From a virus (Duplodnaviria > Heunggongvirae > Uroviricota > Caudoviricetes): DNA of 64,000 bases. Of the stretch, positions 1 through 64,000 are shown in pieces. The stretch lies in the IMG/VR virus record IMGVR_UViG_3300046047_000103; one strand, written 5' to 3'. The notes beneath the pieces were generated by a model. It was not told the origin of the DNA, searched no databases, and was given only the letters and a program-made list of their open reading frames with translations. How positions within the stretch are numbered: the stretch's first letter is position 1; each line of letters begins with the position of its first letter. The translations under genes were made by a program, and so were the position numbers.

Positions 1-3
1 ATG

Positions 4-90
4 CCCATGCTAGGAATCAGGGTCGCCGTGAACGAGGATACTCGATAGCGGCGACGGGTCCAACCAAGAATAACGGTTTCTAGCAACTGT
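4..90. repeat. ~87-bp leader-like repeat, copy A (about 88% identical to copy B at 61652..61738). Sits just upstream of the first ORF and reaches the window edge.
   Basis: Direct alignment of cccatgctaggaatcagggtcgccgtgaacgagg...ccaagaataacggtttctagcaactgt with the 61652..61738 copy. Internal inverted repeats (tgctag/ctagca, gtcgccg/cggcgac). Confidence 0.7.
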
Positions 91-781
91 GGGTACAGAT
101 GGAAGCAGTGGGACCAGATCGGGAGCGATTGAAGACATGATCATACGTACATTCCAGGAGCATGGCGTCGTCCAGCAGGCAATCGATCGTGACGGTGTCT
201 ACATGGCCACGTCAGATCTGTCCGGATGGTTGAAGAGTGATCGTGATAATCATAGCTCCATGTTCACGGACGCTTACAGGTGGATGTCCGCAACGATGGA
301 AGCGTCTGGTCTGGAGAAGCCAGCGCAAGACGCTGTTCCCATCTGGTCATGGGCGCGGATGCTCTATGATGAGTATACTGATCACGCGGTATGGAAGCCA
401 CGGAATTGGATCGGCGCCCTGCGATTCAAGTACGGGAGATGCCGTGAGCTCACGGACTGGAGTCCACGGCATCTGAATGATCTCATTCCGTTCGAGGGAT
501 GGATCAACGGATTAGATCTTATCACGCTTGACGTGCCTGTGGACAGGATGCTCTGCACTGACCTCGACGGATGGAACTACGTGCTGAACCAGTGGCCGAT
601 CTTCAATGATGATGCGAGGGAGATGGCCTATGAGCAGGGCGACCTCACTGATGATGAGGTGATGAAGACGTGGGATGAGTGCATCGTGGATCCATCTGAC
701 ATCAGCAGGCATGATGAGGTGCAGGCTTGCATGTGGACAATCAGATCTGAGGACATCGTTTCCATAAAGATCATGAAGTGA
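89..781 (+). CDS. hypothetical protein
   Basis: 230-aa ORF directly downstream of repeat copy A. No recognisable motif. Confidence 0.5.
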   Translation: MGTDGSSGTRSGAIEDMIIRTFQEHGVVQQAIDRDGVYMATSDLSGWLKSDRDNHSSMFTDAYRWMSATMEASGLEKPAQDAVPIWSWARMLYDEYTDHAVWKPRNWIGALRFKYGRCRELTDWSPRHLNDLIPFEGWINGLDLITLDVPVDRMLCTDLDGWNYVLNQWPIFNDDAREMAYEQGDLTDDEVMKTWDECIVDPSDISRHDEVQACMWTIRSEDIVSIKIMK

Positions 782-828
782 CGTCAGTGAATATCTTCAT
801 CTTGTGAGCACGATACGACGGAGGGATC

Positions 829-1233
829 ATGGGCTTGTTCGGTAAGATGCGGAAGAGGTACGACTTCAGTGACTCTCAACCGGTGACAGCCATGTATGAC
901 GCGCTTAAGATCAGCAATGAGCAGCTTGAGCGCATTGACCTGAGCGCACTGGTGAACGACGATTCGATCCATGCTGTCGGGTACGAGCTCTTCCATCTGA
1001 CAGTGAATGGCGCTGCTCCACACGCCACCGAGCAAGACGTGCAGGATCAATGGCAAGCGCTGGATCCGTCTGATCGTAACAGATTCTTTTTAAGGGCGAA
1101 GATGCTGATACTTACGGCTGTCTACAATGATCCCAGGTATTCGGGGAAGAACGCTACAGATCCGGCTGGCAATGATGATCGGCGGCGAGATCATCTGAAG
1201 GATCTCGCTAATGGTCATTCAGGGGAAGAGTGA
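829..1233 (+). CDS. hypothetical protein
   Basis: 134-aa ORF, same strand and spacing as its neighbours. Confidence 0.45.
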   Translation: MGLFGKMRKRYDFSDSQPVTAMYDALKISNEQLERIDLSALVNDDSIHAVGYELFHLTVNGAAPHATEQDVQDQWQALDPSDRNRFFLRAKMLILTAVYNDPRYSGKNATDPAGNDDRRRDHLKDLANGHSGEE

Positions 1234-1328
1234 CCCGCCCACTCATCGTTACAGATCTGCATCGTTCAAGATCTCTCCATTACGACGATACCATAGGCTT
1301 ATCTGAAGATTAGGAAAGGAGCAAACTG

Positions 1329-2006
1329 ATGACGCATTTCATGGGCGTTCTCATCAATGAGGGCGATGCCCCGGACGGATCTATTCTAGACAAGTTCAGT
1401 GAGAACAGGAAGGTTCCGCAGTACGTGTACAAGACGAAGAGCCAGTGGATCAGTGACGAGCGGAAGCGGCTGCAAGATCAGCTCGATGATGATCATGCAC
1501 TGCGGACAGATCCGTCTACAGACCGCGGATGGATCAGGCCGTTGAATGACCGGCAGATCGTTGAGATCAGGGACAAGCTCTTACAAGACGATGAAGATTT
1601 CGCCGAGAGGTTCATGCGAGAAGATCCGCGCGGGATCACGTTCGCGGACAATGGGGACTGGCTGTCCACCTATAACACTGACTCTCACTGGGACTGGTAC
1701 TCGTACGGAAGGTACTGGTATGAGGATCATGAAGACATTGATGGCATGCCGGTCGAGGAGCTTGCCAAGATCATCGGATCTTTACCTCCACGCCAGCCTG
1801 AAGATGCGGAGACTGACGCTTACATCCCACGGAACTTCATCGCTCGTGATGAGCATGGGGAGCCGCAATGGCTGGAAGACGGCCCGACCGGCTGGTTCGG
1901 AGCTCATATCGTGGAGATAGAACCTGATGATTGGAAACAGATCGTACTCGACCTGCTAGCATCACACCCTGGTGAGAGGGCATGGGGGATCGACTTCCAT
2001 ATCTGA
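1329..2006 (+). CDS. hypothetical protein (Trp-rich)
   Basis: 225-aa ORF. GGAGC-type RBS region upstream (aggaaaggagcaaactgATG). Confidence 0.5.
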   Translation: MTHFMGVLINEGDAPDGSILDKFSENRKVPQYVYKTKSQWISDERKRLQDQLDDDHALRTDPSTDRGWIRPLNDRQIVEIRDKLLQDDEDFAERFMREDPRGITFADNGDWLSTYNTDSHWDWYSYGRYWYEDHEDIDGMPVEELAKIIGSLPPRQPEDAETDAYIPRNFIARDEHGEPQWLEDGPTGWFGAHIVEIEPDDWKQIVLDLLASHPGERAWGIDFHI

Positions 2007-2028
2007 TCTCCCATGCTCTCCAGATCGG

Positions 2029-2541
2029 TCACATGGTCTTGCCGCCGGCCGCGGCCTTCAGCTGCTTGAGCTTGTCCGTGTAAGCAATGGCTGCAAGCCT
2101 AAGATTCTCCATCCCGACATCAACGCTAAGATCTTGAAGACCGCTGTAGTCAGATCTCGCCACGGCGTCGTCAATGATCCCCGGGATCGTATCCACGGCT
2201 TCCTTCCTTGCCACGGCCAGGAAGGATCTGATGTCATCCGTGAATCCATCATCAGTCTGTTCCGACTCCGTCCAGTCAGTGACGCTGCTAGCCCTCACCG
2301 TACGATGCGGATAGACCCTCTTCACGTCATCAAGATCGTACTCATTCTCCTGAGACTCAGTAAGACCCTGCTGCCATCTGATACGATAATACTCGTCCCG
2401 GCCGTCAGACGGCTTGACGACCGTAGTCATGGCCCGTGTCCATCTGCCGTCATCGCCAGCCCACTGATCCACCGCGTTAGACCATATCGCGTCTTCAAGC
2501 TCTTCCTGATCTTCCGGCTTCCATTCGCTATTAGAATCCAT
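2029..2541 (-). CDS. hypothetical acidic protein
   Basis: 170-aa ORF opening a three-gene minus-strand block. Confidence 0.45.
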   Translation of the reverse strand: MDSNSEWKPEDQEELEDAIWSNAVDQWAGDDGRWTRAMTTVVKPSDGRDEYYRIRWQQGLTESQENEYDLDDVKRVYPHRTVRASSVTDWTESEQTDDGFTDDIRSFLAVARKEAVDTIPGIIDDAVARSDYSGLQDLSVDVGMENLRLAAIAYTDKLKQLKAAAGGKTM

Positions 2542-2553
2542 ATCTTATTCTCC

Positions 2554-3345
2554 TTATTCTGATCTTGCCGTGGACGCATGATCCACGGTCAGTCCTAATC
2601 GTTCGATGCGGTCAATGATCTTACGGACTGTATCCAGCAGATCGTCCTCATCATGTCCATAGATCGTCGGCCATGCCGGATCGTTCGGAGGAATGCTCCA
2701 AATCTTGCGTCCGTAGACCGGCTCGGACATGGTCGGCCTCCGCCTACGATCCCTCGGCCGGACCATCTTACTCTTACCGTCGTACGGATCAGCCAGGAGC
2801 GAGATCTTCGGCCAGAACCTGCCAGATGCCAGCAGCCTGTGCCCGATCATGGAATAGCCGTCTGCTGAGATGACAGACCAGATAGCCTCGCCAAGTCTTG
2901 CCTTCACCGGCTGAGCATGGAACAGATCATCAGGGACGTCGAGCGCCCCGATGAAGTCTTCACTGACCGTCTCCGATGTCTTCATGGGAGCATACCGTGC
3001 TTTCACGATACTGCTCGCATCCTCCCACTGCTGCTTCGAGATCTTATCGGAGAGGACAGCGCTTGGTGCGATCCTCCTATACGATGTGATCGGTTCTGTC
3101 TTCAAGGTGAACGTGACCGTGAACTCATCTCCGGCATGGATAAGATCATCAGTGGCGGCATCATCCGCCGGAGCGAGCTTGACCATCCGTCCGTTCGGAT
3201 CGATGCCGGAGCCCCGCATGATGACAGTCCCGGCCGCATCGGTGACGGTCACGCTCTCATGCTTGTCCGCCTGTCTTCCAAGGATCTTGAACCCTCCGTC
3301 GACTGGCTTGAGGATCACCATCTTCCTGTCTTCACTTGCTGTCAT
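2554..3345 (-). CDS. hypothetical protein (start moved to MTASEDRK)
   Basis: The ORF track gives 2554..3411. An AAGGAGG RBS sits 7 nt before the internal ATG at 3345, which overlaps the TGA of the upstream gene. Confidence 0.45.
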   Translation of the reverse strand: MTASEDRKMVILKPVDGGFKILGRQADKHESVTVTDAAGTVIMRGSGIDPNGRMVKLAPADDAATDDLIHAGDEFTVTFTLKTEPITSYRRIAPSAVLSDKISKQQWEDASSIVKARYAPMKTSETVSEDFIGALDVPDDLFHAQPVKARLGEAIWSVISADGYSMIGHRLLASGRFWPKISLLADPYDGKSKMVRPRDRRRRPTMSEPVYGRKIWSIPPNDPAWPTIYGHDEDDLLDTVRKIIDRIERLGLTVDHASTARSE

Positions 3346-4081
3346 TAGACGCCTCCTTGCCGGATGGAACGATCGCGTCTGACAAGACCTCCAGCAGCCT
3401 GTCCCGTACATGATCGTAATCGACGTCGATCATCGTTCGGACGTCGACGCTTACCGTGTGAGGTCTTTCACCGTAGATGATCTCCTCAGGGTCGGACGGA
3501 TCCCTCCATATCTTCATTGATCCAGGATCATCATTCGATGGAGCGTCATACGCCGTCTCCCATGACGGATCGATCTGCTTCAAGATCGATCTCATAAGCA
3601 CGTATGCCGAGTCCCTAGGAACGATCACGATTCCGGTGTCTTGTCCCATGACCAGATCTGCGGTAGCGTCATCATCATGATCAACGGGGTCAAGCTTGTA
3701 TCCATTGCCATCAGATCGTATGGATCCGCGATGATCTAGAACCACTGTGATAATGTCCCCGTACTGGCTCGTGATCTTCGGGATCTTAGCAAGATCATCC
3801 ATGCTGATCATGAATCGTTCCCACCTGTCCTGGTGCGGATCGTCATCGAATCTTAGCAGGCGGGATGATCTCATGATGTCAGCATCACTAGAACCGTCGA
3901 GTCTTACCACTGATGGCAGCCTGAATATTCTTGCATTCAGATCTGTCGTCAGCGAGTAATGATACACTATCGCCCTCCCGTGCCATCCATACCAGTGGAG
4001 GACGAGTGTCTTGCTGTCTTTATCCATATGATCATGATATCTTAATCTCGCGATGAAAGCAAACGGATGCGCTGCTTTCAC
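3332..4081 (-). CDS. hypothetical protein
   Basis: 249-aa ORF, translationally coupled to the downstream gene. Confidence 0.45.
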   Translation of the reverse strand: MKAAHPFAFIARLRYHDHMDKDSKTLVLHWYGWHGRAIVYHYSLTTDLNARIFRLPSVVRLDGSSDADIMRSSRLLRFDDDPHQDRWERFMISMDDLAKIPKITSQYGDIITVVLDHRGSIRSDGNGYKLDPVDHDDDATADLVMGQDTGIVIVPRDSAYVLMRSILKQIDPSWETAYDAPSNDDPGSMKIWRDPSDPEEIIYGERPHTVSVDVRTMIDVDYDHVRDRLLEVLSDAIVPSGKEASNDSK

Positions 4082-4140
4082 GGCGTGTCGCGGCTCGGAC
4101 TGTTATATGATGGAGCTGCAATCAACGATGGGAGTTCATC

Positions 4141-4335
4141 ATGAAAGATCAATACTACAAGCCCCAGTATCACGGTGCTGCTGACAATGCGTACGTGGAG
4201 AGGTTCTGGAAAACTCGCGCGGAGTACCCGGTGACGCCCGCGCTCATTCTCGTCGGAGCTGATGAGAACACGCCGAATCCGGACATCAGCAATGATGCCC
4301 CTCAGGACACGGTGGTGTCTGATGAAGATCAGTGA
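4141..4335 (+). CDS. small hypothetical protein
   Basis: 64-aa ORF. Its stop overlaps the start of the next + gene. Confidence 0.35.
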   Translation: MKDQYYKPQYHGAADNAYVERFWKTRAEYPVTPALILVGADENTPNPDISNDAPQDTVVSDEDQ

Positions 4336-4855
4336 GATCATGGCGCGGCTCACGAGTGATGATCCGCAGCCAGGAACCGTCGAGTATGATCTCACCCATG
4401 CACTCACCGATGACGACATGCTTTACATCATGATAGAGCACCAGATGTATGACGAGCTCGCCATGATGACGAAGATCTTGAAGCGGATGGATGACAGGTC
4501 CCTTGACAGCACGATCGTGAAGGCTGAGATGGTCATGGTGAATGGTGAGCACGCCAGGAACATCGACTTCGTCTTGAATCTGCCGGGGCGGCTTGCCATT
4601 CCGTATCATCAGCTGCTCATGCTCCGGTTCCATCTCAGGAAGAGCGTCACCATCCCCCGGCTTGACTCCAACATGTGGACATTCCTGGAAGATCAACGAT
4701 CCATCGCCCAGATGAGCAATGAAGATCATATCGTCAAGATGATCGATAAGAGCGTCAGAATAGGCGATAAGATCGCCGCGCTGATAAGATCGCATCCAGG
4801 TGCTGTCATCATCGACAATGATGCGTCTATCGTCCCTCCTTCGAAGCTGTTCTAG
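4322..4855 (+). CDS. hypothetical protein (start at MKISEIMARL)
   Basis: The + strand ORF is preferred over the His-rich antisense ORF 4286..4879. The ATG overlaps the upstream stop (GATCAGTGAGATCATGG). Confidence 0.4.
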   Translation: MKISEIMARLTSDDPQPGTVEYDLTHALTDDDMLYIMIEHQMYDELAMMTKILKRMDDRSLDSTIVKAEMVMVNGEHARNIDFVLNLPGRLAIPYHQLLMLRFHLRKSVTIPRLDSNMWTFLEDQRSIAQMSNEDHIVKMIDKSVRIGDKIAALIRSHPGAVIIDNDASIVPPSKLF

Positions 4856-5290
4856 CGCAGAGGGTCTCGCCGCTGTCATGGCAGGAGTCGGTCAGAAGTC
4901 TAATCTGTTGAAGAAGAGCGATTCTGACAGTGAGTTCAAGGATTTCGAGGAGAAGATGAGCGACGGGTCGAAGACGACTCGCGGTAAGTAGTAAGCATGA
5001 TCATGGTTGCCGTCATCTTGTAGACAGACCATTCTGACTGATGCTGACGAGATTCGATGGGTGATGATCATACAGATCTGAACATGCTTGTCTACATGAG
5101 ATCTGAGGACGATGTAAGCATGATCCATGCGGGAGAGATTCTGAGACCCCGAAGACTTGATCGTCCACAAGATCGTATTCAGTGTCTCCCGATCTGAACA
5201 CCGTATTAAGATCTTCATCACGGTCATGGAGCCGACGATCTTACAGTCTGACCTCAAATGCTTTACCATCGTTCAACTATCGTCTGGAAT

Positions 5291-5322
5291 CGTTGAAAAG
5301 CTCTCTAGAACCGTTGAAAAGC
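5291..5322. repeat. Two exact copies of cgttgaaaagc (14-bp aaYcgttgaaaagc) spaced 21 bp apart
   Basis: Seen directly at 5291..5301 and 5312..5322 in a region that is probably non-coding. Confidence 0.6.
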
Positions 5323-5389
5323 GTCCTCAGAACGCGAAAATGGAAAAGGGCGAGATGGCAACGTTTAGAGTGTAACATGCGGAAGCATA

Positions 5390-5640
5390 TCCTAGGATAC
5401 ACCCGTCTGGGCCGACGGCGCTCGAGGGCCGGGGACGCAGGGTCAACGGGGTCTCGCCCGCACGATGCTACGGCCGCGCCGCGGAGCTCATCTTGACGGC
5501 CCGCCGGACATGATTCAATGATGCCACTGGTCCGGGGGAGCTTAAGGGCTTGCCGGTGGTCCGAGGCGCTCATGGTCTGTGGGATGGTGCAAGCAGGAGG
5601 ACGAGATGCAGGACGAGACGAGATAAGCAAGTGCATGATG
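5390..5640. other. GC-rich (~68% GC) non-coding island. Candidate structured RNA or DNA element.
   Basis: Only Arg/Pro-rich junk ORFs on either strand. Composition is sharply different from the flanks. Confidence 0.35.
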
Positions 5641-5724
5641 CAAGCAGGGTCTTAAGATCTCCATGATCTTGGTCTCAGAATGATCTCAGTCTTAACGATC
5701 TTAAGATCTTAATTCTTAAGGAAG

Positions 5725-5808
5725 GCAAGTCTTCGAGTCCGCGAGATGGAGGCAAGCAAGTCTATGGGTCCGCGTGGAGGGGTGAAGCGAGTCCATGGAT
5801 CCGCGGCG
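5725..5808. repeat. Three degenerate tandem ~27-28-bp repeats (iteron-like). They follow a GATC/CTTAAG-rich AT stretch at 5651..5720.
   Basis: aagtcttcgagtccgcgagatggagg / aagtctatgggtccgcgtggagggg / gagtccatggatccgcggcgtcttcc. Confidence 0.55.
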
Positions 5809-6107
5809 TCTTCCTTCATCATTGTCCATGGATTCGAGCGATCGTTAAGACTCTTCAAGATCTTATGGCTCCGAGCGATCATTGACCGCATGTGGATGAG
5901 ATCATGTGAAGACGTAAGATGATCTTGTGATCCCCATGATGAAGGCTCTGTCAAGCATGATGATGTCTTCAAGTTGCTCTCCAAGCGCGTCCATCCGGTG
6001 AACGATCTGTCAGCATGATGGGGAATGATGACAGCGTCTGCTGGCTCCGTATTGCCGCGCATCGTCATCATTCCAGATCTGTATTCCTGGCGTCGTCGCC
6101 TTATGAA

Positions 6108-6213
6108 TCGTTCTAACGCGCCTTAGACGCGAGATCTTTATGGCCGGTAAAAAAACGCATGCCGCGCAGGTTCTCACGTCTATGGCGTCACAGACTGCGT
6201 CTGAGGGGCATGC
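6108..6213. repeat. Large imperfect inverted-repeat element, copy 1. Both arms flank an A7 tract.
   Basis: The left arm ttctaacgcgccttagacgcgagatc and the right arm ggttctcacgtctatggcgtcacagactgcgtctgagg are mutual reverse complements. The segment gcatgcc...ggcatgc is nested inside. The right arm is 48/52 identical to 29501..29552. Confidence 0.65.
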
Positions 6214-6264
6214 GATGATGTTCTGTCGCCATTCCCGGTGAGATATGATGATCTGGCGGTGAGA

Positions 6265-7077
6265 TCAACCGTTCGTGACGATACTGCTCCGATTCTTCAC
6301 GACTTCAAGCATTCGATCCCTGATGGCTTCGACGGGCCATAGCATCTTCCTCCCATTGACCGTGATGATCTTACTAGCAGCACGAGCTTCATCATCCGTC
6401 ACAAGGATCCATGAGAGCTTATCGACTGTCTCCCGTCTGTTCTCATCTGGTGACAGTCTTTCGAATCCGTGGTCCCTATGGCCGTACACGATGAAAGCGC
6501 TGTCCAGGCCGGCTATCGTCTTCTCGATCCATACCTGACGGACATACTTGTGATACTTGTCAGGATCATCCCTCTTCATGTCGACGATGGTCTTGCGAGC
6601 ACCGGTCTTGACCTCGATGGCAGCAGTGGACTCATCGTTGAATCTTGCGACGCCGTCAAGACTTGCATGGATCTTACCGCCGTCTTCATCCGTGAGCAGG
6701 TAGTACGATTCGTCATTCCAGCTGTACTCGCCCGGCTGCAGAAGATCAACCGGGACGTCCTTTCCGGCAGATCTGATGCCCCAGTCTGAGGCCCATCGTT
6801 GAAGCAGCTGCGGCTCATACTCGTGGCCGAATCTGAAGATGCATGACAGGAAGGTAGCCGTCCCGTCCGGATGCACGAACTCGGGACTCTTGGAGTACTC
6901 GTCCATCGTCATGTGAGACTCATGCCATGTCTTCAGTCTGTCCACTTCAGCCAGATCGGTGGCACCTGGGGAGAGTTGACGATTCTTGTACCATCCGTCA
7001 AGATCATGAAAGAGCGTGAAGGTCACATCTTCCACGCTCGTCAGATTCGATCCGTAATGCTTATCATATGCTATCAT
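6265..7077 (-). CDS. YqaJ / lambda-Exo-like PD-(D/E)XK exonuclease (recombination)
   Basis: Motifs FRFGHEYEP and HASLDGVARFNDESTAAIEVKTGARK match the YqaJ-domain pattern (wG..Ep ... aSPDG ... EIKcp). Confidence 0.5.
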   Translation of the reverse strand: MIAYDKHYGSNLTSVEDVTFTLFHDLDGWYKNRQLSPGATDLAEVDRLKTWHESHMTMDEYSKSPEFVHPDGTATFLSCIFRFGHEYEPQLLQRWASDWGIRSAGKDVPVDLLQPGEYSWNDESYYLLTDEDGGKIHASLDGVARFNDESTAAIEVKTGARKTIVDMKRDDPDKYHKYVRQVWIEKTIAGLDSAFIVYGHRDHGFERLSPDENRRETVDKLSWILVTDDEARAASKIITVNGRKMLWPVEAIRDRMLEVVKNRSSIVTNG

Positions 7078-7195
7078 GATTCCATCGTAACGCTATGACG
7101 GTGATCTGGCAATTCAAGATCTGCACGCCCTGCCGGTTGCATTCCCGCCGATCATTGATTAGAATAGGGTACTACGATAGGATGACCGGCCATGG

Positions 7196-7561
7196 ATGGA
7201 GGACATGATGGTGAATAGCGCTGGTGAGGTATTAAGATCGTTGTATTCTGACGCGGTTGGCAATGATGACGCGGACATGATGGAATTCGACGGTCTGATG
7301 GCCCAGCATGATGACGATCTTGCAAGCAAGCTGCTTTCATTCGATGAGTACGAGCTTGCCGTGGTGCGGGCTGTCTTCGACTCGTATTACGATCCGATCG
7401 ATGACAACGTGGAGGAGGCGTTCGTGAAGACGCTGAGGATTCTGCGCGGCAGGGCTGGTTCGATGGCTGGCACCATGAGAAAGACCGCCGTCGGTATGAT
7501 GAGTCATGGCAGGAAGGCCCCGGCGGCTAGGATCGTCAAGACGCTTAGGGCGTCTAGGTAA
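7196..7561 (+). CDS. hypothetical protein
   Basis: 121-aa ORF. Confidence 0.4.
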   Translation: MEDMMVNSAGEVLRSLYSDAVGNDDADMMEFDGLMAQHDDDLASKLLSFDEYELAVVRAVFDSYYDPIDDNVEEAFVKTLRILRGRAGSMAGTMRKTAVGMMSHGRKAPAARIVKTLRASR

Positions 7562-7573
7562 GGAGAGCGGAAG

Positions 7574-8323
7574 ATGGGCATACTGTTAGCATTCAGTGGG
7601 CACATGGGTTCGGGGAAGGACACGGTCGCCTCACCGGTGGTTCAGAACATCCCCGGCCCTGCGATCCACGGATCGTTCGCGGCCGCGCTGCGGTGCGAGC
7701 TGAATGCAGTGATCCGCATCATATCCGAGTCTGGCACGGTGTTCGAGGCGGTGATCGATACGATCATGTCGCTTGACGGGCTGTATGATGCGGAAGCGGT
7801 TGAGTCCACGGTGCGAGCATTGTATGATGACGTGAAGATGCATGGACTGGACGACATCAGCAAGCGGACTCCGTCCACGAGGTACGCGATGCAGGAGTGG
7901 GGGACGGAAGTCCGAAGATCTAAGGATCCCATGCACTGGGTGAACATCATCAAGCCGATGATACTGAACGATCTGTCCACTGGAAGCACGGTGTATCTCA
8001 CTGATGCCAGATTCCCGAATGAGCTGGATGCGGTGCATGATCTTGGCGGGTTCATCGTGCGGTTGAACGTGAGCCCTGAGGTGCAGGCGGAGAGGATCAT
8101 GAAGCGTGATGGTGTCCGGGTGACGGATGAGATGAGATCCCATCCGAGTGAGACTGCTGCCGATGATTACCCGGACTTTGATCTCGTGGTCGACACTGAC
8201 GATAAGACCGTGGATGAGATCACTCGGATCGTGGTGTCTAACATCGTGAATGAGTCAGACAAGATCAGGGAGTACGGTGACGGATCTGGCTCTGACGAGG
8301 ACGCTGGGGAAGATCAGGCTTGA
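7574..8323 (+). CDS. deoxynucleoside monophosphate kinase-like P-loop protein (T4 gp1-like)
   Basis: The N-terminus MGILLAFSGHMGSGKDTVA resembles T4 Dnk MKLIFLSGVKRSGKDTTA. GGAG RBS upstream. Confidence 0.55.
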   Translation: MGILLAFSGHMGSGKDTVASPVVQNIPGPAIHGSFAAALRCELNAVIRIISESGTVFEAVIDTIMSLDGLYDAEAVESTVRALYDDVKMHGLDDISKRTPSTRYAMQEWGTEVRRSKDPMHWVNIIKPMILNDLSTGSTVYLTDARFPNELDAVHDLGGFIVRLNVSPEVQAERIMKRDGVRVTDEMRSHPSETAADDYPDFDLVVDTDDKTVDEITRIVVSNIVNESDKIREYGDGSGSDEDAGEDQA

Positions 8324-8670
8324 TGTCTTCCCCACATCTTAGACGAAGGAGGCTGATGGATATGATTATGATCGGTGAGAGTAAGACGGTTCGTGATCGT
8401 ATCTGATTCCATGTCAGCAGGTTCATGATGTCAGAGCATGGTAGGGATCTTCCGGACGGTCTTAGGCGTGAGTACAGGCGCGGATTCGCCCGTGGGTACA
8501 GGCTTGCGGTGAGGGCGTGGAGACCGGCGTCGGAATGCTCGCGGTGCTGCACCGGATTCCATGGCCACGCTCCTCAAGATGGGTCTGTCTGATGGTCTCA
8601 GGATCGGGGAGGCCGAGACTCCCCACATCACAGATCTGTTCTGACCGGGATTAGCTCCGTTGATATCTTC

Positions 8671-9507
8671 ATGCTATCGATGATAGCAGGAATCCGAAGG
8701 AGATGCATTATGGCCTTACCGCATAGACACGGCCATCAAAGTTCGAGTCAGAATACCACACCGCAGTACAGGCAGCCGGATCAGGGATCGTTGCCGATGC
8801 CCGTTGATGATCAGCGGGCGATGCCGATGCCAGACCCTGATGATGGTAACGATCTGAATCCGCTCACGGAACCTGAGAACGGGAGTGTGGACAGCGCGCC
8901 GGCCGCCAGCTTCCAAGAACCATATCCGGCGGCCCCGCAGCAAGTCCAGGACCCATCCGTCACCTCGTATGGCAGTAGCACTGAAGATGAGACGGTCGAG
9001 GATGGTGGCGTAGCTCCGTCCATGACGTTCGATGAGGCTCGCAAGAGTCTCCTCAAGCACTTGTTCACGTTCAAGGGAAGGGCGAGTAGGAGCGAGTACT
9101 GGTGGGGTTATCTGCTCACCGTGATCATGGGGACAGCCCTGGGAGCACTGACAGATCTTGCCAAGAGCATGCTGGATAGCTCTTCAATGATCTTCAGCGT
9201 CGTATCCATCGTCATATTCATTGCTGACATTCTTGTGCTGATCATTTGTCTTGCACTGCTTACCAGGCGCGCTCATGACTCTAACAAGAGTGAGTGGTGG
9301 GTGACCTTACCGATGCTGCTTTCATTCCTCGCCGGATTCGTAGGAGTGGTCGCAGGGGTCATCGGGACGGTCGGCGGCCTGCGCTTGACCGCATTGATCG
9401 GCTTCGCAGCGGTGATTGTCTCCGCGATCGTGATCGTCATATTCTGGCTCGTCGTTGCTCTTGCGAAGCCGGATCCAGCAGGCGCCCGATTTGATCGTAA
9501 GAGGTGA
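8671..9507 (+). CDS. DUF805-family inner-membrane protein with a Pro/Gln-rich N-terminus
   Basis: RSEYWWGYLL motif followed by several predicted TM helices. Confidence 0.5.
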   Translation: MLSMIAGIRRRCIMALPHRHGHQSSSQNTTPQYRQPDQGSLPMPVDDQRAMPMPDPDDGNDLNPLTEPENGSVDSAPAASFQEPYPAAPQQVQDPSVTSYGSSTEDETVEDGGVAPSMTFDEARKSLLKHLFTFKGRASRSEYWWGYLLTVIMGTALGALTDLAKSMLDSSSMIFSVVSIVIFIADILVLIICLALLTRRAHDSNKSEWWVTLPMLLSFLAGFVGVVAGVIGTVGGLRLTALIGFAAVIVSAIVIVIFWLVVALAKPDPAGARFDRKR

Positions 9508-9514
9508 TCTCGAT

Positions 9515-9931
9515 ATGGATGGTGAGGTCGTCTACTTCTCATCGGTGTCCGGGAACACGGCAAGATTCATAGTAAGCTGTGAGTTCACCGTCCCCGTGGA
9601 GCGGGTGCCGTTGAAGGCGTCTGAACCCCAGCTTGTGGTCACGAGACCCTATGTGCTTATCACGCCGACGTACGGTGGTGGTGAGAGCGGGCATGCTGTC
9701 CCGGTGCAGGTGAAGAGATTCCTCCAATGGCATGATAACTGGAGGCTGATGCGCGGGGTGATAGCAGCTGGAAACATGAACTTCGGAACCGCGTACGGTA
9801 AGGCCGGTGACGTGCTGTCCAGCAGGTTCCATGTCCCCATGCTGTACAGATTTGAACTCACGGGTACGGAGAGGGATCGACAGATCGTCCGTGACGGCGT
9901 GGAGGAGTTCCTCAGATCGCTTCCCGCTTGA
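9515..9931 (+). CDS. nrdI: NrdI flavodoxin-like protein
   Basis: VYFSSVSGNTARF motif. Start placed at MDGEVVYF after an AAGAGGTGA RBS. Lies directly upstream of nrdE. Confidence 0.8.
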   Translation: MDGEVVYFSSVSGNTARFIVSCEFTVPVERVPLKASEPQLVVTRPYVLITPTYGGGESGHAVPVQVKRFLQWHDNWRLMRGVIAAGNMNFGTAYGKAGDVLSSRFHVPMLYRFELTGTERDRQIVRDGVEEFLRSLPA

Positions 9932-9934
9932 ACG

Positions 9935-10017
9935 CAGATCTGTGAACTTCATCACTATTTGATTAGCGCAGATCTGTACATGATCCGTCGATTCCGAGTG
10001 ATCGTACGATAGATCTG
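9935..10017. promoter_or_regulatory. Three CAGATCTG-type palindromic boxes in the nrdI-nrdE intergenic region
   Basis: gcagatctgt at 9934, gcagatctgt at 9968 and tagatctgt at 10010. The same palindrome recurs in other intergenic regions. Confidence 0.45.
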
Positions 10018-10045
10018 TTATTCGCGGATAAGGACAGACGATAAG

Positions 10046-12250
10046 GTGAAGGGTATGATGGATCATATGAGAACAATGACTGATGAAGATGTGAAGAGGT
10101 ACCGGGCTGAGGCGCAGTCTGCGGTCGCGGATGGGCTAGATCCCCGCGCTTTGAACGCAGAGTTGAATATCTGGGGTGCTGGCAGGCATATCCAGTTCGA
10201 GCGTGATCTTGTGGCCGAGCAGTCTTACATGATCACTGATGTCGAGCCGAATGAGAAGCGGTTCCCGACCGAGCATGATCGTGTCCACTGGCTCGTGGAC
10301 AACGGATATTATGAGCACGATCTCGTAGACCTGTACACGGATGAGTTCATTGACCGCATCCATGGCCTGGGAAGATCCGAGTGGAAGGCGTTCGGATCGT
10401 TCATGGGCGTCTACAAGTTCTATCAGCAGTACGCGATGCGGACAGGTGACGGCAAGACGCATCTTGAGGATTTCGTGGAGCGTGCTGTCGCCACCGCTCT
10501 CAAGCTAGCGCAGGGTGATGAGGACTTCGCCACGCGGATCGCCCACGCGATCATCACGAGACAGTACCAGCCAGCTACCCCGACCTTCCTGAACGCTGGG
10601 AAGGTGCGCCGCGGGGAGTACGTGTCATGCTATCTGCTCCGCACCGAGGACAACATGGAGAGCATCGGAAGGAACATCAACTCTGCCCTTCAGCTATCGA
10701 AGCGCGGTGGCGGTGTAGCTCTTGGTCTGAGCAATCTGCGTGAGCAGGGCGCCCCCATCAAGGGCATCGAGAACCAGTCAAGCGGCGTAGTCCCGGTGAT
10801 GAAGATCTTGGAGGACTCGTTCAGTTACGCGAACCAGCTCGGTGCTCGTCAGGGCGCCGGCGCCGTGTATCTCCATATGAATCATCCGGACATCATGAGA
10901 TTCCTTGACACGAAGCGGGAGAACGCTGACGAGAAGATAAGGATCAAGACACTGTCCCTTGGGATCGTGGTTCCGGACGTGGCTTTCAGGCTTGCTCGCG
11001 AGAATGCGGACATGGCGCTGTTCTCCCCGTACGGTCTGCAGAAGTACTATGGTAAGGGTCTTGCTGACATCGGGGTGAGTGATCATTATGACGAGCTGGC
11101 CGCAGATCCGAGGGTCGTCGCTGGTCATGTGAATGTCCGCAAGCTGTTCACGACGATAGCAGAGCTGCAATTCGAGTCAGGCTATCCGTACCTCATGTTC
11201 GAGGATACGGTGAACAGGGAGAATCCGATTCCTGGGCGGATCGTGCAGAGCAATCTCTGCTCCGAGATCTTGCAGTCGCAAGAGCCGTCCGAGTACGATG
11301 AAGATCTGTCCTACAAGTCCGTCGGCATTGACGTGTCTTGCAACCTCGGATCGTTGAACGTCGCGCGGGCCTTCGAGTCCGGCGATCTTGGCGGCGTGGT
11401 GAACACGGCGGTGCGATCATTGACAGCAGTGTCTGAACTCACTGATGTCGGCTCAGTGCCGTCACTCAGGAAGGCGAATGACACGAGGCATACGATCGGT
11501 CTTGGCGAGATGAATCTGCACGGATTCCTCATGAGTCACGGACTAGCATACGGTTCGCCCGAAGCGCTTGAGTTCGTGGACGCATACTTCCGCACCGTCT
11601 CGTACCATGCGATCTTGACGAGCAACAAGCTAGCGATCGAGCGTGGTGAACGCTTCCAGGGGTTCGAGGAGTCCGGGTACGCTGACGGATCATACTTCGA
11701 CAGATTCACTTCAAGAACGCGGGACTTCAAGTATGACGCTGTCCGCAGGCTGTTCGATGAGTACAGGGCGACTGTTCCCACGGTGGATGACTGGAACAAG
11801 CTAAGGGAATCCGTGATTGAGCATGGCATCTTCAATGCATATCTGCAGGCAGTGCCTCCAACTGGAAGCATCTCGTACATCAACGGATCAACATCATCGA
11901 TCCATCCCGTGGCTGCTGCCATCGAGATCCGTAAGGAGGGTAAGACCGGTAGGGTGTACTATCCGGCGTACGGTCTTACCGATGAGAACGTGAATGAGTA
12001 CAAGGATGCGTACCAGATCGGCCCTCGGGCGATCATCGACACGTATGCGGCCGCGCAGCCTTACGTGGATCAGGGCATGAGCCTCACGCTGTTCTATCCT
12101 GATACGGTGACGACTCGAGACGTGGTGAAGAATTACATCTACGCGTGGAGTAAGGGCGTGAAGACGCTGTACTACATGAGGCTTCGCCAGGCTGCTCTTG
12201 ACGGCACTGAGGTCGATAACGTGAGCGAGTGCATAAGTTGTCAATTATAA
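10046..12250 (+). CDS. nrdE: ribonucleotide reductase class Ib alpha subunit
   Basis: 734 aa with no ATP cone. Active-site NLCSEI, PTGSISYI, and a C-terminal CISC pair. Follows nrdI. Confidence 0.9.
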   Translation: MKGMMDHMRTMTDEDVKRYRAEAQSAVADGLDPRALNAELNIWGAGRHIQFERDLVAEQSYMITDVEPNEKRFPTEHDRVHWLVDNGYYEHDLVDLYTDEFIDRIHGLGRSEWKAFGSFMGVYKFYQQYAMRTGDGKTHLEDFVERAVATALKLAQGDEDFATRIAHAIITRQYQPATPTFLNAGKVRRGEYVSCYLLRTEDNMESIGRNINSALQLSKRGGGVALGLSNLREQGAPIKGIENQSSGVVPVMKILEDSFSYANQLGARQGAGAVYLHMNHPDIMRFLDTKRENADEKIRIKTLSLGIVVPDVAFRLARENADMALFSPYGLQKYYGKGLADIGVSDHYDELAADPRVVAGHVNVRKLFTTIAELQFESGYPYLMFEDTVNRENPIPGRIVQSNLCSEILQSQEPSEYDEDLSYKSVGIDVSCNLGSLNVARAFESGDLGGVVNTAVRSLTAVSELTDVGSVPSLRKANDTRHTIGLGEMNLHGFLMSHGLAYGSPEALEFVDAYFRTVSYHAILTSNKLAIERGERFQGFEESGYADGSYFDRFTSRTRDFKYDAVRRLFDEYRATVPTVDDWNKLRESVIEHGIFNAYLQAVPPTGSISYINGSTSSIHPVAAAIEIRKEGKTGRVYYPAYGLTDENVNEYKDAYQIGPRAIIDTYAAAQPYVDQGMSLTLFYPDTVTTRDVVKNYIYAWSKGVKTLYYMRLRQAALDGTEVDNVSECISCQL

Positions 12251-12403
12251 ATAAGTCTTATTGTTCGCTCGATTCGGGTTTGCTCATACTTAAGCAGATG
12301 AGCGATATACAGTCAAGTCGAATGCAGTTCCGTATCAGCCGGCCAGCACTTCATTGACAAGATAAGTCCGTGGAATGATGATACCAGGGGCGCGGACAAT
12401 TGA

Positions 12404-13432
12404 TCACCATCCGTACTCACCGAATGACGCGATGTACTTCTGCACCTTACCGGACGACTTGACCCTTGGATCATTCAGGAAGATAGTCCTCAGATCTCTT
12501 CCAGCGATGATCTTGTGGAAGTACCTCGCCAGAGCCAGCAGCACGGTGTCATCAACATGATCATTTGACAGGACGCCCATCGTGAACATGATCTCATTCG
12601 TCTGGCCGTAATCGTGCTTATCATGGTTCACGATCGTGAGTACGTCCTTGACGAGAATCTTCCCGATTCTGCGGCCGAACGCTATCCCCCTGACGGCTAT
12701 TGACTTAGACGACTCGCTGATACGATATGATGTCTTCGCCTTGTCGATGAGATCTGGAAGCAGCTCCCAGCCCTGCAGGCCCTTGGCCATGCACGCGGTC
12801 TCCAGGGACTTGACTGCACCGTCGCTGTCAATGCGGTCGAATGCGGATCGGACGCCCTTACCGGCGTAGAACTCAAGATCATCGTTGCTAAGATTCCCGT
12901 GACCGCAGAACGTCTCCAGCTGGCTACGATCACCGATCTTACTGATGGCCGAGGCCACCCAGTTAGCGAGCTTGCCGCCGTCTGGAAGCCTCTTCAAGAC
13001 GGCGTTGATCGTGCTATGAGATGGCTTCCAGAACAAGACGCTCTTCAGATCGTCCTCTCCAGACTTGGGATCATTAGCAATGTTAAGCGCATCTTCCTCG
13101 CTGATGTGCTTCCAGTCCACGTAGCCCGGCCGGGCCTTCCAGTCCCTGTCCTGGAGTTCCTTCACCCTGTTAAGCAGTCGAAGGGCCTCGCCTTCCGGCG
13201 TGGTCTCATACGTGAGGTCAGGTGAGTTGCCGTACATGTACGGGTCACGGACCCTGAATCCGTGACCGTATCTCACGCAATCTAGAATAGCTTCGATCGT
13301 GTCGTCGGAGAGATAGTCAGTGTCGCCGTTCTTGAGATACCGGCGGGCAGTGCTGACATCATTCGTGGAGAACTCTACGATCGCTCCATTATCTGACATG
13401 CTTGCATCCTTCCTTGTTGGTAAGACAATCAT
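12404..13432 (-). CDS. hypothetical protein
   Basis: 342-aa ORF convergent with nrdE. Confidence 0.5.
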   Translation of the reverse strand: MIVLPTRKDASMSDNGAIVEFSTNDVSTARRYLKNGDTDYLSDDTIEAILDCVRYGHGFRVRDPYMYGNSPDLTYETTPEGEALRLLNRVKELQDRDWKARPGYVDWKHISEEDALNIANDPKSGEDDLKSVLFWKPSHSTINAVLKRLPDGGKLANWVASAISKIGDRSQLETFCGHGNLSNDDLEFYAGKGVRSAFDRIDSDGAVKSLETACMAKGLQGWELLPDLIDKAKTSYRISESSKSIAVRGIAFGRRIGKILVKDVLTIVNHDKHDYGQTNEIMFTMGVLSNDHVDDTVLLALARYFHKIIAGRDLRTIFLNDPRVKSSGKVQKYIASFGEYGW

Positions 13433-13539
13433 AACATAGTCTTATGAGAACAGGTGACGGCGTGTCCCATCTGAAGGCGTCTTGAACGATCTGTAATGTG
13501 ACCGGTTCAACTGTTCACAGCTGATCTTACCCGGATCAG

Positions 13540-13815
13540 TCACTTACCGCCTCTGTCCCTGCCTCCGGTGTAGTCGATGAGTGGAAGATCCTGATCACGC
13601 TTGTCATCAACGGATACGATCTTGAAGTCACGGATCGTCATCAGTGAGTCCGTCCAATCCTCGCGCCGTCCGTCACCTCCGAAGATCTTAACCTGGCAGT
13701 CTTCCAGCTGGACGGGAACCTCGTCACCGATACGGAAGACCTTCATTCCGCGTCCGAGGGCCTTGGTCTGCCATTCATGATCATTCGTGTCTTTGATGGA
13801 ATCGTACATGCCCAT
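13540..13815 (-). CDS. small hypothetical protein
   Basis: 91-aa ORF. Confidence 0.35.
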   Translation of the reverse strand: MGMYDSIKDTNDHEWQTKALGRGMKVFRIGDEVPVQLEDCQVKIFGGDGRREDWTDSLMTIRDFKIVSVDDKRDQDLPLIDYTGGRDRGGK

Positions 13816-13842
13816 TAGTGAATCCCCTATTCTTCCATGGTC

Positions 13843-14121
13843 TCATAGTCTGTCGTCGGGCTGATGGCAATAGATGCAGTCGTCGTGACCCGGATCGTCA
13901 TCATCGTCATAGATGCAGCTCCCTGTCGGACTGTCCTCGCATGCCCATACTCCAAGATCTGGATGATTGATCCCCGTGATCTCGGATACGATCATCATGA
14001 TCTCAAGATCGTGCCCATTGATGATCCTAGCCCATGTCTTCATGGGCTCACGAGCATTACGGATCTTGTACTGGTGAACCCTGATCTTGGCGATCTCAAC
14101 TGCGGTCGCCGTTCTCATCAC
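13843..14121 (-). CDS. small Cys-rich hypothetical protein
   Basis: 92-aa ORF with C-terminal CIYDDDDDPGHDDCIYCH. Confidence 0.35.
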   Translation of the reverse strand: MMRTATAVEIAKIRVHQYKIRNAREPMKTWARIINGHDLEIMMIVSEITGINHPDLGVWACEDSPTGSCIYDDDDDPGHDDCIYCHQPDDRL

Positions 14122-14729
14122 AGATCCCTCTTGTTGGTGAGATCGATGTCAGATCTGCGCACGACGCTTCCGATGCGCTTGAACTTGTTCTTGGATGGGA
14201 TCAGGTCAAGATCCTTAAGACGGGCTTCCATGGTCTTCGCGGTCACCTTGAATCGTTTCGAGATCTGCTTCACGGTCTTGCCTGCAGTCCATTGCGCGGC
14301 CACGGCGTCCTCCGGCATGGAGAGATTGTATGCGAAGCGTCTGATCCACTTCTTGACGGGCGCGCTGGCATCGTTGCCTGCAAGCTTGATAGCAATCGTG
14401 TCCGTCGATCCGGAGGCATCAAGGGGATCCTGTAGGGCGTAGATACCAAGAGCGATGGCAAGGGCGATCGTCCTGTCCGCTTCAGACACTGTCTCATCAA
14501 GAACGATGGTCGACGGCAGACCGGACTCATGCTTGATGATGACGACGCCGTCCACATGATGATCTCGCGTGATGTTAGGCTTCCTGTACATGGGGATGTG
14601 CAGATCGTTGACAAGAGTTGACGGTGGCACCCTGTCAGCACCGGCTACTGATCTTCCCACTGACGCGATGACCCGCTCGACCGCTCTAGCGGGATCCGTC
14701 TTGATCGTTATGCCTTCCATCAGAATCAC
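14118..14729 (-). CDS. DNA-binding protein with a C-terminal helix-turn-helix
   Basis: TAGKTVKQISKRFKVTAKTMEARLKDL resembles sigma-70 region 4 / an HTH. Confidence 0.45.
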   Translation of the reverse strand: MILMEGITIKTDPARAVERVIASVGRSVAGADRVPPSTLVNDLHIPMYRKPNITRDHHVDGVVIIKHESGLPSTIVLDETVSEADRTIALAIALGIYALQDPLDASGSTDTIAIKLAGNDASAPVKKWIRRFAYNLSMPEDAVAAQWTAGKTVKQISKRFKVTAKTMEARLKDLDLIPSKNKFKRIGSVVRRSDIDLTNKRDL

Positions 14730-14878
14730 CTTCCTGTCCGCAGACTACCTGAGTCCATGATAACACGCTGACGCAGATCTGCAACCGGCGCGCTGGTCAC
14801 CGGCGCATGACCATGCTTCTCATCGTATGATGCGGAAAGGACTGCTTCCTGACACGATTCCTGAGACTGACGCCGCGG

Positions 14879-15298
14879 TTGATGGTCACGATCTTGTATC
14901 CCCGGACGGCGAAGGGGCAGATGCTTGCCCAGATGGCCTATGCGATGGGTGGACGGGCTGCCGAGGAGATCTTCACGGGGACGTCGACCACAGGTGCAAG
15001 CAATGACTTCGAGAAGGCCACGCAGATCGCCAGGGACATGGTGACGAAGTACGGTTACGGATCTGACACCGGGCTTGCAGCGTGGTCATCTGATGACAAG
15101 ATGATGTCAGAATCAACCAGATCTGCCATTGACCGGGAGGTGATCACCCTGCTGAATGATGCCATGGCGACCGCACGGAGGGCTATCACCGTGAACAAGA
15201 CAGTGCTGTCAGATCTTGTTGGCAGGCTGGTCGAGCATGAGACCATCAACGGATCAGAGCTTGATGGCGTGATCGCCAAGGTGTCCGCGGTGGATTGA
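14879..15298 (+). CDS. ftsH: FtsH protease C-terminal fragment. It lacks the AAA and HEXXH parts.
   Basis: VTILYPRTAKG...MGGRAAEEIFTGTSTTGASNDFEKATQIARDMVTKYGYG aligns with FtsH KVTIIPRG...LGGRAAEEI..STGASNDI..AT.IAR.MVT. TTG/ATG start. An in-frame stop 50 nt upstream excludes a longer protein. Confidence 0.55.
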   Translation: MMVTILYPRTAKGQMLAQMAYAMGGRAAEEIFTGTSTTGASNDFEKATQIARDMVTKYGYGSDTGLAAWSSDDKMMSESTRSAIDREVITLLNDAMATARRAITVNKTVLSDLVGRLVEHETINGSELDGVIAKVSAVD

Positions 15299-15308
15299 TC
15301 TTGATATC

Positions 15309-15896
15309 ATGATGCTGTATGGAGGGGAAGGCGTCTTGAATGGAATCATAGTACTGGAAATTGCGGATCTGATGTGCTTGATGATTCTTCCGTCTAGCAT
15401 CGTGATGACTGCCGGTGCACGGCGTCGTGAAGCTGCGGAAGAGTCATTCTTGAAGTCATGGATCGAATTCTGGACGCTGACGAGGGTCATGGCGGTGTCG
15501 ATCATCATCGGCGCGACAGCGCTGTTGAGCGTCATCATTCTTGGACCGATCCATTCGACGTTCGACAATGATGTCAGTGACGGAGCCCGAACTGCTGCCA
15601 TCATGGGTGGCAATGACACTGAATTAGTGTCTGCGTTCAATAAGGACGATGCTGGCGATGATCGCGGCCAAGTGGACAGTGTGGCCGATCTTCTGAAGAG
15701 TCAATTGATCAAGGATGGGTTCATCGTTACCAACGTCAAGTGTGATCCGAAGACGGCAGACGCTGGTGACAAGGTCAGCTGCTCGGTGGATGGACGGATT
15801 CCGGTTCCGTTCGCACCTGACATTCAGATCTCATCGTCCGCATCAGCTCTGTCCGAGGTCAATGCGTCACATAAGACCAGTGCGTCCACATCTTGA
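15309..15896 (+). CDS. membrane-anchored secreted protein with a DUF4333-like two-Cys domain
   Basis: TM helix, then IVTNVKCDPKTADAGDKVSCSVDG (DUF4333-like pattern). Confidence 0.4.
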   Translation: MMLYGGEGVLNGIIVLEIADLMCLMILPSSIVMTAGARRREAAEESFLKSWIEFWTLTRVMAVSIIIGATALLSVIILGPIHSTFDNDVSDGARTAAIMGGNDTELVSAFNKDDAGDDRGQVDSVADLLKSQLIKDGFIVTNVKCDPKTADAGDKVSCSVDGRIPVPFAPDIQISSSASALSEVNASHKTSASTS

Positions 15897-16043
15897 TGTC
15901 CGATAAGCATTGGAATAACAGTAGGGCATTCTCAGTCAATGGACGCGATCTGATTCCAGATGACAAGTAGCTCTTCAAGTTGCATCCGTCGCAGATCTGC
16001 GATATTTTAGTAACGTCAAGTAATCTTATAGGGAGGAAATTCC

Positions 16044-16616
16044 ATGCCGTCATTCTTAACCAAGAAGAATTCGTTCATCGGAGCGGTCATCATTGTAGTC
16101 ATCGTCGTCTTCGTCGGATTCTTCCTCGCCGCGCAGGGCGCTAAGAACTCCGCCATCAAGCAGGAGAACATGATCGAGCGCGAGCAGTCTAATGTCCAGA
16201 CGATCGTGCAGAAGCGTGTTGATGCACTCACTGAGCTCATCAACACCGTCAAGGCGTCTAGCAAGTTCGAGCAGGATACAATCACCAAGCTCACTGATGC
16301 TCGCAGCAAGGCGAAGACCGGTGATATCGAGGGCAGCGCTACCGTTCTTCAGGCGACCGCGGAAGCGTATCCAGATCTGAAGAGCATTGACCTGTTCTCT
16401 CAGGTGAACCAGGAGACCGTCACCATCGAGAATCAGCTGTCGAATTCAAGGCAAGCGTATAACACGGCCATCCGCGACTACAGGAATAAGACGCAGACCT
16501 TCCCGAACAGCAGTCTGCTTGCAATGGCAGGGTACACTGCGAAGGACTACAAGCCGTTCACGGCTAATAGCTCCGCGCAGGACTACGATCCGTCATCTGA
16601 CAATCTCTGGAACTGA
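16044..16616 (+). CDS. lemA: LemA family membrane protein
   Basis: N-terminal TM. VDALTELINTVKAS...AYPDLKS...TENQL..R.AYN.A.RDYN...FP matches the LemA family. Confidence 0.8.
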   Translation: MPSFLTKKNSFIGAVIIVVIVVFVGFFLAAQGAKNSAIKQENMIEREQSNVQTIVQKRVDALTELINTVKASSKFEQDTITKLTDARSKAKTGDIEGSATVLQATAEAYPDLKSIDLFSQVNQETVTIENQLSNSRQAYNTAIRDYRNKTQTFPNSSLLAMAGYTAKDYKPFTANSSAQDYDPSSDNLWN

Positions 16617-16688
16617 TCACATACTGCCGGCACAGTCCGGCACTCATCATTAAGACCGTGTCTATGTTCTTAAGGAAAGAAGACGATC

Positions 16689-17510
16689 ATGTCCTTCCTC
16701 TCTCGGGGAGTACTTGGTAAGCTCAAGGGTCGGACGTTCCTGATCCTGGTGGCCATTCTCACAGGTCTTATCATTCTGACGACGATCAACGCCGTTCTTA
16801 TCAACATGTGGAAGGATCATGACAGCGAGGTCAGGAGTAAGATCATATCTGGTCTCTCCGTGACCACGGCCAAAGATCTTGGCTGGCAGGTGAAGACCCA
16901 GGCGGGCAATCTTGTCGTTCAGGGTAAGGTCACGATCCCGAAGGATCAGTGCGCCAGGTTCAATGAGATGGACGGATCATACTGCGCCGCATCCGTGACG
17001 AAGACCGAGGAGATCTATACCCGTCATGAACGCAAGTATGATTGCGGGGCCGATGCTCATCCGAGGACTTGCACTGAGGTCTATTGGTCATGGGATCTGG
17101 CCGGATCGTGGTCAGATCAGGCAAGCAATGGTGTGATCCTCGGCAAGACGCTCCCGTATTCATGGCTGCGTGCAAGTGAAGACAGAGTGGATCCATCCGT
17201 CATTGGTATCAATGGATGCAGATTTAGGTACTGCTATGAGGGATCTGGCATCAGATACTCATACAAGGCCGCTCCGGGGAGGTATTCAGGGGTCGCTTAT
17301 CTTACATCTGACAGTGATGGCCTGTCAAGCTTCAACGGATTCGATGAAGATGAGACCGCGGATGGAGCGAAGAATGCAGCCCAGCACCCGTCTGTGATTC
17401 CCGACGTCGTGTTCTGGATCGTTGAGTTCATTCTGATGGCAGCTGCCAGCGCTATTGGATTCACCGTCGTCAGGAATGACCTTGATGACGGTGCAGACAA
17501 TGATTTCTGA
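16689..17510 (+). CDS. membrane protein with a Cys-rich extracytoplasmic domain
   Basis: N- and C-terminal TM segments. Downstream of lemA. Confidence 0.5.
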   Translation: MSFLSRGVLGKLKGRTFLILVAILTGLIILTTINAVLINMWKDHDSEVRSKIISGLSVTTAKDLGWQVKTQAGNLVVQGKVTIPKDQCARFNEMDGSYCAASVTKTEEIYTRHERKYDCGADAHPRTCTEVYWSWDLAGSWSDQASNGVILGKTLPYSWLRASEDRVDPSVIGINGCRFRYCYEGSGIRYSYKAAPGRYSGVAYLTSDSDGLSSFNGFDEDETADGAKNAAQHPSVIPDVVFWIVEFILMAAASAIGFTVVRNDLDDGADNDF

Positions 17511-17732
17511 TCTCACCAGTCATCTTCAGATCCAGCTATGCGCAGAAGCATAGACCCTACTGCCATTCTGAACGCAATCAGATCGGTCATGCGCTGGAAA
17601 GCGCGATCTAGTATGACGTTACTTCTTGAACGCTGTTGCGTCTTCAGATGCCAGATCTGTCATCATTGCCTTGACGGCGTGTCTGTCGTCAAGGCATGTT
17701 ATCATTGATGTATCCAATCATAATGGGAAGGC

Positions 17733-20507
17733 GTGAACATGGCATTGTCTACACTGTCCAAGGCTAACACCGCGGTCACCGGTCATAAGACCGTAGGGTT
17801 CATGGGTAGTACGATCAGCAAGCATACGATGACGTTCAGTGAGGACGTCATCCAGATGATCGTCCAGCAGTTGACGGATCTTTACAGTGATCCCATTGCT
17901 GCGACCGTGCGTGAGACCATATCGAACGCGATCGATGCGACCCTGCTGGCGAGGGAGCGGGGTGAGGATGCTCCAGATGTGGACGTGTCGACCCCATCTG
18001 CGTTCAGCCCCACGTTCACGGTGGAAGATCATGGCGTGGGCATGACGAGTGACCAGATCTACTCCAACTTCGCTGACTACGGCAATTCGACGAAGATCGA
18101 TGACATGACCGCAACGGGATCTAAGGGTCTTGGAGCTAAAGCGCCATTGGCCTACACGACGACGTGCGTGGTGTCGACCGTGAAGGATGGTCATAAGATC
18201 ATCCTCACCCTGAATCGTGGTGAGAATTCGAACGAGGCCGAGACCATCTTCGATGGTGATGTTGATGAGCATAATGGTACGAAGATAGAGATCCCGGTCC
18301 GCGCTGAGGATGCGGACAAGTTCCAGGAATGCATCAACAAGTACAAGATGAATGCAGACGCGAGCATCCCCCTGCGGATTGACGGTGAGCCGGCTTACAA
18401 GCAGTTCAATGAGATATGGTCGAAGCTCATCGACTTCCCGATCGCGAAGGACGCTGAGGGCAAAGACATCTATGGCACTCTGTACGTGAAGAAGTCTTAC
18501 ATCCGCCAAGCGTTCAAGGAATGGAGAGATCTTGTCAGAGCAGCCAGTAACCACGATTGGTCGACTGAGGACAGGAACAACATTGCAGAGATAACCTCGG
18601 TGTCGCTGATGGGCTGGAACTATGAGATGCGGGCCGGTCAGTATTACTACACGAAGAACGAGTTCTTGGTCAGGATAGCACCTGGCGTCGTCGACTTCCC
18701 TCCGTCTCGTGATTCGATCAAGCGGAATGACCGTCTTGACAGCCTGCTCGACGCTATCAGAGACGGCATGAAGATCAGGCCGTATGCCCCTGATGAATTC
18801 ACGGAGGAGTTCCCGGCTGCCGTGGCGGAGATCTGGGGATCGATATCCCCGGATGAACGCATCGAGGTTCTTGACCAGATAGCAGATATGGACTTCAAGA
18901 TGGACACCACTGCACTCATGAAGGTCTGGCCTGACGAGGTGAAGCTTTACACTGATGATTATGATGGGAAGTACTTCCGCGCGATTCTCGGATTCAACAT
19001 TCCGTACTCGACGACCTTTCCCATGATATCAAGTTCATTCATCTTCAGGAACAATTCGATGGCAGACAAGACGGAGTCACCGTTGTCCACATTCTCGATC
19101 CATGGGACGTCAGTGCGGAACATCAACATGCTTCTGAACAACTCTGCCGACGATGAGATCAATGATGACAAGACATCTGAGGCGCGTGCTGATGAGATCA
19201 ACGGTCTCTTCCGTGACGATGATGTTCTCGAAGATTGCTCTAAGCTGATCTCTGTCAGAATCGGTTGGATGAAGAAGCACGTATCACTGTTCGCGAGCGA
19301 TTACGCTTCGAACTCATGCCTGACCATCATCAAGGGCAAGTTCGAGGGCAGCAAGTCGTACAGAAGGCTGCGAAGGTACATCAAGTCGGATCAGATCAAC
19401 CATTCATCAAGACAGATCTGCTGCATCGTTGACGGGGATGTGGACGCTCACGACTTTGACGACATGAAGAAGTCCGCGGAGGCTAATCATGTCGAATGGG
19501 GTGGAGTCATCGACTGGGATGACGTGACGGTCAAGAGTAAGACTGTGAAGACTCCAGGCAAGAAGCAGGCCGAGAACGTTCCGGTCAGCGGATACCTGGA
19601 CGCAGCCGTGGGCAGCCCCCTCAGGCAGAGGTTCGCGGTGCTCCTGAACAGGAACGGTTCTTACCCCGACTTCAATGATACGCTTGATCTTCAGGATCTT
19701 AGAGACAATGATGGCACGGTGTGGATCTATTCCAGGAGCTGGGGGAATCGTGACGCTTGCATCTTGCTGACCGAGATGGTGAAGAACCGCGCCGTCGTTG
19801 ATGGAAAGCCGTTCGCTCTGATTAACGCCTCGGACCATGACCATGGACTGCGAGCAGCTGCCTTCAATGTCTTGTCAGGATATGACAAGATTTGGATCGT
19901 GGATGGTACTCCGAAGATCCCGCGCTACAAGGCTATGAAGGACGCTCACATCATCAAGTATGGTAGTGACCCTGGCTTAGCTATGAGCCAGGCTATACTG
20001 TCTGATGCTGACCATTGGTCTGACCTTGTCTATGAGTTCTTGTGTTCGACCGATCTGCTGACAGAGAAGTCGTCACTAGAGGCCAGGTTAATCAATCTGG
20101 CCGAGCAGATCACCGGAACCGTCAAGCATGCCAAGTCTTTTGACGCTAAGATGTACAAGGGCGTTCTTGACGTCATGCTGGAGGCGTCCAAACCTTACCA
20201 GTTCAAGCAGATCGTCGCCCCGTTGCTGAAGAATCCGCCTAAGAACGCCAAGGTGATGGAGGCGGCCAGGGAGCTGGCCTACCATTCCGAGCTTAAGTCC
20301 AAGATCCAGGATGACCAGTCTAACCTTGATGTCGTCATGGTGAAGTCCATGGTGACGACGAATTGGGGATGGGGATCATATGACATTCTCAAGGATCTCC
20401 CCAAGTTTGACCCCTCGACTTCCATGATCGCGCAGTCCATCAAGGAATGGTGGACTGGCTACGCGACCCCGATCTATAAGCATGCCGTCGCTAATTGCGG
20501 ATTCTGA
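17733..20507 (+). CDS. rIIA: rIIA-like protein with an N-terminal GHKL (Bergerat-fold) ATPase domain
   Basis: N box TVRETISNAIDA, G1 VEDHGVGMT and G2 GSKGLGAKAPLAY. 924 aa. A ~319-aa partner follows, as in T4 rIIA/rIIB. Confidence 0.55.
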   Translation: MNMALSTLSKANTAVTGHKTVGFMGSTISKHTMTFSEDVIQMIVQQLTDLYSDPIAATVRETISNAIDATLLARERGEDAPDVDVSTPSAFSPTFTVEDHGVGMTSDQIYSNFADYGNSTKIDDMTATGSKGLGAKAPLAYTTTCVVSTVKDGHKIILTLNRGENSNEAETIFDGDVDEHNGTKIEIPVRAEDADKFQECINKYKMNADASIPLRIDGEPAYKQFNEIWSKLIDFPIAKDAEGKDIYGTLYVKKSYIRQAFKEWRDLVRAASNHDWSTEDRNNIAEITSVSLMGWNYEMRAGQYYYTKNEFLVRIAPGVVDFPPSRDSIKRNDRLDSLLDAIRDGMKIRPYAPDEFTEEFPAAVAEIWGSISPDERIEVLDQIADMDFKMDTTALMKVWPDEVKLYTDDYDGKYFRAILGFNIPYSTTFPMISSSFIFRNNSMADKTESPLSTFSIHGTSVRNINMLLNNSADDEINDDKTSEARADEINGLFRDDDVLEDCSKLISVRIGWMKKHVSLFASDYASNSCLTIIKGKFEGSKSYRRLRRYIKSDQINHSSRQICCIVDGDVDAHDFDDMKKSAEANHVEWGGVIDWDDVTVKSKTVKTPGKKQAENVPVSGYLDAAVGSPLRQRFAVLLNRNGSYPDFNDTLDLQDLRDNDGTVWIYSRSWGNRDACILLTEMVKNRAVVDGKPFALINASDHDHGLRAAAFNVLSGYDKIWIVDGTPKIPRYKAMKDAHIIKYGSDPGLAMSQAILSDADHWSDLVYEFLCSTDLLTEKSSLEARLINLAEQITGTVKHAKSFDAKMYKGVLDVMLEASKPYQFKQIVAPLLKNPPKNAKVMEAARELAYHSELKSKIQDDQSNLDVVMVKSMVTTNWGWGSYDILKDLPKFDPSTSMIAQSIKEWWTGYATPIYKHAVANCGF

Positions 20508-20582
20508 CGGCAAGGCGTTTTCATTCCGTCAGCCCAATGATATAATGAGAAGTGAGCAAGTACATAAGATGGTAAGGAGAAG

Positions 20583-21542
20583 ATGATGGCAACTGTAACC
20601 AGTCTGTCCGGGAACTATAACACGCTGAACAAGGAGTACGACGAACTTCACGGCGCGCTTACTCTCGATGACGGGACTATGAAGACGTTCACCCTGCAAG
20701 GAGGTGGTGACCGCACCGAGGAATTCGATTCCATCGTCAAGGGCATCGATGAGGGTGTAAGCAATGCTGAGCTTGCTGAACTCATCTTGAAGGCGTCGGA
20801 TAAGATCGGCATCGTCGAATCCAGGATCTCATCGAATCTGGAGTCGATCGGATTTGATGATCGTCTGACGAGAAGCGGCAACCGCATCTTCGTTGACGGT
20901 GAGCCGATCGACCCGGTTCTTGAGCGCGAGATCTTGTCCATTCTCAATCATGAGTCCGCGTCAAGCGAGGATGACAACTCCAGGAACTGGAAGTCCCTGC
21001 TCATGTTCGTCAAGGATCTGTACTCGAACAGTAATGAGTACGTCCGGGGGCAGCTGTTCTCATGGCTCAAGGCGAACTTCGAGTCTTCGTCCAAGGGCTT
21101 CACGCTGCTTGACGATGGACGGATCGTCGGGTACAAGGGCGTTGCGCGTACGGATGACGGAACGCCGCAGAGCTCGTACACCGGTCTTGGTCTGGTCAAG
21201 GAGAAGGGCGAGACCGAGTTCCATGAGGTGAATGGCCATATCCCGAATAAGATCGGCTCCACCATCTCCATGCCGCGTAGCCTTGTCACTAATGACCCTA
21301 ACATTGGCTGCGCTCCGGGTCTGCATATCGGAACATGGGACTACGCTTACTCATGGGGCAACGGGTATGTCCTCACGGTCGCGTTCAGCGCGTCTGACGT
21401 GGTAAGCGTCCCTGTGGACTCCGGGTTCAAGAAGCTTCGTGTCTGCAAGTATGAGGTTCTGAACGTCACCGAGACGCCGCATCATGACATCAGTCTTGAC
21501 TATGATGATGACGACGACGAATATGATGATGGAGAGGATTGA
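20583..21542 (+). CDS. rIIB: rIIB-like protein (tentative) with an acidic C-terminal tail
   Basis: 319 aa, immediately downstream of the rIIA-like gene. The size matches T4 rIIB (312 aa). No independent motif evidence. Confidence 0.35.
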   Translation: MMATVTSLSGNYNTLNKEYDELHGALTLDDGTMKTFTLQGGGDRTEEFDSIVKGIDEGVSNAELAELILKASDKIGIVESRISSNLESIGFDDRLTRSGNRIFVDGEPIDPVLEREILSILNHESASSEDDNSRNWKSLLMFVKDLYSNSNEYVRGQLFSWLKANFESSSKGFTLLDDGRIVGYKGVARTDDGTPQSSYTGLGLVKEKGETEFHEVNGHIPNKIGSTISMPRSLVTNDPNIGCAPGLHIGTWDYAYSWGNGYVLTVAFSASDVVSVPVDSGFKKLRVCKYEVLNVTETPHHDISLDYDDDDDEYDDGED

Positions 21543-21832
21543 TCTGTAGTCAAGATCTGTCATCTTTAATGGCGTGACTTCCTGATATCTTGCCAGTGGA
21601 AGTCACGCCATTTTTCATATAAGGAGCCTGTCATGGCATTACCTAGAAGAGCCCGTCCGAGAGACCTTGAAGAGTACTCCGAGCCTGCGCCTGAGGTCAC
21701 CAGCACACCGAGTCAGATCCATTTTGATCTACCATCATATGGGGTTCGAAGCCGATCGTCATCCCCGATCCGGAGAGACCTGACCTTGAGGAGCATAAGC
21801 CTTCCGCAGATCACGGATCTAAGCATGACGCC

Positions 21833-22375
21833 ATGAGGGAGCAGTCGAGACCGGCCGTGCAGCCACCTGACCGCAGTCCAGCGCATCCAGATCCGGCTGT
21901 GAAGGAAGCAGGGGCTTCAGGATCTGATACTAGTCTGATAGCATTAGCCTTCGCCGTGGCCGGTCTCCCTCCATTCGCCTTGTTCATCGTGGTAGCCGTA
22001 TGGCTACTGAGCGGGAACGTCATGACCGGTCTGTTCACGGCCGGGCTTCTGATCTTACTACTTCCGGTCATTGGACTGGCGATGGGTATCATGGCTCTTG
22101 TCAAGAAGGGTAAGATGACGGCGATGGTCGCATCCGCGCTCGCTATCGTGCTTTCACTGATCTCACTGTCCGCATTCGGGATCGTGTACATGCGCAGGAG
22201 CGAGATCGTATCTAATGTGGAGTCCGGGATAGCCGGTCTCGTGTCATCGCAGATGGAGAAGAGTCTTGCGGGTGGATCGTCCAATAATGGATCCGGTGCT
22301 ACAGGGTCGGACGCAGTCCCGCCAGCTCCGGTACCATCAGACGACCCGCTCTATGATGAGATCAGCAACAGTTAA
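21833..22375 (+). CDS. polytopic membrane protein
   Basis: About four hydrophobic helices, then a Ser/Gly-rich tail. Confidence 0.45.
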   Translation: MREQSRPAVQPPDRSPAHPDPAVKEAGASGSDTSLIALAFAVAGLPPFALFIVVAVWLLSGNVMTGLFTAGLLILLLPVIGLAMGIMALVKKGKMTAMVASALAIVLSLISLSAFGIVYMRRSEIVSNVESGIAGLVSSQMEKSLAGGSSNNGSGATGSDAVPPAPVPSDDPLYDEISNS

Positions 22376-22386
22376 GGAGTGATCAT

Positions 22387-22995
22387 ATGATACGCGCAAT
22401 ACAGAGGGTAAGATCCCATCACGGATGGACGGGCATGCTTGTACTTCTCGGATCTGGAATGGGTCTGCTGGCATCGTTCATGCTTTCACTGGAAGCATAC
22501 TGGCGGGCGCTGAACCCGACTCAGGTGTTCTCATGTGACGTGAACGCGAAGCTCTCATGCTCCAGCGTGGCCGCGTCATGGCAGTCCACGCTCTTGCACT
22601 GGCCGGGCGGTGGAGCTATCCCGAACGCATTCCTCGGTCTTGGCATCTTCGCCGTGTTCGTGACGATCGGCGTGTTCATAGCGAGTCACGCGACCATCCC
22701 GGAATGGATACTCTGGGGCTTCAGATTGGGGGTCGTCGCTGAGCTGGTGTTCTCGACCTGGCTGTTATGGGAGTCGATGTTCGTGATCGGTGCGATGTGC
22801 CCATGGTGCCTGACCATGGATCTTGGATCCATCTTGCTTGCATTCGGTGCGTTCAGGGACTGGGCGCTTGCGAAGGGCGATCGGCATCCCAGAGCGTTGA
22901 GATTCACGATCGGAATGGAATCCCTGCTGGTATCTGTTCTCATCTTGCTAGCATTCGCCTTCATTGTCGTCTTGCATTACTTTGGATCAATTTAG
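22387..22995 (+). CDS. vitamin K epoxide reductase (VKOR) homolog
   Basis: Loop Cys pair CDVNAKLSC (Cx7C) plus the active-site CPWC in a TM helix. Polytopic. Confidence 0.65.
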   Translation: MIRAIQRVRSHHGWTGMLVLLGSGMGLLASFMLSLEAYWRALNPTQVFSCDVNAKLSCSSVAASWQSTLLHWPGGGAIPNAFLGLGIFAVFVTIGVFIASHATIPEWILWGFRLGVVAELVFSTWLLWESMFVIGAMCPWCLTMDLGSILLAFGAFRDWALAKGDRHPRALRFTIGMESLLVSVLILLAFAFIVVLHYFGSI

Positions 22996-23057
22996 TTTTG
23001 CAAAGCCCGTGATCTTTTGATATGATCGTATCATGTTCAATATGAGAGGAGCAGTGA

Positions 23058-24305
23058 ATGGCAAGCGCATCTAAAGCGGCAGTCCAGAGGGTCACCCCGG
23101 CTAAGGCTGACATTGATTCAGAGTTGCGGAAGGCTAGAGACCTTGCTGGAGCTACGAGGAAGTCGTATGACGAGCTTGACGGGCAGGTGGCGAAGACTAT
23201 TAAGACCATCTTCGATGTCAAGTCAGATAAGGATTCGACCCAGCTTGAGCATGTCTATGAGTTGCATGAGAAGTATTCTAACCTCGGCGCTGATGCGCTG
23301 AAGGGTCTCATGCCGGATCTGACGAACGAATCGTTCAACGTCTCCATGAAGGAGCTTGACTACGGATCAGAGGCTAGCAAGGACATCTCCAAGACCCTTG
23401 CCAAGGTGTCTGACTCCCTGGCTGATCTTGATGCTTCCAAGATCAGCCACCGGCCTAGCAACGCCTTGCTCAGGGCGGTCTATGATCCCGTGCGCGGGTT
23501 CTTCAACCGGAGCAGGAAGGCCGGCGCCGTCATCGAGAGCTGCATGAAGACGCTGACGAAGTACGAGCTGTCCCTGATATCAGACATCGCTGCGTACAAT
23601 AAGGACAGGGTGAGAGCTGCGAAGTGCGCTGAGGTGGCCACCCAGCAGGCGGAACTAGCCGATGAGATCATCAAGGAGCTCCGCAAGCAGCTTGCTTCCA
23701 TGACGTTCGACGAGTCCAACATCGATCTGAAGAATGCGATCGAGTCGGAGGTGCTTGCCACGCTTGAACGCAGGAAGACCGATCTGCTTGAGATCGCCAC
23801 CGGCCAGGCTACATACATCGCGTCCATTGATCTGCTCTCGAAGACGCATTACAAGATTCTTGAGATCGTGAAGAGCACGAAGAACACGGCTGTCATCCAG
23901 TTCCGTTCCGCGGTCCAGGTCGCGCACGGGATCTATGTCCAGGAGACCGCTCGCAAGGCTGTACTCACCACGAACAAGGCAAGCTCTGATCTTGACATGG
24001 ACAATGCGGTGAACTTGAAGGAGTCCGTTAAGAACATCAGTGATGTCAGTCATGTACTGCATGACAACATTGATTCCATGTCCGCAGCGCTGAACACGGT
24101 TCTGGAAGCCCATGACGCATTCAAGAGTGCTGAGGCGTCATCTGCCGACGTGGCGAGGGACGCTGCCGAGAGAGCGCAGAAGCAGCTCCGTCTCATGAAC
24201 AAGAAGCTGGAGCAGTCGAAGATTCTTGACGATACGAGAAACGATCTGCTGGCTAAGATCACCTCGTCGTCACATGAAGATGCGGCGGATGGTGATGTCC
24301 AGTGA
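23058..24305 (+). CDS. TelA/KlaA-like coiled-coil protein (tentative)
   Basis: 415 aa, all-helical and coiled-coil rich. The resemblance to TelA is weak and recalled from memory. Confidence 0.35.
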   Translation: MASASKAAVQRVTPAKADIDSELRKARDLAGATRKSYDELDGQVAKTIKTIFDVKSDKDSTQLEHVYELHEKYSNLGADALKGLMPDLTNESFNVSMKELDYGSEASKDISKTLAKVSDSLADLDASKISHRPSNALLRAVYDPVRGFFNRSRKAGAVIESCMKTLTKYELSLISDIAAYNKDRVRAAKCAEVATQQAELADEIIKELRKQLASMTFDESNIDLKNAIESEVLATLERRKTDLLEIATGQATYIASIDLLSKTHYKILEIVKSTKNTAVIQFRSAVQVAHGIYVQETARKAVLTTNKASSDLDMDNAVNLKESVKNISDVSHVLHDNIDSMSAALNTVLEAHDAFKSAEASSADVARDAAERAQKQLRLMNKKLEQSKILDDTRNDLLAKITSSSHEDAADGDVQ

Positions 24306-24408
24306 CCAAGATGCAGGAAGGCCCCTCCAGACGCGCGAGACTGCGTTCTAAACGCCGTTCCCATGTTGGATGCGTTTCCCTTCATAATGTGGCGTCTATG
24401 GTGTTAGC

Positions 24409-25035
24409 GTGTCGTCTGTCAATGGAGGAAGGATCATGAAGCATAGTGGAGTGATCAGTGAGAAATGGTGGTCAGTTCTTGACAAGAAGCGCGCTGAGAT
24501 GCGGTTGGCAGATAGTCAGCCGGGTGATCATCCAACGGACAATGACCCCGATGTGTCCAGCGAACGATTTGATCAGAAAAGAACGCTGGACGATCTTATC
24601 CAGGAGCTGCAGTCCATCAAGTACAAGAGGTACGATGGTGACGGCACTGTTCCAGTGGCCATCGCGTACCGTGATGATTCAGATCAGATCTCCATGGGAG
24701 CTGTTCTGGTTGACTGCAATGATGCTGACAGTCAGGTCATTCTGTCGGCAGATCGTCAGAACACGGTCATTGACGGCCTTGCGTCGAATGATGATTCCAG
24801 GTATGATGACGATGATGAAAGCATGACTGACCGGGTCATGAGGGTGGCGAAGGCTATCCATTCTGACGATATTGGAACGATCAATCACGCCAGGGCTGCT
24901 TATGACGAGTCCGTGTACACGGCTGCCAAGATAGCTGACGGTCTTGTCGAATCTACGCTTGAAGACTACCCGGACACTGACGAGGGTTGGGATGCAGCCG
25001 TTGCTTCCGCCATTCAGATCAACGGTGATCAGTGA
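24409..25035 (+). CDS. hypothetical acidic protein
   Basis: 208-aa ORF. Confidence 0.45.
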   Translation: MSSVNGGRIMKHSGVISEKWWSVLDKKRAEMRLADSQPGDHPTDNDPDVSSERFDQKRTLDDLIQELQSIKYKRYDGDGTVPVAIAYRDDSDQISMGAVLVDCNDADSQVILSADRQNTVIDGLASNDDSRYDDDDESMTDRVMRVAKAIHSDDIGTINHARAAYDESVYTAAKIADGLVESTLEDYPDTDEGWDAAVASAIQINGDQ

Positions 25036-25056
25036 TGGTCCAGTGAGGATGTCGAG

Positions 25057-25698
25057 ATGCAAGATCGTAAGTGTGAGGGTTGCTGGAGAAGAATAATGAG
25101 AAGAACATTCAATGATGAGAATAAGGTCCAATCAGTCGTAGACGGTCTTAAGATCAGGCCGATAGCGAATGGATGGTTGAAGAGCAGGGCTGTGGACAGG
25201 CTTGCCCTCAGTGAGGACGCTATCGATGCGTACTCCGTGCAGGCGAGGAACGTGAAGACGTACACGATGAAGTCGACGTATGAGGACATCACCCCTGAAC
25301 GCAGATGGGCGATGGCGTCGACCATCCGTAGGAGCCCGGGTCCGTTCGTCGCAAGGCTTGGTAGGGAACTGGCCGCTGCCGCGTTCCTTGAGAAGCCGGC
25401 CGCCATGCGAGTCGAGACGATCACGACTGAAGACATGTTCACAGATGAAGACGAAGATGAAGCATTCGCTCTTCATTATGATGAAGGATGGGAAGATCGG
25501 GTGAATGACAAGTTCACTGGAGAGATATCCGTCATCATCGATATGGAAGACTCCCCGCAGAGTGATGTAGATCTGATGGTAAGATGGTTGAAGGACACGG
25601 GGGCATACAAGCTGTTCGATACCGTTGATGGACCTAAGGCGTCTTATCGTGTCCATAGGGTGAGATCAACGGTCAGCGAGTATCTTCCATTCGACTGA
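25057..25698 (+). CDS. hypothetical protein
   Basis: 213-aa ORF. Confidence 0.45.
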   Translation: MQDRKCEGCWRRIMRRTFNDENKVQSVVDGLKIRPIANGWLKSRAVDRLALSEDAIDAYSVQARNVKTYTMKSTYEDITPERRWAMASTIRRSPGPFVARLGRELAAAAFLEKPAAMRVETITTEDMFTDEDEDEAFALHYDEGWEDRVNDKFTGEISVIIDMEDSPQSDVDLMVRWLKDTGAYKLFDTVDGPKASYRVHRVRSTVSEYLPFD

Positions 25699-25707
25699 GG
25701 AGGTCAG

Positions 25708-26109
25708 ATGTCTTCAAAGAATGCTAGACGCAGGCGCCGGCAGGATCTTATGAAGCGGCGTGAGCAGAGAAGGGAACGGGCGGAGCGTGAGATCGCCGCT
25801 GGAAAGAAGCGAGCATTGCTGGCAAGTTCTGGCGATGATAAGCCCGTTGATGATCAACCGGTAGTACAAGCGGTGAAGACGGCACCGGACAGACGATCAG
25901 TCAAGCGAAAGGTCGACGTGAAGATGCAGCAGGACATCAAGGATCTTGCCGGGAGACTACGGAAGCAGAACGCTGAGGATCAGCATGCTGCAAGCAGGAA
26001 GAACTCATCTGCGTCCAGATCTCGCAAGCAGGTCGTGGTAAGAATCATTGCTGTCATCGCGGCGGTGGCCACGTTAGGAATGTTCATCGTTCCGTCACTG
26101 CTGCTTTAG
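25708..26109 (+). CDS. basic protein with a C-terminal membrane anchor
   Basis: Arg-rich N-terminus and a C-terminal TM (VRIIAVIAAVATLGMFIV). Confidence 0.4.
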   Translation: MSSKNARRRRRQDLMKRREQRRERAEREIAAGKKRALLASSGDDKPVDDQPVVQAVKTAPDRRSVKRKVDVKMQQDIKDLAGRLRKQNAEDQHAASRKNSSASRSRKQVVVRIIAVIAAVATLGMFIVPSLLL

Positions 26110-26129
26110 TATGATCGGGGGATCATAGT

Positions 26130-27071
26130 TTGCGCATATCTTACACAACAATGAGGCACATATTCCACCAGCATGCAAGACATAAGGCCACCCGGTCGGG
26201 TGCGATCATATCACTGAATCGTAGGATCTCGCTAGTTCTGATAGCGGCCGCTGTCAGCATCGTATCCGCACTGACCGTCATTGATCGTCGTGCGGATGGA
26301 GCGGCAGGACCAGCTGCTTACACGGCTACCAGGACATGGAAGGAACCGGCCGTCAACAGTGATAGCACCGAGGTCTCCAGATCTGGACGGCGGCGTGCCC
26401 TGTTGACCGAGTCCACGTCAACAGATGCCGAGGGAAGCTGGGATCTTGGAGACGAGGAAGATATCGGCAAGAATCTTCAAGATCAGGCTAATGATCAGTC
26501 GAAGGCTATTGAGATCAGGTCGCGGATGACGGGCGACATCAATGGATGGAAGACGCTTGACAGCACTGCGTACACGGTTGACAGCTGGGCTGAATACTCG
26601 TCTGATCTTGATGCTGCCAATGATCTTGTCCATGACGGCAGTCTTGACGTCTCCGCTCTGCAGTCCACGCTTGACGATCTGGAACGATCCCACGCCGCCC
26701 TCAAGACCGTTCCCAAGATCGCTCCGGCGGTCAATCAAGGGCATGCGTCTGTTCCGAGCGGGCCAACCGTCCCGGTCAATGAGATCCAATCATACGCTCA
26801 TGATAAGGTCGTCAGCCGCGGATGGAGTGAGGCTGACTTCACCGCTCTTGTCTGGTTATGGAATCGGGAGTCAGGATGGAATCCGAATGCGTCTAATGCG
26901 TCATCAGGCGCGTACGGGATACCGCAGTGTCTTGGCCATGCGGAGTGTCAGTCCGATGCGTTCAAGACTGACTACAGGGTCCAGGTCGACTGGGGTCTCG
27001 GATATATTGCCGGCAGGTACGGTACCCCGTCGACAGCGCAGCAGCACAGTCTGTCTACAGGATGGTACTGA
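26130..27071 (+). CDS. membrane-anchored transglycosylase-like (IsaA/SceD/Rpf-type lysozyme-like) domain protein
   Basis: ESGWNPNASNASSGAYGIPQ matches the ESGGNYNAVNPSSGAAGKYQ transglycosylase-like signature. N-terminal TM. Confidence 0.5.
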   Translation: MRISYTTMRHIFHQHARHKATRSGAIISLNRRISLVLIAAAVSIVSALTVIDRRADGAAGPAAYTATRTWKEPAVNSDSTEVSRSGRRRALLTESTSTDAEGSWDLGDEEDIGKNLQDQANDQSKAIEIRSRMTGDINGWKTLDSTAYTVDSWAEYSSDLDAANDLVHDGSLDVSALQSTLDDLERSHAALKTVPKIAPAVNQGHASVPSGPTVPVNEIQSYAHDKVVSRGWSEADFTALVWLWNRESGWNPNASNASSGAYGIPQCLGHAECQSDAFKTDYRVQVDWGLGYIAGRYGTPSTAQQHSLSTGWY

Positions 27072-27904
27072 TGGCCGGCGGTGAAGACATGGATGAGCGC
27101 AAGATCTTAAGGGTGCGGTTCGTGATACCGGTCAAGTACTATAAGGGATCAAACACGAATGATGTCCCTGCGGTGTCCAGGAGCAAGAGTCAGTGGCTGC
27201 GACGGTATGGTGAACAGGTCTGGTCTGACGCGATCAGGAGAGACTTCGGGATCGTGGCGGATGAGCCCGACGACTGGAAGAAGTCCAGTACGGCGTACTC
27301 ACCATCAGAGCAGAAGACCCATGACGCATTCACGGATCAGGATATGATCGTGGAGACCGCTTCCAATCTGGTGAAGACGCTTGAGGCCGATCATGAGAAC
27401 ATCCGTACGACCCTGCATGATGTGGACAAGAAGTCGTATGAGCATGCCGAGCTGAAGGCGCAGCTTGCTTCCATCGAGGATGATCTGAAGACGGCGAAGC
27501 GGCGTCTTCAGATCGAGTCGAAGCTGTTGACGAAGACGCGGAATGCGTTCAAGACTGCCCACAGCCGTCAGGACTCCAGAAGGTCAAGGGCGGATCGGAA
27601 GTCATACATCAAGGAGAAGTCCAGGCTGAATGAGGGCAAGCTCTTGTTCCCAGGACGGGTCACTCTCGATGTCAGATCTAATATCATAACAGCCCATGAC
27701 TTTGATGCTCCGAACTGCTGGCCGTCCGTGAAGCCATTGCAAGACGGGGGTACAGACACTTGCATCTTATGGCATGATGACAACAACAACTTCATCACGC
27801 GGACAAGCTTCTACGGCGGAGGCAAGGAAGACAGCAAGAACTATGTGATCGATATGATCGTCCGTGAGGACGATGGTGACGGATCAGATCCGTTCCGTGA
27901 CTGA
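27062..27904 (+). CDS. hypothetical protein
   Basis: 280-aa ORF with a coiled-coil segment. Confidence 0.45.
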   Translation: MVLMAGGEDMDERKILRVRFVIPVKYYKGSNTNDVPAVSRSKSQWLRRYGEQVWSDAIRRDFGIVADEPDDWKKSSTAYSPSEQKTHDAFTDQDMIVETASNLVKTLEADHENIRTTLHDVDKKSYEHAELKAQLASIEDDLKTAKRRLQIESKLLTKTRNAFKTAHSRQDSRRSRADRKSYIKEKSRLNEGKLLFPGRVTLDVRSNIITAHDFDAPNCWPSVKPLQDGGTDTCILWHDDNNNFITRTSFYGGGKEDSKNYVIDMIVREDDGDGSDPFRD

Positions 27905-28003
27905 TCATCCCTCTGACTGATTGCAGGTTGGATTCAAGCGATGGTACAATGATCATTGCATCATGTCCATATGGAATGATCCATCGATCTACAAGGAGTT
28001 TAA

Positions 28004-29407
28004 GTGTCTATAGAGTTCATAGGGGTGGCTGCTATCGGCGTCATTGTCTTTCTGCTCGTATGGTTCTTGGTCAGCAGGTACAAGACGCCTACCATCAATG
28101 AAGCGTACATCATATCCGGCTCGACGAGCCGTGACTCGGAGGGGAACAAGTCCGTCCGCGTTCTGAGAAGTCGTGGAGGCTTCGTCTGGCCCATCTTCAA
28201 CAGGGTCGTCAGCATCTCCCTCCGTTCTCATCAGATCAGCACTGAATGCGAGGCGATCTCCAAGGATAAGATCAAGATCAAGCTCAAGGTCGTCACCACA
28301 TTCAAGGTGAATGACACCGAGGAAGACATCCGTCTTGCCGGGCAACGATTCTCCAAGCAAGAACAGCTCATGGAACCGTACGTGAAGGAGATCATTGAAG
28401 GCTCCATGCGTTCGATCGTCGGCGGCCTCTCGGTCGAGAGTCTGTTGAGTGATCGTGTCGAGTTCACGAAGCAGGTCAGAACTGAGGTCGCGGATTCGAT
28501 TGAGATCCAGGGTCTTAGACTTGATACGCTTCAGGTCCAGGACATCAGTGACCAGACCGGTTACATCGATGCGCTCGGCGCTCCGCAGGAAGCATCCGTG
28601 AAGAGGGATGCGGCGATCGCGGAGGCGAACGCTAAGCAGGAAGCCCAGAAGGCGCAGATCAGTGCTGACAAGGTCATTGCCCAGAGCCAGAAGGATCTGG
28701 CATTGCAGCAGGCTTCCATCAAGGCCGAGACCGGTAAGGCAGACGTGAACGCAGATGCCGTCAAGAATCTTGAACAGCAGGCGCAGAACAGGAAGATCGC
28801 AGAGGCCGAGGCGCTGGCCGAGGCCGAGAACGTGAAGCTTCAGAGAGTCAGGCTTGAATCTGAAGTGAACACGAAGGCCGACGCTGAGAAGTACAGGCGT
28901 CGTACTGAGGCCGAGGCGCAGGCTGAGGTCACGAAGCAGAACGCTGCCGCCGATGCCGAGTCCACAAGACTGAGCGCAGAGGCGTCCGCCAAGGCTATTA
29001 AACTTGAGGGCAATGCGAAGGCTGCCGCCGTGAGGGCGCAGGGTCTGGCTGAGGCCGAGGCGATGAACAAGAAGGCTGAGGCGTACCGTAAGTATGGTCA
29101 GGCCGCATTGCAGTCCCTGATCATCGAGAAGCTGCCGGAGCTTGCATCTGCCATCAGCAAGCCGCTTGAAGGCGCGAAGATCACGTCGGTTGGTACTGAC
29201 GCGCAGGACAGGACGTCGGGCCTTGTCACCGATCTTGCCGCCAAGCTGCCGACACTCGTGAACACGCTCACCGGTGTGGATCTTGCCGGGTCGCTTCGGA
29301 AGCTCGCTAATGGTAAGGCTGATGCTGACGCCGAGGCGCCCTCAGACAGCGCTGAATCTAAGAATGATGCTGCCGACGCCCTGGTCGAGACGACAGATGA
29401 GAAGTAG
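28004..29407 (+). CDS. SPFH/band-7 flotillin-like protein
   Basis: N-terminal TM, an SPFH core, and a long Ala/Glu/Lys coiled-coil (EAEA repeats) typical of flotillins. Confidence 0.8.
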   Translation: MSIEFIGVAAIGVIVFLLVWFLVSRYKTPTINEAYIISGSTSRDSEGNKSVRVLRSRGGFVWPIFNRVVSISLRSHQISTECEAISKDKIKIKLKVVTTFKVNDTEEDIRLAGQRFSKQEQLMEPYVKEIIEGSMRSIVGGLSVESLLSDRVEFTKQVRTEVADSIEIQGLRLDTLQVQDISDQTGYIDALGAPQEASVKRDAAIAEANAKQEAQKAQISADKVIAQSQKDLALQQASIKAETGKADVNADAVKNLEQQAQNRKIAEAEALAEAENVKLQRVRLESEVNTKADAEKYRRRTEAEAQAEVTKQNAAADAESTRLSAEASAKAIKLEGNAKAAAVRAQGLAEAEAMNKKAEAYRKYGQAALQSLIIEKLPELASAISKPLEGAKITSVGTDAQDRTSGLVTDLAAKLPTLVNTLTGVDLAGSLRKLANGKADADAEAPSDSAESKNDAADALVETTDEK

Positions 29408-29432
29408 TCATTCAGATCTGATGTGATCTCAC

Positions 29433-29475
29433 AATGGCGTCATAGAAATCAATCTATGACGCCATTCTCGTATTC
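29433..29475 (+). terminator. Rho-independent terminator-like hairpin after the flotillin gene
   Basis: aatggcgtcatag-aaatcaat-ctatgacgccatt gives a 13-bp perfect stem, followed by a T-rich run. Confidence 0.55.
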
Positions 29476-29555
29476 AGATCTGCCATGCAAAAAAAACACG
29501 TACCGTGCAGGTTCTCACGTCTATGGCGTCACAGATTGCGTCTGATGGGCATGCC
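29474..29555. repeat. Inverted-repeat element family, copy 2. A8 tract plus the right arm.
   Basis: caaaaaaaacacgtaccgtgcaggttctcacgtctatggcgtcacagattgcgtctgatgggcatgc. 48/52 identical to copy 1, in a different reading frame. Confidence 0.65.
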
Positions 29556-29975
29556 AGGTATCCGTGCGGCAATGATCGTCGTCCGATCGTCGTTCTAACT
29601 CCGGATAGATCAGATCTGCATTGCCGGCGATATCTTAACCGTATGGATACTATCGTCGTACATGTTGAAGATCATGATTACAAGTGCTTGGTGGACAATG
29701 CTCTCGGAAGGGTCGTATTCAAGCTCAAGAATGGAGTGATCTTTGACAGCAGTGAAGATCTGTTCAGTAGGATGATCACGGATGATCTTAATGAAGACGA
29801 GAAGAAGTCGGAAGATGAGATACTGTCCGTCTTATCCAGGTTAGCTGAGATCGATTCAGATCTGTCCATCAGTGTAAGCGATACGATCTTACAGCATGAT
29901 GACGATGAGGACGATCTGCCAGCACGCGGTGACTATCACGGATCTGGGTTGCTGATAGGGTCGGATTGGGAATGA
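29505..29975 (+). CDS. hypothetical protein. The 5' end overlaps the repeat element, so the true start may lie downstream.
   Basis: 156-aa ORF. Its first ~17 codons are repeat-element sequence. Confidence 0.35.
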   Translation: MQVLTSMASQIASDGHARYPCGNDRRPIVVLTPDRSDLHCRRYLNRMDTIVVHVEDHDYKCLVDNALGRVVFKLKNGVIFDSSEDLFSRMITDDLNEDEKKSEDEILSVLSRLAEIDSDLSISVSDTILQHDDDEDDLPARGDYHGSGLLIGSDWE

Positions 29976-30024
29976 CTCAAATGATGGAGGACGTCATCTG
30001 ATTCCAATGGAAGCGCTGTGAGAT

Positions 30025-31083
30025 CTACTTCTTCTTAGATCTGCGATACGTTCGCGGCTTCGGGGGATTCTGCTCCCAGATCGTCTTCACATCGTCAAGC
30101 GTGATCGTACGCGGATCGTTACCATCAGGAAGCGAGATGAACTGGGCTCGTCCCTTCGGTGTCTTCTTGAACCCGATCCATGGACCCCGCTTACCGATGC
30201 CAGTGAAGTAGCCCTCACCGATCTGTCGGGGAAGCTTGATCTCGCTGAACAGCTTGCTAGCAGCATCGAATGTGATCGTGTTCTCATCGTATCCATCTGG
30301 TATCGTCATGTTCACGGGCTTCGCGCTCTTCACCGGTGCGCCCTTCGTGTTCAGCTTCACGGCTTGCACGTATGCGCCGTACTTACCGCTCTTCGCCGTC
30401 AACTGGTAGCCAGCGTACGGACCGTCAGACAGTACTCCAAGAACATGATTCACGATCGGCTTCGCGTCGGCTAGCAGCTTCTTGCAAGCATTCGGGGATA
30501 GGGCGTCTTCACTGGTGAGAGCATCATCGTCCAATCTCACGCTCTTCACGTACCCGTCATCATTCTTCTGACCCGACGGATCTTCCAGCCATGCTCCTGC
30601 CTTGTTCACTCTCACCACGTACCCGCCGTTCAGATGGATCTCGGACAGCGTGTTGACCTCATCCCAATTGATGTTCTTGGCAAGTCCGTTCACCTTGCGG
30701 TCAATGCCGTCGGATCCCTTCCACGCCGTGTCCAGGAACTCCTTCAACGTGATCTTCCCGGACGCGATGTCGTCAAGCTGATCTTCCATGTGAGCGGTGA
30801 AGCCGTAATCAATGAAGTCGGGCATGGTCGCATCCAAGATCTGCGCGACCTTCATGCCGGTCCATGTCGGGACCATGGCCTTACCCTTCTTCTGGACGTA
30901 CCCGCGCTTCTGGTTAACGGTGACAAGATTCGCATACGTGGATGGCCGGCCGATGCCAAGCTCTTCCATCTTGGCGACCAGCTGCGGTTCCGTGTACCGT
31001 GGTGGCGGGGTAGTCGTATGGGTCTGTGGAGAGGCGTTCGAGATCACACACTCTTCCCCGACCTTGAAGTCATAGTCTGTCAT
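30025..31083 (-). CDS. topA: DNA topoisomerase IA, C-terminal cistron
   Basis: PPPRYTEPQLVAKMEELGIGRPSTYANLV. Its ATG overlaps the upstream TGA (TGATG) and is preceded by AGGAGGG. Confidence 0.8.
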   Translation of the reverse strand: MTDYDFKVGEECVISNASPQTHTTTPPPRYTEPQLVAKMEELGIGRPSTYANLVTVNQKRGYVQKKGKAMVPTWTGMKVAQILDATMPDFIDYGFTAHMEDQLDDIASGKITLKEFLDTAWKGSDGIDRKVNGLAKNINWDEVNTLSEIHLNGGYVVRVNKAGAWLEDPSGQKNDDGYVKSVRLDDDALTSEDALSPNACKKLLADAKPIVNHVLGVLSDGPYAGYQLTAKSGKYGAYVQAVKLNTKGAPVKSAKPVNMTIPDGYDENTITFDAASKLFSEIKLPRQIGEGYFTGIGKRGPWIGFKKTPKGRAQFISLPDGNDPRTITLDDVKTIWEQNPPKPRTYRRSKKK

Positions 31084-32504
31084 CAGTCCCTCCTACCGTC
31101 GTCATAGACCTTCAGGAATCCTGGGTCATCTATTCTTGTACTTGCCGTCGTGAAGACAGCCTTGCCGTCAGTTGACGTGATCGTGATCTTCTTCGTCACT
31201 CCACGGGCCGGATCCATCTGACTGGCCACGCTTCTCCTATAGACAAGATCGTACACGTCCCCGGCCTTGTCGTCGAATGCTGATCCGCCCGTCATCCTAC
31301 GGATCTTGGATGGGGCATAGAACACCCCGGTCGCCTCATCGATCACGGGACGGATGCATTCATGGCCCTCCTGCGCGTTCTTCGACTTTGACTTGTAGAC
31401 AATGGGCTTTGCCGGCATCTTGCCTCCATACTGCTTCCTGATGATAGCCCTGGCTGCATTGATCGCCTCGCTGGCCATTGCCGGGCTGTCCGTCCTGGAG
31501 TACGTCTGGTACGTGTGCTCGAAGAGCTGCTGGGCGATCGTCATAGATCTGCTTGCGGACAGTCCTAGCAGGCTTCCAACATTCTGCTGGTATGATGACG
31601 TGGTGTACGGGACGGGTGGACGTCTGGCGTACGGTCGTTCCGTGATGTCCGTGATCGTGTACGCTAATGTCTTCAAGTCGCTGACGGCCTGTTGCAGATC
31701 TTTACCTAGAAGGACGATCTTCCCCTTGTTCTTCAGCTTGCCGTCAGCCGTGAAGTCGCCGGATCCAGCCATCTTCCTGCCATTCCATTCGACGAGTGAC
31801 GCTGTGATCTCATTCGGTCTGCCTTCATTGAAGACAGCGTCAATAGATCCGTACTCTGATGGGATGAATCTGATCCGCTCCTTCTCCCGGTCGACCACGA
31901 GACGAAGCGCCGGACTCTGCGCCCTGCCGCCGGACGTTCCTGACCCTACGGTCTTCCAGAGGTACGGGCTGACGCTGAATCCGAAGAGACGATCATACTC
32001 CTGACGGGCTTGTGCAGACTGTGCTTTCAAGGTGTCCACAGATCCGTACGCTTCAAGTCCGGCAAGCACGGCCTTCTTCGTGATCTCATGCCATGATGCT
32101 CGCCTGACATCCATGTGCTGCTTCTTCAGATCGTTCTTAAGCGAGTCGGCCACCTCGTATCCGATGAGTTCGCCGGCTTCATCAGGGTCAGTGCTGACAT
32201 AGAAGTGCTTCCAGCGGCCAGATCTGACCGCATCCCTGATCTCATTCCATTGCTTCCTGTTCTGCGGATCGTGGTCAAGCAGCCGATCATAACTGCCATC
32301 ACTGACATTGATCGAGTATGATCCGTAGATCTGCTTCTCATCCTTGGAGAGCTTCTTCGGATCCTTCAGCTCGAACATGAATCCCTTGGTAGGCATGATC
32401 AGCCATTTGGATCCCAGGAATCCGGAGATCTCCCTAGCCTTCGTCGGTGACTCTACGATCATCAGACCGCCGTCGCTTAGTATCGTTTTGATGTCATCAC
32501 TCAT
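31083..32504 (-). CDS. topA: DNA topoisomerase IA, N-terminal cistron (Toprim plus catalytic Tyr)
   Basis: IVESPTKAREI, DPDEAGELIGYEV, SGRAQSPALRLV and QTYSRTDSPAMAS (catalytic Tyr). Confidence 0.85.
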   Translation of the reverse strand: MSDDIKTILSDGGLMIVESPTKAREISGFLGSKWLIMPTKGFMFELKDPKKLSKDEKQIYGSYSINVSDGSYDRLLDHDPQNRKQWNEIRDAVRSGRWKHFYVSTDPDEAGELIGYEVADSLKNDLKKQHMDVRRASWHEITKKAVLAGLEAYGSVDTLKAQSAQARQEYDRLFGFSVSPYLWKTVGSGTSGGRAQSPALRLVVDREKERIRFIPSEYGSIDAVFNEGRPNEITASLVEWNGRKMAGSGDFTADGKLKNKGKIVLLGKDLQQAVSDLKTLAYTITDITERPYARRPPVPYTTSSYQQNVGSLLGLSASRSMTIAQQLFEHTYQTYSRTDSPAMASEAINAARAIIRKQYGGKMPAKPIVYKSKSKNAQEGHECIRPVIDEATGVFYAPSKIRRMTGGSAFDDKAGDVYDLVYRRSVASQMDPARGVTKKITITSTDGKAVFTTASTRIDDPGFLKVYDDGRRD

Positions 32505-32546
32505 GGACAGTATGGTACCGTTATGATCATTCCATGATGCGGACGG

Positions 32547-33743
32547 CTAGTCCTGGACTATCTTGCAACGATCTGCGTAGACTGTCTTCTTCGCATCGTA
32601 GTGCCCCTGTGACGACTTGAAGTCTTCTGGCGAGTGCGTGTCCACGTACTCCTTGATCTCACTGATGACGGCAGTCGCCTGGTCGACGTCAATATAGCCG
32701 GGGTATCTTGTCTCCTTCATGACGCCAGGCGTCCCCTTGTCCGTCGGTACAAGAACGACGTATGCCTTGACCTCGTCACCGTACGGGAAGATCTTCTCGA
32801 ACGCATTGAGTGAGATCTCATCAGATCTGGTTTCAGCGTACTTCTTATCTTCCGTATGCAGTTGAAGGAAGTGCGGGACTTCTATCTCGACTCCGTGGGA
32901 GTCTTTGATGGACTCGTCACGGATCTTCCAGATATGCTTCCAGTCGTCGTCACTCATGTTCCGCAAGATGAGTTCGCCCTTGCCGTCAGGCCCGCCCTGA
33001 TCTATCATGTAGTCGTTCTCGTGTACTGGCGTGTAGTACTTCGCGTCAAGCATCCATGTCATGTCGCCGTACATGATGACGCAGTCCACATCAATGTCGA
33101 AGTTCGTATCAGGTGACTCTAGCGACCAGAACGTGAAGACATTCTTGTTCTCAAGGAGACCGCTCTTTGCGACCAGACCGGCTAGTATTCTCTCGCCTTT
33201 GGCTCCGTACTTCGCCCGATCACCGAACTTCTCCACGGTCGCTACACCGCCGCCGGGCGTCCCGTATGTCTGCCCTGCCGGCAGGGTTGTGGACAGTCTC
33301 TCCAGTTCAGCAACGTCGGCCGGAGGTTCTGGTCTCCGCTTGATCCCATCTGGCTGCAGCTCCCGGTACAGATCGATTGCGAATTCGACCCGGGCATTCG
33401 GCTTGTACCATTCCTCGAATCTCTTCGTTGGCTCCCCATAGAGCAGATAGATGAACGGGTAAGCGATCACGCACGGTACAAGCGCATAGACGTGGAAGAA
33501 CCACAGCGCGATGCCAATGGCCTCGAATATGGCGAATCTGTAGAACAGCCTGTGGGGATCATAGTTCTCGGCCTCGCAATGCGCTTTGAATAGCATGAGT
33601 GCAAGCACCGTGAAGACAGCGACGAACAGCCATCTTATGATCGTGATCGGCATGAAGATGGCGGCAAGACCAAGTCCAATGACGAGGAGATCCATCTTGA
33701 CGATACCCCAGTTGATGGGTTCTTTCTCAGTATTAGTATCCAT
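32547..33743 (-). CDS. membrane-anchored NERD (nuclease-related domain) protein
   Basis: N-terminal TM helices. GAKGERILAGLVAKSGLL...DIDVDCVIMYGDMTWMLDAKYYT resembles the NERD pattern (GE..V...L ... IDhvvi...fviEtK). Confidence 0.5.
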   Translation of the reverse strand: MDTNTEKEPINWGIVKMDLLVIGLGLAAIFMPITIIRWLFVAVFTVLALMLFKAHCEAENYDPHRLFYRFAIFEAIGIALWFFHVYALVPCVIAYPFIYLLYGEPTKRFEEWYKPNARVEFAIDLYRELQPDGIKRRPEPPADVAELERLSTTLPAGQTYGTPGGGVATVEKFGDRAKYGAKGERILAGLVAKSGLLENKNVFTFWSLESPDTNFDIDVDCVIMYGDMTWMLDAKYYTPVHENDYMIDQGGPDGKGELILRNMSDDDWKHIWKIRDESIKDSHGVEIEVPHFLQLHTEDKKYAETRSDEISLNAFEKIFPYGDEVKAYVVLVPTDKGTPGVMKETRYPGYIDVDQATAVISEIKEYVDTHSPEDFKSSQGHYDAKKTVYADRCKIVQD

Positions 33744-33893
33744 GTAATCTAAATATAATTGTAGATCTCACGGAATGCAAATTCTTATAGTCTTCTGAAG
33801 TCCATCATATCATGGATCGTGTCTGATAGCAACCTGTAGACGAACGATTCTTATACTGATCTATCGTTGCAGTCTCAACGAATCCGTATGATC

Positions 33894-34496
33894 TTACTCA
33901 GATGGTGATGGGGTTCCTTCCCCATGATCTTCAAGATCGTTCCCAGATGCATTCAGATCTTTCAAGACCGAGTCCATGTTCAGCCACGTCTTGTCCGCAA
34001 CGGCGCCTGCACTGTTGACGATGATCATGTTCTTCCGCTGATCATATCCGGTGATGATGATCTGCTCCTGGTCGCTGATCTCATCGTCACTCATGTAGTA
34101 TGATCGTCTCGGCCCGTCACCAAGATCAATGATGCCCTCGCCAACCTCACCCGGCTTCGTATCAGTTATGGACTTCCCTATCTTGCCGATAGATCTGGCC
34201 TTGGACTCCTCAGGTTCGCCGGCCGAGCGCCTGATCATAACAGATATGATCTTCACGATGATGGCTGACGCGATGAACCCGGACACCGTGGCCACGCCTG
34301 CTATCATGAATGTCGGCAGTCCAAGACCAAGCGTGATAAGACCTGAAGCGCCTCCGATACCGAGGAATGCGCCAAGCGCTCCGGTGACGGATGATCCTCC
34401 GCCTTCAAGTCCGAAGTCCACGCCGATGTCCGATCCGGACGCTGATAGGAAGAGCAGACCTGCCCCCACAATGGTCGCCAAGATAAGCCAGTTCAC
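33894..34496 (-). CDS. membrane protein
   Basis: 200-aa ORF with Gly-rich TM helices. Confidence 0.45.
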   Translation of the reverse strand: MNWLILATIVGAGLLFLSASGSDIGVDFGLEGGGSSVTGALGAFLGIGGASGLITLGLGLPTFMIAGVATVSGFIASAIIVKIISVMIRRSAGEPEESKARSIGKIGKSITDTKPGEVGEGIIDLGDGPRRSYYMSDDEISDQEQIIITGYDQRKNMIIVNSAGAVADKTWLNMDSVLKDLNASGNDLEDHGEGTPSPSE

Positions 34497-35347
34497 CGCT
34501 TCACGTCCTTACCGTCTTCAACGATGTCTTCAACGATCGCCGTTCCAGCCGGGTCACGAGCGATAGCCGGCATGGATAAGATGTCTTCACTGATGACGTT
34601 ATGATCGTACTTGTCTAACAATGATCGTACGCCGTACTGACTCAGGAATGCTTGCATCGTTGGCCGGGTGGGGCTATCCACCCAATCCCACTCGACCCTG
34701 GAGTACTTCCAGTCAGGGGCTGCCTCCAGTCTGCCGTCATGGACCGCCTTCAAGACGGTCTCATGGATCCCACTGTTCGTGTTCGCCGTGCAGAAGGCGT
34801 CATCGATCGTGCCCTCGGAGTTGATGCTTACCCGGATGGATGTGATCTTCACGATGTCGTCGCCCTGCCCGGCCTGCAAGAGAAGCCCGCCGTCCTCCAT
34901 CTTGCACGGGACGGTCAGCGGACGATCAGTATCGACGGTAGCCGTGCAGAACACGGGATCCCATTCCGTCAGTCTTGCCGTGATCCCACCCTTCTTCAAG
35001 ACGGCGAGCTCAGTGTCCTCAGATCTGTCCGCAGGCCTGCCGACAGAATCTTCACGAGATGCCGGATGAGACACCGGCTTCTTGCCGATCGTGGCAAGCA
35101 AGCCGTTGATGTCCACATGCTCGGTTCCGGCTAGTTCGAGAACGTTGACAAGCTCGTTGACCGCATCTTCATCGACCCCGACAAGCCCGTGCCGTTGGAT
35201 AGCGGCTACACCAGCGGCTAGTATCGTGATGATGATCTCCGACGGTTCAGGGGCGTCAGTGTCTATCCCAGCCTCCATGAGAACCCTATTCCGATTGACC
35301 TTCCTGACGATAGCCCTTACCAGATCAATCGTGCTCCGACTACTCAC
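34493..35347 (-). CDS. hypothetical protein
   Basis: 284-aa ORF with a 4-nt overlap onto its neighbour. Confidence 0.45.
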   Translation of the reverse strand: MSSRSTIDLVRAIVRKVNRNRVLMEAGIDTDAPEPSEIIITILAAGVAAIQRHGLVGVDEDAVNELVNVLELAGTEHVDINGLLATIGKKPVSHPASREDSVGRPADRSEDTELAVLKKGGITARLTEWDPVFCTATVDTDRPLTVPCKMEDGGLLLQAGQGDDIVKITSIRVSINSEGTIDDAFCTANTNSGIHETVLKAVHDGRLEAAPDWKYSRVEWDWVDSPTRPTMQAFLSQYGVRSLLDKYDHNVISEDILSMPAIARDPAGTAIVEDIVEDGKDVKR

Positions 35348-36633
35348 AGATCCTCCCTTGACAGCTGATCTTGAAGCTCTGGCATGTCATAGGTCTCACC
35401 GACGATGAAGATCTTCGTGCTGTCAGGGATGGTCAGTCTGTCACCATTGTCTGTTATGATCATCCTTGATTTGATCATTGTCTTCATCCATGAATCCTTC
35501 CGTGGATCTAGACTGATCGCCAAGATCATGGCGTTCCCGGAGATGACGGTGAAGATCCATGATGGAATGATGACCTTATCGTCATTTATGGTGACAGATC
35601 TGCTCAGCGTGCTGGCATCCGCGTCTAGGGCGACAAGCTCTTTGCCGGACGCTTGCGCGATCATATTGACCATGGACAGGTCGCCATGCTTGCCACCAGA
35701 CATGAAGACAAGATCTTCAGCATAATCAATCCTGGCGTCTGGTACAGTATCGTCCTTCCCTACCGGGGCTCCGGGTTCCTCATCATTGCTGACAGGATGA
35801 TCTGCAACCATGTCGTCATCCTCGTCCGGCAGATCGTTGAACTCGGAGTACCGTCCCATCAGATCCATGGCCCCTCCATGGGCGCCAGATCCGTCATGAG
35901 AGGAGATCATGCTCTCTATGGAGTCAGCGAGCTGCATCGGATCTATTGGATCATCATCCTCGTCTTCCGTCATGGCGGCAAGCTTGTCAGCATCAGTGCT
36001 TTCATCCAGATCTGTACCGACCTTGAATCCGTCCGGGGCTGATGACCAGACCGTCATTTCCATAAGGTTAGGTATCTTATCCAGTCCACCGTCCTTACGG
36101 ATCGATCCGATCGGGAAGTATGTCGTGGCATCATTACCGGCTAGCGTGATGATGACATCATTGCCTGACTTACTGATGAACCCCCTGATCTTCCCGTAGT
36201 CTTCCAGCTTGTAGCCAGTGAATCTGACCTCGGCCGGCTTGCCGTACAGATCGTTCAGACGAGCGCTGGAGAGATCAAGCTTTCTAGCCGGTTCCTGCTG
36301 ATCTTGATGATCATCCGTCAGAACGGTGCCATCATCTGGTTGATCATCAAGGGCATCCACGTCGTCCGCATCCACGTCAGCAATGATGTCAGCCCATTGC
36401 TTCGCGAAGATCTTACGCTGGGCGTCCTGCTTCACGTCAAGTCCATCGATCGTGTTGATCATGTTCCAGTACCGAAGCAGTGACGCTTTGTCCACGTACG
36501 CGCTGACATCTGGTATCAGTGAGATGTTGTCATAGTCTTTGAATGATCCGTCAAGATCACCGGAGCGTATCTTGCTAAGAGCTGAATCTTGCAGCCCTCT
36601 CGTCATCTTAAGAGATGCATTGTCATCAGTCAT
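35344..36633 (-). CDS. hypothetical acidic protein
   Basis: 429-aa ORF. Confidence 0.45.
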   Translation of the reverse strand: MTDDNASLKMTRGLQDSALSKIRSGDLDGSFKDYDNISLIPDVSAYVDKASLLRYWNMINTIDGLDVKQDAQRKIFAKQWADIIADVDADDVDALDDQPDDGTVLTDDHQDQQEPARKLDLSSARLNDLYGKPAEVRFTGYKLEDYGKIRGFISKSGNDVIITLAGNDATTYFPIGSIRKDGGLDKIPNLMEMTVWSSAPDGFKVGTDLDESTDADKLAAMTEDEDDDPIDPMQLADSIESMISSHDGSGAHGGAMDLMGRYSEFNDLPDEDDDMVADHPVSNDEEPGAPVGKDDTVPDARIDYAEDLVFMSGGKHGDLSMVNMIAQASGKELVALDADASTLSRSVTINDDKVIIPSWIFTVISGNAMILAISLDPRKDSWMKTMIKSRMIITDNGDRLTIPDSTKIFIVGETYDMPELQDQLSREDL

Positions 36634-36725
36634 GCTTCCTCCATGTTCTTATACGGCTCATAGTACCATAAGAAGATATTCAAGATGGCCCTTGTCAACA
36701 GGATGGGATATGATGATCACATAGG

Positions 36726-37139
36726 TTGACGACTAGTACGGAAGGACCTGATATGGCTGCGAGAACGGTCGAGTATGACAAGTTCAATAATTCCCTGCAA
36801 CGCGAGCTGAGTGAGAATGACGATCCGTCTCACGTTATGGACATTGACGTCCATGAGTATGATGGTATGATCGGCATCTGCAGGATGACGGACGCTAAGA
36901 ACAGTACGATCATGGGGCGGCTGGTAAGACGGAGGGATGGGGTGATGATGCTGTCATCTGACGTCAGTGAACTTGAAGAAGCATCAGAACCCGTCGAGCA
37001 AGGATTTGATCCCGTGGTTCTGTCCGACAGGTTCGGCCAGCCGGCCGTGGAGACCCTGGAGACGGTGAAGAGTCTGATCGTCGTGAGCTCACCTGACGGC
37101 AAGCATGTGGAGTCAACGATCGTATGGTCTCGCAGATGA
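36726..37139 (+). CDS. hypothetical protein
   Basis: 137-aa ORF between two minus-strand blocks. Confidence 0.4.
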   Translation: MTTSTEGPDMAARTVEYDKFNNSLQRELSENDDPSHVMDIDVHEYDGMIGICRMTDAKNSTIMGRLVRRRDGVMMLSSDVSELEEASEPVEQGFDPVVLSDRFGQPAVETLETVKSLIVVSSPDGKHVESTIVWSRR

Positions 37140-38597
37140 TCACATGGAGAACGGATTGATCGGACCGCCATTCAGATCTTCTATCGGGCTGACATGATCA
37201 TCCTTATGATCGTCATCATTGCCGGGTTCGGAAGATATGGACGGGGCGACGACGTTCACCGTGTCCTCGGCTGTCTGCACAAGACGCTTCCGTTCGATCT
37301 CGATGCCCTGCAGCCCGGCGTCAGCAGCAGCCTCGACCTGGGCTAGTCCGTCACCGTCAAGCTGGTACAGATCAGATCTCGCCAGCCGGATGGACGCATC
37401 CGCTATCTGGGTCGCGTGCGTGGAGTCGACGGCCGTGTTCCCCGCCACGATGGTCTTAAGATCATTGGCCTCGGCATCTAATGTCTTCAGCTTGTCAGCA
37501 ATGCTCTTCCTGTACTCGTCAGCCTCATTCCTGTCCGCGATCACTCCGTCTAGGGGATGTGCTTCAAGAGACTCGGAGTCATACCCGATCGTGCTGTTGA
37601 TCACAATGGGCTCATCGCCCTCGAACGATCTTATCGTGTTCCCCGCCGACTGGTGCTTCACGTAAAGACTCAAGTATCGCTCGGCTTCATATGGCTTCAA
37701 CGTGCATTCGGAGTCAAGCCTCCTATTAGACTGGAACCATGCCATTCGTCCATCGGAAGATACGGCCGTGTTCATAATCGCGGGCGGAACGGAATACTTC
37801 CCTCCATGCTTCGAGCCGATGTACTTCTCGACCTCCTTCGTAGCCGAGTCTGCGAGCTGGTGTGGCGTAGCCTTTCCGTCATTGTACTGCCAGCATAGCC
37901 AGCCGTCAGATGTCTCCAAGATGTAGCCAGGTCTGCGCACGGGCTTGGTGATCAACTTCTTCACGGTGTTGCTCTTCCTGATCCGCTTCAGGCCATAGAT
38001 CAGCATAGCCGCTCCAAGAATGCCTAGTCCGACACCTGAGTTGAAGGCAAGCATGATAACACCGGAGACGACGAGTGTGACGGCGCTTCCGTGCGTCGAT
38101 CGTCTGACGTCCATGAGAGCGCTGCTCATGGCCAGTTCATCAGCCGAGTACGCACTGGTAAGATCATCATTGAACGATGTGATATGATACGGCTCGTAAT
38201 TAGACAAGGCTTGCAGGACATCAGTCTCTATCGTGTATGACGGATCATACGAGACACCGATTGTCTGGCACTTGTTTGATCTCCAGTCCACGGATGAGAT
38301 CATGTCCTTCTGGACGATGTCCGCCCAATCTTCATGGCCCGTCTTCCGCATGTTCTCAATGACTTCACGGAGGATCACGCTGTTCTTGGACTTGAGAACA
38401 TCATCCTGGTAGCCGTACGGGAGCTGGATGTACAGCCCGCCGAATGATCCGTCAAGATTAGTTCTCGGCGTCCATCTGATCGCATGCTTGTCCAGGCTTG
38501 TCTGCCGGTAATTCCAGAATGGTCTCAGTTTGATGCCAGATCCGTCATGGTCAAGCCTGTCATGGACGAGATCTGTGCGAGATACTAATTCAGTCAT
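37140..38597 (-). CDS. hypothetical protein with a central TM hairpin
   Basis: 485-aa ORF. AVTLVVSGVIMLAFNSGVGLGILGAAMLIYGL. Confidence 0.45.
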   Translation of the reverse strand: MTELVSRTDLVHDRLDHDGSGIKLRPFWNYRQTSLDKHAIRWTPRTNLDGSFGGLYIQLPYGYQDDVLKSKNSVILREVIENMRKTGHEDWADIVQKDMISSVDWRSNKCQTIGVSYDPSYTIETDVLQALSNYEPYHITSFNDDLTSAYSADELAMSSALMDVRRSTHGSAVTLVVSGVIMLAFNSGVGLGILGAAMLIYGLKRIRKSNTVKKLITKPVRRPGYILETSDGWLCWQYNDGKATPHQLADSATKEVEKYIGSKHGGKYSVPPAIMNTAVSSDGRMAWFQSNRRLDSECTLKPYEAERYLSLYVKHQSAGNTIRSFEGDEPIVINSTIGYDSESLEAHPLDGVIADRNEADEYRKSIADKLKTLDAEANDLKTIVAGNTAVDSTHATQIADASIRLARSDLYQLDGDGLAQVEAAADAGLQGIEIERKRLVQTAEDTVNVVAPSISSEPGNDDDHKDDHVSPIEDLNGGPINPFSM

Positions 38598-38605
38598 GCT
38601 TCCTC

Positions 38606-39184
38606 CTACAGGTCAAGATGAGCTTTCTTGAGGGCTGGTGATGATCCGCCGTTCGCCACGATCCTAACCCTGCCGCTATTCAGCTGTATGGTACCCCGCA
38701 CGGTAAGATTACCGCTAGACGGCATCCATACCGCATCATACGTACCACCCTTGATGTCCTTGACGACGATGCCGTCACCATTTGACGTGAGGACGCTCTT
38801 GTCAGCAGTCGTGGCCAGTGAGATCGACTTGATCTCATACTCATTCACGATGTCGCGGAACTTGATGGTGGTTGGCCCTAACGGGGGTAAGAACATCTGC
38901 GTCAAGATCGTGACCGCGATGAGGATGACCGTGGATAAGATTCCGTTCCGGACCTTATCCCTGATCTTACCAGGGTCGATGGTGTTGATCGTCTGCATGA
39001 TCTTATGCTCTCGTCCCGTAGCCCTGTCAACCAGATCTGCACCGGCTTTCCATGTGATCAGTGCTGTCACTGCGAACACGCAAGCAATGATGAGTACCAG
39101 CATGATCATTCTCTTGATGCCACCGGTCTGGACGGCGACCGGATACTTTGACGCATCGACTCCAATGGCTAATATCGTGAACAT
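38606..39184 (-). CDS. membrane protein
   Basis: 192-aa ORF with an N-terminal TM. Confidence 0.4.
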   Translation of the reverse strand: MFTILAIGVDASKYPVAVQTGGIKRMIMLVLIIACVFAVTALITWKAGADLVDRATGREHKIMQTINTIDPGKIRDKVRNGILSTVILIAVTILTQMFLPPLGPTTIKFRDIVNEYEIKSISLATTADKSVLTSNGDGIVVKDIKGGTYDAVWMPSSGNLTVRGTIQLNSGRVRIVANGGSSPALKKAHLDL

Positions 39185-39263
39185 TCCAGCTCCCTAGCAA
39201 GGTTGATCTTCATGGAATGAAGATATTCAGGGTGATGTTAGATCTCATTCGTAGGGAGGTCTT

Positions 39264-40751
39264 ATGAGCGTGAAGATCAGGTACGGTGTGGATGATCATG
39301 GCATGTTAAGCCCGTGCAGAGCTAAGCATGGCAATGAGGGCAAGTACGGCTGCCATCACGTTGATCATGTAGAGTTGACGCGAGACGAGTATCAAGAGCG
39401 AATGGAGCAGGCTTACAAGAACAGCGTGCTCGGTGAATCCTCTGCTCTTGGTCACAGAAATGATGGCCATTCTGAGGCCAGGAAGATCTCGCACATTGCC
39501 AAGCCTATCACTGAGATACCACATATAGATTCCGGTCAATATGATCGCACTACTGGAAGATTTCTCAATTCTCCAATAGCTCTTATGGAATACGATCATG
39601 AGAGCATGAAGAACGGGTACGCAAGCATCTTCACGGTCGTAGGTCATGATGGTGTGGATAAGATCGCATTAGACGATAAGATCCGGGGCCTGTCAGCATT
39701 GTCGCCAGATGAGGTCGAGGCCCGTGGCGCTAAGATCGCTAGTGAATTGGGTCTTGATGCGAATCATGTCAAGTCTGATGAGCTCGTCCGCAGATGGTTC
39801 CATGATAATAACGATGGAAGCAATGATCATCATGATGAGATCGTTGGTCCACTTCGTAATGATCTCATGAGGGAGATCGTTCCATTCCTTCCGCGTTCGG
39901 TCACGTCTTCCCATGACAGTATTCCGTTGAGCGCATCATACGCTAAGGCTGACACGATCCAGAGACGATACGGTCAGAAGGATACGAAGGAGGGTAAAGT
40001 CGCTGGATTCTACTCGACCGCTGGAACATGGTCTGAGAACGTTGTTCATGAGGTTGGGTTCAATAAGACCATGACGTTCGGAGCCAAGGATGTGTTGGAG
40101 TCGATACCAATCGGCCATGTTTTCTATAATGGATCGGGGCACGGGATGGGTGACCCAGTGAATGATACCCCTGACGCTCTGTCGAATGCAGCCGGAGGAA
40201 TGGAGGCCGGTGTAGGATGGATGAAGGTCAGTGATTCTACATGCAAGAAGGTTTGGATCGGTAAACGTCCAAGAGGTCATGACGGGACAAGATACGTGAA
40301 GATATCTGATTCGGTGACCTTATCAGGATGGAAGAAAGACAGATCTACTCATCATGTGAAGGTGTATGAAGTCCAGTCACAGGATGATAAGGCCGGTCAT
40401 ATCATCGTCATCAGGAGGCACGGATCCAGGGACAGTGTGAATTCAAAAGATTTCATGCTGAATCAGCTTGCTCATGAGTACACGCATTATCTCACGCATC
40501 AGCATCCGGGGCTTATGGATCCGGTCGGGAAGATGTATGACTCCCTCAAGGAGAAGAACGGATTCCCGAGGGCTAACGAGTATGCGGAGAGTCCGATCTA
40601 CATGGAGACGAATCCAACCGAATTCATCGCTGAGGCAACCGCGAGGATGATCCAGCCAAAAGGGCTGGCATCGTTATACGGATCTGACCATGACGAGCAG
40701 CTGAAGCGTCTTAGGAACTGGACGATAGGGTTCTGGGCGTCCCTCGCATAA
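39264..40751 (+). CDS. Cys/His-module family protein with a C-terminal HExxH zincin-like domain
   Basis: N-terminal SPCRAKHGNEGKYGCHH...HVELTRDEYQERMEQ. C-terminal LAHEYTHYLTHQ (HExxHxxxQ, zincin / DUF4157-like). Confidence 0.55.
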   Translation: MSVKIRYGVDDHGMLSPCRAKHGNEGKYGCHHVDHVELTRDEYQERMEQAYKNSVLGESSALGHRNDGHSEARKISHIAKPITEIPHIDSGQYDRTTGRFLNSPIALMEYDHESMKNGYASIFTVVGHDGVDKIALDDKIRGLSALSPDEVEARGAKIASELGLDANHVKSDELVRRWFHDNNDGSNDHHDEIVGPLRNDLMREIVPFLPRSVTSSHDSIPLSASYAKADTIQRRYGQKDTKEGKVAGFYSTAGTWSENVVHEVGFNKTMTFGAKDVLESIPIGHVFYNGSGHGMGDPVNDTPDALSNAAGGMEAGVGWMKVSDSTCKKVWIGKRPRGHDGTRYVKISDSVTLSGWKKDRSTHHVKVYEVQSQDDKAGHIIVIRRHGSRDSVNSKDFMLNQLAHEYTHYLTHQHPGLMDPVGKMYDSLKEKNGFPRANEYAESPIYMETNPTEFIAEATARMIQPKGLASLYGSDHDEQLKRLRNWTIGFWASLA

Positions 40752-40835
40752 GGTCACGGATCCATTTGCCGTATGATCTTATCTGTTGTATGATGATCTT
40801 GATCGAAGCGTTCTCCTCGATGAAAGAAATGATCA

Positions 40836-41894
40836 ATGAACATCATAGAGTCAAACAACTCGTTAAGCATCTTCCCTGATGGGGTGAAGGTCTATAAGAC
40901 CATACCGGCCGGCGTCTATAAGATAGAGTCAAGCGCTACTTCCGGATTCTATCTGGTGCGGCGCGGTGATCTTCCGGTGGACGGTAAGGTCTACGGGAAT
41001 CGTGATCATGAGGTCGATAAGGTCTTCACCATGTTCAATCACGTGGACAAGTCCCTCGGAGTGATCCTCTCCGGTCCTAAGGGCATTGGTAAGACCCTGT
41101 TCTCAAGAATGCTTGCACGGCATGCGATCAGTGTTGGGATTCCGGTCATTCTCGTGACTGACAACACTGATGGGATCCAGAATTATCTTGAAAGCATTGA
41201 CCAGAAGGCCATGATCTTGTTCGACGAGTTCGAGAAGACCTTCCTGAACGTCTCATCGGACAATACAGGTGGATGCACTCAGGACGATCTGCTCTCCCTG
41301 TTCGATGGGCTATCCACCGCCAAGCACTTGAACGTGATTACCGTGAATGACATCGGCAGGGTAAGCTCATTCCTCGTGAATCGTCCTGGAAGATTCCATT
41401 TCAACATCAGGTTCATGTATCCAACCGCTGATGAGATCAGGGAGTACTTGCATGATCAGCTGGATGACCAGGAGTATGAAGACATCGATGAGATCGTCCA
41501 GTTCTCCGGGAAGTACCCGTTGAATTACGATTGCCTCAAGGCCATCGTCGATGAGGTCAATCTGTTCCATGAGCCGTTCGAGGACACGATCAAGGACCTT
41601 AACATCGTCAACTGGGGCATCGAATCGATCTTCAAGTATCAGGTCGTATGGAAGAATGGAAGGGTATGGTCTACAACCGAGACTGATGCTCCGTTCAATG
41701 ATAGCATGTCATTCATCTTCGACGATGGGAATTACTGCGATAACGTCGAGATACCCACGTCTAATATGGAGAGGGACAGGAATGGGAACATCGTGGTGAC
41801 AGATCTCAGCTTCATAGATAGCCATTTCCCTGATCGAGCGAATCTTGAGAAGATCGTGATCTCAATTGACCGGAAGGACTACCTGGCATTCTGA
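40836..41894 (+). CDS. AAA+ ATPase
   Basis: Walker A GPKGIGKT and Walker B ILFDEFE. Confidence 0.6.
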   Translation: MNIIESNNSLSIFPDGVKVYKTIPAGVYKIESSATSGFYLVRRGDLPVDGKVYGNRDHEVDKVFTMFNHVDKSLGVILSGPKGIGKTLFSRMLARHAISVGIPVILVTDNTDGIQNYLESIDQKAMILFDEFEKTFLNVSSDNTGGCTQDDLLSLFDGLSTAKHLNVITVNDIGRVSSFLVNRPGRFHFNIRFMYPTADEIREYLHDQLDDQEYEDIDEIVQFSGKYPLNYDCLKAIVDEVNLFHEPFEDTIKDLNIVNWGIESIFKYQVVWKNGRVWSTTETDAPFNDSMSFIFDDGNYCDNVEIPTSNMERDRNGNIVVTDLSFIDSHFPDRANLEKIVISIDRKDYLAF

Positions 41895-42012
41895 TCATTC
41901 AAGGGGCTAGATGCATCATTGCGTCTAGCCCCTTATTGGCATGTTAACCCCCTCTTCACGCATGAGATTGACCTAACATGTTGTTAGATTGATTCCATGG
42001 TAGATAGATCTA

Positions 42013-42603
42013 TTGACGGAGGTGTCTATGAGATGTCATCTTGGTAAGAATGGTAAGATGGCTCCATGCCACGCGGAGAAGAAGGCATGTCCACTTGGAT
42101 CTAGTCGGCACGTTGATCTTAAAGACATCGAGTCGGTAAGACAGTACAATGACTTCAGCGGAAGCGATGACTACAGTCACCTGTCATCACATGTGAGAGC
42201 AACGATCATACGCCGCGGATCGTTGAATGATCGGCAATACGAGTCAAGCGTCGGTGACGCTATGCAAGCCGGTGATGATCCAAGCTCTCCAGGATACATC
42301 ACCCAGGCCGTTCGGAATGGGGACGCGGCTGCGTTCATGAGGGTCGCGGAAACTGACAAGTTCAATTCTTTACCAGATGAGATTGTAGACAAGACCTATG
42401 AACGGATCGTCAATGATGCGGCCATTGATCCAGAGTCAAGGTCTGGCGAGAATGAGGAGGCGTTGCAGTCTATCCACTCCATGTTCGTTGGCATGAGAAA
42501 CAATGATGCGATAGATAAAAGAACGCGTGGATGGGCTACGTACATGGCCATGAAGATGGAGAGATCTGTACCCGTCCATTACTACACGACCGTGGGAGCA
42601 TAG
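42013..42603 (+). CDS. Cys/His-module family protein
   Basis: N-terminal GKNGKMAPCHAEKKACP. Confidence 0.45.
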   Translation: MTEVSMRCHLGKNGKMAPCHAEKKACPLGSSRHVDLKDIESVRQYNDFSGSDDYSHLSSHVRATIIRRGSLNDRQYESSVGDAMQAGDDPSSPGYITQAVRNGDAAAFMRVAETDKFNSLPDEIVDKTYERIVNDAAIDPESRSGENEEALQSIHSMFVGMRNNDAIDKRTRGWATYMAMKMERSVPVHYYTTVGA

Positions 42604-42613
42604 GAGGCGGCTG

Positions 42614-43738
42614 ATGCTGTACGGAATCAAGAAGAGTAATGACGGATCGGTTAAGATCACTCCGTGCAGAGCGAAGGATCCGGAGCACTGCCCGTATCAT
42701 ACGAAGCATGTGGAATGGTCTAAGCAGGAGTATCAGGATAAGATGGAAGAGCTGCTAGCGCCTGTCACCGGCAACAAGCTCAGCAAGATGTCCACAGACG
42801 GTGAATACGATGAACCGGCATCAATCATCATGTTCGATCATACGATACTAGATCATCTTGAGCATAAGAACTACGACCCCCAGTATGACATGATCGATGA
42901 CTACCGCAGTCTGGATACGGCTGGTCTTAGCGCTGGCGATGCAAGAGCAGTGAGGTCTCAGGCCGAGAACATTCTTGCTGACAGGATCAGCGCCAACAGC
43001 CCCGTGGCCGGCGACAGCATAGCCATGGAGCTCATCGAGGGCGATGATGAGCATCGTGGTCTTGGCAGGCCGTTCGCTATGAAGCTTCTTGAGCGCATGG
43101 ACGATCTGTCGTCAGACATGGCGAACGATCTGATCACATATGATCTCTCCACGGAGGGCGATGAAGATCATGCCGTCACGATGAAGATCATCAAGGACAC
43201 TGGCCGTCGGAACAAGTACGGGGTCCATCTGCATCGGATCGTATCCCAGCGTGGGGACATCAGCGACCCCATCGTGCAGGCAGCCGTGAAGAAGATCGAT
43301 TGGTCTAAGATGGATCTTGACATCTCATTCGGTGACAAGGTGTGGGATGACAAGGCCACCCGTGCGTCCATGGTAAGCAGGTTGAAGCGTCTGGCCCCGA
43401 AGAACGTGAGTCAGTCACTGTACGTTGATCTTTATGATCCGAGGGTCAAGCTCTCGTATGATCATAAGAATGAGCTTGCAGGCAAGTTGACCAGGTATGA
43501 TGACAGGGTTACGTTCTTGAAGAATCTTGATCTTGCCAATGATGTCGAGCCTGTTCGCATCATGTTTGATCATATGGATCGTGACCATAGTGCTAGCGGT
43601 TTTGCCTTCAAGTCGACCGTTGCCAGGGCGGTCACCGAGGGCCGTAAGGTGCACCGATCCATCCTCCATGAGATCGGGTTCGATGACGAGAAGGCGGCTG
43701 GGGTCTGGCTCCGAAAGCTTCAGGGAACTCATCGCTGA
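42614..43738 (+). CDS. Cys/His-module family protein
   Basis: N-terminal DGSVKITPCRAKDPEHCPYHTKHVEWSKQEYQDKMEE. Confidence 0.5.
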   Translation: MLYGIKKSNDGSVKITPCRAKDPEHCPYHTKHVEWSKQEYQDKMEELLAPVTGNKLSKMSTDGEYDEPASIIMFDHTILDHLEHKNYDPQYDMIDDYRSLDTAGLSAGDARAVRSQAENILADRISANSPVAGDSIAMELIEGDDEHRGLGRPFAMKLLERMDDLSSDMANDLITYDLSTEGDEDHAVTMKIIKDTGRRNKYGVHLHRIVSQRGDISDPIVQAAVKKIDWSKMDLDISFGDKVWDDKATRASMVSRLKRLAPKNVSQSLYVDLYDPRVKLSYDHKNELAGKLTRYDDRVTFLKNLDLANDVEPVRIMFDHMDRDHSASGFAFKSTVARAVTEGRKVHRSILHEIGFDDEKAAGVWLRKLQGTHR

Positions 43739-43838
43739 CCGTTAGCTTCGGCGCGTCTGAACGATCTGCGTGATACGATAGAATTGTTCGATGACGGAAG
43801 CACCGTTCTAGCGGACTGGCGGAGAATGGAATGGTAAG

Positions 43839-45323
43839 ATGGCAGATTCAAGGATCTGGGGATCCGGCGAGGCGAAGCCTATCCATATCAGTGACGATGG
43901 TCTGATACGGCCATGTGAAGATCCAGGGCATTGCAGATTCAAGGAGAGGAATCTGCAGGTCGCCGTGCGCGCGGATGCGGATCATGAATCCATGGTGCTG
44001 GCACTTGCCGCCAGACTCTTCCACGAGAATCTTCTCAAGCTCCCGGCTGGTCATATCGCCGTAAGAGACATGGATGAGCGCGGCATACCGATTACTGACG
44101 AGCATCTGGGATGGATGCCGTCACGACAAGCAGCGCTGCGGCAGCTGCGAGCATCTGGTCTCACAGATCTTGACCTGCTAGAGTCAGGTCTGGCTGATCT
44201 TGCCGCTGGAAGTACTGATCTACAGATCTTCGCTCATGACAGGCTGACGATCTCCGTCCATGATGCTGGCAGGGTGGCCGCATTCTATGCAAGATCATAC
44301 GCTGATAAGACCTGCGGCCCTAGGACAGCTAAGATCGGTGACGCTACGGCTACCATGACATCGGGTCTTAAGTACGTGAGGTCAAGACCGGCGTCATACA
44401 TGGTTCCGCCGCGTGATCCAAAGAGTCAGAGATTCACGAAGCCGTACGAGGACCCGATGTTCCTTCTTGACGAGAATCAGGGGGAGATCCGCAAGCGTGA
44501 CGCGATCATCATCGTGGAGGGTCAGCTGGATGCGCTTGCTTGCACGGCTGCGGGCATTAAGAACGTGGTGGCCATAGCCGGGATGACGAACTTCTACCAG
44601 CATCAGCTTGATGAGTGCAAGTGTCTGCTGACAAGCGCAGGCAAGATCATCCTATGCCTTGATGCGGATGACGCCGGTATCCGTGGTCTCTCCAGCGTGA
44701 TCAGAAGATTCCCGGATGAGGACATCCGTGCGTGCAGCCTGCCGGACGGGAAGGACCCCTGCGAGTACCGGGCTGAGCACGGTGACGACGCTCTGAGAAG
44801 AGCGCTTGATGATCATGAAGATGGTAAAAGGTTCATGGTCCGAAGGACGCCGTATGGTGAGATCCCGCGGCTTATCGCTGCCGTCAACGATGCTGGCAAG
44901 AGGGATGATCTGATACGATTCGCGGCAGGTCTTGACGCTAACACATGGACGGTTGACGGTCTTGCCGATCATGTCCGCAAGCTGTATCCGGTTGAGAGCC
45001 ATCATGCTCACCAGCGTCCGTACCGTGAGCGCAGGCGCTGGGTGAGAGCGCTTGGAGTCTATCCAGGCTCACTGACACCCAGTAAGAGCTTTGAGGATCG
45101 GTTACGATCTAATGACAGACTCAGACTGATCGCGTCCGTCGCCCTTCTGGCAAGACGAGATGGAGTCACCCTGGATAGCACTGTACGTAGCATGGTCCCA
45201 AAGAAGTTGAGATCCGCCGATGATGCTGACCCGATCTGGAAGATCGTGGAGGATGTCATGGATGAGGGATCTTTACAAGATCTTCTCGATAAGATCAGAT
45301 CCGCGACGTTACGGCATGTCTAA
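43839..45323 (+). CDS. Cys/His-module family protein with a Toprim domain (primase-like)
   Basis: N-terminal DDGLIRPCEDPGHCRF. Toprim signature IIIVEGQLDALACTAAGIKNVVAIAGMT...ILCLDADDAG. Confidence 0.55.
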   Translation: MADSRIWGSGEAKPIHISDDGLIRPCEDPGHCRFKERNLQVAVRADADHESMVLALAARLFHENLLKLPAGHIAVRDMDERGIPITDEHLGWMPSRQAALRQLRASGLTDLDLLESGLADLAAGSTDLQIFAHDRLTISVHDAGRVAAFYARSYADKTCGPRTAKIGDATATMTSGLKYVRSRPASYMVPPRDPKSQRFTKPYEDPMFLLDENQGEIRKRDAIIIVEGQLDALACTAAGIKNVVAIAGMTNFYQHQLDECKCLLTSAGKIILCLDADDAGIRGLSSVIRRFPDEDIRACSLPDGKDPCEYRAEHGDDALRRALDDHEDGKRFMVRRTPYGEIPRLIAAVNDAGKRDDLIRFAAGLDANTWTVDGLADHVRKLYPVESHHAHQRPYRERRRWVRALGVYPGSLTPSKSFEDRLRSNDRLRLIASVALLARRDGVTLDSTVRSMVPKKLRSADDADPIWKIVEDVMDEGSLQDLLDKIRSATLRHV

Positions 45324-45332
45324 GGGCCCCTT

Positions 45333-46613
45333 ATGATGATAGACTCCATGAACATGAACAGAACAAGGATCTACTTCTTACAGGGATGCCATGGATCCGG
45401 TAAGACTAATTTCATTGCTAGTAACGGACTTCAAGACTATACGGTGTCCATAGATGAGATCATAACGGCCTTGCATCCAACGGCCGACCGGTATGATCCG
45501 GTTACTGGGGAGATCCGATCCCATGAGGTTGATGTCACTAGGGACACCCTGTCATCAGCTCTTGACGTCGCGCAGTCCATCATCGAGCGTCGGATGCAGC
45601 TAGGCTCCGTCATCATCGTGGACTGGCTAGACGTGAAGCGGAGACGGATCGGTAAGATGATTGATCTCGCCTCGAAGTACCGGTACGGCGTGTCATTCGT
45701 TGACGTCCAGCGCGGGCTGACGCTCGATGAAGCTGTGGACAGATCGTATCCGTTATGGCCGCAGGATGAGGTCATGAAGACATGGACTGACAAGCACCAT
45801 TTCGAGTACGGTCGAGACGATGAGGTGATCACGCCAGCCGAGCTTGCCAGCAGGATGCATGTGAGTGAGGTCGATCTGTCCCCATATGATCGCGTCAACG
45901 TGGTTGGTGACATCCAGGGGTGCTTCCATGCGCTGGAGAGATCCGGTCTTGACAAGCATGCGGACAATGAGTACACGATCTTCTGTGGAGATCTGTTCGA
46001 CAGGGGTCCAGCTGATGAAGCCGGTCCGATGTTCGACTGGCTGGTTGATCATATCAGTGATGATCATATGACGTTCGTCCGTGGGAACCATGACTCGTAC
46101 ATCAAGTACTATGGTAATCCCGTGTACAAGCCGTACTCCAAGTCTACGGTCGACACGATCAATGAGATCATGCAGGATGCGGCCAGTGTCCGCGGATCGG
46201 ATAAGATGCTGCGCCGGCATGGTCACCGGATCAATGATGGGATGGTCGACTTCTTCCCGTTCAGGATCAATGGGAAGCATTACTTCGCATCTCATGCCGG
46301 TGTCCATCCGAATGATCTTCCGTACACAGATCTGGGAGGGTCGAGGACATATGAGATCGGCTTCGATACCGGAGCTAAGTACTGGTACGGAACAGGGTTA
46401 AGACCAGGATTCCATGACTACAGGATCGACATCGACAAGATCGTGGACGCTACGGACACTGACATCATCCAGTTCCATGGCCACAGGAATGAGTACAAGC
46501 ATCGTCCTGATGAGTACGGCAAGATCTTCAATCTTGAGACCGGAGTGGAGAAGGGCGGCAAGCTGAGTACGGCGACGATCGTGAACGGCGGGGTAACCAT
46601 CCAGCAATTCTGA
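45333..46613 (+). CDS. polynucleotide kinase-phosphatase-like protein (P-loop kinase plus calcineurin-like metallophosphoesterase)
   Basis: GCHGSGKTNF (T4 Pnk-like Walker A). GDIQGCF, FCGDLFDRGP and VRGNHD (metallophosphatase motifs). Confidence 0.6.
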   Translation: MMIDSMNMNRTRIYFLQGCHGSGKTNFIASNGLQDYTVSIDEIITALHPTADRYDPVTGEIRSHEVDVTRDTLSSALDVAQSIIERRMQLGSVIIVDWLDVKRRRIGKMIDLASKYRYGVSFVDVQRGLTLDEAVDRSYPLWPQDEVMKTWTDKHHFEYGRDDEVITPAELASRMHVSEVDLSPYDRVNVVGDIQGCFHALERSGLDKHADNEYTIFCGDLFDRGPADEAGPMFDWLVDHISDDHMTFVRGNHDSYIKYYGNPVYKPYSKSTVDTINEIMQDAASVRGSDKMLRRHGHRINDGMVDFFPFRINGKHYFASHAGVHPNDLPYTDLGGSRTYEIGFDTGAKYWYGTGLRPGFHDYRIDIDKIVDATDTDIIQFHGHRNEYKHRPDEYGKIFNLETGVEKGGKLSTATIVNGGVTIQQF

Positions 46614-46619
46614 CTCTGG

Positions 46620-47204
46620 TCACTTGGATCCGGTTGGCAGGTTCCGTCCCCACTGGATGAGCTCGGTGGTGACCGCACCATGGACGCCATCATCAATGGT
46701 GACGGTGATGATCTTGTGCTTCAGATCATCACCGTCACTGGTTGAGGTCTTCACGATCTTCCACTGCTTCCAGGCGGTGAGGTCAGACTTGTTCTCACCG
46801 GTCGCATGATCTTTCCGGATGCAGGTCTTCAGATCGTTCTTGGCATACGTGGCACGGATCATCATATGCAGATCATTGGTGTCAGCATCAGTACTCATGG
46901 TGACGGATGGGGTGCAGTCCCTCCACGTCTTGAACTGGATGATCAGGCTCTTGTCCGCATTCTGCTTCCACGATGGTGACGGGTCTCTAGACGGCAGCGT
47001 CGAATAGATGATCGACGGCTTGCTGATCTGTGAGATCGTGTACCCCCGGTCACCACGGTTGAGTGCGCTGATGACCGCAGGTGCGGATAGGGCCGCAACC
47101 AGCATGACGGCAAGCAGGGACATGAATACGATCTTATTCTTATCCCATCTGGAGGGAATCAGTTGCATGCGATCCATGATACCGCCCTGATATCTTGCTG
47201 TCAT
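46620..47204 (-). CDS. signal-anchored secreted hypothetical protein
   Basis: 194-aa ORF with an N-terminal TM. Confidence 0.4.
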   Translation of the reverse strand: MTARYQGGIMDRMQLIPSRWDKNKIVFMSLLAVMLVAALSAPAVISALNRGDRGYTISQISKPSIIYSTLPSRDPSPSWKQNADKSLIIQFKTWRDCTPSVTMSTDADTNDLHMMIRATYAKNDLKTCIRKDHATGENKSDLTAWKQWKIVKTSTSDGDDLKHKIITVTIDDGVHGAVTTELIQWGRNLPTGSK

Positions 47205-47213
47205 GGTTGATGA

Positions 47214-47651
47214 TTGCAGGAGTGCAGCGGCGTCCAGATGAAGATCTTAGGATTCAGGGGCATGAAGAGATGGACTACTGATCCATCATATGTGAGATCG
47301 AGTGACCCCAGGGTATGGAGGAACATGGATGACGATACCCTGAACACCCTGGTGTCAGTGCTGGATACGCAGCCCGATGACGATGAGAACTATCCCCTGC
47401 TCGATCTGCTTGACGAGCATCATTGCTATATTGTCGATGACCTGATGGTGGTCTCTCCACCGTCACCGGTAAGAATCGGTGACAGCTGGTGCATCCATGT
47501 AGCCAGGAATCTGAAATGGTTCGATGGTGTTGATGATGAGAACGCTGGATCCGACATGCAAGATCTGATCTCATATGAGGGCAAGGACATCTCATCCGTC
47601 ATTGATGATGACGGGCGTGTAGATCTTATCGTGAACGTGGATCAGTCATGA
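47214..47651 (+). CDS. hypothetical acidic protein
   Basis: 145-aa ORF. Its stop overlaps the next start. Confidence 0.4.
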   Translation: MQECSGVQMKILGFRGMKRWTTDPSYVRSSDPRVWRNMDDDTLNTLVSVLDTQPDDDENYPLLDLLDEHHCYIVDDLMVVSPPSPVRIGDSWCIHVARNLKWFDGVDDENAGSDMQDLISYEGKDISSVIDDDGRVDLIVNVDQS

Positions 47652-48085
47652 CCGTGATCACGTCCCCGGAGCGGATACCAGAGCATGCTGGCTGCTTCCT
47701 TGCCGGAGGGACATCGAACTGTCCTGACTGGCAGCATGATGTTCTCGCGACGCTGGATGCAGGTGACGGCAGGGTGATAGCAAACCCGCGGAGGAGAGGA
47801 TCGTTCCGCCCGGAGGATGCGGAGGATCAGATCACCTGGGAGTGGAATGCGATGCGGGTGAGCAGGATGATCTCATTCTGGTTCCCGTGCGAGACGCTGT
47901 GCCCGATCGCCCTATTCGAGCTTGGCAAGGCTATCATGAGGACAAGCGTGCGGACAGTCGTCGGCGTCCATCCCTCTTATGCCCGTAAGATGGACATTGA
48001 GACGCAATTAGGGCTGGAACGATCTGACATCATGATCGTGTACAGTCTTGATGACCTGTTGCGGATGATACGGATGACGATCTGA
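47648..48085 (+). CDS. nucleoside 2-deoxyribosyltransferase-like (Rcl/DNPH1-family) protein
   Basis: FLAGGTSNCPDWQ and CPIALFELGKAI resemble the family's Rossmann-like and G..E.G motifs. Confidence 0.4.
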   Translation: MTVITSPERIPEHAGCFLAGGTSNCPDWQHDVLATLDAGDGRVIANPRRRGSFRPEDAEDQITWEWNAMRVSRMISFWFPCETLCPIALFELGKAIMRTSVRTVVGVHPSYARKMDIETQLGLERSDIMIVYSLDDLLRMIRMTI

Positions 48086-48096
48086 TATCATTCATC

Positions 48097-48498
48097 ATGA
48101 ATGGTAATGATCGATGGGAGGTAAGCATGGACGAGAATGGTAAGATCACGTATGATGATCCGTCTAATAAGGATAGATCTGTGGCTAGTGAGAGTCAGGT
48201 GCGTAAAGATCGTTCACAGTATGCTTCCACGCAGATGCCAATCGACGTGAATGCTCCGGTGAAGTCTAAGATCGTTGCTGGTCTGTTAGGCGTCTTCCTC
48301 GGAATGTTCGGTGCCCATAACTTCTATCTCGGTAAGACGTCCAAGGCTATGACGCAGCTACTCATGACGGTATTATCGCTTGGAATCCTCAGCTTCGTGA
48401 GTGAGGCATGGGGCTTCATCGAGGGGATCATGATACTGTCTAGCCAGACCGGATCCCCATGGCATCTTGACGGGTATGGAAGAGATCTGACTGATTGA
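48097..48498 (+). CDS. TM2 domain membrane protein
   Basis: KSKIVAGLLGVFLGMFGAHNFYLGKTSKAMTQLL. Confidence 0.65.
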   Translation: MNGNDRWEVSMDENGKITYDDPSNKDRSVASESQVRKDRSQYASTQMPIDVNAPVKSKIVAGLLGVFLGMFGAHNFYLGKTSKAMTQLLMTVLSLGILSFVSEAWGFIEGIMILSSQTGSPWHLDGYGRDLTD

Positions 48499-48577
48499 TT
48501 TGATGAACGATCTGTGATTCTGTAAATAAGTTGCATGAATCCAGATTATGTGGTATAGTGAATTCTGTAAGGTTCGC

Positions 48578-48785
48578 GGCCATGTCGGAGAGTTCTTCTA
48601 CTCGCATAAAATCAATGCTCCGGCGCCTTCCACGATCTTCAGTAGTGATAATTGAATGAGGCCATCTGCAAGAGTTCTTCTCTTTTCATAGGATAAAAAA
48701 TGCTTGCAGGCTTTCCTCTATTCTTTTTGATCGTATTGGGGCGGTGGTCAGGAATGGCCATCGCCTTTTTCATACGATAATGATC
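48578..48785. promoter_or_regulatory. Three direct repeats of a ~40-bp motif (GGCCAT..TTCTTCT..TCATA.GATAA) upstream of the 837-aa ORF
   Basis: ggccatgtcggagagttcttctactcgcataaaatcaatgc / ggccatctgcaagagttcttctcttttcataggataaaaaatgc / ggccatcgcctttttcatacgataatgatc. Confidence 0.55.
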
Positions 48786-48795
48786 AGGAGGACAT

Positions 48796-51309
48796 ATGAG
48801 GGTTACCACGAGGGAAGAGCTTATCAACGGGAAGCATGAGAACGATCAGGGCGGATCTGACCATGCAGATCGGGATACGATCATTGACGATCGTTCCATT
48901 GCTGGCAAGGACGTGGGCTCACGCGAGGACACGATCATGTCAGATCTGTACAAGGCGAACAAGTATCTTGTCTTGAATAAGGGTCAGATCTTCATTCCGA
49001 AGACCGACCTGCTTGCCAGGATATCGGTTGACCATAAGACTGCCGGCCATGATGACCTCATTGCATTCACGGCGAACGCGATCTCCCTGAACTATGTGAT
49101 CAATTGGAGGGGAGGCCATGGCGACCCGGACGCAGATGATCTTTTCGGAGCGTTCGATGGGCTCAACCCGACAAGCGTGGGAGTGCTGGAGTCCGCGCTC
49201 AGCGTTCTGAAGGACTCCCGCGGAATCGTCGTCGACTATTCATACGAACCGATGTACCCCGACTTCCCGAAGCAGGTGGTCGAAGCGTCTGATGAAGAGC
49301 TGATCGTGAATGCGTTCATGCATTACCTCGGTGACCTGGTCGGTGCTCGCATCATGCCCGACTACAAGCCGTCTGACAGGCTCCCCCTCATTGATGGCGT
49401 GAAGCCGGTCTCTTTGACGGTGATTGATCAGGGTCCGCTGATCGAGGCGTACCAGACCGTGATCTCATCTGGTCAGGTATGGTCTGATGATCAGAAAGAC
49501 TTCGTGCGCGGCGTGGTCAGCGTCTTGGGGACATCAGTGACTGCACCGGCGCAGCCAGGATACCCGAAGATCAGGGAGAACGCCGTTCTGCTGTACTCCC
49601 TGTTCAAGAACGTCGTTCTTATCAAGAGCCCGACTGACGTTCTTCGTCTTGCTGCTCTGTACTCGGATGGTGACCCGTCGCTGGCCGCGCCAACAAGATT
49701 CAAGTTGACGAGGTCGCAGAGGCGTGAGATCATGCATCTGCTTACTAACGTGCTTACGCATAGTGAGGACAATGAGTTCATCAGTGATGAGTTCTATAAG
49801 CATGCGGAGGAATGGAAGCGTCTCGCCACCACGCTTCATCACTGGGAGCTGACGAAGAAGGATCAGGCGACGACGCAGGCGTCCCAATGGCTGAACAAGG
49901 TCCAGCAGGGCGAGTCAGAGTCGCTTGATGGACAGATCGATCGTGACTTCCAGGACATTCTGCATCCATCTGCTCTCAGGGCAGCGTACATCAGTAGTCC
50001 AAGCTATGATGGAAGACTTGACGGTTATGATCTTATCAAGGATCTGAGCAAGCGTCCAGGCGTCTATGCTCGTCGTCTTGTCGAAGCTCTCCGTAAGACT
50101 CCGGTCGAGTATCACGATGCTATCATCAGTGGGTTCAAGAACGTGGCCGGGAGGATAAGCAATCGGGTTCTTATCCAGATGTGGGGTCTGTTCACGACTC
50201 GGATCGAGGGCAAGGTGACCGACCTGCCGATGAGATCTGTCATCGAGAGAACAGCGCATGGTCAGAAGAGCGTTCTGATCGATAACAAGATCTTCGATGA
50301 CGTGACGGTTGATGAGGCTAGGAAGATCGTATCCATCATCGAGGAAGCGCTGACCTCCCATAAGAAGCAGATCTTGACGAAGTTCATTGATGACAAGAAT
50401 AGCTCGTACGTGGTTCCGATGGGCGTGTCGTCAGCAAGCTCTGGCGTGCGGATCATTGGACGCGGATCTAGGTTCAAGATCAGTGACTGGTCCAGGGACA
50501 AGGTGGTAAGGCTCTTCGTCCACTGGCACGATCTTACCGAACCCGATCTGGATTCATACGACAATTCAAGAGTAGATCTTGATCTGTCGGCCGTGCTCTA
50601 TTCATACGATCTGAAGACGTCAAGGCAGGTGTCATACACGAATCTGCGTGAGGGCCGCGCCGTGCATTCAGGCGACATCACGAGCGCACCTGAAGGCGCG
50701 TCTGAGTTCATTGACATACCGGTGAGGGAGGCTCTGGCTTCAGGCGTGCGGTACGTGATGCCATCAGTCTACTCGTTCACGCGCCAGAGGTTCTCTACTA
50801 TTCCGGAGGCGTGGGCTGGCGTCATGATGAAGACGGAGCTTGGTCAGCAGACCGGTGAGATCTTTGACGCCAGGACGGTTGCACAGAAGTGGGATCTGAC
50901 GAAGAACTCCATGAACTTGACCCCATTCGCGCTTGACATGCAGACAGGTGAGGTCATCTGGATGGACTCTGATGTCGGATCAGATCAGTACTTGAACAGG
51001 GTTGACGGGAATGAGAACATGCTCGCTCTCCAGCTCCGATCCGCGCTGTACACTCGTGTGATGCCGGTACGGAAGGCCGTGGAGCTGCTGTCCAATCCGG
51101 TTGCACCTGCGGGAGGTCTCCCGACCCCGTCCACGATCCATTCTAAGATGCTTAAGGTCGTGAATGGAAGGAAGTTCCCCTCCGCAGATCTTCCAGACAA
51201 GGCTATCATCAAGAAGGCGAATCCGTCCGACAAGGACTATGATTCCAGCAGCATGAGGACCATCCGTGGTGACGACGCCGCCGCGATCTTGTCACTGATG
51301 TCAGATTGA
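48796..51309 (+). CDS. large hypothetical protein
   Basis: 837-aa ORF after a CAGGAGG RBS. Confidence 0.55.
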   Translation: MRVTTREELINGKHENDQGGSDHADRDTIIDDRSIAGKDVGSREDTIMSDLYKANKYLVLNKGQIFIPKTDLLARISVDHKTAGHDDLIAFTANAISLNYVINWRGGHGDPDADDLFGAFDGLNPTSVGVLESALSVLKDSRGIVVDYSYEPMYPDFPKQVVEASDEELIVNAFMHYLGDLVGARIMPDYKPSDRLPLIDGVKPVSLTVIDQGPLIEAYQTVISSGQVWSDDQKDFVRGVVSVLGTSVTAPAQPGYPKIRENAVLLYSLFKNVVLIKSPTDVLRLAALYSDGDPSLAAPTRFKLTRSQRREIMHLLTNVLTHSEDNEFISDEFYKHAEEWKRLATTLHHWELTKKDQATTQASQWLNKVQQGESESLDGQIDRDFQDILHPSALRAAYISSPSYDGRLDGYDLIKDLSKRPGVYARRLVEALRKTPVEYHDAIISGFKNVAGRISNRVLIQMWGLFTTRIEGKVTDLPMRSVIERTAHGQKSVLIDNKIFDDVTVDEARKIVSIIEEALTSHKKQILTKFIDDKNSSYVVPMGVSSASSGVRIIGRGSRFKISDWSRDKVVRLFVHWHDLTEPDLDSYDNSRVDLDLSAVLYSYDLKTSRQVSYTNLREGRAVHSGDITSAPEGASEFIDIPVREALASGVRYVMPSVYSFTRQRFSTIPEAWAGVMMKTELGQQTGEIFDARTVAQKWDLTKNSMNLTPFALDMQTGEVIWMDSDVGSDQYLNRVDGNENMLALQLRSALYTRVMPVRKAVELLSNPVAPAGGLPTPSTIHSKMLKVVNGRKFPSADLPDKAIIKKANPSDKDYDSSSMRTIRGDDAAAILSLMSD

Positions 51310-51331
51310 TCACGCAAGGAGAGGAAAGACA

Positions 51332-52324
51332 ATGGAATCGTTAACCATCCATATGACCAAGACCGTCAAGCCTTATAAGGCAAGGAATGGTGAGATCTTG
51401 GTACGGCTCCCGTTCTCACGGATGTCCCCAGATGAGATCTCTGACCTAGATCTGAGAGATCTGGACGCCGGATCTGCCGTCATCATCTTTGATGATCATG
51501 ACGTTTCATACGCTGGAGCTGTGAAGAACGTGACTCAGAATATGATCATCGTGGTGCTGGATGAGGACACTGAGGACGATGCTGGCAATGATCATCCGGC
51601 CGGCGAACCTGCTGATCGCGCATCTGCTCCACCGGCCGCGCCTGATGAAGATGCCGGTGATGATCCATCCGATGCCCGGCCGTCACCGTTCGTGAGGGTC
51701 AAGACGTGGCTCGGTGATCTTGGTGACAAGTTGTATGATGCGCTTCCAGATTCGATCCGGTCTGTCTACTGGTGGCTGCATCGGAATGTCTCCAATGGCA
51801 GATCTGCCGTGAAGCATGCTGGTCAGCGGGCGATCAGGGGATATGACGATCTCACCCTGTGGAATCTTGGCGGATCAGAGCTTGAACGATTGGCCAATCT
51901 GCTTCATGTCTTCGCCATGCATACTCACGGGTACCCGGCTGCGTACATCGAAGATGACTCGGATCTTGGTATCAGGAATGGCCGCAAGCATTGGCTGAAC
52001 AAGCATCTTGAAGACAATGCAGAATGGTTGAGGTCGTCTGCCCTCGGCGTCCCCAGTCATCTTTACGATGACAAGAGGAAACTGTCCGAGCATGATCTGA
52101 ACATGACCGTGAAGGAGTATTCTCCGGCTGCTGCCGCATGGAGTCAAGATCTTGAGTATGCATCGATAGTGATCCGTGAATACTTGAGAGTGAATAATGA
52201 TGTTGACCATATCATGGATCGTGATGATAAGCTCGGGACGAGGAATCATTATGATAAGGTGGAGAAGGAGTTCCATAGGGTGTGGACATGGCTCGGTACG
52301 GTCATGCTGGGCATCTGGGACTGA
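51332..52324 (+). CDS. hypothetical protein
   Basis: 330-aa ORF. Confidence 0.5.
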   Translation: MESLTIHMTKTVKPYKARNGEILVRLPFSRMSPDEISDLDLRDLDAGSAVIIFDDHDVSYAGAVKNVTQNMIIVVLDEDTEDDAGNDHPAGEPADRASAPPAAPDEDAGDDPSDARPSPFVRVKTWLGDLGDKLYDALPDSIRSVYWWLHRNVSNGRSAVKHAGQRAIRGYDDLTLWNLGGSELERLANLLHVFAMHTHGYPAAYIEDDSDLGIRNGRKHWLNKHLEDNAEWLRSSALGVPSHLYDDKRKLSEHDLNMTVKEYSPAAAAWSQDLEYASIVIREYLRVNNDVDHIMDRDDKLGTRNHYDKVEKEFHRVWTWLGTVMLGIWD

Positions 52325-52341
52325 CGGAAGATCGGAGGATC

Positions 52342-53211
52342 ATGTTACGTACGCGGAGGGGAGCTCATGCCGCTGGAAGGTTCAGGCACCGGAGGGAACG
52401 GCACGCGATCCATGCTCGTCAGGGCGCGGTGACGGCAGCTGCTGTCACCAGCGTGATCCCGATAATCATCTTGTCAGCACCGTTGCTGATGTCCGTGAAG
52501 ACCTATGCAGCGCCCTCAGGATCGTCCTCATCTTCCAGAGTGAAGCAGGCCGGTAGTGTCAGGGATAAGATTGTCTCATACTCCGTGTCCTCGGAGAAGC
52601 AATCATTCTGGGATCTTAACGATGGAGATCTTGACATCCCGTACTCACCGACGGCGCTTGAACAGGCGGTCAAGGCCATGTCGTCTAGGCGTGCTGAAGA
52701 TCTGGATAGAGTGCAAGCATTCATATCGTCAGAGAAGCCGGGGAACGATCTGGTGAAACCTGCCAAGCTTACGCTGACCGCACAGATCGTCAAGGGTCTG
52801 AACACGATGTATGAAGGCAAGACACCTGATGGATTCGATGCGAGTCATGAGGTTGACGATCATGGTAGCGCATATGAGTTCAGCCAGTGCACCTGGTGGG
52901 CGTATCTGCGGAGGCATCAGCTTGGCCTGCCGGTCGGATCGCATATGGGCAATGGGAACATGTGGGCAGACTCCGCCCGCGCTAGGGGATACTGGGTTGA
53001 TCATGATCCGCATGTTGGTGACATCATGGTCTTCAGATCTGGTCAGCTGGGGTCAGACCCTGTCTACGGTCATGTGGCAATCGTTGAAGATGTGGTCGTC
53101 GTCAATGGTGCGTCATACGTGATCACCTCGGAATCAGGTTCATCATTCAATGGTGTCCCGGTGTCACGGGTGATCGGTGACGTCAATGCATACAGCTATG
53201 TTCACTTCTGA
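52342..53211 (+). CDS. CHAP-domain peptidoglycan hydrolase with an N-terminal signal anchor
   Basis: Catalytic Cys in SQCTWWAY and His in GHVAIVED. Start moved to MLRTRRG after a GGAGGA RBS. Confidence 0.6.
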   Translation: MLRTRRGAHAAGRFRHRRERHAIHARQGAVTAAAVTSVIPIIILSAPLLMSVKTYAAPSGSSSSSRVKQAGSVRDKIVSYSVSSEKQSFWDLNDGDLDIPYSPTALEQAVKAMSSRRAEDLDRVQAFISSEKPGNDLVKPAKLTLTAQIVKGLNTMYEGKTPDGFDASHEVDDHGSAYEFSQCTWWAYLRRHQLGLPVGSHMGNGNMWADSARARGYWVDHDPHVGDIMVFRSGQLGSDPVYGHVAIVEDVVVVNGASYVITSESGSSFNGVPVSRVIGDVNAYSYVHF

Positions 53212-53245
53212 ATGAAAGTATGTTAGATGTGACATGTAAATCAAC

Positions 53246-53530
53246 GTGAGCAGAAGCCAGGAGCATCATATGAAGTATGTCATCGTCGATGGGCGGGTCA
53301 CGCCCTGTCGGGCAGCAGACCCGAATCATTGCCGGTATCATGTCGGCGCTACGCACTACGCTTCAAAGCACGATGCTACTGTAGAACTTGAACGGGAGAT
53401 CAGGAATGATGTCCCCGCGAAGAATGGTCTTAGGAAGAACGACGTCGTTGAAGAGGAGACCGTGAGATCATGCATCAAGACCGGCAAGCATCTTGTTGAC
53501 CTGGCCGCAGGTAGGGTCACTAAATGGTAG
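53246..53530 (+). CDS. small Cys/His-module family protein
   Basis: VIVDGRVTPCRAADPNHCRYH. Confidence 0.45.
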   Translation: MSRSQEHHMKYVIVDGRVTPCRAADPNHCRYHVGATHYASKHDATVELEREIRNDVPAKNGLRKNDVVEEETVRSCIKTGKHLVDLAAGRVTKW

Positions 53531-53580
53531 CATCTGAACGCAATCTGCGATGATGTGGCCATCCATGGACGGCAGCATGT

Positions 53581-53672
53581 CATCAGACGCATTCTAACGC
53601 GCCATAGACGTGAGATCACCAATGGTGTGAGTAAAAAAACGTGGTTGCGGTCAAGCGCGTTAGAAGGGCGTT
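53581..53672. repeat. Inverted-repeat element family, copy 3. It lies between convergent genes and probably acts as a bidirectional terminator.
   Basis: catcagacgcattctaacgcgccatagacgtgagatc...gtaaaaaaacg...cgcgttagaa. The ttctaacgcg/cgcgttagaa pair is a perfect inverted repeat. Confidence 0.6.
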
Positions 53673-54455
53673 CTATCGAATCTCACGCATAGAGTATATC
53701 TTGCGTGATCTAGGATCTGCGGGGTCAACCACCCCGACCTCATTCCAGAATCCCGCGTACTTGCGGCGGAAGTTCTTCCGATTCACGTCTGACTCCATGG
53801 AACCGAACAGCCCGCAGCGCAGACGGATCGCGTCGTCAAGCGTGAATTCATCTGGAAGCGTGTAGAAGACATTCGGTATCCAGTCGAACTGCTCCTGGAG
53901 TCTCCGGACAAGAACTTTCACCATAAGATCGTGATCGAATGCCAGTCCCCCGTTCACGGCGAGATCTAGCATCGGCACCCATTCGCCCTCAAGATCATTG
54001 ATCTTCCAGTTGATCGCGTCTTTCAGATAGATCGTATGCAGAATGCTGACGACTTGTCCGCGCGGATCACGATGCAGACCGGCGAACGTCCGGATCTGCT
54101 GGATACTGTACCGTGGCAGCGTATGGAACAGGTATCGCATCGTCCTATTCACCGCGTCCACAGCGTCGTTCTCATCTGTATGCAGGAATGTTCCCGTGAT
54201 GGCCATTGATCCCAGGAACGGATGCGTGGTCCGCTTCGTGACCAGCATCTTCAACGACTCGTTCGCAGGGCCATTGGGATCATATGTCAGCATAGCGCAG
54301 TCGACCGTGACATCAGGATGATCATACGCTTCCCGTCCAGCCGGCTCGCCCGGAGCCCTGTCCTTAGGATCTCGCGTCCACCACGCAAGCCATTCAGACT
54401 CCGTCGCTTCGCTCTCATACCATTGCTTGGTTCGTCTTGTCATGATCTCCTCCAA
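53673..54455 (-). CDS. hypothetical protein (weak Nudix-like resemblance)
   Basis: 260-aa ORF. Confidence 0.35.
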   Translation of the reverse strand: MEEIMTRRTKQWYESEATESEWLAWWTRDPKDRAPGEPAGREAYDHPDVTVDCAMLTYDPNGPANESLKMLVTKRTTHPFLGSMAITGTFLHTDENDAVDAVNRTMRYLFHTLPRYSIQQIRTFAGLHRDPRGQVVSILHTIYLKDAINWKINDLEGEWVPMLDLAVNGGLAFDHDLMVKVLVRRLQEQFDWIPNVFYTLPDEFTLDDAIRLRCGLFGSMESDVNRKNFRRKYAGFWNEVGVVDPADPRSRKIYSMREIR

Positions 54456-54572
54456 TTACGATGATGTGGTCATCGTGCGCACAGATTGATTCCATCGTAA
54501 CATAATGAGGTCAGAACGGAACCTTGTTGCAAGATCTTCGATCTGTTGATACTATAGGGTTATACCGTCTAT

Positions 54573-55022
54573 ATGGAGGATGAGATGACTGATCGCAAGA
54601 ATAATGATGACGATCTTGAAGTCCACGGCGCCGGGACTTCAAGTACTGCTCCAGTCGAGGAGGACAAGGATCCCGTCGTGTCGAGGGTCGGAGAGATCTT
54701 CGGTAAGGTGAAGCGTGGATGGGATGAGTACACGGCTGATGTCAGGGTTGCGGACGACCCTGCTTCCAGTGACAGCGCTGGCGACGAGCCGGCTGCACCT
54801 GCGCCGAGGGCTGAAGGTGTTAGCATCGTGCGCCGTGGCAGGGATGTAGCATCATCATTCCTGGATGGTCTTAAAGGGAGGAAGCATGGGCCGGCGACGC
54901 CGGGTCGTCACGGATCTGGGTTCAAGCTCGCCTTCAAGATCGTTGTCGGTATCTTCGCCGTACTGGGAGCGCTTGCCACGGTGAGTGCTGTACTTGACGC
55001 CTTCAAGTCAAGTCGCCATTAA
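54573..55022 (+). CDS. tail-anchored membrane protein
   Basis: C-terminal TM (FKIVVGIFAVLGALATVSAV). Confidence 0.4.
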   Translation: MEDEMTDRKNNDDDLEVHGAGTSSTAPVEEDKDPVVSRVGEIFGKVKRGWDEYTADVRVADDPASSDSAGDEPAAPAPRAEGVSIVRRGRDVASSFLDGLKGRKHGPATPGRHGSGFKLAFKIVVGIFAVLGALATVSAVLDAFKSSRH

Positions 55023-55043
55023 GTCGGGCAGGGCAATATCTTC

Positions 55044-56093
55044 ATGATGAGAACAGGAGGGAATGCAATGGCTCGTAAGAAGAATCCAGATCCATCTGAA
55101 TACAATAAGGGGCTGAAGAAATCAGAGCTTCTGCAACGGAGGATCTTCATCACGACCCTACTGTACATCGGAATGAATGAAGATCTTATCTCCGAGAAGC
55201 TGGAGATACCAATGAACATCATCATGGATGATCTGAACTGGATATTCATGAACAGGCCCGACGTGATCGCGCAGGCGAAGCAGCAGTTCATCGATCTGTG
55301 GAAGATCGATCCGAGTTCTGACATCACCAGCGAGTTCGCGGACAAGATCACGAAGGTCTATAGCGAGCTTGACCCCAAGACCCTGCAGGGCGCGTTGAAG
55401 CAGATGGAAGGGCTGAGTGAGTCTGAACCAGATCTGGATACGATCCTTGGCGCGGATGAAGACGCTGACGATGACGTTGACATGTTCCAGATGGATGAAG
55501 ATGAAGACGACGATGAGGACACGGATGAAGACCCTGTGGAGCGGAAGTCCACGCTGTCACCTGAGGAAGAGTCTGAGTTCAATGATCTGGCGAGTGAGCT
55601 CAATGGGATCAGTGCTGGCGTCTATAAGGACGTGTATCTTAAGGCCGCTATGATCGTATCAGTCCAATGGGTAGCCCGTCCAGTGCTTGGCGGTCACCTG
55701 TTCGGAAGGGTCAATATGATCAACAGCTTCCTGGACAGTGTGATGCAGGACGTGAAGACGGGGATGTATAAGCTGCATTCATCGCCAATGGTTATGGGCG
55801 TCGCGGCCACCCTCGTTGACGTCATCCATGGCGGTGGCAAGACGCTAGATCCGTCCGTCATGCTGGCCGTATCCCTCAGACCAGACTGGATGGCGAATGG
55901 GGGAGCGACCCGGGGAGCTAAGCCGGATGAGATCGAAGCGATCTCGACATGGTTCTCGGCGCTGAAGAGCAATGATCCGGAGGCCATGGCTTATGTCGAC
56001 TCGATACCGACCCCCATTGGAGTCCAGATCGATGATGAAGGCAATCTGACCCCGGGGAACCTGCCTCCAGATCTGGACGCAGGATCATGGTAG
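55044..56093 (+). CDS. hypothetical protein with an acidic central region
   Basis: 349-aa ORF. Confidence 0.45.
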   Translation: MMRTGGNAMARKKNPDPSEYNKGLKKSELLQRRIFITTLLYIGMNEDLISEKLEIPMNIIMDDLNWIFMNRPDVIAQAKQQFIDLWKIDPSSDITSEFADKITKVYSELDPKTLQGALKQMEGLSESEPDLDTILGADEDADDDVDMFQMDEDEDDDEDTDEDPVERKSTLSPEEESEFNDLASELNGISAGVYKDVYLKAAMIVSVQWVARPVLGGHLFGRVNMINSFLDSVMQDVKTGMYKLHSSPMVMGVAATLVDVIHGGGKTLDPSVMLAVSLRPDWMANGGATRGAKPDEIEAISTWFSALKSNDPEAMAYVDSIPTPIGVQIDDEGNLTPGNLPPDLDAGSW

Positions 56094-56114
56094 GCATGAC
56101 GTCGTGATGGTATT

Positions 56115-57284
56115 ATGATCATCATGGCAAAGAAATATGAAGAGCTGTATAAGAAGTACAGGCCGAGGACGTGGGATGAGATCGTCGGCCAGGACAAGAT
56201 CGTCAGTAATCTGAGATCTAGCGTGGCGAATGACAGGCTGGCCACCGCATACTTGTTCGCCGGCCCGTACGGCTGCGGTAAGACGACCACCGCGCTGATC
56301 TTCGCGAAGGCTATCAACTGTGAGCGCCCTGACGGCAAGGGCAATCCTTGCAATGAGTGCGCCACCTGCAAGTCTATTGACGCTGGGGCTAACATTGCTG
56401 TGCATTACGTAAGCGCGGCTAACTTCGAGGGTGGCGGCGTCAATGACATCAAATCGATCGTTGATCAGGCGAAGCGCCGGTCGGCCATAGCGAAGCCGAT
56501 ATGGATCATCGATGAGATCCAGAGACTGTCCCCGAATGCGAAGGACGCGCTTCTGATACCGCTTGAAGATCCCAGCATGCCATCGATCTTCATCTTCTGC
56601 ACGACCGAGATCGATCGGATCCCCGAGACGATCACGAGCCGTGTCCAGCAGAGAGCGTTCAAGCTGGTCTCAAGGAAGCGTCTTAAAGAGCTCTGCGTGA
56701 GCGTTCTCGCCCGTGAGGGCTATAAGCCGTCAACCGTGGACAATGCTGAAGAGCAGGATGCGGGCGGCAAGACCTTCACGGATGATCTTGTCAACAAGGT
56801 CATCAAGGACGCTGGAGTGACCTTCGAGGGTGGATCCGCCCGTCAAGTGCTTTCAGAGCTTGATCACATCTTGTCCACACCGGAGGCGTACAAGGCTGAC
56901 TGGACACGGATGATCGAGGCAGATCTGTTCCTTGACTCCGTGAAGAACCCTCTCGGCAACGCGACCAAGGCTCTTCTTGATCTGTCGAACGCGGTGTCTG
57001 ACGGAGTGAACGTGAAGACGCTGACGAGATCAATCGTAGACTTCATGAGGGAGATGGTTCTTATCTTGAGTCTTCCGGATGACATGGTGAAGACCTATCC
57101 GGCGAAGAGGGTGGACATGGCGAGAAGATTAGGTCCCGTCACCCTGCTGAAATGCTTCAAGATCATGGCGAAGGCGCAGCGAGACTCCACTCTTGACAAT
57201 GATACAAGAACATACTGTGAGGTCGCTCTGATAGAGATCAGCAGCATCCTCAGGAAGCGCAAGAAGGAACTGGAGACAGGCTGA
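56115..57284 (+). CDS. dnaX: DNA polymerase III gamma/tau-like clamp-loader subunit
   Basis: KYRPRTWDEIVGQ, AYLFAGPYGCGKTT, the zinc module NCERPDGKGNPCNECATC, IIDEIQRL, and the SRV sensor. Confidence 0.8.
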   Translation: MIIMAKKYEELYKKYRPRTWDEIVGQDKIVSNLRSSVANDRLATAYLFAGPYGCGKTTTALIFAKAINCERPDGKGNPCNECATCKSIDAGANIAVHYVSAANFEGGGVNDIKSIVDQAKRRSAIAKPIWIIDEIQRLSPNAKDALLIPLEDPSMPSIFIFCTTEIDRIPETITSRVQQRAFKLVSRKRLKELCVSVLAREGYKPSTVDNAEEQDAGGKTFTDDLVNKVIKDAGVTFEGGSARQVLSELDHILSTPEAYKADWTRMIEADLFLDSVKNPLGNATKALLDLSNAVSDGVNVKTLTRSIVDFMREMVLILSLPDDMVKTYPAKRVDMARRLGPVTLLKCFKIMAKAQRDSTLDNDTRTYCEVALIEISSILRKRKKELETG

Positions 57285-57850
57285 TGGCAATCTCGATACG
57301 ATACGCGGACGGATCATACCAGGTAGTGAATGGTGGTAAGACGGTGGCGCTAGACCCCGCGGCCGACGCTACTGTCCGCATCGTGGATACGATACTTGAC
57401 CATGATGCGTTCACCGGTCTTGCACCGTTGTATGATACAGATCTTGATTCAGATCCGTACAAGAATGGACTGCCTAAAGATGCGCTCACCGTCGACATCA
57501 ATGCCCTCAGCTGGATCGCGTGGAAGATCCGGAATGGTGAAGCCGTGGTTCCGGAGGGGAAGCGCGCTGCGCTGTCCTTCACCTATGTCAGACTGTATGA
57601 TCGTAGGGAGGTCACCATATCGGACGTATGGATCGTTGACGGATCTGAAGACGGGTCATCATTCCTTGTCGCCATCCGTGAAGATGGGTACATCGGTTAC
57701 CGTAGGTGCAGATTCGATGGGATCAGATCTGACATCACCGTCAAGATCATGGACGATGAAGACCCCGCCGTCGAAGGCAACGATCTTGACAACGTTGATC
57801 CGTTCCATGATGATCATAAGCGCGGCGTCTTGTCTAAGATCTTCGGCTGA
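57284..57850 (+). CDS. hypothetical protein
   Basis: 188-aa ORF. Confidence 0.45.
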   Translation: MAISIRYADGSYQVVNGGKTVALDPAADATVRIVDTILDHDAFTGLAPLYDTDLDSDPYKNGLPKDALTVDINALSWIAWKIRNGEAVVPEGKRAALSFTYVRLYDRREVTISDVWIVDGSEDGSSFLVAIREDGYIGYRRCRFDGIRSDITVKIMDDEDPAVEGNDLDNVDPFHDDHKRGVLSKIFG

Positions 57851-57950
57851 ACCGCGCTATACGATGTTGCCGTCATGGTCGCACGATGTTATAATAGATG
57901 CATATCTTGCATACGGAAGACAAGATCATGTACCTAGGAGGACGAGGTAA

Positions 57951-58469
57951 TTGGCAGATCATTCCGCCGGTCGTAGAGTGAACAAGCAGATCAGGTCTAA
58001 GAGGATCACTCTGATCGACATCAATGGTAAGAACGTTGGCGTGTACGATACGGATGTGGCTCTACAGATGGCCGAACGTGATGGATACGATCTGATAGAG
58101 ATGAATGATCATCAGGATCCCCCTATCGTGAAGATCGGTGATTACTCCAGGGAGAAGTACAAGCAGCAGCAGCGTGAGAAGCAGCAGCGGAAGAGTGCTC
58201 GAGCTCAGCAGGTCAAGGAGATCAGGCTGGGTCCGAAGATCGGTGAGCATGATCTTGAGACCAAGTGCAATCAGGCGCTCAAGTTCTTGCAGAGCGGTGA
58301 TAAGGTGAAGTTCAACGTCCAGCTCCGTGGCCGTGAACGTGATCACAGGTCGATCGCATTTGACCTCATCAACAAGGTCGCCAAGTCCCTGGCCGAGGAC
58401 AGCGTGGTCTCAACGCAAGCGTCGGCTAATGGCTCGTTCGTCAGCATGACTCTCTCGCCGTTGCGCTAG
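57951..58469 (+). CDS. infC: translation initiation factor IF-3
   Basis: Matches across both IF-3 domains (RLIDINGKNVGV, DLIEMNDHQDPPIVKIGDY, VKEIRLGPKIGEHDLETK, QSGDKVKFNVQLRGRE). The ORF begins with TTG. Confidence 0.8.
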   Translation: MADHSAGRRVNKQIRSKRITLIDINGKNVGVYDTDVALQMAERDGYDLIEMNDHQDPPIVKIGDYSREKYKQQQREKQQRKSARAQQVKEIRLGPKIGEHDLETKCNQALKFLQSGDKVKFNVQLRGRERDHRSIAFDLINKVAKSLAEDSVVSTQASANGSFVSMTLSPLR

Positions 58470-58508
58470 TACGGCATGTCTTCACGGACGACGTGATATG
58501 ATCGTCAT

Positions 58509-59972
58509 GTGGAGGTGATGAGATTGATGATGAAGAATGGTAAGGTCATGATAGATGACCAAGATCTCTCCGTTGAGATCGGTGAAGCGAAGCGGCTTGG
58601 ATCGCAGTACGCGGAGTCAGATCACGATCTTGCTCTTGTTGGAGGACCGGTACGTGACCTGATGCTCGGATCGCATCCGAAGGACTTCGATATGACCACG
58701 GACGCCAGACCGGATGTCTCCGAGCGGATCTTGAAGGCGTGGGGATCGTCATTCTGGAACGTGGGTAAGAAGTACGGTACGATCGGTGCTGGCAGGGATG
58801 TCAGCAATGGTGTCCACATGGACGTCGAGGTCACCACGTACCGCAGCGATTCGTATGATGGGCGATCTCGCAAGCCTGCCGTGAAGTGGGGATCATCCCT
58901 GGAGGGTGACCTGCATCGTCGTGACTTCACCATGAATGCAATGGCCATCACCCTCCCCGGAATGAAGCTCGTGGATCCGTTCCATGGAGCGGAGGCTATA
59001 AAGAACAAGATCATCATGACGCCGGGTTCCCCGTATGACTCATTCAATGATGACCCGCTGCGGATGCTTCGTGCGGTCAGGTTCGCTGGCAAGCTTGGAT
59101 TCCATCTTGACGGCAGGGTGCTTGACGCGATCCGTGAGATGGCGCCGCGTCTGGATGAGATCAGCCGTGAACGGGTGTCTGACGAGTTGTCGAAGATCAT
59201 GCTGTCCGCCCATCCTGTGGACGCTCTGAAGCTGATGATGGATTCAGGTCTGATGGATCATGTGCTTCCTGAGTTCTCGGAGCTGAAGAGAAGTGATGCG
59301 ACGAGCCGTGGGATGCATAAGCTGAATTACGAGCATTCCCTCACGGTGCTGGAGAACGCGATCAGCATGGAGGACAGGCTCGGTAACGGGCCAGATCTGA
59401 TTCTTCGACTGTCCGCATTGCTTCATGATGTCGGCAAGGCCAGGACTCGCAGGTTCAATGGTCGCAGGAAGGTCACGTTCGACCAGCATGAATTCGTTGG
59501 TGCAGACATGATTCGGAAGCGTCTGAGGGCATTGAAGTATCCGAATGACGTGGTGAAGACCGTGAGTGATCTTATCGGACTGCATATGAGGGCTCACGGG
59601 TATGAGAGCAACGGATGGACTGATTCAGCCGTGCGGAGATTCGTGCATGAGGTTGGACCGTTGTATGATCGTCTCATGATTCTTACAAGAGCGGATGTGA
59701 CCACGTCCCATGCATCAAAAAAGGTGCGGGTGATGAAGAGCATCGACTCTCTTGAAGCGCATGTGGACAAGCTCTGGAAGATGGACGATCTGAATGCTGT
59801 CAGACCTGAGATCGATGGGAATGAGATCATGAAGATCCTTCAGATTCGACCTGGTAAGATCGTTGGCCAGTGCTATCGTCATATGCTTGAGTACAGGATC
59901 GTGAACGGTGCGGTCGGCCATGCAGCCGCGGTCCAGGAGCTGAAGAGATTCTACGCGGAGATCGCAGGTTGA
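58509..59972 (+). CDS. cca: CCA-adding tRNA nucleotidyltransferase with an HD domain
   Basis: LVGGPVRDLMLG, DFDMTTDARP, RRDFTMNAMA and LHDVGK. Confidence 0.8.
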   Translation: MEVMRLMMKNGKVMIDDQDLSVEIGEAKRLGSQYAESDHDLALVGGPVRDLMLGSHPKDFDMTTDARPDVSERILKAWGSSFWNVGKKYGTIGAGRDVSNGVHMDVEVTTYRSDSYDGRSRKPAVKWGSSLEGDLHRRDFTMNAMAITLPGMKLVDPFHGAEAIKNKIIMTPGSPYDSFNDDPLRMLRAVRFAGKLGFHLDGRVLDAIREMAPRLDEISRERVSDELSKIMLSAHPVDALKLMMDSGLMDHVLPEFSELKRSDATSRGMHKLNYEHSLTVLENAISMEDRLGNGPDLILRLSALLHDVGKARTRRFNGRRKVTFDQHEFVGADMIRKRLRALKYPNDVVKTVSDLIGLHMRAHGYESNGWTDSAVRRFVHEVGPLYDRLMILTRADVTTSHASKKVRVMKSIDSLEAHVDKLWKMDDLNAVRPEIDGNEIMKILQIRPGKIVGQCYRHMLEYRIVNGAVGHAAAVQELKRFYAEIAG

Positions 59973-60517
59973 TCTGATCCGTGATGGAAGTAGATCGTAT
60001 CGATCCCCGGTCCCCGATGATCTTTCAAGACCTTGCCTACCGTCCAGCCCCTCTTCCCAAGGATATGGATCTGCGTGGCGTTAGTGCTCCATGTTCTGAG
60101 CCATATGCCCTCCGGGTGCATGGACTTGACGGTCGAGTACAGGGCGTGAGCATGGCCCTGACCGCGATGATCCCCACGAATGGCTATCACCTGCAGATAC
60201 GTCACGTCATGCAGATCTGCATCGTCCTCGTCATGATGTGATTTTATGATGGCTATTCCGACAAGTTCACGATCATCATAGAGGAAGACTCCTTCAAGCC
60301 CTATCAGCTCTTGCACATACCCGTCAAGGCCCGATGGGAAGCGTGTGGACAGTGGCGGGAGGAACATGCTGTCCACATCAGCGAGTAACGATCTGATCTC
60401 AATCTTCATGGTGTCAGGAATGTGGTCAATGATCGTCAAGGCAACGGGTTTCTTATCCATGAGGATGTCCTTGTATAGGGTCGATACTGATGTGAGGTCT
60501 TGCTCGATGCAGATCAA
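59951..60517 (-). CDS. GNAT-family acetyltransferase (tentative)
   Basis: IAIRGDHRGQGHAHALY resembles GNAT motif A. Confidence 0.4.
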   Translation of the reverse strand: MICIEQDLTSVSTLYKDILMDKKPVALTIIDHIPDTMKIEIRSLLADVDSMFLPPLSTRFPSGLDGYVQELIGLEGVFLYDDRELVGIAIIKSHHDEDDADLHDVTYLQVIAIRGDHRGQGHAHALYSTVKSMHPEGIWLRTWSTNATQIHILGKRGWTVGKVLKDHRGPGIDTIYFHHGSDQPAISA

Positions 60518-60522
60518 CGATA

Positions 60523-61401
60523 TCAGAACGTGAACACGATCTTGAGTCTGCAGGTGTCAAGCAGCTTCAGATTGTATGAGAGACGATCGATGTCTGACAG
60601 CATGGACTGCAACGATCTGCTGCTACCGAGTCTGGATAAGATCATGCCTTCAGGTGAGATCACCCATTCAGGATGCTGCGCGTCTTGATGGTCGAAGATC
60701 TTGGGCTTCCTGCCGATCCATGCAAGAGCTGGCTTCATAGATGCGGACAGGTTGAGGACAGCGTCAGACCACGCTTCAGCATAAGCGGTCTTCACGCCCT
60801 CCTTCCTCAGATCGTTCCAGGTGATGTCCTCATTCCTGATAGCATCATAGATCCCGACACTTACCGTCTTATGAATGATCGTGCTGTCCTTACTGATCCC
60901 CTCCGACCATGACGCGATCTGCTCCAGTCCACCCGAGTACAAGCCCATACGATCGAGTTCACCGTCTGATGAGACGCTCCGGACGTCTGACCACCATTCG
61001 GGTCTGCGCATGATCGAATCTGCGGAAGGCCTCCATATGGGCTCGAAGATCAATGGTTCTCCAGATCTGTGATGATCCCGCACCATGCGGATGAGTCGCA
61101 TGCTGATGAGCGCGCGGGCTGACGACATCTCCTGGGATGCAGGTGTCCGCAGTGTCTTCATGACCGGGGGATCAGTCTTGTCATGATCTTCCAGCCAGGC
61201 CACGGCTGCATTCTTGTCCGTCCAGTGTCTCATGGGCTTCCCGTTCTTATCCCTATGATTACGGCACTGCTTCGGGTCTTTCGCATAGCATTTCTCAAGA
61301 CGTCCATCAGATATGACCCAGGAGATCTTCGACATGGTATGAAGATATGCAGATCTGGGCTCTTGTAGGATGCGGACAAGACCTGGCGGCGATGATAGCA
61401 T
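60523..61401 (-). CDS. Cys/His-module family protein
   Basis: VISDGRLEKCYAKDPKQCRNH. Confidence 0.45.
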   Translation of the reverse strand: MLSSPPGLVRILQEPRSAYLHTMSKISWVISDGRLEKCYAKDPKQCRNHRDKNGKPMRHWTDKNAAVAWLEDHDKTDPPVMKTLRTPASQEMSSARALISMRLIRMVRDHHRSGEPLIFEPIWRPSADSIMRRPEWWSDVRSVSSDGELDRMGLYSGGLEQIASWSEGISKDSTIIHKTVSVGIYDAIRNEDITWNDLRKEGVKTAYAEAWSDAVLNLSASMKPALAWIGRKPKIFDHQDAQHPEWVISPEGMILSRLGSSRSLQSMLSDIDRLSYNLKLLDTCRLKIVFTF

Positions 61402-61523
61402 CTACGGCCACCGGGTACGTCTGGACTCTCGTGGACACGCCGGCTAAGTAAGATCATAAAAAGTTTTTTGGCTACGGGTCTCAACGTTTAGAGCATATCT
61501 GCAAAAGATCTTCCTGATAGATG

Positions 61524-61552
61524 TTGCATTCATGCTAGCTCCGTGATATATT
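61524..61552 (+). promoter_or_regulatory. sigma-70-like promoter (TTGCAT, 17-nt spacer, TGaTATATT)
   Basis: Read directly from the sequence. Sits in an AT-rich region upstream of repeat copy B and the tRNA cluster. Confidence 0.4.
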
Positions 61553-61651
61553 ATCTATTGTATTTGAAAGTTAAACAACTTGAATACAAGTTCGGGTTGA
61601 GCACCGTGTTACAGACGGAACGCTCCTGGCGTCCGAGAGGCGTCAGTCAAA

Positions 61652-61738
61652 CCCCTGCTAGTAATCAGGGTTGACGTGAACGAGGATTCTCGGTAACGGC
61701 GACGGGTTTAACCAAGAATAACGGTTACTAGCAACTGT
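61652..61738. repeat. ~87-bp leader-like repeat, copy B
   Basis: About 88% identical to 4..90. Confidence 0.7.
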
Positions 61739-61779
61739 CAACGTTCATAGGGAACGCTACTGATAAGGAACTGGAGGTC

Positions 61780-61929
61780 ATGATGGCAGCATTGCGTACA
61801 GTCAAATCAATGCGGTCGGCTCTTCAGGGCCAGTGGCCGCTTCAATCAGCTATGGATTATCAGCGCCTGAGTAGCGCAACGGCGTGCCTGATTAAGCATG
61901 TCTTTAATCCAGCGAGGATGATTGCGTAA
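61780..61929 (+). CDS. possible small ORF (48-49 aa) downstream of repeat copy B
   Basis: GGAGG RBS and ATGATG start. A terminator follows immediately. Confidence 0.25.
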   Translation: MMAALRTVKSMRSALQGQWPLQSAMDYQRLSSATACLIKHVFNPARMIA

Positions 61930-61952
61930 CGTTGTAGATCTGTGGAAACAGA

Positions 61953-61992
61953 AACGGCGCAATCTTATCACGGGGATTGCGCCGTTCTTTGT
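61953..61992 (+). terminator. Rho-independent terminator-like hairpin
   Basis: aacggcgcaatc-ttatcacggg-gattgcgccgtt gives a 12-bp perfect stem, then ctttgtatctg. Confidence 0.55.
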
Positions 61993-62015
61993 ATCTGTCA
62001 CATAATTGAAGATTA

Positions 62016-62089
62016 CGGGTCGTAGCCCAGCTTGGTAGGGCGCCTCGTTCGGGACGAGGAGGCCGCGGGTTCAAATCCCGCCAACCCGA
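62016..62089 (+). tRNA. tRNA-Pro (anticodon CGG)
   Basis: Cloverleaf folded by hand. D arm gccc/gggc, anticodon arm cctcg-ttcggga-cgagg, T arm gcggg-ttcaaat-cccgc. One C.A mismatch in the acceptor stem. No encoded CCA. Confidence 0.7.
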
Positions 62090-62180
62090 CACGCCGTGGG
62101 AACACGATTGTCAACGACCGTGTTATCATGGATAACGCCGCGCTTCACGGAGCGTCGATAACTTAAGAATGCACCATCAA

Positions 62181-62254
62181 CGGGATGTAGCGCAGCTTGG
62201 TAGCGCGCTTGCTTTGGGAGCAAGATGCCGCAGGTTCGAATCCTGTCATCCCGA
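62181..62254 (+). tRNA. tRNA-Pro (anticodon UGG)
   Basis: Acceptor cgggatg/catcccg is a perfect pair. Anticodon arm cttgc-tttggga-gcaag. T arm gcagg-ttcgaat-cctgt. Confidence 0.75.
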
Positions 62255-62792
62255 CGATGATCGCCTGATTCTCGTGACTGACTGATCGAGTGACGCTCGT
62301 GAAGATCAGCCGCGATGGTGATCTGAATAACTGAATACAGAACTGCTCGCACCAGTTGGAAGCAAAGTGCGCGACGGCCCGGGTACCGGAATGTGAAAGA
62401 ACTCACCCTGCTTGGTCACGAAGATCACCATGTAGTCGATGGTGCAGTGACGGAGCGCCTGAATACAGGATCGAGCATGGGGAAGCCATCGCCCTGATTC
62501 TTGAAGGTCCGTATGGATCTGATGGAGATGTACATTGTACGTCAGCAACGCGATGATAACTCATGAACGGGATTACCAGCGTCATTCATGGAATGTTGAC
62601 GACCCGTAGACATAAACAAGTTCCTTCAGATTATCTTCAAAACGATGCAGATCTGCGGTCGGTGCGATGCAGATCTGAGGTCGTCGTCCCACCGGTGAGA
62701 TGCACCGGCAACCGTTGATGATGCTGTGACCGCATCATTGACAGCACATGTGGTCATCGTCGTGCTGGCGGACGTGAAACGCCAGTTCTTAT

Positions 62793-62867
62793 TCCCCGGG
62801 AGCAACCTTCGGCGGCTGCGATCGACTGTTAATCGATAGAGAGCTGGTTCGACTCCAGTCCGGGGAG
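62793..62867 (+). tRNA. tRNA-Asn (anticodon GUU), with an atypical D arm
   Basis: Acceptor tccccgg/ccgggga. Anticodon arm atcga-ctgttaa-tcgat. T arm gctgg-ttcgact-ccagt. The D region is 2 nt longer than canonical. Confidence 0.55.
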
Positions 62868-63069
62868 CGATGGTTGAAAAGGGCGAAGATTGTTAAAAGA
62901 TTGCTCATCATTCTGAATCCACGTGGTAGCTCCTCGTGGACGATGATAGGAAAGTCCGGAATCGAAAACTGATGACGATCATACTCTGGTCAATGTGCCA
63001 TACAATCGGGAGGTCCATATCGTAATTCAGCGAGGCCTAGCGAGTAATTGACCTCAAGGTCCATCCAAT

Positions 63070-63146
63070 GCTTTCATGGCCCAATCGGCAGAGGCGCAGG
63101 GCACACTGCAGACCTGTTCATACTGGTTCGACTCCAGTTGGAAGCA
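63070..63146 (+). tRNA. tRNA-like element with a non-canonical anticodon region (possible pseudo- or unusual tRNA)
   Basis: Good acceptor (gctttca/tggaagc) and T arm (actgg-ttcgact-ccagt), and a D arm of the Leu/Ser type (ccaatcggcagaggc). No 5-7-5 anticodon hairpin can be drawn; the best fit is gcagg-gcacactgcaga-cctgt with a 12-nt loop. Confidence 0.3.
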
Positions 63147-63259
63147 CGCAGTATCAGTAGGCTATGAGCTGGCAGCGTGACGCAAGTCATCTTGGTTATC
63201 TGTGACCACCAGCGAGCTGAATGCAATAGCAGACGGGTGAGTGCAAGGCTCACCATCAT

Positions 63260-63344
63260 GGATGATTCGCATAGAGGCCTAGTGCACTTGTCTTGAAAAC
63301 AAGAGTGGGTCACACCACCGGGGGTTCGAATCCCTCATCATCCG
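63260..63344 (+). tRNA. tRNA-Ser (anticodon UGA), type II
   Basis: Acceptor ggatgat/atcatcc is a perfect pair. 3-bp D stem. Anticodon arm cttgt-cttgaaa-acaag. Long variable arm gtgg-gtcaca-ccac. T arm ggggg-ttcgaat-ccctc. Confidence 0.75.
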
Positions 63345-63454
63345 CGACCCGTACGTTGGGTCCATCTGGCGACACGATGGATTGGCGGTCCATCTTCTCC
63401 TGGCGGGGGATAGCCGGTTGATGTGATCGCATACGGATTGCATCGCATACAGAT

Positions 63455-63539
63455 GCCCTCATGGCTGGAATAGGTAGACGCGGACGGCTCAAACCCGTCT
63501 CCCGTAATGGGGATCTCGGTTCGACTCCGAGTGAGGGTA
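63455..63539 (+). tRNA. tRNA-Leu (anticodon CAA), type II
   Basis: Acceptor gccctca/tgagggt. D loop ggaataggtagac. Anticodon arm gacgg-ctcaaac-ccgtc. Long variable arm. T arm ctcgg-ttcgact-ccgag. Confidence 0.7.
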
Positions 63540-63804
63540 CGACGAACACATCGGGCGGCTTAATCACCCGTCCGGTCGTGGGCATACATATGTCGCGCGT
63601 GGACGTGATTGATCCACGTGGATAGCCCGTTGCCAGGCATGTCCCGGCGGAAGTTTGATGCAGATTCTGCGTAGTTCGTCTTCCGTTGGGATCACTTGAA
63701 GACAGGTGCGGCCCGTTGGCTGCGGTGGAAGTGGGGTCCGAGTACCCAACGGTACCGGTTAGACTCCGGCTCCGGCGCGTGGGAACTCATCCATCTCCAT
63801 ATCT

Positions 63805-63878
63805 GCTCTCTTAGCCCAATTGGTAGAGGCGATAGACCAAGGATCTATTCAGTGCGGGTTCGAGTCCCGTGGAGAGCA
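63805..63878 (+). tRNA. tRNA with an unusual anticodon loop CCAAGGA (apparent anticodon AAG, with C at position 33)
   Basis: Acceptor gctctct/ggagagc. Anticodon arm ataga-ccaagga-tctat. T arm gcggg-ttcgagt-cccgt. Confidence 0.45.
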
Positions 63879-64000
63879 CAGATCTCATGACATCCTTACG
63901 GATGTCCTCTGAGATTCAGGGTCGATTCACTGTGGTGGTGATGAACATGCTCAAGGCCCGTCATGCAAGCATAGGAGTATGGAGCGAAGTTCCTATGTGG

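Follow-up and report, generated by a model that had tools for sequence, protein, structure and literature searches.

A putative ligase-less, kinase-remodelled variant of Pnkp-type end-healing enzymes in a jumbo phage

Introduction

As a rule, phage proteins that resemble the end-healing enzyme Pnkp are given the annotation, and often the interpretation, of complete machines for the repair of tRNA breaks. The gene at 45333..46613 (+ strand) of a viral DNA stretch of 64,000 nucleotides (IMG/VR record IMGVR_UViG_3300046047_000103; hereafter the window) raises the question of how far such a reading can be carried, as the gene encodes a kinase-like and a phosphatase-like domain and ends there. The window represents 64 kb of the genome, approximately 350 kb in size, of a jumbo phage from the gut; the gene has 45 kb of window sequence upstream of it and 17 kb downstream.

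The closest known system is the Pnkp of Clostridium thermocellum (CthPnkp; Pnkp-Hen1; TIGR04075; 4gp6/4gp7/4jst, 4j6o), in which the same order is found, an N-terminal Pnk-type P-loop domain followed by a lambda-phosphatase-like metallophosphoesterase. Compared with CthPnkp, the window protein has neither a C-terminal ligase domain nor a Hen1 neighbour; it is missing the equivalents of R41 and of R120/R123, and it carries Gln for H189 and Glu for D392. The residue states on both sides of the protein, the distribution of ligase genes among its relatives and the surrounding genes are considered below, together with the functions that they allow.

Gene integrity and domain architecture

The open reading frame encodes 426 amino acids plus a stop codon, giving a two-domain Pnkp-like protein identical to the collected sequence P0001; its start codon is ambiguous by about eight codons or fewer, with ATGs at 45333, 45336, 45351 and 45357. 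The N-terminal Pnk-type P-loop domain occupies 45366..45857 (+; approximately residues 12-175) and the C-terminal binuclear metallophosphoesterase domain 45885..46610 (+; approximately residues 185-426), so that the frame stops at residue 426, right behind the phosphatase domain; the downstream gene lies on the opposite strand. The motifs GCHGSGKT, GDIQG, GDLFDRG and GNHD, which a sequence-only reading of the locus had placed in this frame, are all present, and the Pfam, PHROG and profile E-values lie well beyond chance, which rules out a fortuitous cluster of motifs. Pfam recognised Metallophos at E=2e-10 and AAA_33 at E=1.4e-4, the latter under its gathering score, and PHROG 8238 ('RNA ligase') was matched at E=2e-58, with protein residues 12-424 aligned to profile positions 3-387 of 737 only.

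A pseudogene was also considered and discarded, given the intact frame, the confident structure model, the fully conserved phosphatase site and the identical copies seen on several contigs. Among the latter, contig Ga0455797_000015 (L001; 349,703 bp; JGI 3300043959) is identical to the window across 21 kb. A near-identity DNA search with positions 43000-49000 against annotated phages gave no match, nor did an exact-string scan of viral_contigs and metagenome_contigs with the last 41 nt of the window, and a promoter and terminator scan around the gene returned nothing above background. The contigs retrieved as encoding the first and the last protein of the window were short Logan contigs contained within it.

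CthPnkp is the best sequence-profile and structural match for both domains. The family profile matched the CthPnkp phosphatase (4j6o) at E=2e-21 over the whole domain and the CthPnkp kinase (4gp7) at E=1.9e-17, while lambda phosphatase was matched at 5.7e-15 across just 86 positions, leaving the CthPnkp phosphatase as the top profile match to the phosphoesterase domain and the sole one with full-domain coverage. Lambda Ser/Thr phosphatase (1g5b) and the ApaH/PrpE-type enzymes resemble the window protein in their binuclear metallophosphoesterase fold and in the motifs GDxxDRG and GNH, but they score lower in profile comparison, cover the domain in part, have no fused Pnk domain and carry His in motif I, where Gln is found here. 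A grouping of the C-terminal domain with lambda phosphatase was thus not obtained, although the test is a weak one, the CthPnkp phosphatase itself having a lambda-phosphatase-like fold (PMC3675462). Against the TIGR04075 model the protein scored 27.1 bits, far from the 750-bit equivalog cut-off, and its relatives 38-76 bits with colinear alignment.

Two other Pnkp types were rejected on the class of their phosphatase. That of T4 Pnkp (PseT) is described in PMC3592404 as an acylphosphatase of the HAD/DxDxT type, and no HAD domain occurs in the window protein, where a metallophosphoesterase takes its place. Pnkp1 of the Pnkp1-Rnl-Hen1 system (Capnocytophaga gingivalis, 4xrp) is likewise a two-domain kinase-phosphatase with its ligase as a separate protein, and its kinase domain is homologous to that of the window protein (profile E=4e-10); its phosphatase, however, is T4-type (HAD) and belongs to a different superfamily (PMC4411300), and it acts in complex with Rnl and Hen1, neither of whose genes was found with 45333..46613 in the window. 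The earlier assignment to the bacterial Pnkp arrangement, as opposed to the T4 HAD type, is therefore borne out.

The PHROG 8238 family

An exhaustive HMMER search against 1.84 billion representatives yielded 941 clusters at E<=1e-3, of which 611 reached E<=1e-10; kinase and phosphatase are both covered in nearly all of the best 150. With tblastn, 113 phage records were matched. A search for related loci that rested on the GDLFDRG pattern alone retrieved mostly generic phosphoesterases, with kinase and phosphatase together in just 7 of 35 loci. The 181 sequences collected comprise 118 three-domain proteins (about 650-930 aa) and some 60 two-domain proteins (about 380-500 aa). The former have PF09511 as their third domain, in which the nucleotidyl-transferase motifs KxNG, EGxV and KxK are intact and whose nearest matches in profile comparison are the fungal Trl1 ligase domain (6e-18) and T4 Rnl1 (1.7e-12); the ligase of the long relatives is accordingly of the Rnl1/Trl1 type and not the Pnkp-type ligase module.

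Cultured examples include Staphylococcus phage Twort ORF008 (754 aa) and proteins of Kayvirus, SPbeta-like Bacillus phages and Brochothrix phage A9, whose annotations read simply 'RNA ligase', 'tRNA ligase' or 'polynucleotide kinase'; biochemical work on this phage family did not turn up in a literature search. These three-domain proteins are 27-29% identical to the window protein over about 95% of its length and have GDxxDRG, GNH, HGHR and E402 in common with it, but they reach about 720-860 aa with a C-terminal Rnl1-type ligase, whereas the window protein stops behind its phosphatase and its kinase site is eroded.

The kinase site

Residue states were read from an alignment of 181 family members with CthPnk and T4 Pnk. 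The Walker A motif G18-C-H20-G-S-G-K24-T25 (45384..45407, +) supplies K24 and T25 as the counterparts of CthPnk K21 and S22, with H20 at the Ser17 position, which in CthPnk contacts the gamma-phosphate. In the acceptor-site helix D41-E-I-I44 (45453..45464, +), D41 corresponds to the general-base Asp (Cth D38, T4 D35) and I44 occupies the position of Cth R41 and T4 R38. The kinase lid R137-S-Y-P-L141 (45741..45755, +) retains R137, equivalent to the base-stacking Cth R116, and has L141 where the Arg that serves the gamma/beta-phosphate would stand (Cth R120, T4 R126). K24, T25, D41, D97 and R137 are retained in this domain.

The losses fall on residues of known weight. In CthPnk, R41 is essential and R120 is important, being functionally redundant with R123 (PMC3902929), and T4 Pnk has six essential kinase residues, K15, S16, D35, R38, D85 and R126 (PMC2831316). 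The Cth set (K21, S22, D38, R41 and lid R120/R123) is incomplete in the window protein, which keeps K24, T25 and D41 and is missing the equivalents of R41, R120 and R123, the R123 position being deleted. The T4 set is incomplete as well: K24, T25 and D41 are present, R38 and R126 have no counterpart, their positions being taken by I44 and L141, and W98 stands in place of D85, a position that is also not Asp in CthPnk, where it is Ala. Furthermore, the Cth T80 position is Leu99, and in the structure model the loop joining the two lid helices reads YPLWP. Within the family, 169 of 181 members have Arg at the R41/R38 position, where Ile44 is unique to the window protein, and 170 of 181 have it at the R120/R126 position, which is Leu141 here.

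The nearest relatives share part of this pattern. The R41 position is taken by Leu in P0002 and P0003 and by Met in P0004, and in all three an Arg follows one residue on (D+4); the window protein has no basic residue at D+3 or D+4 of the acceptor helix. His at the Ser17 position of the P-loop occurs in four of the 181 members, P0001-P0004 only. In another relative, P0007, the P-loop Lys and the Asp are both gone. Across the collection, lesions at K21, D38 or R41 affect 11 of 60 two-domain members and 3 of 118 three-domain members (Fisher p=5e-4, a value without phylogenetic correction that may reflect about eight independent events), the kinase site being intact in 115 of the 118. Within the clade of the window protein, divergence is quicker in the kinase than in the phosphatase domain; identity to P0002, for example, is 45% and 58%, respectively.

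On this basis the P-loop domain probably still binds NTP, as the P-loop, D41, D97 and R137 are kept, and its 5'-OH polynucleotide kinase activity is probably weak, absent or altered. The retention of both P-loop and Asp, together with the gain of the clade-specific His20 and, in P0002-P0004, of an Arg one residue later, suggests that the site in the P0001-P0004 clade was remodelled and did not purely decay. The kinase should not be called dead, since mammalian PNKP is an active DNA kinase despite having no R38 counterpart and since the His at the Ser17 position is specific to this clade.

The phosphoesterase site

The metallophosphoesterase presents a different picture. Motif I, G-D193-I-Q195-G (residues 192-196; 45906..45920, +), contains D193 for Cth D187 and Q195 at the position of the metal-ligand His189; motif II, G-D220-L-F-D223-R224-G (residues 219-225; 45987..46007, +), provides the equivalents of Cth D233, D236 and R237; and motif III, G-N252-H253-D (residues 251-254; 46083..46094, +), those of Cth N263 and H264. 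H321 (46293..46295, +) is the metal ligand corresponding to Cth H323, H384 in the stretch H382-G-H384-R385-N (46476..46490, +) the one corresponding to Cth H376, and E402 (46536..46538, +) occupies the position of Cth D392, which holds the metal-bound water. Seven of nine CthPnkp site residues (D187, H189, D233, R237, N263, H264, H323, H376 and D392) are therefore identical, the two exceptions being H189 (Q195) and D392 (E402), and the ligands D187, D233, R237, N263, H264, H323 and H376 are all conserved.

Both exceptions are common in the family. Glu is found at the E402 position in 162 of 181 members, and the D392E mutant of CthPnkp is active. The position of Gln195 holds Gln in 59 and His in 120 of the 181, with Gln in 21 ligase-fused proteins. 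As Gln is a common natural state, ligase-fused members included, Gln195 is presumably compatible with function in this family background. In CthPnkp, H189Q and H189N are poor enzymes and H189D becomes a pure 2',3'-cyclic phosphodiesterase; given the poor performance of H189Q and H189N, a phosphoesterase with Gln195 could also act differently from what is predicted here. Six core phosphatase residues are kept in 177 of 181 members, and every full-length member with a kinase lesion has an intact phosphatase site. Judged from these alignments, the phosphoesterase site appears to be under clear constraint and complete except for a His-to-Gln change that is typical of the family.

Ligase searches and linkage

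The sequence-only reading had listed no ligase partner in the window, and this is upheld for the sequence scanned. Pfam gave no ligase match in 58 greedily chosen, non-overlapping open reading frames of at least 133 aa (14 further chosen frames of 70-134 aa lay outside the scan), and the six-frame translation of the window was negative against a profile made from the ligase domains of fused proteins, the best hit having an E-value of 0.25. The neighbouring genes at 47214-47651, 47648-48085, 48097-48498 and 48796-51309 were covered by PHROGs and precomputed Pfam and gave no ligase match either, and no methyltransferase Pfam or PHROG match that would indicate Hen1 was found among the genes neighbouring 45333..46613. 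Beyond the window, a search of a large database with a ligase alignment (13 fused plus free modules) retrieved 45 proteins, none of them from the 349,703-bp contig or from the 491,046-bp contig that carries P0004, in a procedure of limited sensitivity that is prefiltered on shared words and detects Rnl1-type ligases only. The fetchable flanks of P0004 and P0002 contained no ligase.

Among two-domain relatives with an intact kinase, a separate Rnl1-type ligase is encoded nearby in six of the nine inspected (P0012, P0008, P0010, L038, L043 and L047). The ligase gene overlaps the 3' end of the kinase-phosphatase gene in P0012, is divergently adjacent in P0008 and P0010, and lies at a distance of 2.5-6.5 kb in L038, L043 and L047. 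The three without a nearby ligase are P0005, P0017, which has a bacterial chromosomal context, and L037, whose contig stops about 3.4 kb downstream of the gene. In the clade without R41, by comparison, a linked ligase is found in none of three (this window, P0004 and P0002), within the flanks inspected. The family describes a gradient from fused ligases, through ligases that are split off but linked, to ligase-less proteins with an eroding kinase, with the window protein at the reduced end.

Genomic context

A DnaG/Toprim-type primase gene (43839..45323, +) ends 9 nt upstream of 45333..46613 on the same strand, and co-transcription of the two is possible. Further downstream, the window encodes IF-3 (57951-58469, +), a CCA-adding enzyme (58509-59972, +) with PolyA_pol head, RNA-binding and HD domains, and a cluster of seven tRNA genes (62016-63879, +), five of which are also detected by Rfam. 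The sequence-only reading had correctly noted these genes and had joined them to 45333..46613 in an RNA repair and translation toolkit. This extension is not retained: the three features lie 11-17 kb downstream, behind unrelated genes that include those for a nucleoside deoxyribosyltransferase-like protein, a TM2 protein, a CHAP lysin and a clamp loader, and what would tie them to the gene is co-occurrence only. The neighbours of the relatives are of other kinds, the P0002 gene adjoining a split topoisomerase I and the P0005 gene lying near an NAD-dependent DNA ligase and SbcCD-like genes.

Proposed function and competing explanations

The protein is best described, from its homology and residue states, as a putative ligase-less and kinase-remodelled variant of the Pnkp-type end-healing enzymes. 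To an account of its function we give about an even chance: it would act at 3' ends as a heal-only phosphoesterase (2',3'-cyclic phosphodiesterase / 3'-phosphatase), its N-terminal domain being NTP-binding but non-canonical, and would derive from a heal-and-seal enzyme. The ancestor would have belonged to a phage- and plasmid-borne heal-and-seal family that combined a Pnk-type kinase, a Pnkp-type metallophosphoesterase and an RNA ligase of the Rnl1/Trl1 type. In the jumbo-phage clade the ligase would then have been lost or unlinked, and the acceptor and lid arginines of the kinase replaced, under selection on the kinase that became relaxed or redirected after the ligase had gone. A 5'-phosphate is needed only where an ATP-dependent ligase seals the break, so that loss of the ligase fits such a change in selection. 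The order that we infer, ligase loss and then kinase relaxation, follows the family pattern of fused, linked and ligase-less forms, the last with kinase lesions, against an invariant phosphatase. The phosphoesterase would remain an Mn2+-type 2',3'-cyclic phosphodiesterase / 3'-phosphatase that cleans polynucleotide 3' ends, which we infer to be those of RNA rather than DNA. On its own, the protein would probably not reseal cut tRNAs.

The sequence-only reading had seen in the gene a working 5'-kinase/3'-phosphatase healer in the repair of tRNA breaks, and a full form of this proposal, in which a bifunctional end-healer (5'-kinase and 2',3'-phosphatase) cooperates with an unlinked phage or host ligase to rejoin tRNAs that host anticodon nucleases have cut, deserves to be weighed, although we now regard it as doubtful. 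Its Pnkp-type architecture and ancestry are established, and Iyer et al. (2021) observed that calcineurin-like domains seem to provide the RNA-repair phosphatase in a few jumbo phages; this phage, moreover, invests in tRNAs, a CCA-adding enzyme and IF-3. Against it stand the missing arginines, R41/R38 being essential and R120/R126 important in CthPnk and essential in T4, with no basic residue at D+3 or D+4 to take their place, even if the P-loop, D41, D97 and R137 are conserved in the clade, mammalian PNKP works without an R38 counterpart, and His20 or, in P0002-P0004, the D+4 Arg might compensate. The ligase evidence is similarly two-sided, in that none was found in the scanned window, which reaches 45 kb to the upstream and 17 kb to the downstream side, and the limited-sensitivity search recovered none from the 349,703-bp and 491,046-bp contigs, while the window search was confined to 64 kb of about 350 kb; most intact-kinase relatives keep an Rnl1-type ligase, either fused or, as in six of the nine two-domain cases inspected, encoded nearby. 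The same translation genes allow an alternative that requires neither ligase nor kinase, in which the phosphoesterase strips the 3'-phosphate or 2',3'-cyclic phosphate from tRNA 3' ends that host nucleases have trimmed, the phage CCA enzyme rebuilds them, and the P-loop domain (His20 gained; R41, R120 and R123 lost) serves as an NTP-dependent RNA-binding or regulatory module. In bacterial CCA enzymes the HD domain itself acts as a phosphatase and cyclic phosphodiesterase, which weakens the link to CCA re-addition, and we consider this alternative improbable.

A role at DNA ends, as a DNA 3'-phosphatase and perhaps a modified DNA 5'-kinase that prepares ends for a DNA ligase in replication or repair, much as mammalian PNKP does, would accord with the primase gene immediately upstream, with the topoisomerase, DNA ligase and SbcCD-like genes near P0002 and P0005, and with the missing T4 Arg38 counterpart, which is missing in mammalian PNKP too; as the genomic part of this case is drawn from neighbours, and neighbours differ between relatives, we hold it to be unlikely. 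Finally, the domain might process no ends at all and act as a lambda-like protein Ser/Thr phosphatase, or as a phosphodiesterase that degrades nucleotide immune signals of the host, the P-loop domain then having a regulatory or binding role. The PPP motifs GDxHG / GDxxDRG / GNHE are partly represented, II and III being present and motif I having Gln for His. However, the CthPnkp phosphatase is the best and only full-domain profile match, polynucleotide ends are indicated by the Pnk-type fusion and by the association with RNA ligases throughout the family, and R224 and H253 are conserved, whose CthPnkp counterparts bind phosphate in RNA end healing; such a function is therefore highly improbable. 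The heal-only phosphoesterase thus remains the account that we prefer.

Conclusions

The gene at 45333..46613 is of value mainly as an evolutionary and annotation case. Since PHROG 8238 carries the label 'RNA ligase', its two-domain members are at risk of being mis-annotated as ligases. If the heal-only reading is true, domain architecture alone would be insufficient to infer the function of such proteins, and the activity under constraint would be 3'-end dephosphorylation. Moreover, if that reading is true, the case would serve as an experiment of nature on the polynucleotide kinase residues that can be dispensed with when a ligase no longer uses the 5'-phosphate.

Split topoisomerase I and other genes of the window

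The type IA topoisomerase I of the window is encoded on the minus strand by two adjacent ORFs (30025-32504), with domain matches divided between Toprim and Topoisom_bac positions 4-287 in one ORF and Topoisom_bac 299-410 together with the C-terminal repeat in the other. A related phage contig (L049, 82-2573) has its topoisomerase I divided in the same way, which rules out an assembly error as its source and marks the split as conserved. In that contig, the split topoisomerase I directly adjoins the phage's own Pnkp-like gene.

Further ORFs carry partial or host-like domains. The match of a 139-aa ORF at 14879-15298 (+) is confined to the C-terminal part of FtsH-type Peptidase_M41 (E=1.4e-30); the ORF lacks an AAA domain and is either the remnant of a gene or a protease fragment that stands alone. 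A 924-aa protein at 17733-20507 (+) matches a GHKL-type ATPase domain at its N terminus (HATPase_c_3, E=6e-8) and nothing else. Host-like membrane and envelope genes, comprising DUF805, LemA, VKOR, TelA, an SPFH/flotillin protein and a TM2 protein (8671-9507, 16044-16616, 22387-24305, 28004-29407 and 48097-48498), are present at a density unusual for a phage.

Translation-related genes

Within 57951-60517, a phage-encoded IF-3 lies immediately 5' of the CCA-adding enzyme, which comprises head, RNA-binding and HD domains, and a GNAT acetyltransferase, encoded on the other strand, overlaps the CCA gene at its end. Among the tRNAs called by ARAGORN on the plus strand, Asn-GTT (62793-62868) and Leu-CAA (63455-63540) are absent from the Rfam output at the gathering threshold, where the other five of the window are reported. 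The tRNA-like gene at 63070-63147 (+), assigned a four-base anticodon ('actg') by ARAGORN, scores 36.5 bits as a tRNA in Rfam and shows an irregular anticodon arm in a plain MFE fold; this may be an unusual phage tRNA, for example a frameshift-suppressor-like one, or no more than a mis-call.

Neighbours of Pnkp-like relatives

Phages with the three-domain enzyme (kinase, phosphatase and ligase) often encode a separate, small NinI/lambda-type phosphoesterase nearby, as at loci L013 (6599-7204), L014 (12199-12804) and L048 (2739-3446) of relatives; in Staphylococcus phage Twort, this phosphoesterase (ORF049) lies two genes upstream of the three-domain ORF008. At L051 1589-3115, the two-domain relative P0017, which resides in a bacterial chromosomal context, begins 4 nt past the end of a VapB-antitoxin-family gene, a proximity hinting that some members of the Pnkp-like family may be wired into toxin-antitoxin-like modules.

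Follow-up and report, generated by a model that had tools for sequence, protein, structure and literature searches.

The cellular gene for the bacterial translation factor IF3, infC, has an AUU or AUC start codon by which it is autoregulated, whereas AUG, GUG and UUG are canonical for IF3, which rejects other start codons (PMC5499595). For the AUU codon of E. coli infC, PMC5499595 cites Butler 1987, Brombach and Pon 1987 and Sussman 1996 as the sources on this autoregulation. IF3 genes have also been published from huge phages, where they were read as a redirection of host translation (PMC7162821, Al-Shayeb et al. 2020), and IF3 is annotated in the isolated jumbo phages Agrobacterium phage Atu_ph07, Sinorhizobium phage Phosso and Yersinia phage fHe-Yen9-04. 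Phage-encoded IF3 is thus already documented, and the gene itself is not new. What the present comparison adds is a conserved weak start, an altered fidelity residue and a set of annotation errors made by gene callers.

The window analysed here is a stretch of 64,000 nucleotides from a virus of the Caudoviricetes (IMG/VR record IMGVR_UViG_3300046047_000103), with an IF3 gene on its + strand at positions 57951-58469. The product resembles bacterial IF3 (5ME0, 5LMN, 8JSG and the E. coli protein) in being full length, with two domains joined by a basic helical linker. The gene differs from bacterial infC in its position, flanked by a clamp-loader-like gene and the gene of a CCA-adding enzyme rather than set in an infC-rpmI-rplT operon, and in its start codon, which is TTG where cellular genes have AUU, AUC or AUA. 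The protein differs from bacterial IF3 in carrying Thr in place of Arg25, Ser in place of Arg168 and PPIVK in place of the PPVCR motif. Like the E. coli gene with its autoregulatory AUU, the phage gene has a conserved non-AUG start, in its case one shared by its close relatives; unlike in E. coli, where the codon is rejected by IF3, the UUG or GUG of the phage genes is accepted.

With the IF3 genes of other huge and jumbo phages, the window gene shares a setting in a very large genome with tRNAs and other translation genes (PMC7162821). The protein is at most 39% identical to these homologues (Atu_ph07, Phosso, fHe-Yen9-04 and the LR7565xx genomes). They keep Arg25, within VRL, IRL or VRV motifs, whereas the clade to which the window belongs has neither Arg25 nor Arg168. 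Their annotated or apparent starts are GTG in Phosso and Atu_ph07 and ATG in fHe-Yen9-04, LR756511, LR756500, LR756501 and LR756504, in contrast to the TTG that predominates in the window clade.

A complete two-domain IF3 in a huge phage

The open reading frame at 57951-58469 is a genuine, complete two-domain IF3 of 172 residues, followed by a TAG stop codon at 58467-58469. The N-terminal domain spans residues 10-79 (57978-58187) and matches Pfam IF3_N (PF05198) with 78 bits (cut-off 26.9; E 6e-22). The C-terminal, 30S-binding domain spans residues 87-170 (58209-58460) and matches IF3_C (PF00707) with 91.7 bits (cut-off 34.8; E 3e-26). A Gln/Lys/Arg-rich helical linker occupies roughly residues 65-86 (58143-58208) and has the sequence YSREKYKQQQREKQQRKSARAQQ. 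The NCBIfam equivalog for infC, TIGR00168, gives 156.2 bits (cut-off 60) and is covered from profile position 5 to 168 of 170. PDB chains of IF3 (5me0_Y and 5lmn_X) align to phage residues 10-170 with E of about 1e-33, and identity to solved IF3s is 32-36%.

An AlphaFold2 model computed from a 60-sequence alignment has a mean pLDDT of 87.4 and comprises two alpha/beta domains and a long joining helix, with disorder in residues 1-5 only. The N-terminal domain of the model consists of strands 18-22, 28-33, 47-52 and 59-63 and a helix at residues 34-43, and the linker helix, rich in Gln, Lys and Arg, extends over residues 65-83 with a pLDDT of 73-90. A short, basic, disordered N-terminal tail is a predicted feature of the 172-residue product. 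A Foldseek search with the predicted model ranked IF3 structures at the top; the C-terminal domain superimposes on 1tig with a TMt of 0.92 and an rmsd of 1.2, and the N-terminal domain on 1tif and 6o6d with TMt values of 0.86-0.90. The initial annotation had called the gene a full-length IF3 homolog, provided that a database search supported the similarity. The Pfam, TIGR00168 and PDB matches bear this out, as do the AlphaFold2 model and its Foldseek matches. Judged from its sequence, the phage protein should bind the 30S platform, separate the ribosomal subunits and join in start-site selection; proofreading of the start codon and of the initiator tRNA is a further property of the family.

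Elsewhere in the window, matches to PHROG families include RIIA, ribonucleotide reductase, a primase and an RNA ligase, and a DnaX-like clamp-loader gene, a CHAP-domain protein and a GNAT protein are also encoded. A gene for a CCA-adding/HD enzyme lies immediately downstream of the IF3 gene, and seven tRNAs are found in one run. A megablast search of the 5 kb around the IF3 gene against INPHARED phages returned no match, and neither did a scan of IMG/VR with the single phage IF3 protein. The IMG/VR scan with a three-sequence alignment returned one locus. Relatives were found on IMG/VR UViG 3300044557_000292 (419,707 bp) and on a 491-kb JGI contig, and the gene order clamp-loader, IF3, CCA-enzyme is common to the relatives. 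The IF3 gene thus belongs to a huge phage of roughly the 400-500 kb class, this size class being taken from the contigs of its relatives. The translation complement typical of huge phages is present, namely tRNAs and genes for tRNA maturation or repair in a genome above 200 kb, where the genome size is again that of the relatives. That the phage IF3 remodels host translation initiation, as proposed in the initial annotation, is plausible by analogy with other huge phages, for which the same reading has been published (PMC7162821).

Several further observations concern the tRNA genes and their surroundings. An RNA ligase/phosphoesterase-like gene (phrog_8238) is located at 45333-46613 and the CCA-adding enzyme gene at 58509-59972. 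Together with the tRNA array, they suggest a tRNA repair/maturation module alongside IF3. The array of seven tRNAs continues past the end of the window and includes a 78-nt tRNA at 63070-63147 (+), with a four-base anticodon 'actg', to which ARAGORN assigned no identity and which matches the Rfam tRNA family with 36.5 bits. This tRNA may have an 8-nt anticodon loop, or it may be degenerate. The matches listed from a scan of IMG/VR with an initiator-tRNA anticodon-arm motif did not include the 419-kb relative.

Start codon in the window and in related phages

On the + strand, the beginning of the gene reads ...AGGAGGACGAGG TAA TTG GCA GAT CAT..., and the frame then remains open to the TAG at 58467-58469. 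The frame upstream is closed by the TAA at 57948-57950, and therefore no start upstream of the TTG at 57951-57953 is usable. A strong Shine-Dalgarno sequence, AGGAGG, is located at 57936-57941, 9 nt ahead of the TTG. Not until codon 40, within the N-terminal domain, does the frame contain an ATG. A 45%-identical relative, in lineage L023, has the same TAA-TTG-GCN-GAN-CAT opening. Its N-terminal peptide, L-A-E-H-G-A-K-R-R-V, compares with L-A-D-H-S-A-G-R-R-V in the window, so that a peptide M-A-[DE]-H-x-A-x-R-R-V is conserved ahead of an in-frame GTG at codon 10. Four codons of this peptide differ synonymously between the two (GCA/GCT, GCC/GCG, CGT/CGC and AGA/CGG). Because the amino acids are conserved across these synonymous changes, the stretch between the TTG and the GTG appears to be translated. 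Translation thus very probably starts at the TTG at 57951. The initial annotation had placed a TAA directly upstream of a TTG as the first sense codon, which is what the sequence holds at 57948-57953, and its choice of TTG as the start is backed by the AGGAGG 9 nt upstream and by the N-terminal conservation in L023, from which the N-terminus is deduced.

Start codons were compared across six syntenic or sequence-related lineages with 45-56% protein identity for which DNA was recovered; the DNA of the L017 lineage was reached through P0227, a member of the same cluster as P0122. The start is TTG in the window and L001 (Shine-Dalgarno AGGAGG, 9 nt), in L002, L003, L004 and L006 (GGAG, 15 nt), in L015 and L016 (GGAGG, 13 nt), in L005 (GAGGAGG, 7 nt) and in L023 (AGGAAG directly before TAA-TTG), and it is GTG in L017 (AAGGAG, 5 nt). 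TTG is accordingly found in five of the six lineages, GTG in one and ATG in none, although the six share ancestry and do not count as independent events. L018, a syntenic relative at a greater distance (43% identity), has an ATG start, as apparently do several IF3 genes of other huge phages; a phage IF3 can therefore do without a weak start. ATG is the start of 32 of 33 neighbouring called genes (11/11 in L002, 12/12 in L017 and 8/8 in L001; of two further genes, from L003, one has GTG). TTG is a rare start in this genome: a census of the window guided by Shine-Dalgarno sequences gave 43 ATG, 7 GTG and 3 TTG starts, two of the three TTG calls being ambiguous. The N-terminal tail varies in length by lineage, from 7 to 10 residues before a conserved Ile or Val.

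The weak start of the phage IF3 gene looks selected, or at least maintained, since the tails differ, TTG and GTG have been exchanged once and no ATG has appeared at such divergence. The opposite view would be that the TTG is a neutral accident passed on from the ancestor of the clade, with no regulatory or dosage role. It is true that the TTG and GTG lineages all belong to a single clade, that ATG is the start in phage IF3 genes at a greater distance, and that a strong Shine-Dalgarno sequence may offset a weak codon. Yet none of the lineages has moved to ATG while their proteins diverged to 45-56% identity and their tails changed in length, one of them switched between TTG and GTG, and replacement of UUG by AUG is described in PMC5622118 as generally favoured in prokaryotes. 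In L002 and L015, moreover, an over-long Shine-Dalgarno spacing of 13-15 nt accompanies the weak codon, and this pairing fits a low output and is consistent with selection for it. A neutral accident is thus unlikely. The maintenance of a weak but canonical start in this clade contrasts with the AUU/AUC rule of cellular infC, and suggests that the phage copy is uncoupled from IF3 feedback.

Promoter, control of expression and fidelity residues

A sigma-70-type promoter with an extended -10 element is predicted at 57867-57895 (+), and consists of TTGCCG, a 17-nt spacer and TGtTATAAT, with the TG at 57887-57888 and TATAAT at 57890-57895. The promoter scan scored this site at 10 of 12 matches, with the TG present. 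The same TTGc(N17)TGnTATA(A/C)T layout is located 5' of the IF3 gene in L002 (about 9906-9925), L015 (about 1270-1279), L017 (7926-7955) and L023 (about 3890-3900), in a comparison that covers all five lineages with enough upstream sequence. This conserved extended -10 implies a dedicated promoter, presumably served by a host sigma-70-type polymerase. A transcription start deduced from the position of the -10 element would leave a 5' untranslated region of about 48 nt (57903-57950, +). Folding of this leader gave -18.2 kcal/mol, which is not significant relative to shuffled sequences (z = -0.29), and a search of 57903-57950 against Rfam found no family at E <= 0.1. A structured or known regulatory leader RNA was rejected on these two results.

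We favour, with moderate confidence, an explanation in which the phage IF3 gene combines its own promoter and a TTG start to give a low, fixed output that is insensitive to IF3. Transcription would begin at the host-type extended -10 promoter and yield a short, unstructured leader with a strong Shine-Dalgarno sequence. The UUG or GUG start would then hold output at a low and fixed level, which is its most likely role. The protein would act sub-stoichiometrically on 30S subunits and would be required in far fewer copies than there are ribosomes; in E. coli extracts, IF3 amounts to about 0.15 per ribosome (PMC5499595). Neither the IF3 of the host nor the phage product would shut off the gene. 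This explanation starts from the homology, the fold, the start site, the conservation of a non-ATG codon, the promoter motif and the phage context; from these we infer dosage limitation, insensitivity to IF3 and action of the protein on host 30S subunits. UUG is mentioned in PMC5622118 as a fairly efficient start in some Gram-positive bacteria, which would weaken the argument for dosage limitation in a host of that kind.

The initial annotation had suggested that the phage gene may share the fidelity-based control of cellular infC, and this suggestion was not supported. Autoregulation of the infC type needs AUU, AUC or AUA, and the phage gene starts with TTG. The reading frame from the TAA to the IF3 domain contains no ATT, ATC, ATA or CTG. 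An ATT at 57950-57952, which overlaps the TTG, was considered as an infC-like start and rejected, as it is out of frame, runs into a stop after 8 codons and has no counterpart in L015. The 6 close lineages have a non-ATG start and the distant L018 has ATG, and the codons that are conserved are canonical ones. IF3 accepts both UUG and GUG, and for this reason the AUU/AUC negative feedback of cellular infC probably does not reach the phage gene, by analogy with the E. coli system. In extracts with a 10-fold excess of IF3, translation of a UUG mRNA was only marginally affected and that of an AUU mRNA decreased by more than 60% (PMC5499595), as measured with E. coli components rather than with the host of the phage or the phage IF3.

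On the reading of the initial annotation, the TTG would expose the phage mRNA to IF3 fidelity control, and host or phage IF3 would repress it in the way that the AUU of cellular infC is repressed. This would account for the conservation of a non-ATG start in a clade where ATG is the rule among neighbouring called genes (32 of 33). UUG, a first-position mismatch to the CAU anticodon, also gave 55.8% full-length product against 90.4% for AUG in a reconstituted system (PMC10158994), and GUG and AUA mRNAs lost 20-25% of their activity in extracts of cells from poor medium with a 10-fold excess of IF3 (PMC5499595). Against this, UUG is one of the three codons that IF3 takes as canonical. A metagenome scan returned only distant relatives, at 34-38% identity, which we used as start-codon comparators; several of them (L007-L012) are apparently cellular infC genes in which a Shine-Dalgarno sequence is followed by an ATA or ATT start, and it is specifically this feature that the phage clade has not kept. 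In addition, E. coli IF3 depends on Arg25 to discriminate between codons, and the phage protein is without this residue, so that discrimination against its own mRNA is doubtful. Repression of this kind is therefore improbable, and a low, IF3-insensitive output remains the explanation that we prefer.

Fidelity residues were compared in an alignment of 228 homologues, using E. coli numbering. Tyr75 of the linker helix and Asp106, Lys110, Arg131 and Arg133 of the C-terminal domain are all kept in the phage IF3, and D106, K110 and R133 are invariant across the 228 homologues. By alignment, the equivalent of Arg25 is Thr20 (codon ACT, 58008-58010, +) and that of Arg168 is Ser162 (58434-58436, +). 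The Arg25 position is occupied by R in 191 of the 208 homologues that are ungapped there and by T, M, V, I, F or M in the phage clade, in which the Arg168 position is occupied by S, S, P, S, D or D. Both arginines are absent from every member of the clade (the window, P0002, P0003, P0227, P0123 and P0153). The PPVCR motif is likewise replaced, by PPIVK in the window and by PPIVK, PPVAR or PPIAK across the clade, with VPIVK in P0153.

Arg25 contacts the elbow of the initiator tRNA and is invariant among the bacterial IF3s analysed in PMC9723500. R25A mutants fail to restore the fidelity of start-codon and initiator-tRNA selection (PMC9723500), and loss of Arg25 in E. coli raises initiation at AUU and AUA and with non-initiator tRNAs. 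At least one cellular IF3 encoded in an infC-rpmI-rplT operon, P0140 (L024, 6001-6537), has Phe at this position. Arg25 is thus not strictly invariant in bacteria when this sequence is included, contrary to the alignment in PMC9723500. Because P0140 is cellular and also without Arg25, the absence of this residue does not exclude membership of the IF3 family, and its loss as an absolute, phage-specific rule is ruled out.

A phage IF3 with relaxed fidelity is a legitimate, if weak, hypothesis on the basis of these replacements. It might be extended to a mechanism in which the fidelity-relaxed IF3 of the clade competes with host IF3 on the 30S subunit and shifts the choice of start sites or initiator tRNAs during infection, while the exchange of the cellular AUU-type start for UUG or GUG lets its own gene escape repression by host IF3 and keeps its output small. 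We regard this extended mechanism as doubtful. The replacement of Arg25 does offer a concrete hypothesis, which mutations could test, of the way a phage may retune the start-site selection of its host, and together the conserved weak start and the altered fidelity residue would justify a small experimental follow-up.

The internal GTG and errors in gene calls

The GTG at codon 10 (57978-57980, +) is the sole other canonical start ahead of the conserved domain. Translation from this GTG, giving a 163-residue protein with the TTG as an incidental codon, is very unlikely: P0001 (163 aa, from L001, a 99%-identical contig) and P0122 (163 aa) are called from the homologous Val codon, the Pfam IF3_N profile starts exactly at residue 10 and some cellular homologues are called from the equivalent position (for example P0008 and P0011, with their MNERIR start), but the Shine-Dalgarno scan found no such sequence upstream of the GTG, whereas the TTG has AGGAGG; L002, L015 and L005 have ATC at the homologous position and no Shine-Dalgarno sequence at a proper spacing from it; codons 2-9 are kept as amino acids with synonymous changes relative to L023; TIGR00168 aligns already from residue 8; P0227, a second gene call in the L017 lineage, uses the upstream start linked to a Shine-Dalgarno sequence; and automatic callers repeatedly mis-start these IF3 genes, P0121 and P0153 being called from an internal ATG. 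The TTG at 57951 is retained as the main start.

The start of the IF3 gene is miscalled downstream in four lineages, represented by P0001 (L001), P0122, P0121 (L015) and P0153 (L023). In each case an internal GTG or ATG was chosen and the TTG or GTG linked to a Shine-Dalgarno sequence was missed, with a loss of 9-20 residues. Such mis-starts by automatic callers, in at least four lineages, are relevant to the annotation of translation genes in huge phages. Downstream of IF3 in the window, the CCA-enzyme gene has possible starts GTG, GTG, ATG, TTG, ATG and ATG at 58509-58532 (+), following a GGAGG; the call on a related contig corresponds to the ATG at 58527, and the TTG at 58524 is equally well spaced. 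In the apparently cellular infC genes L007-L012, a GGAGG-type Shine-Dalgarno sequence is followed 5-8 nt on by ATA or ATT, and the annotated or apparent ATG is a few codons upstream, inside the Shine-Dalgarno sequence. These are textbook non-canonical infC starts, of a kind that calling based on open reading frames would miss.
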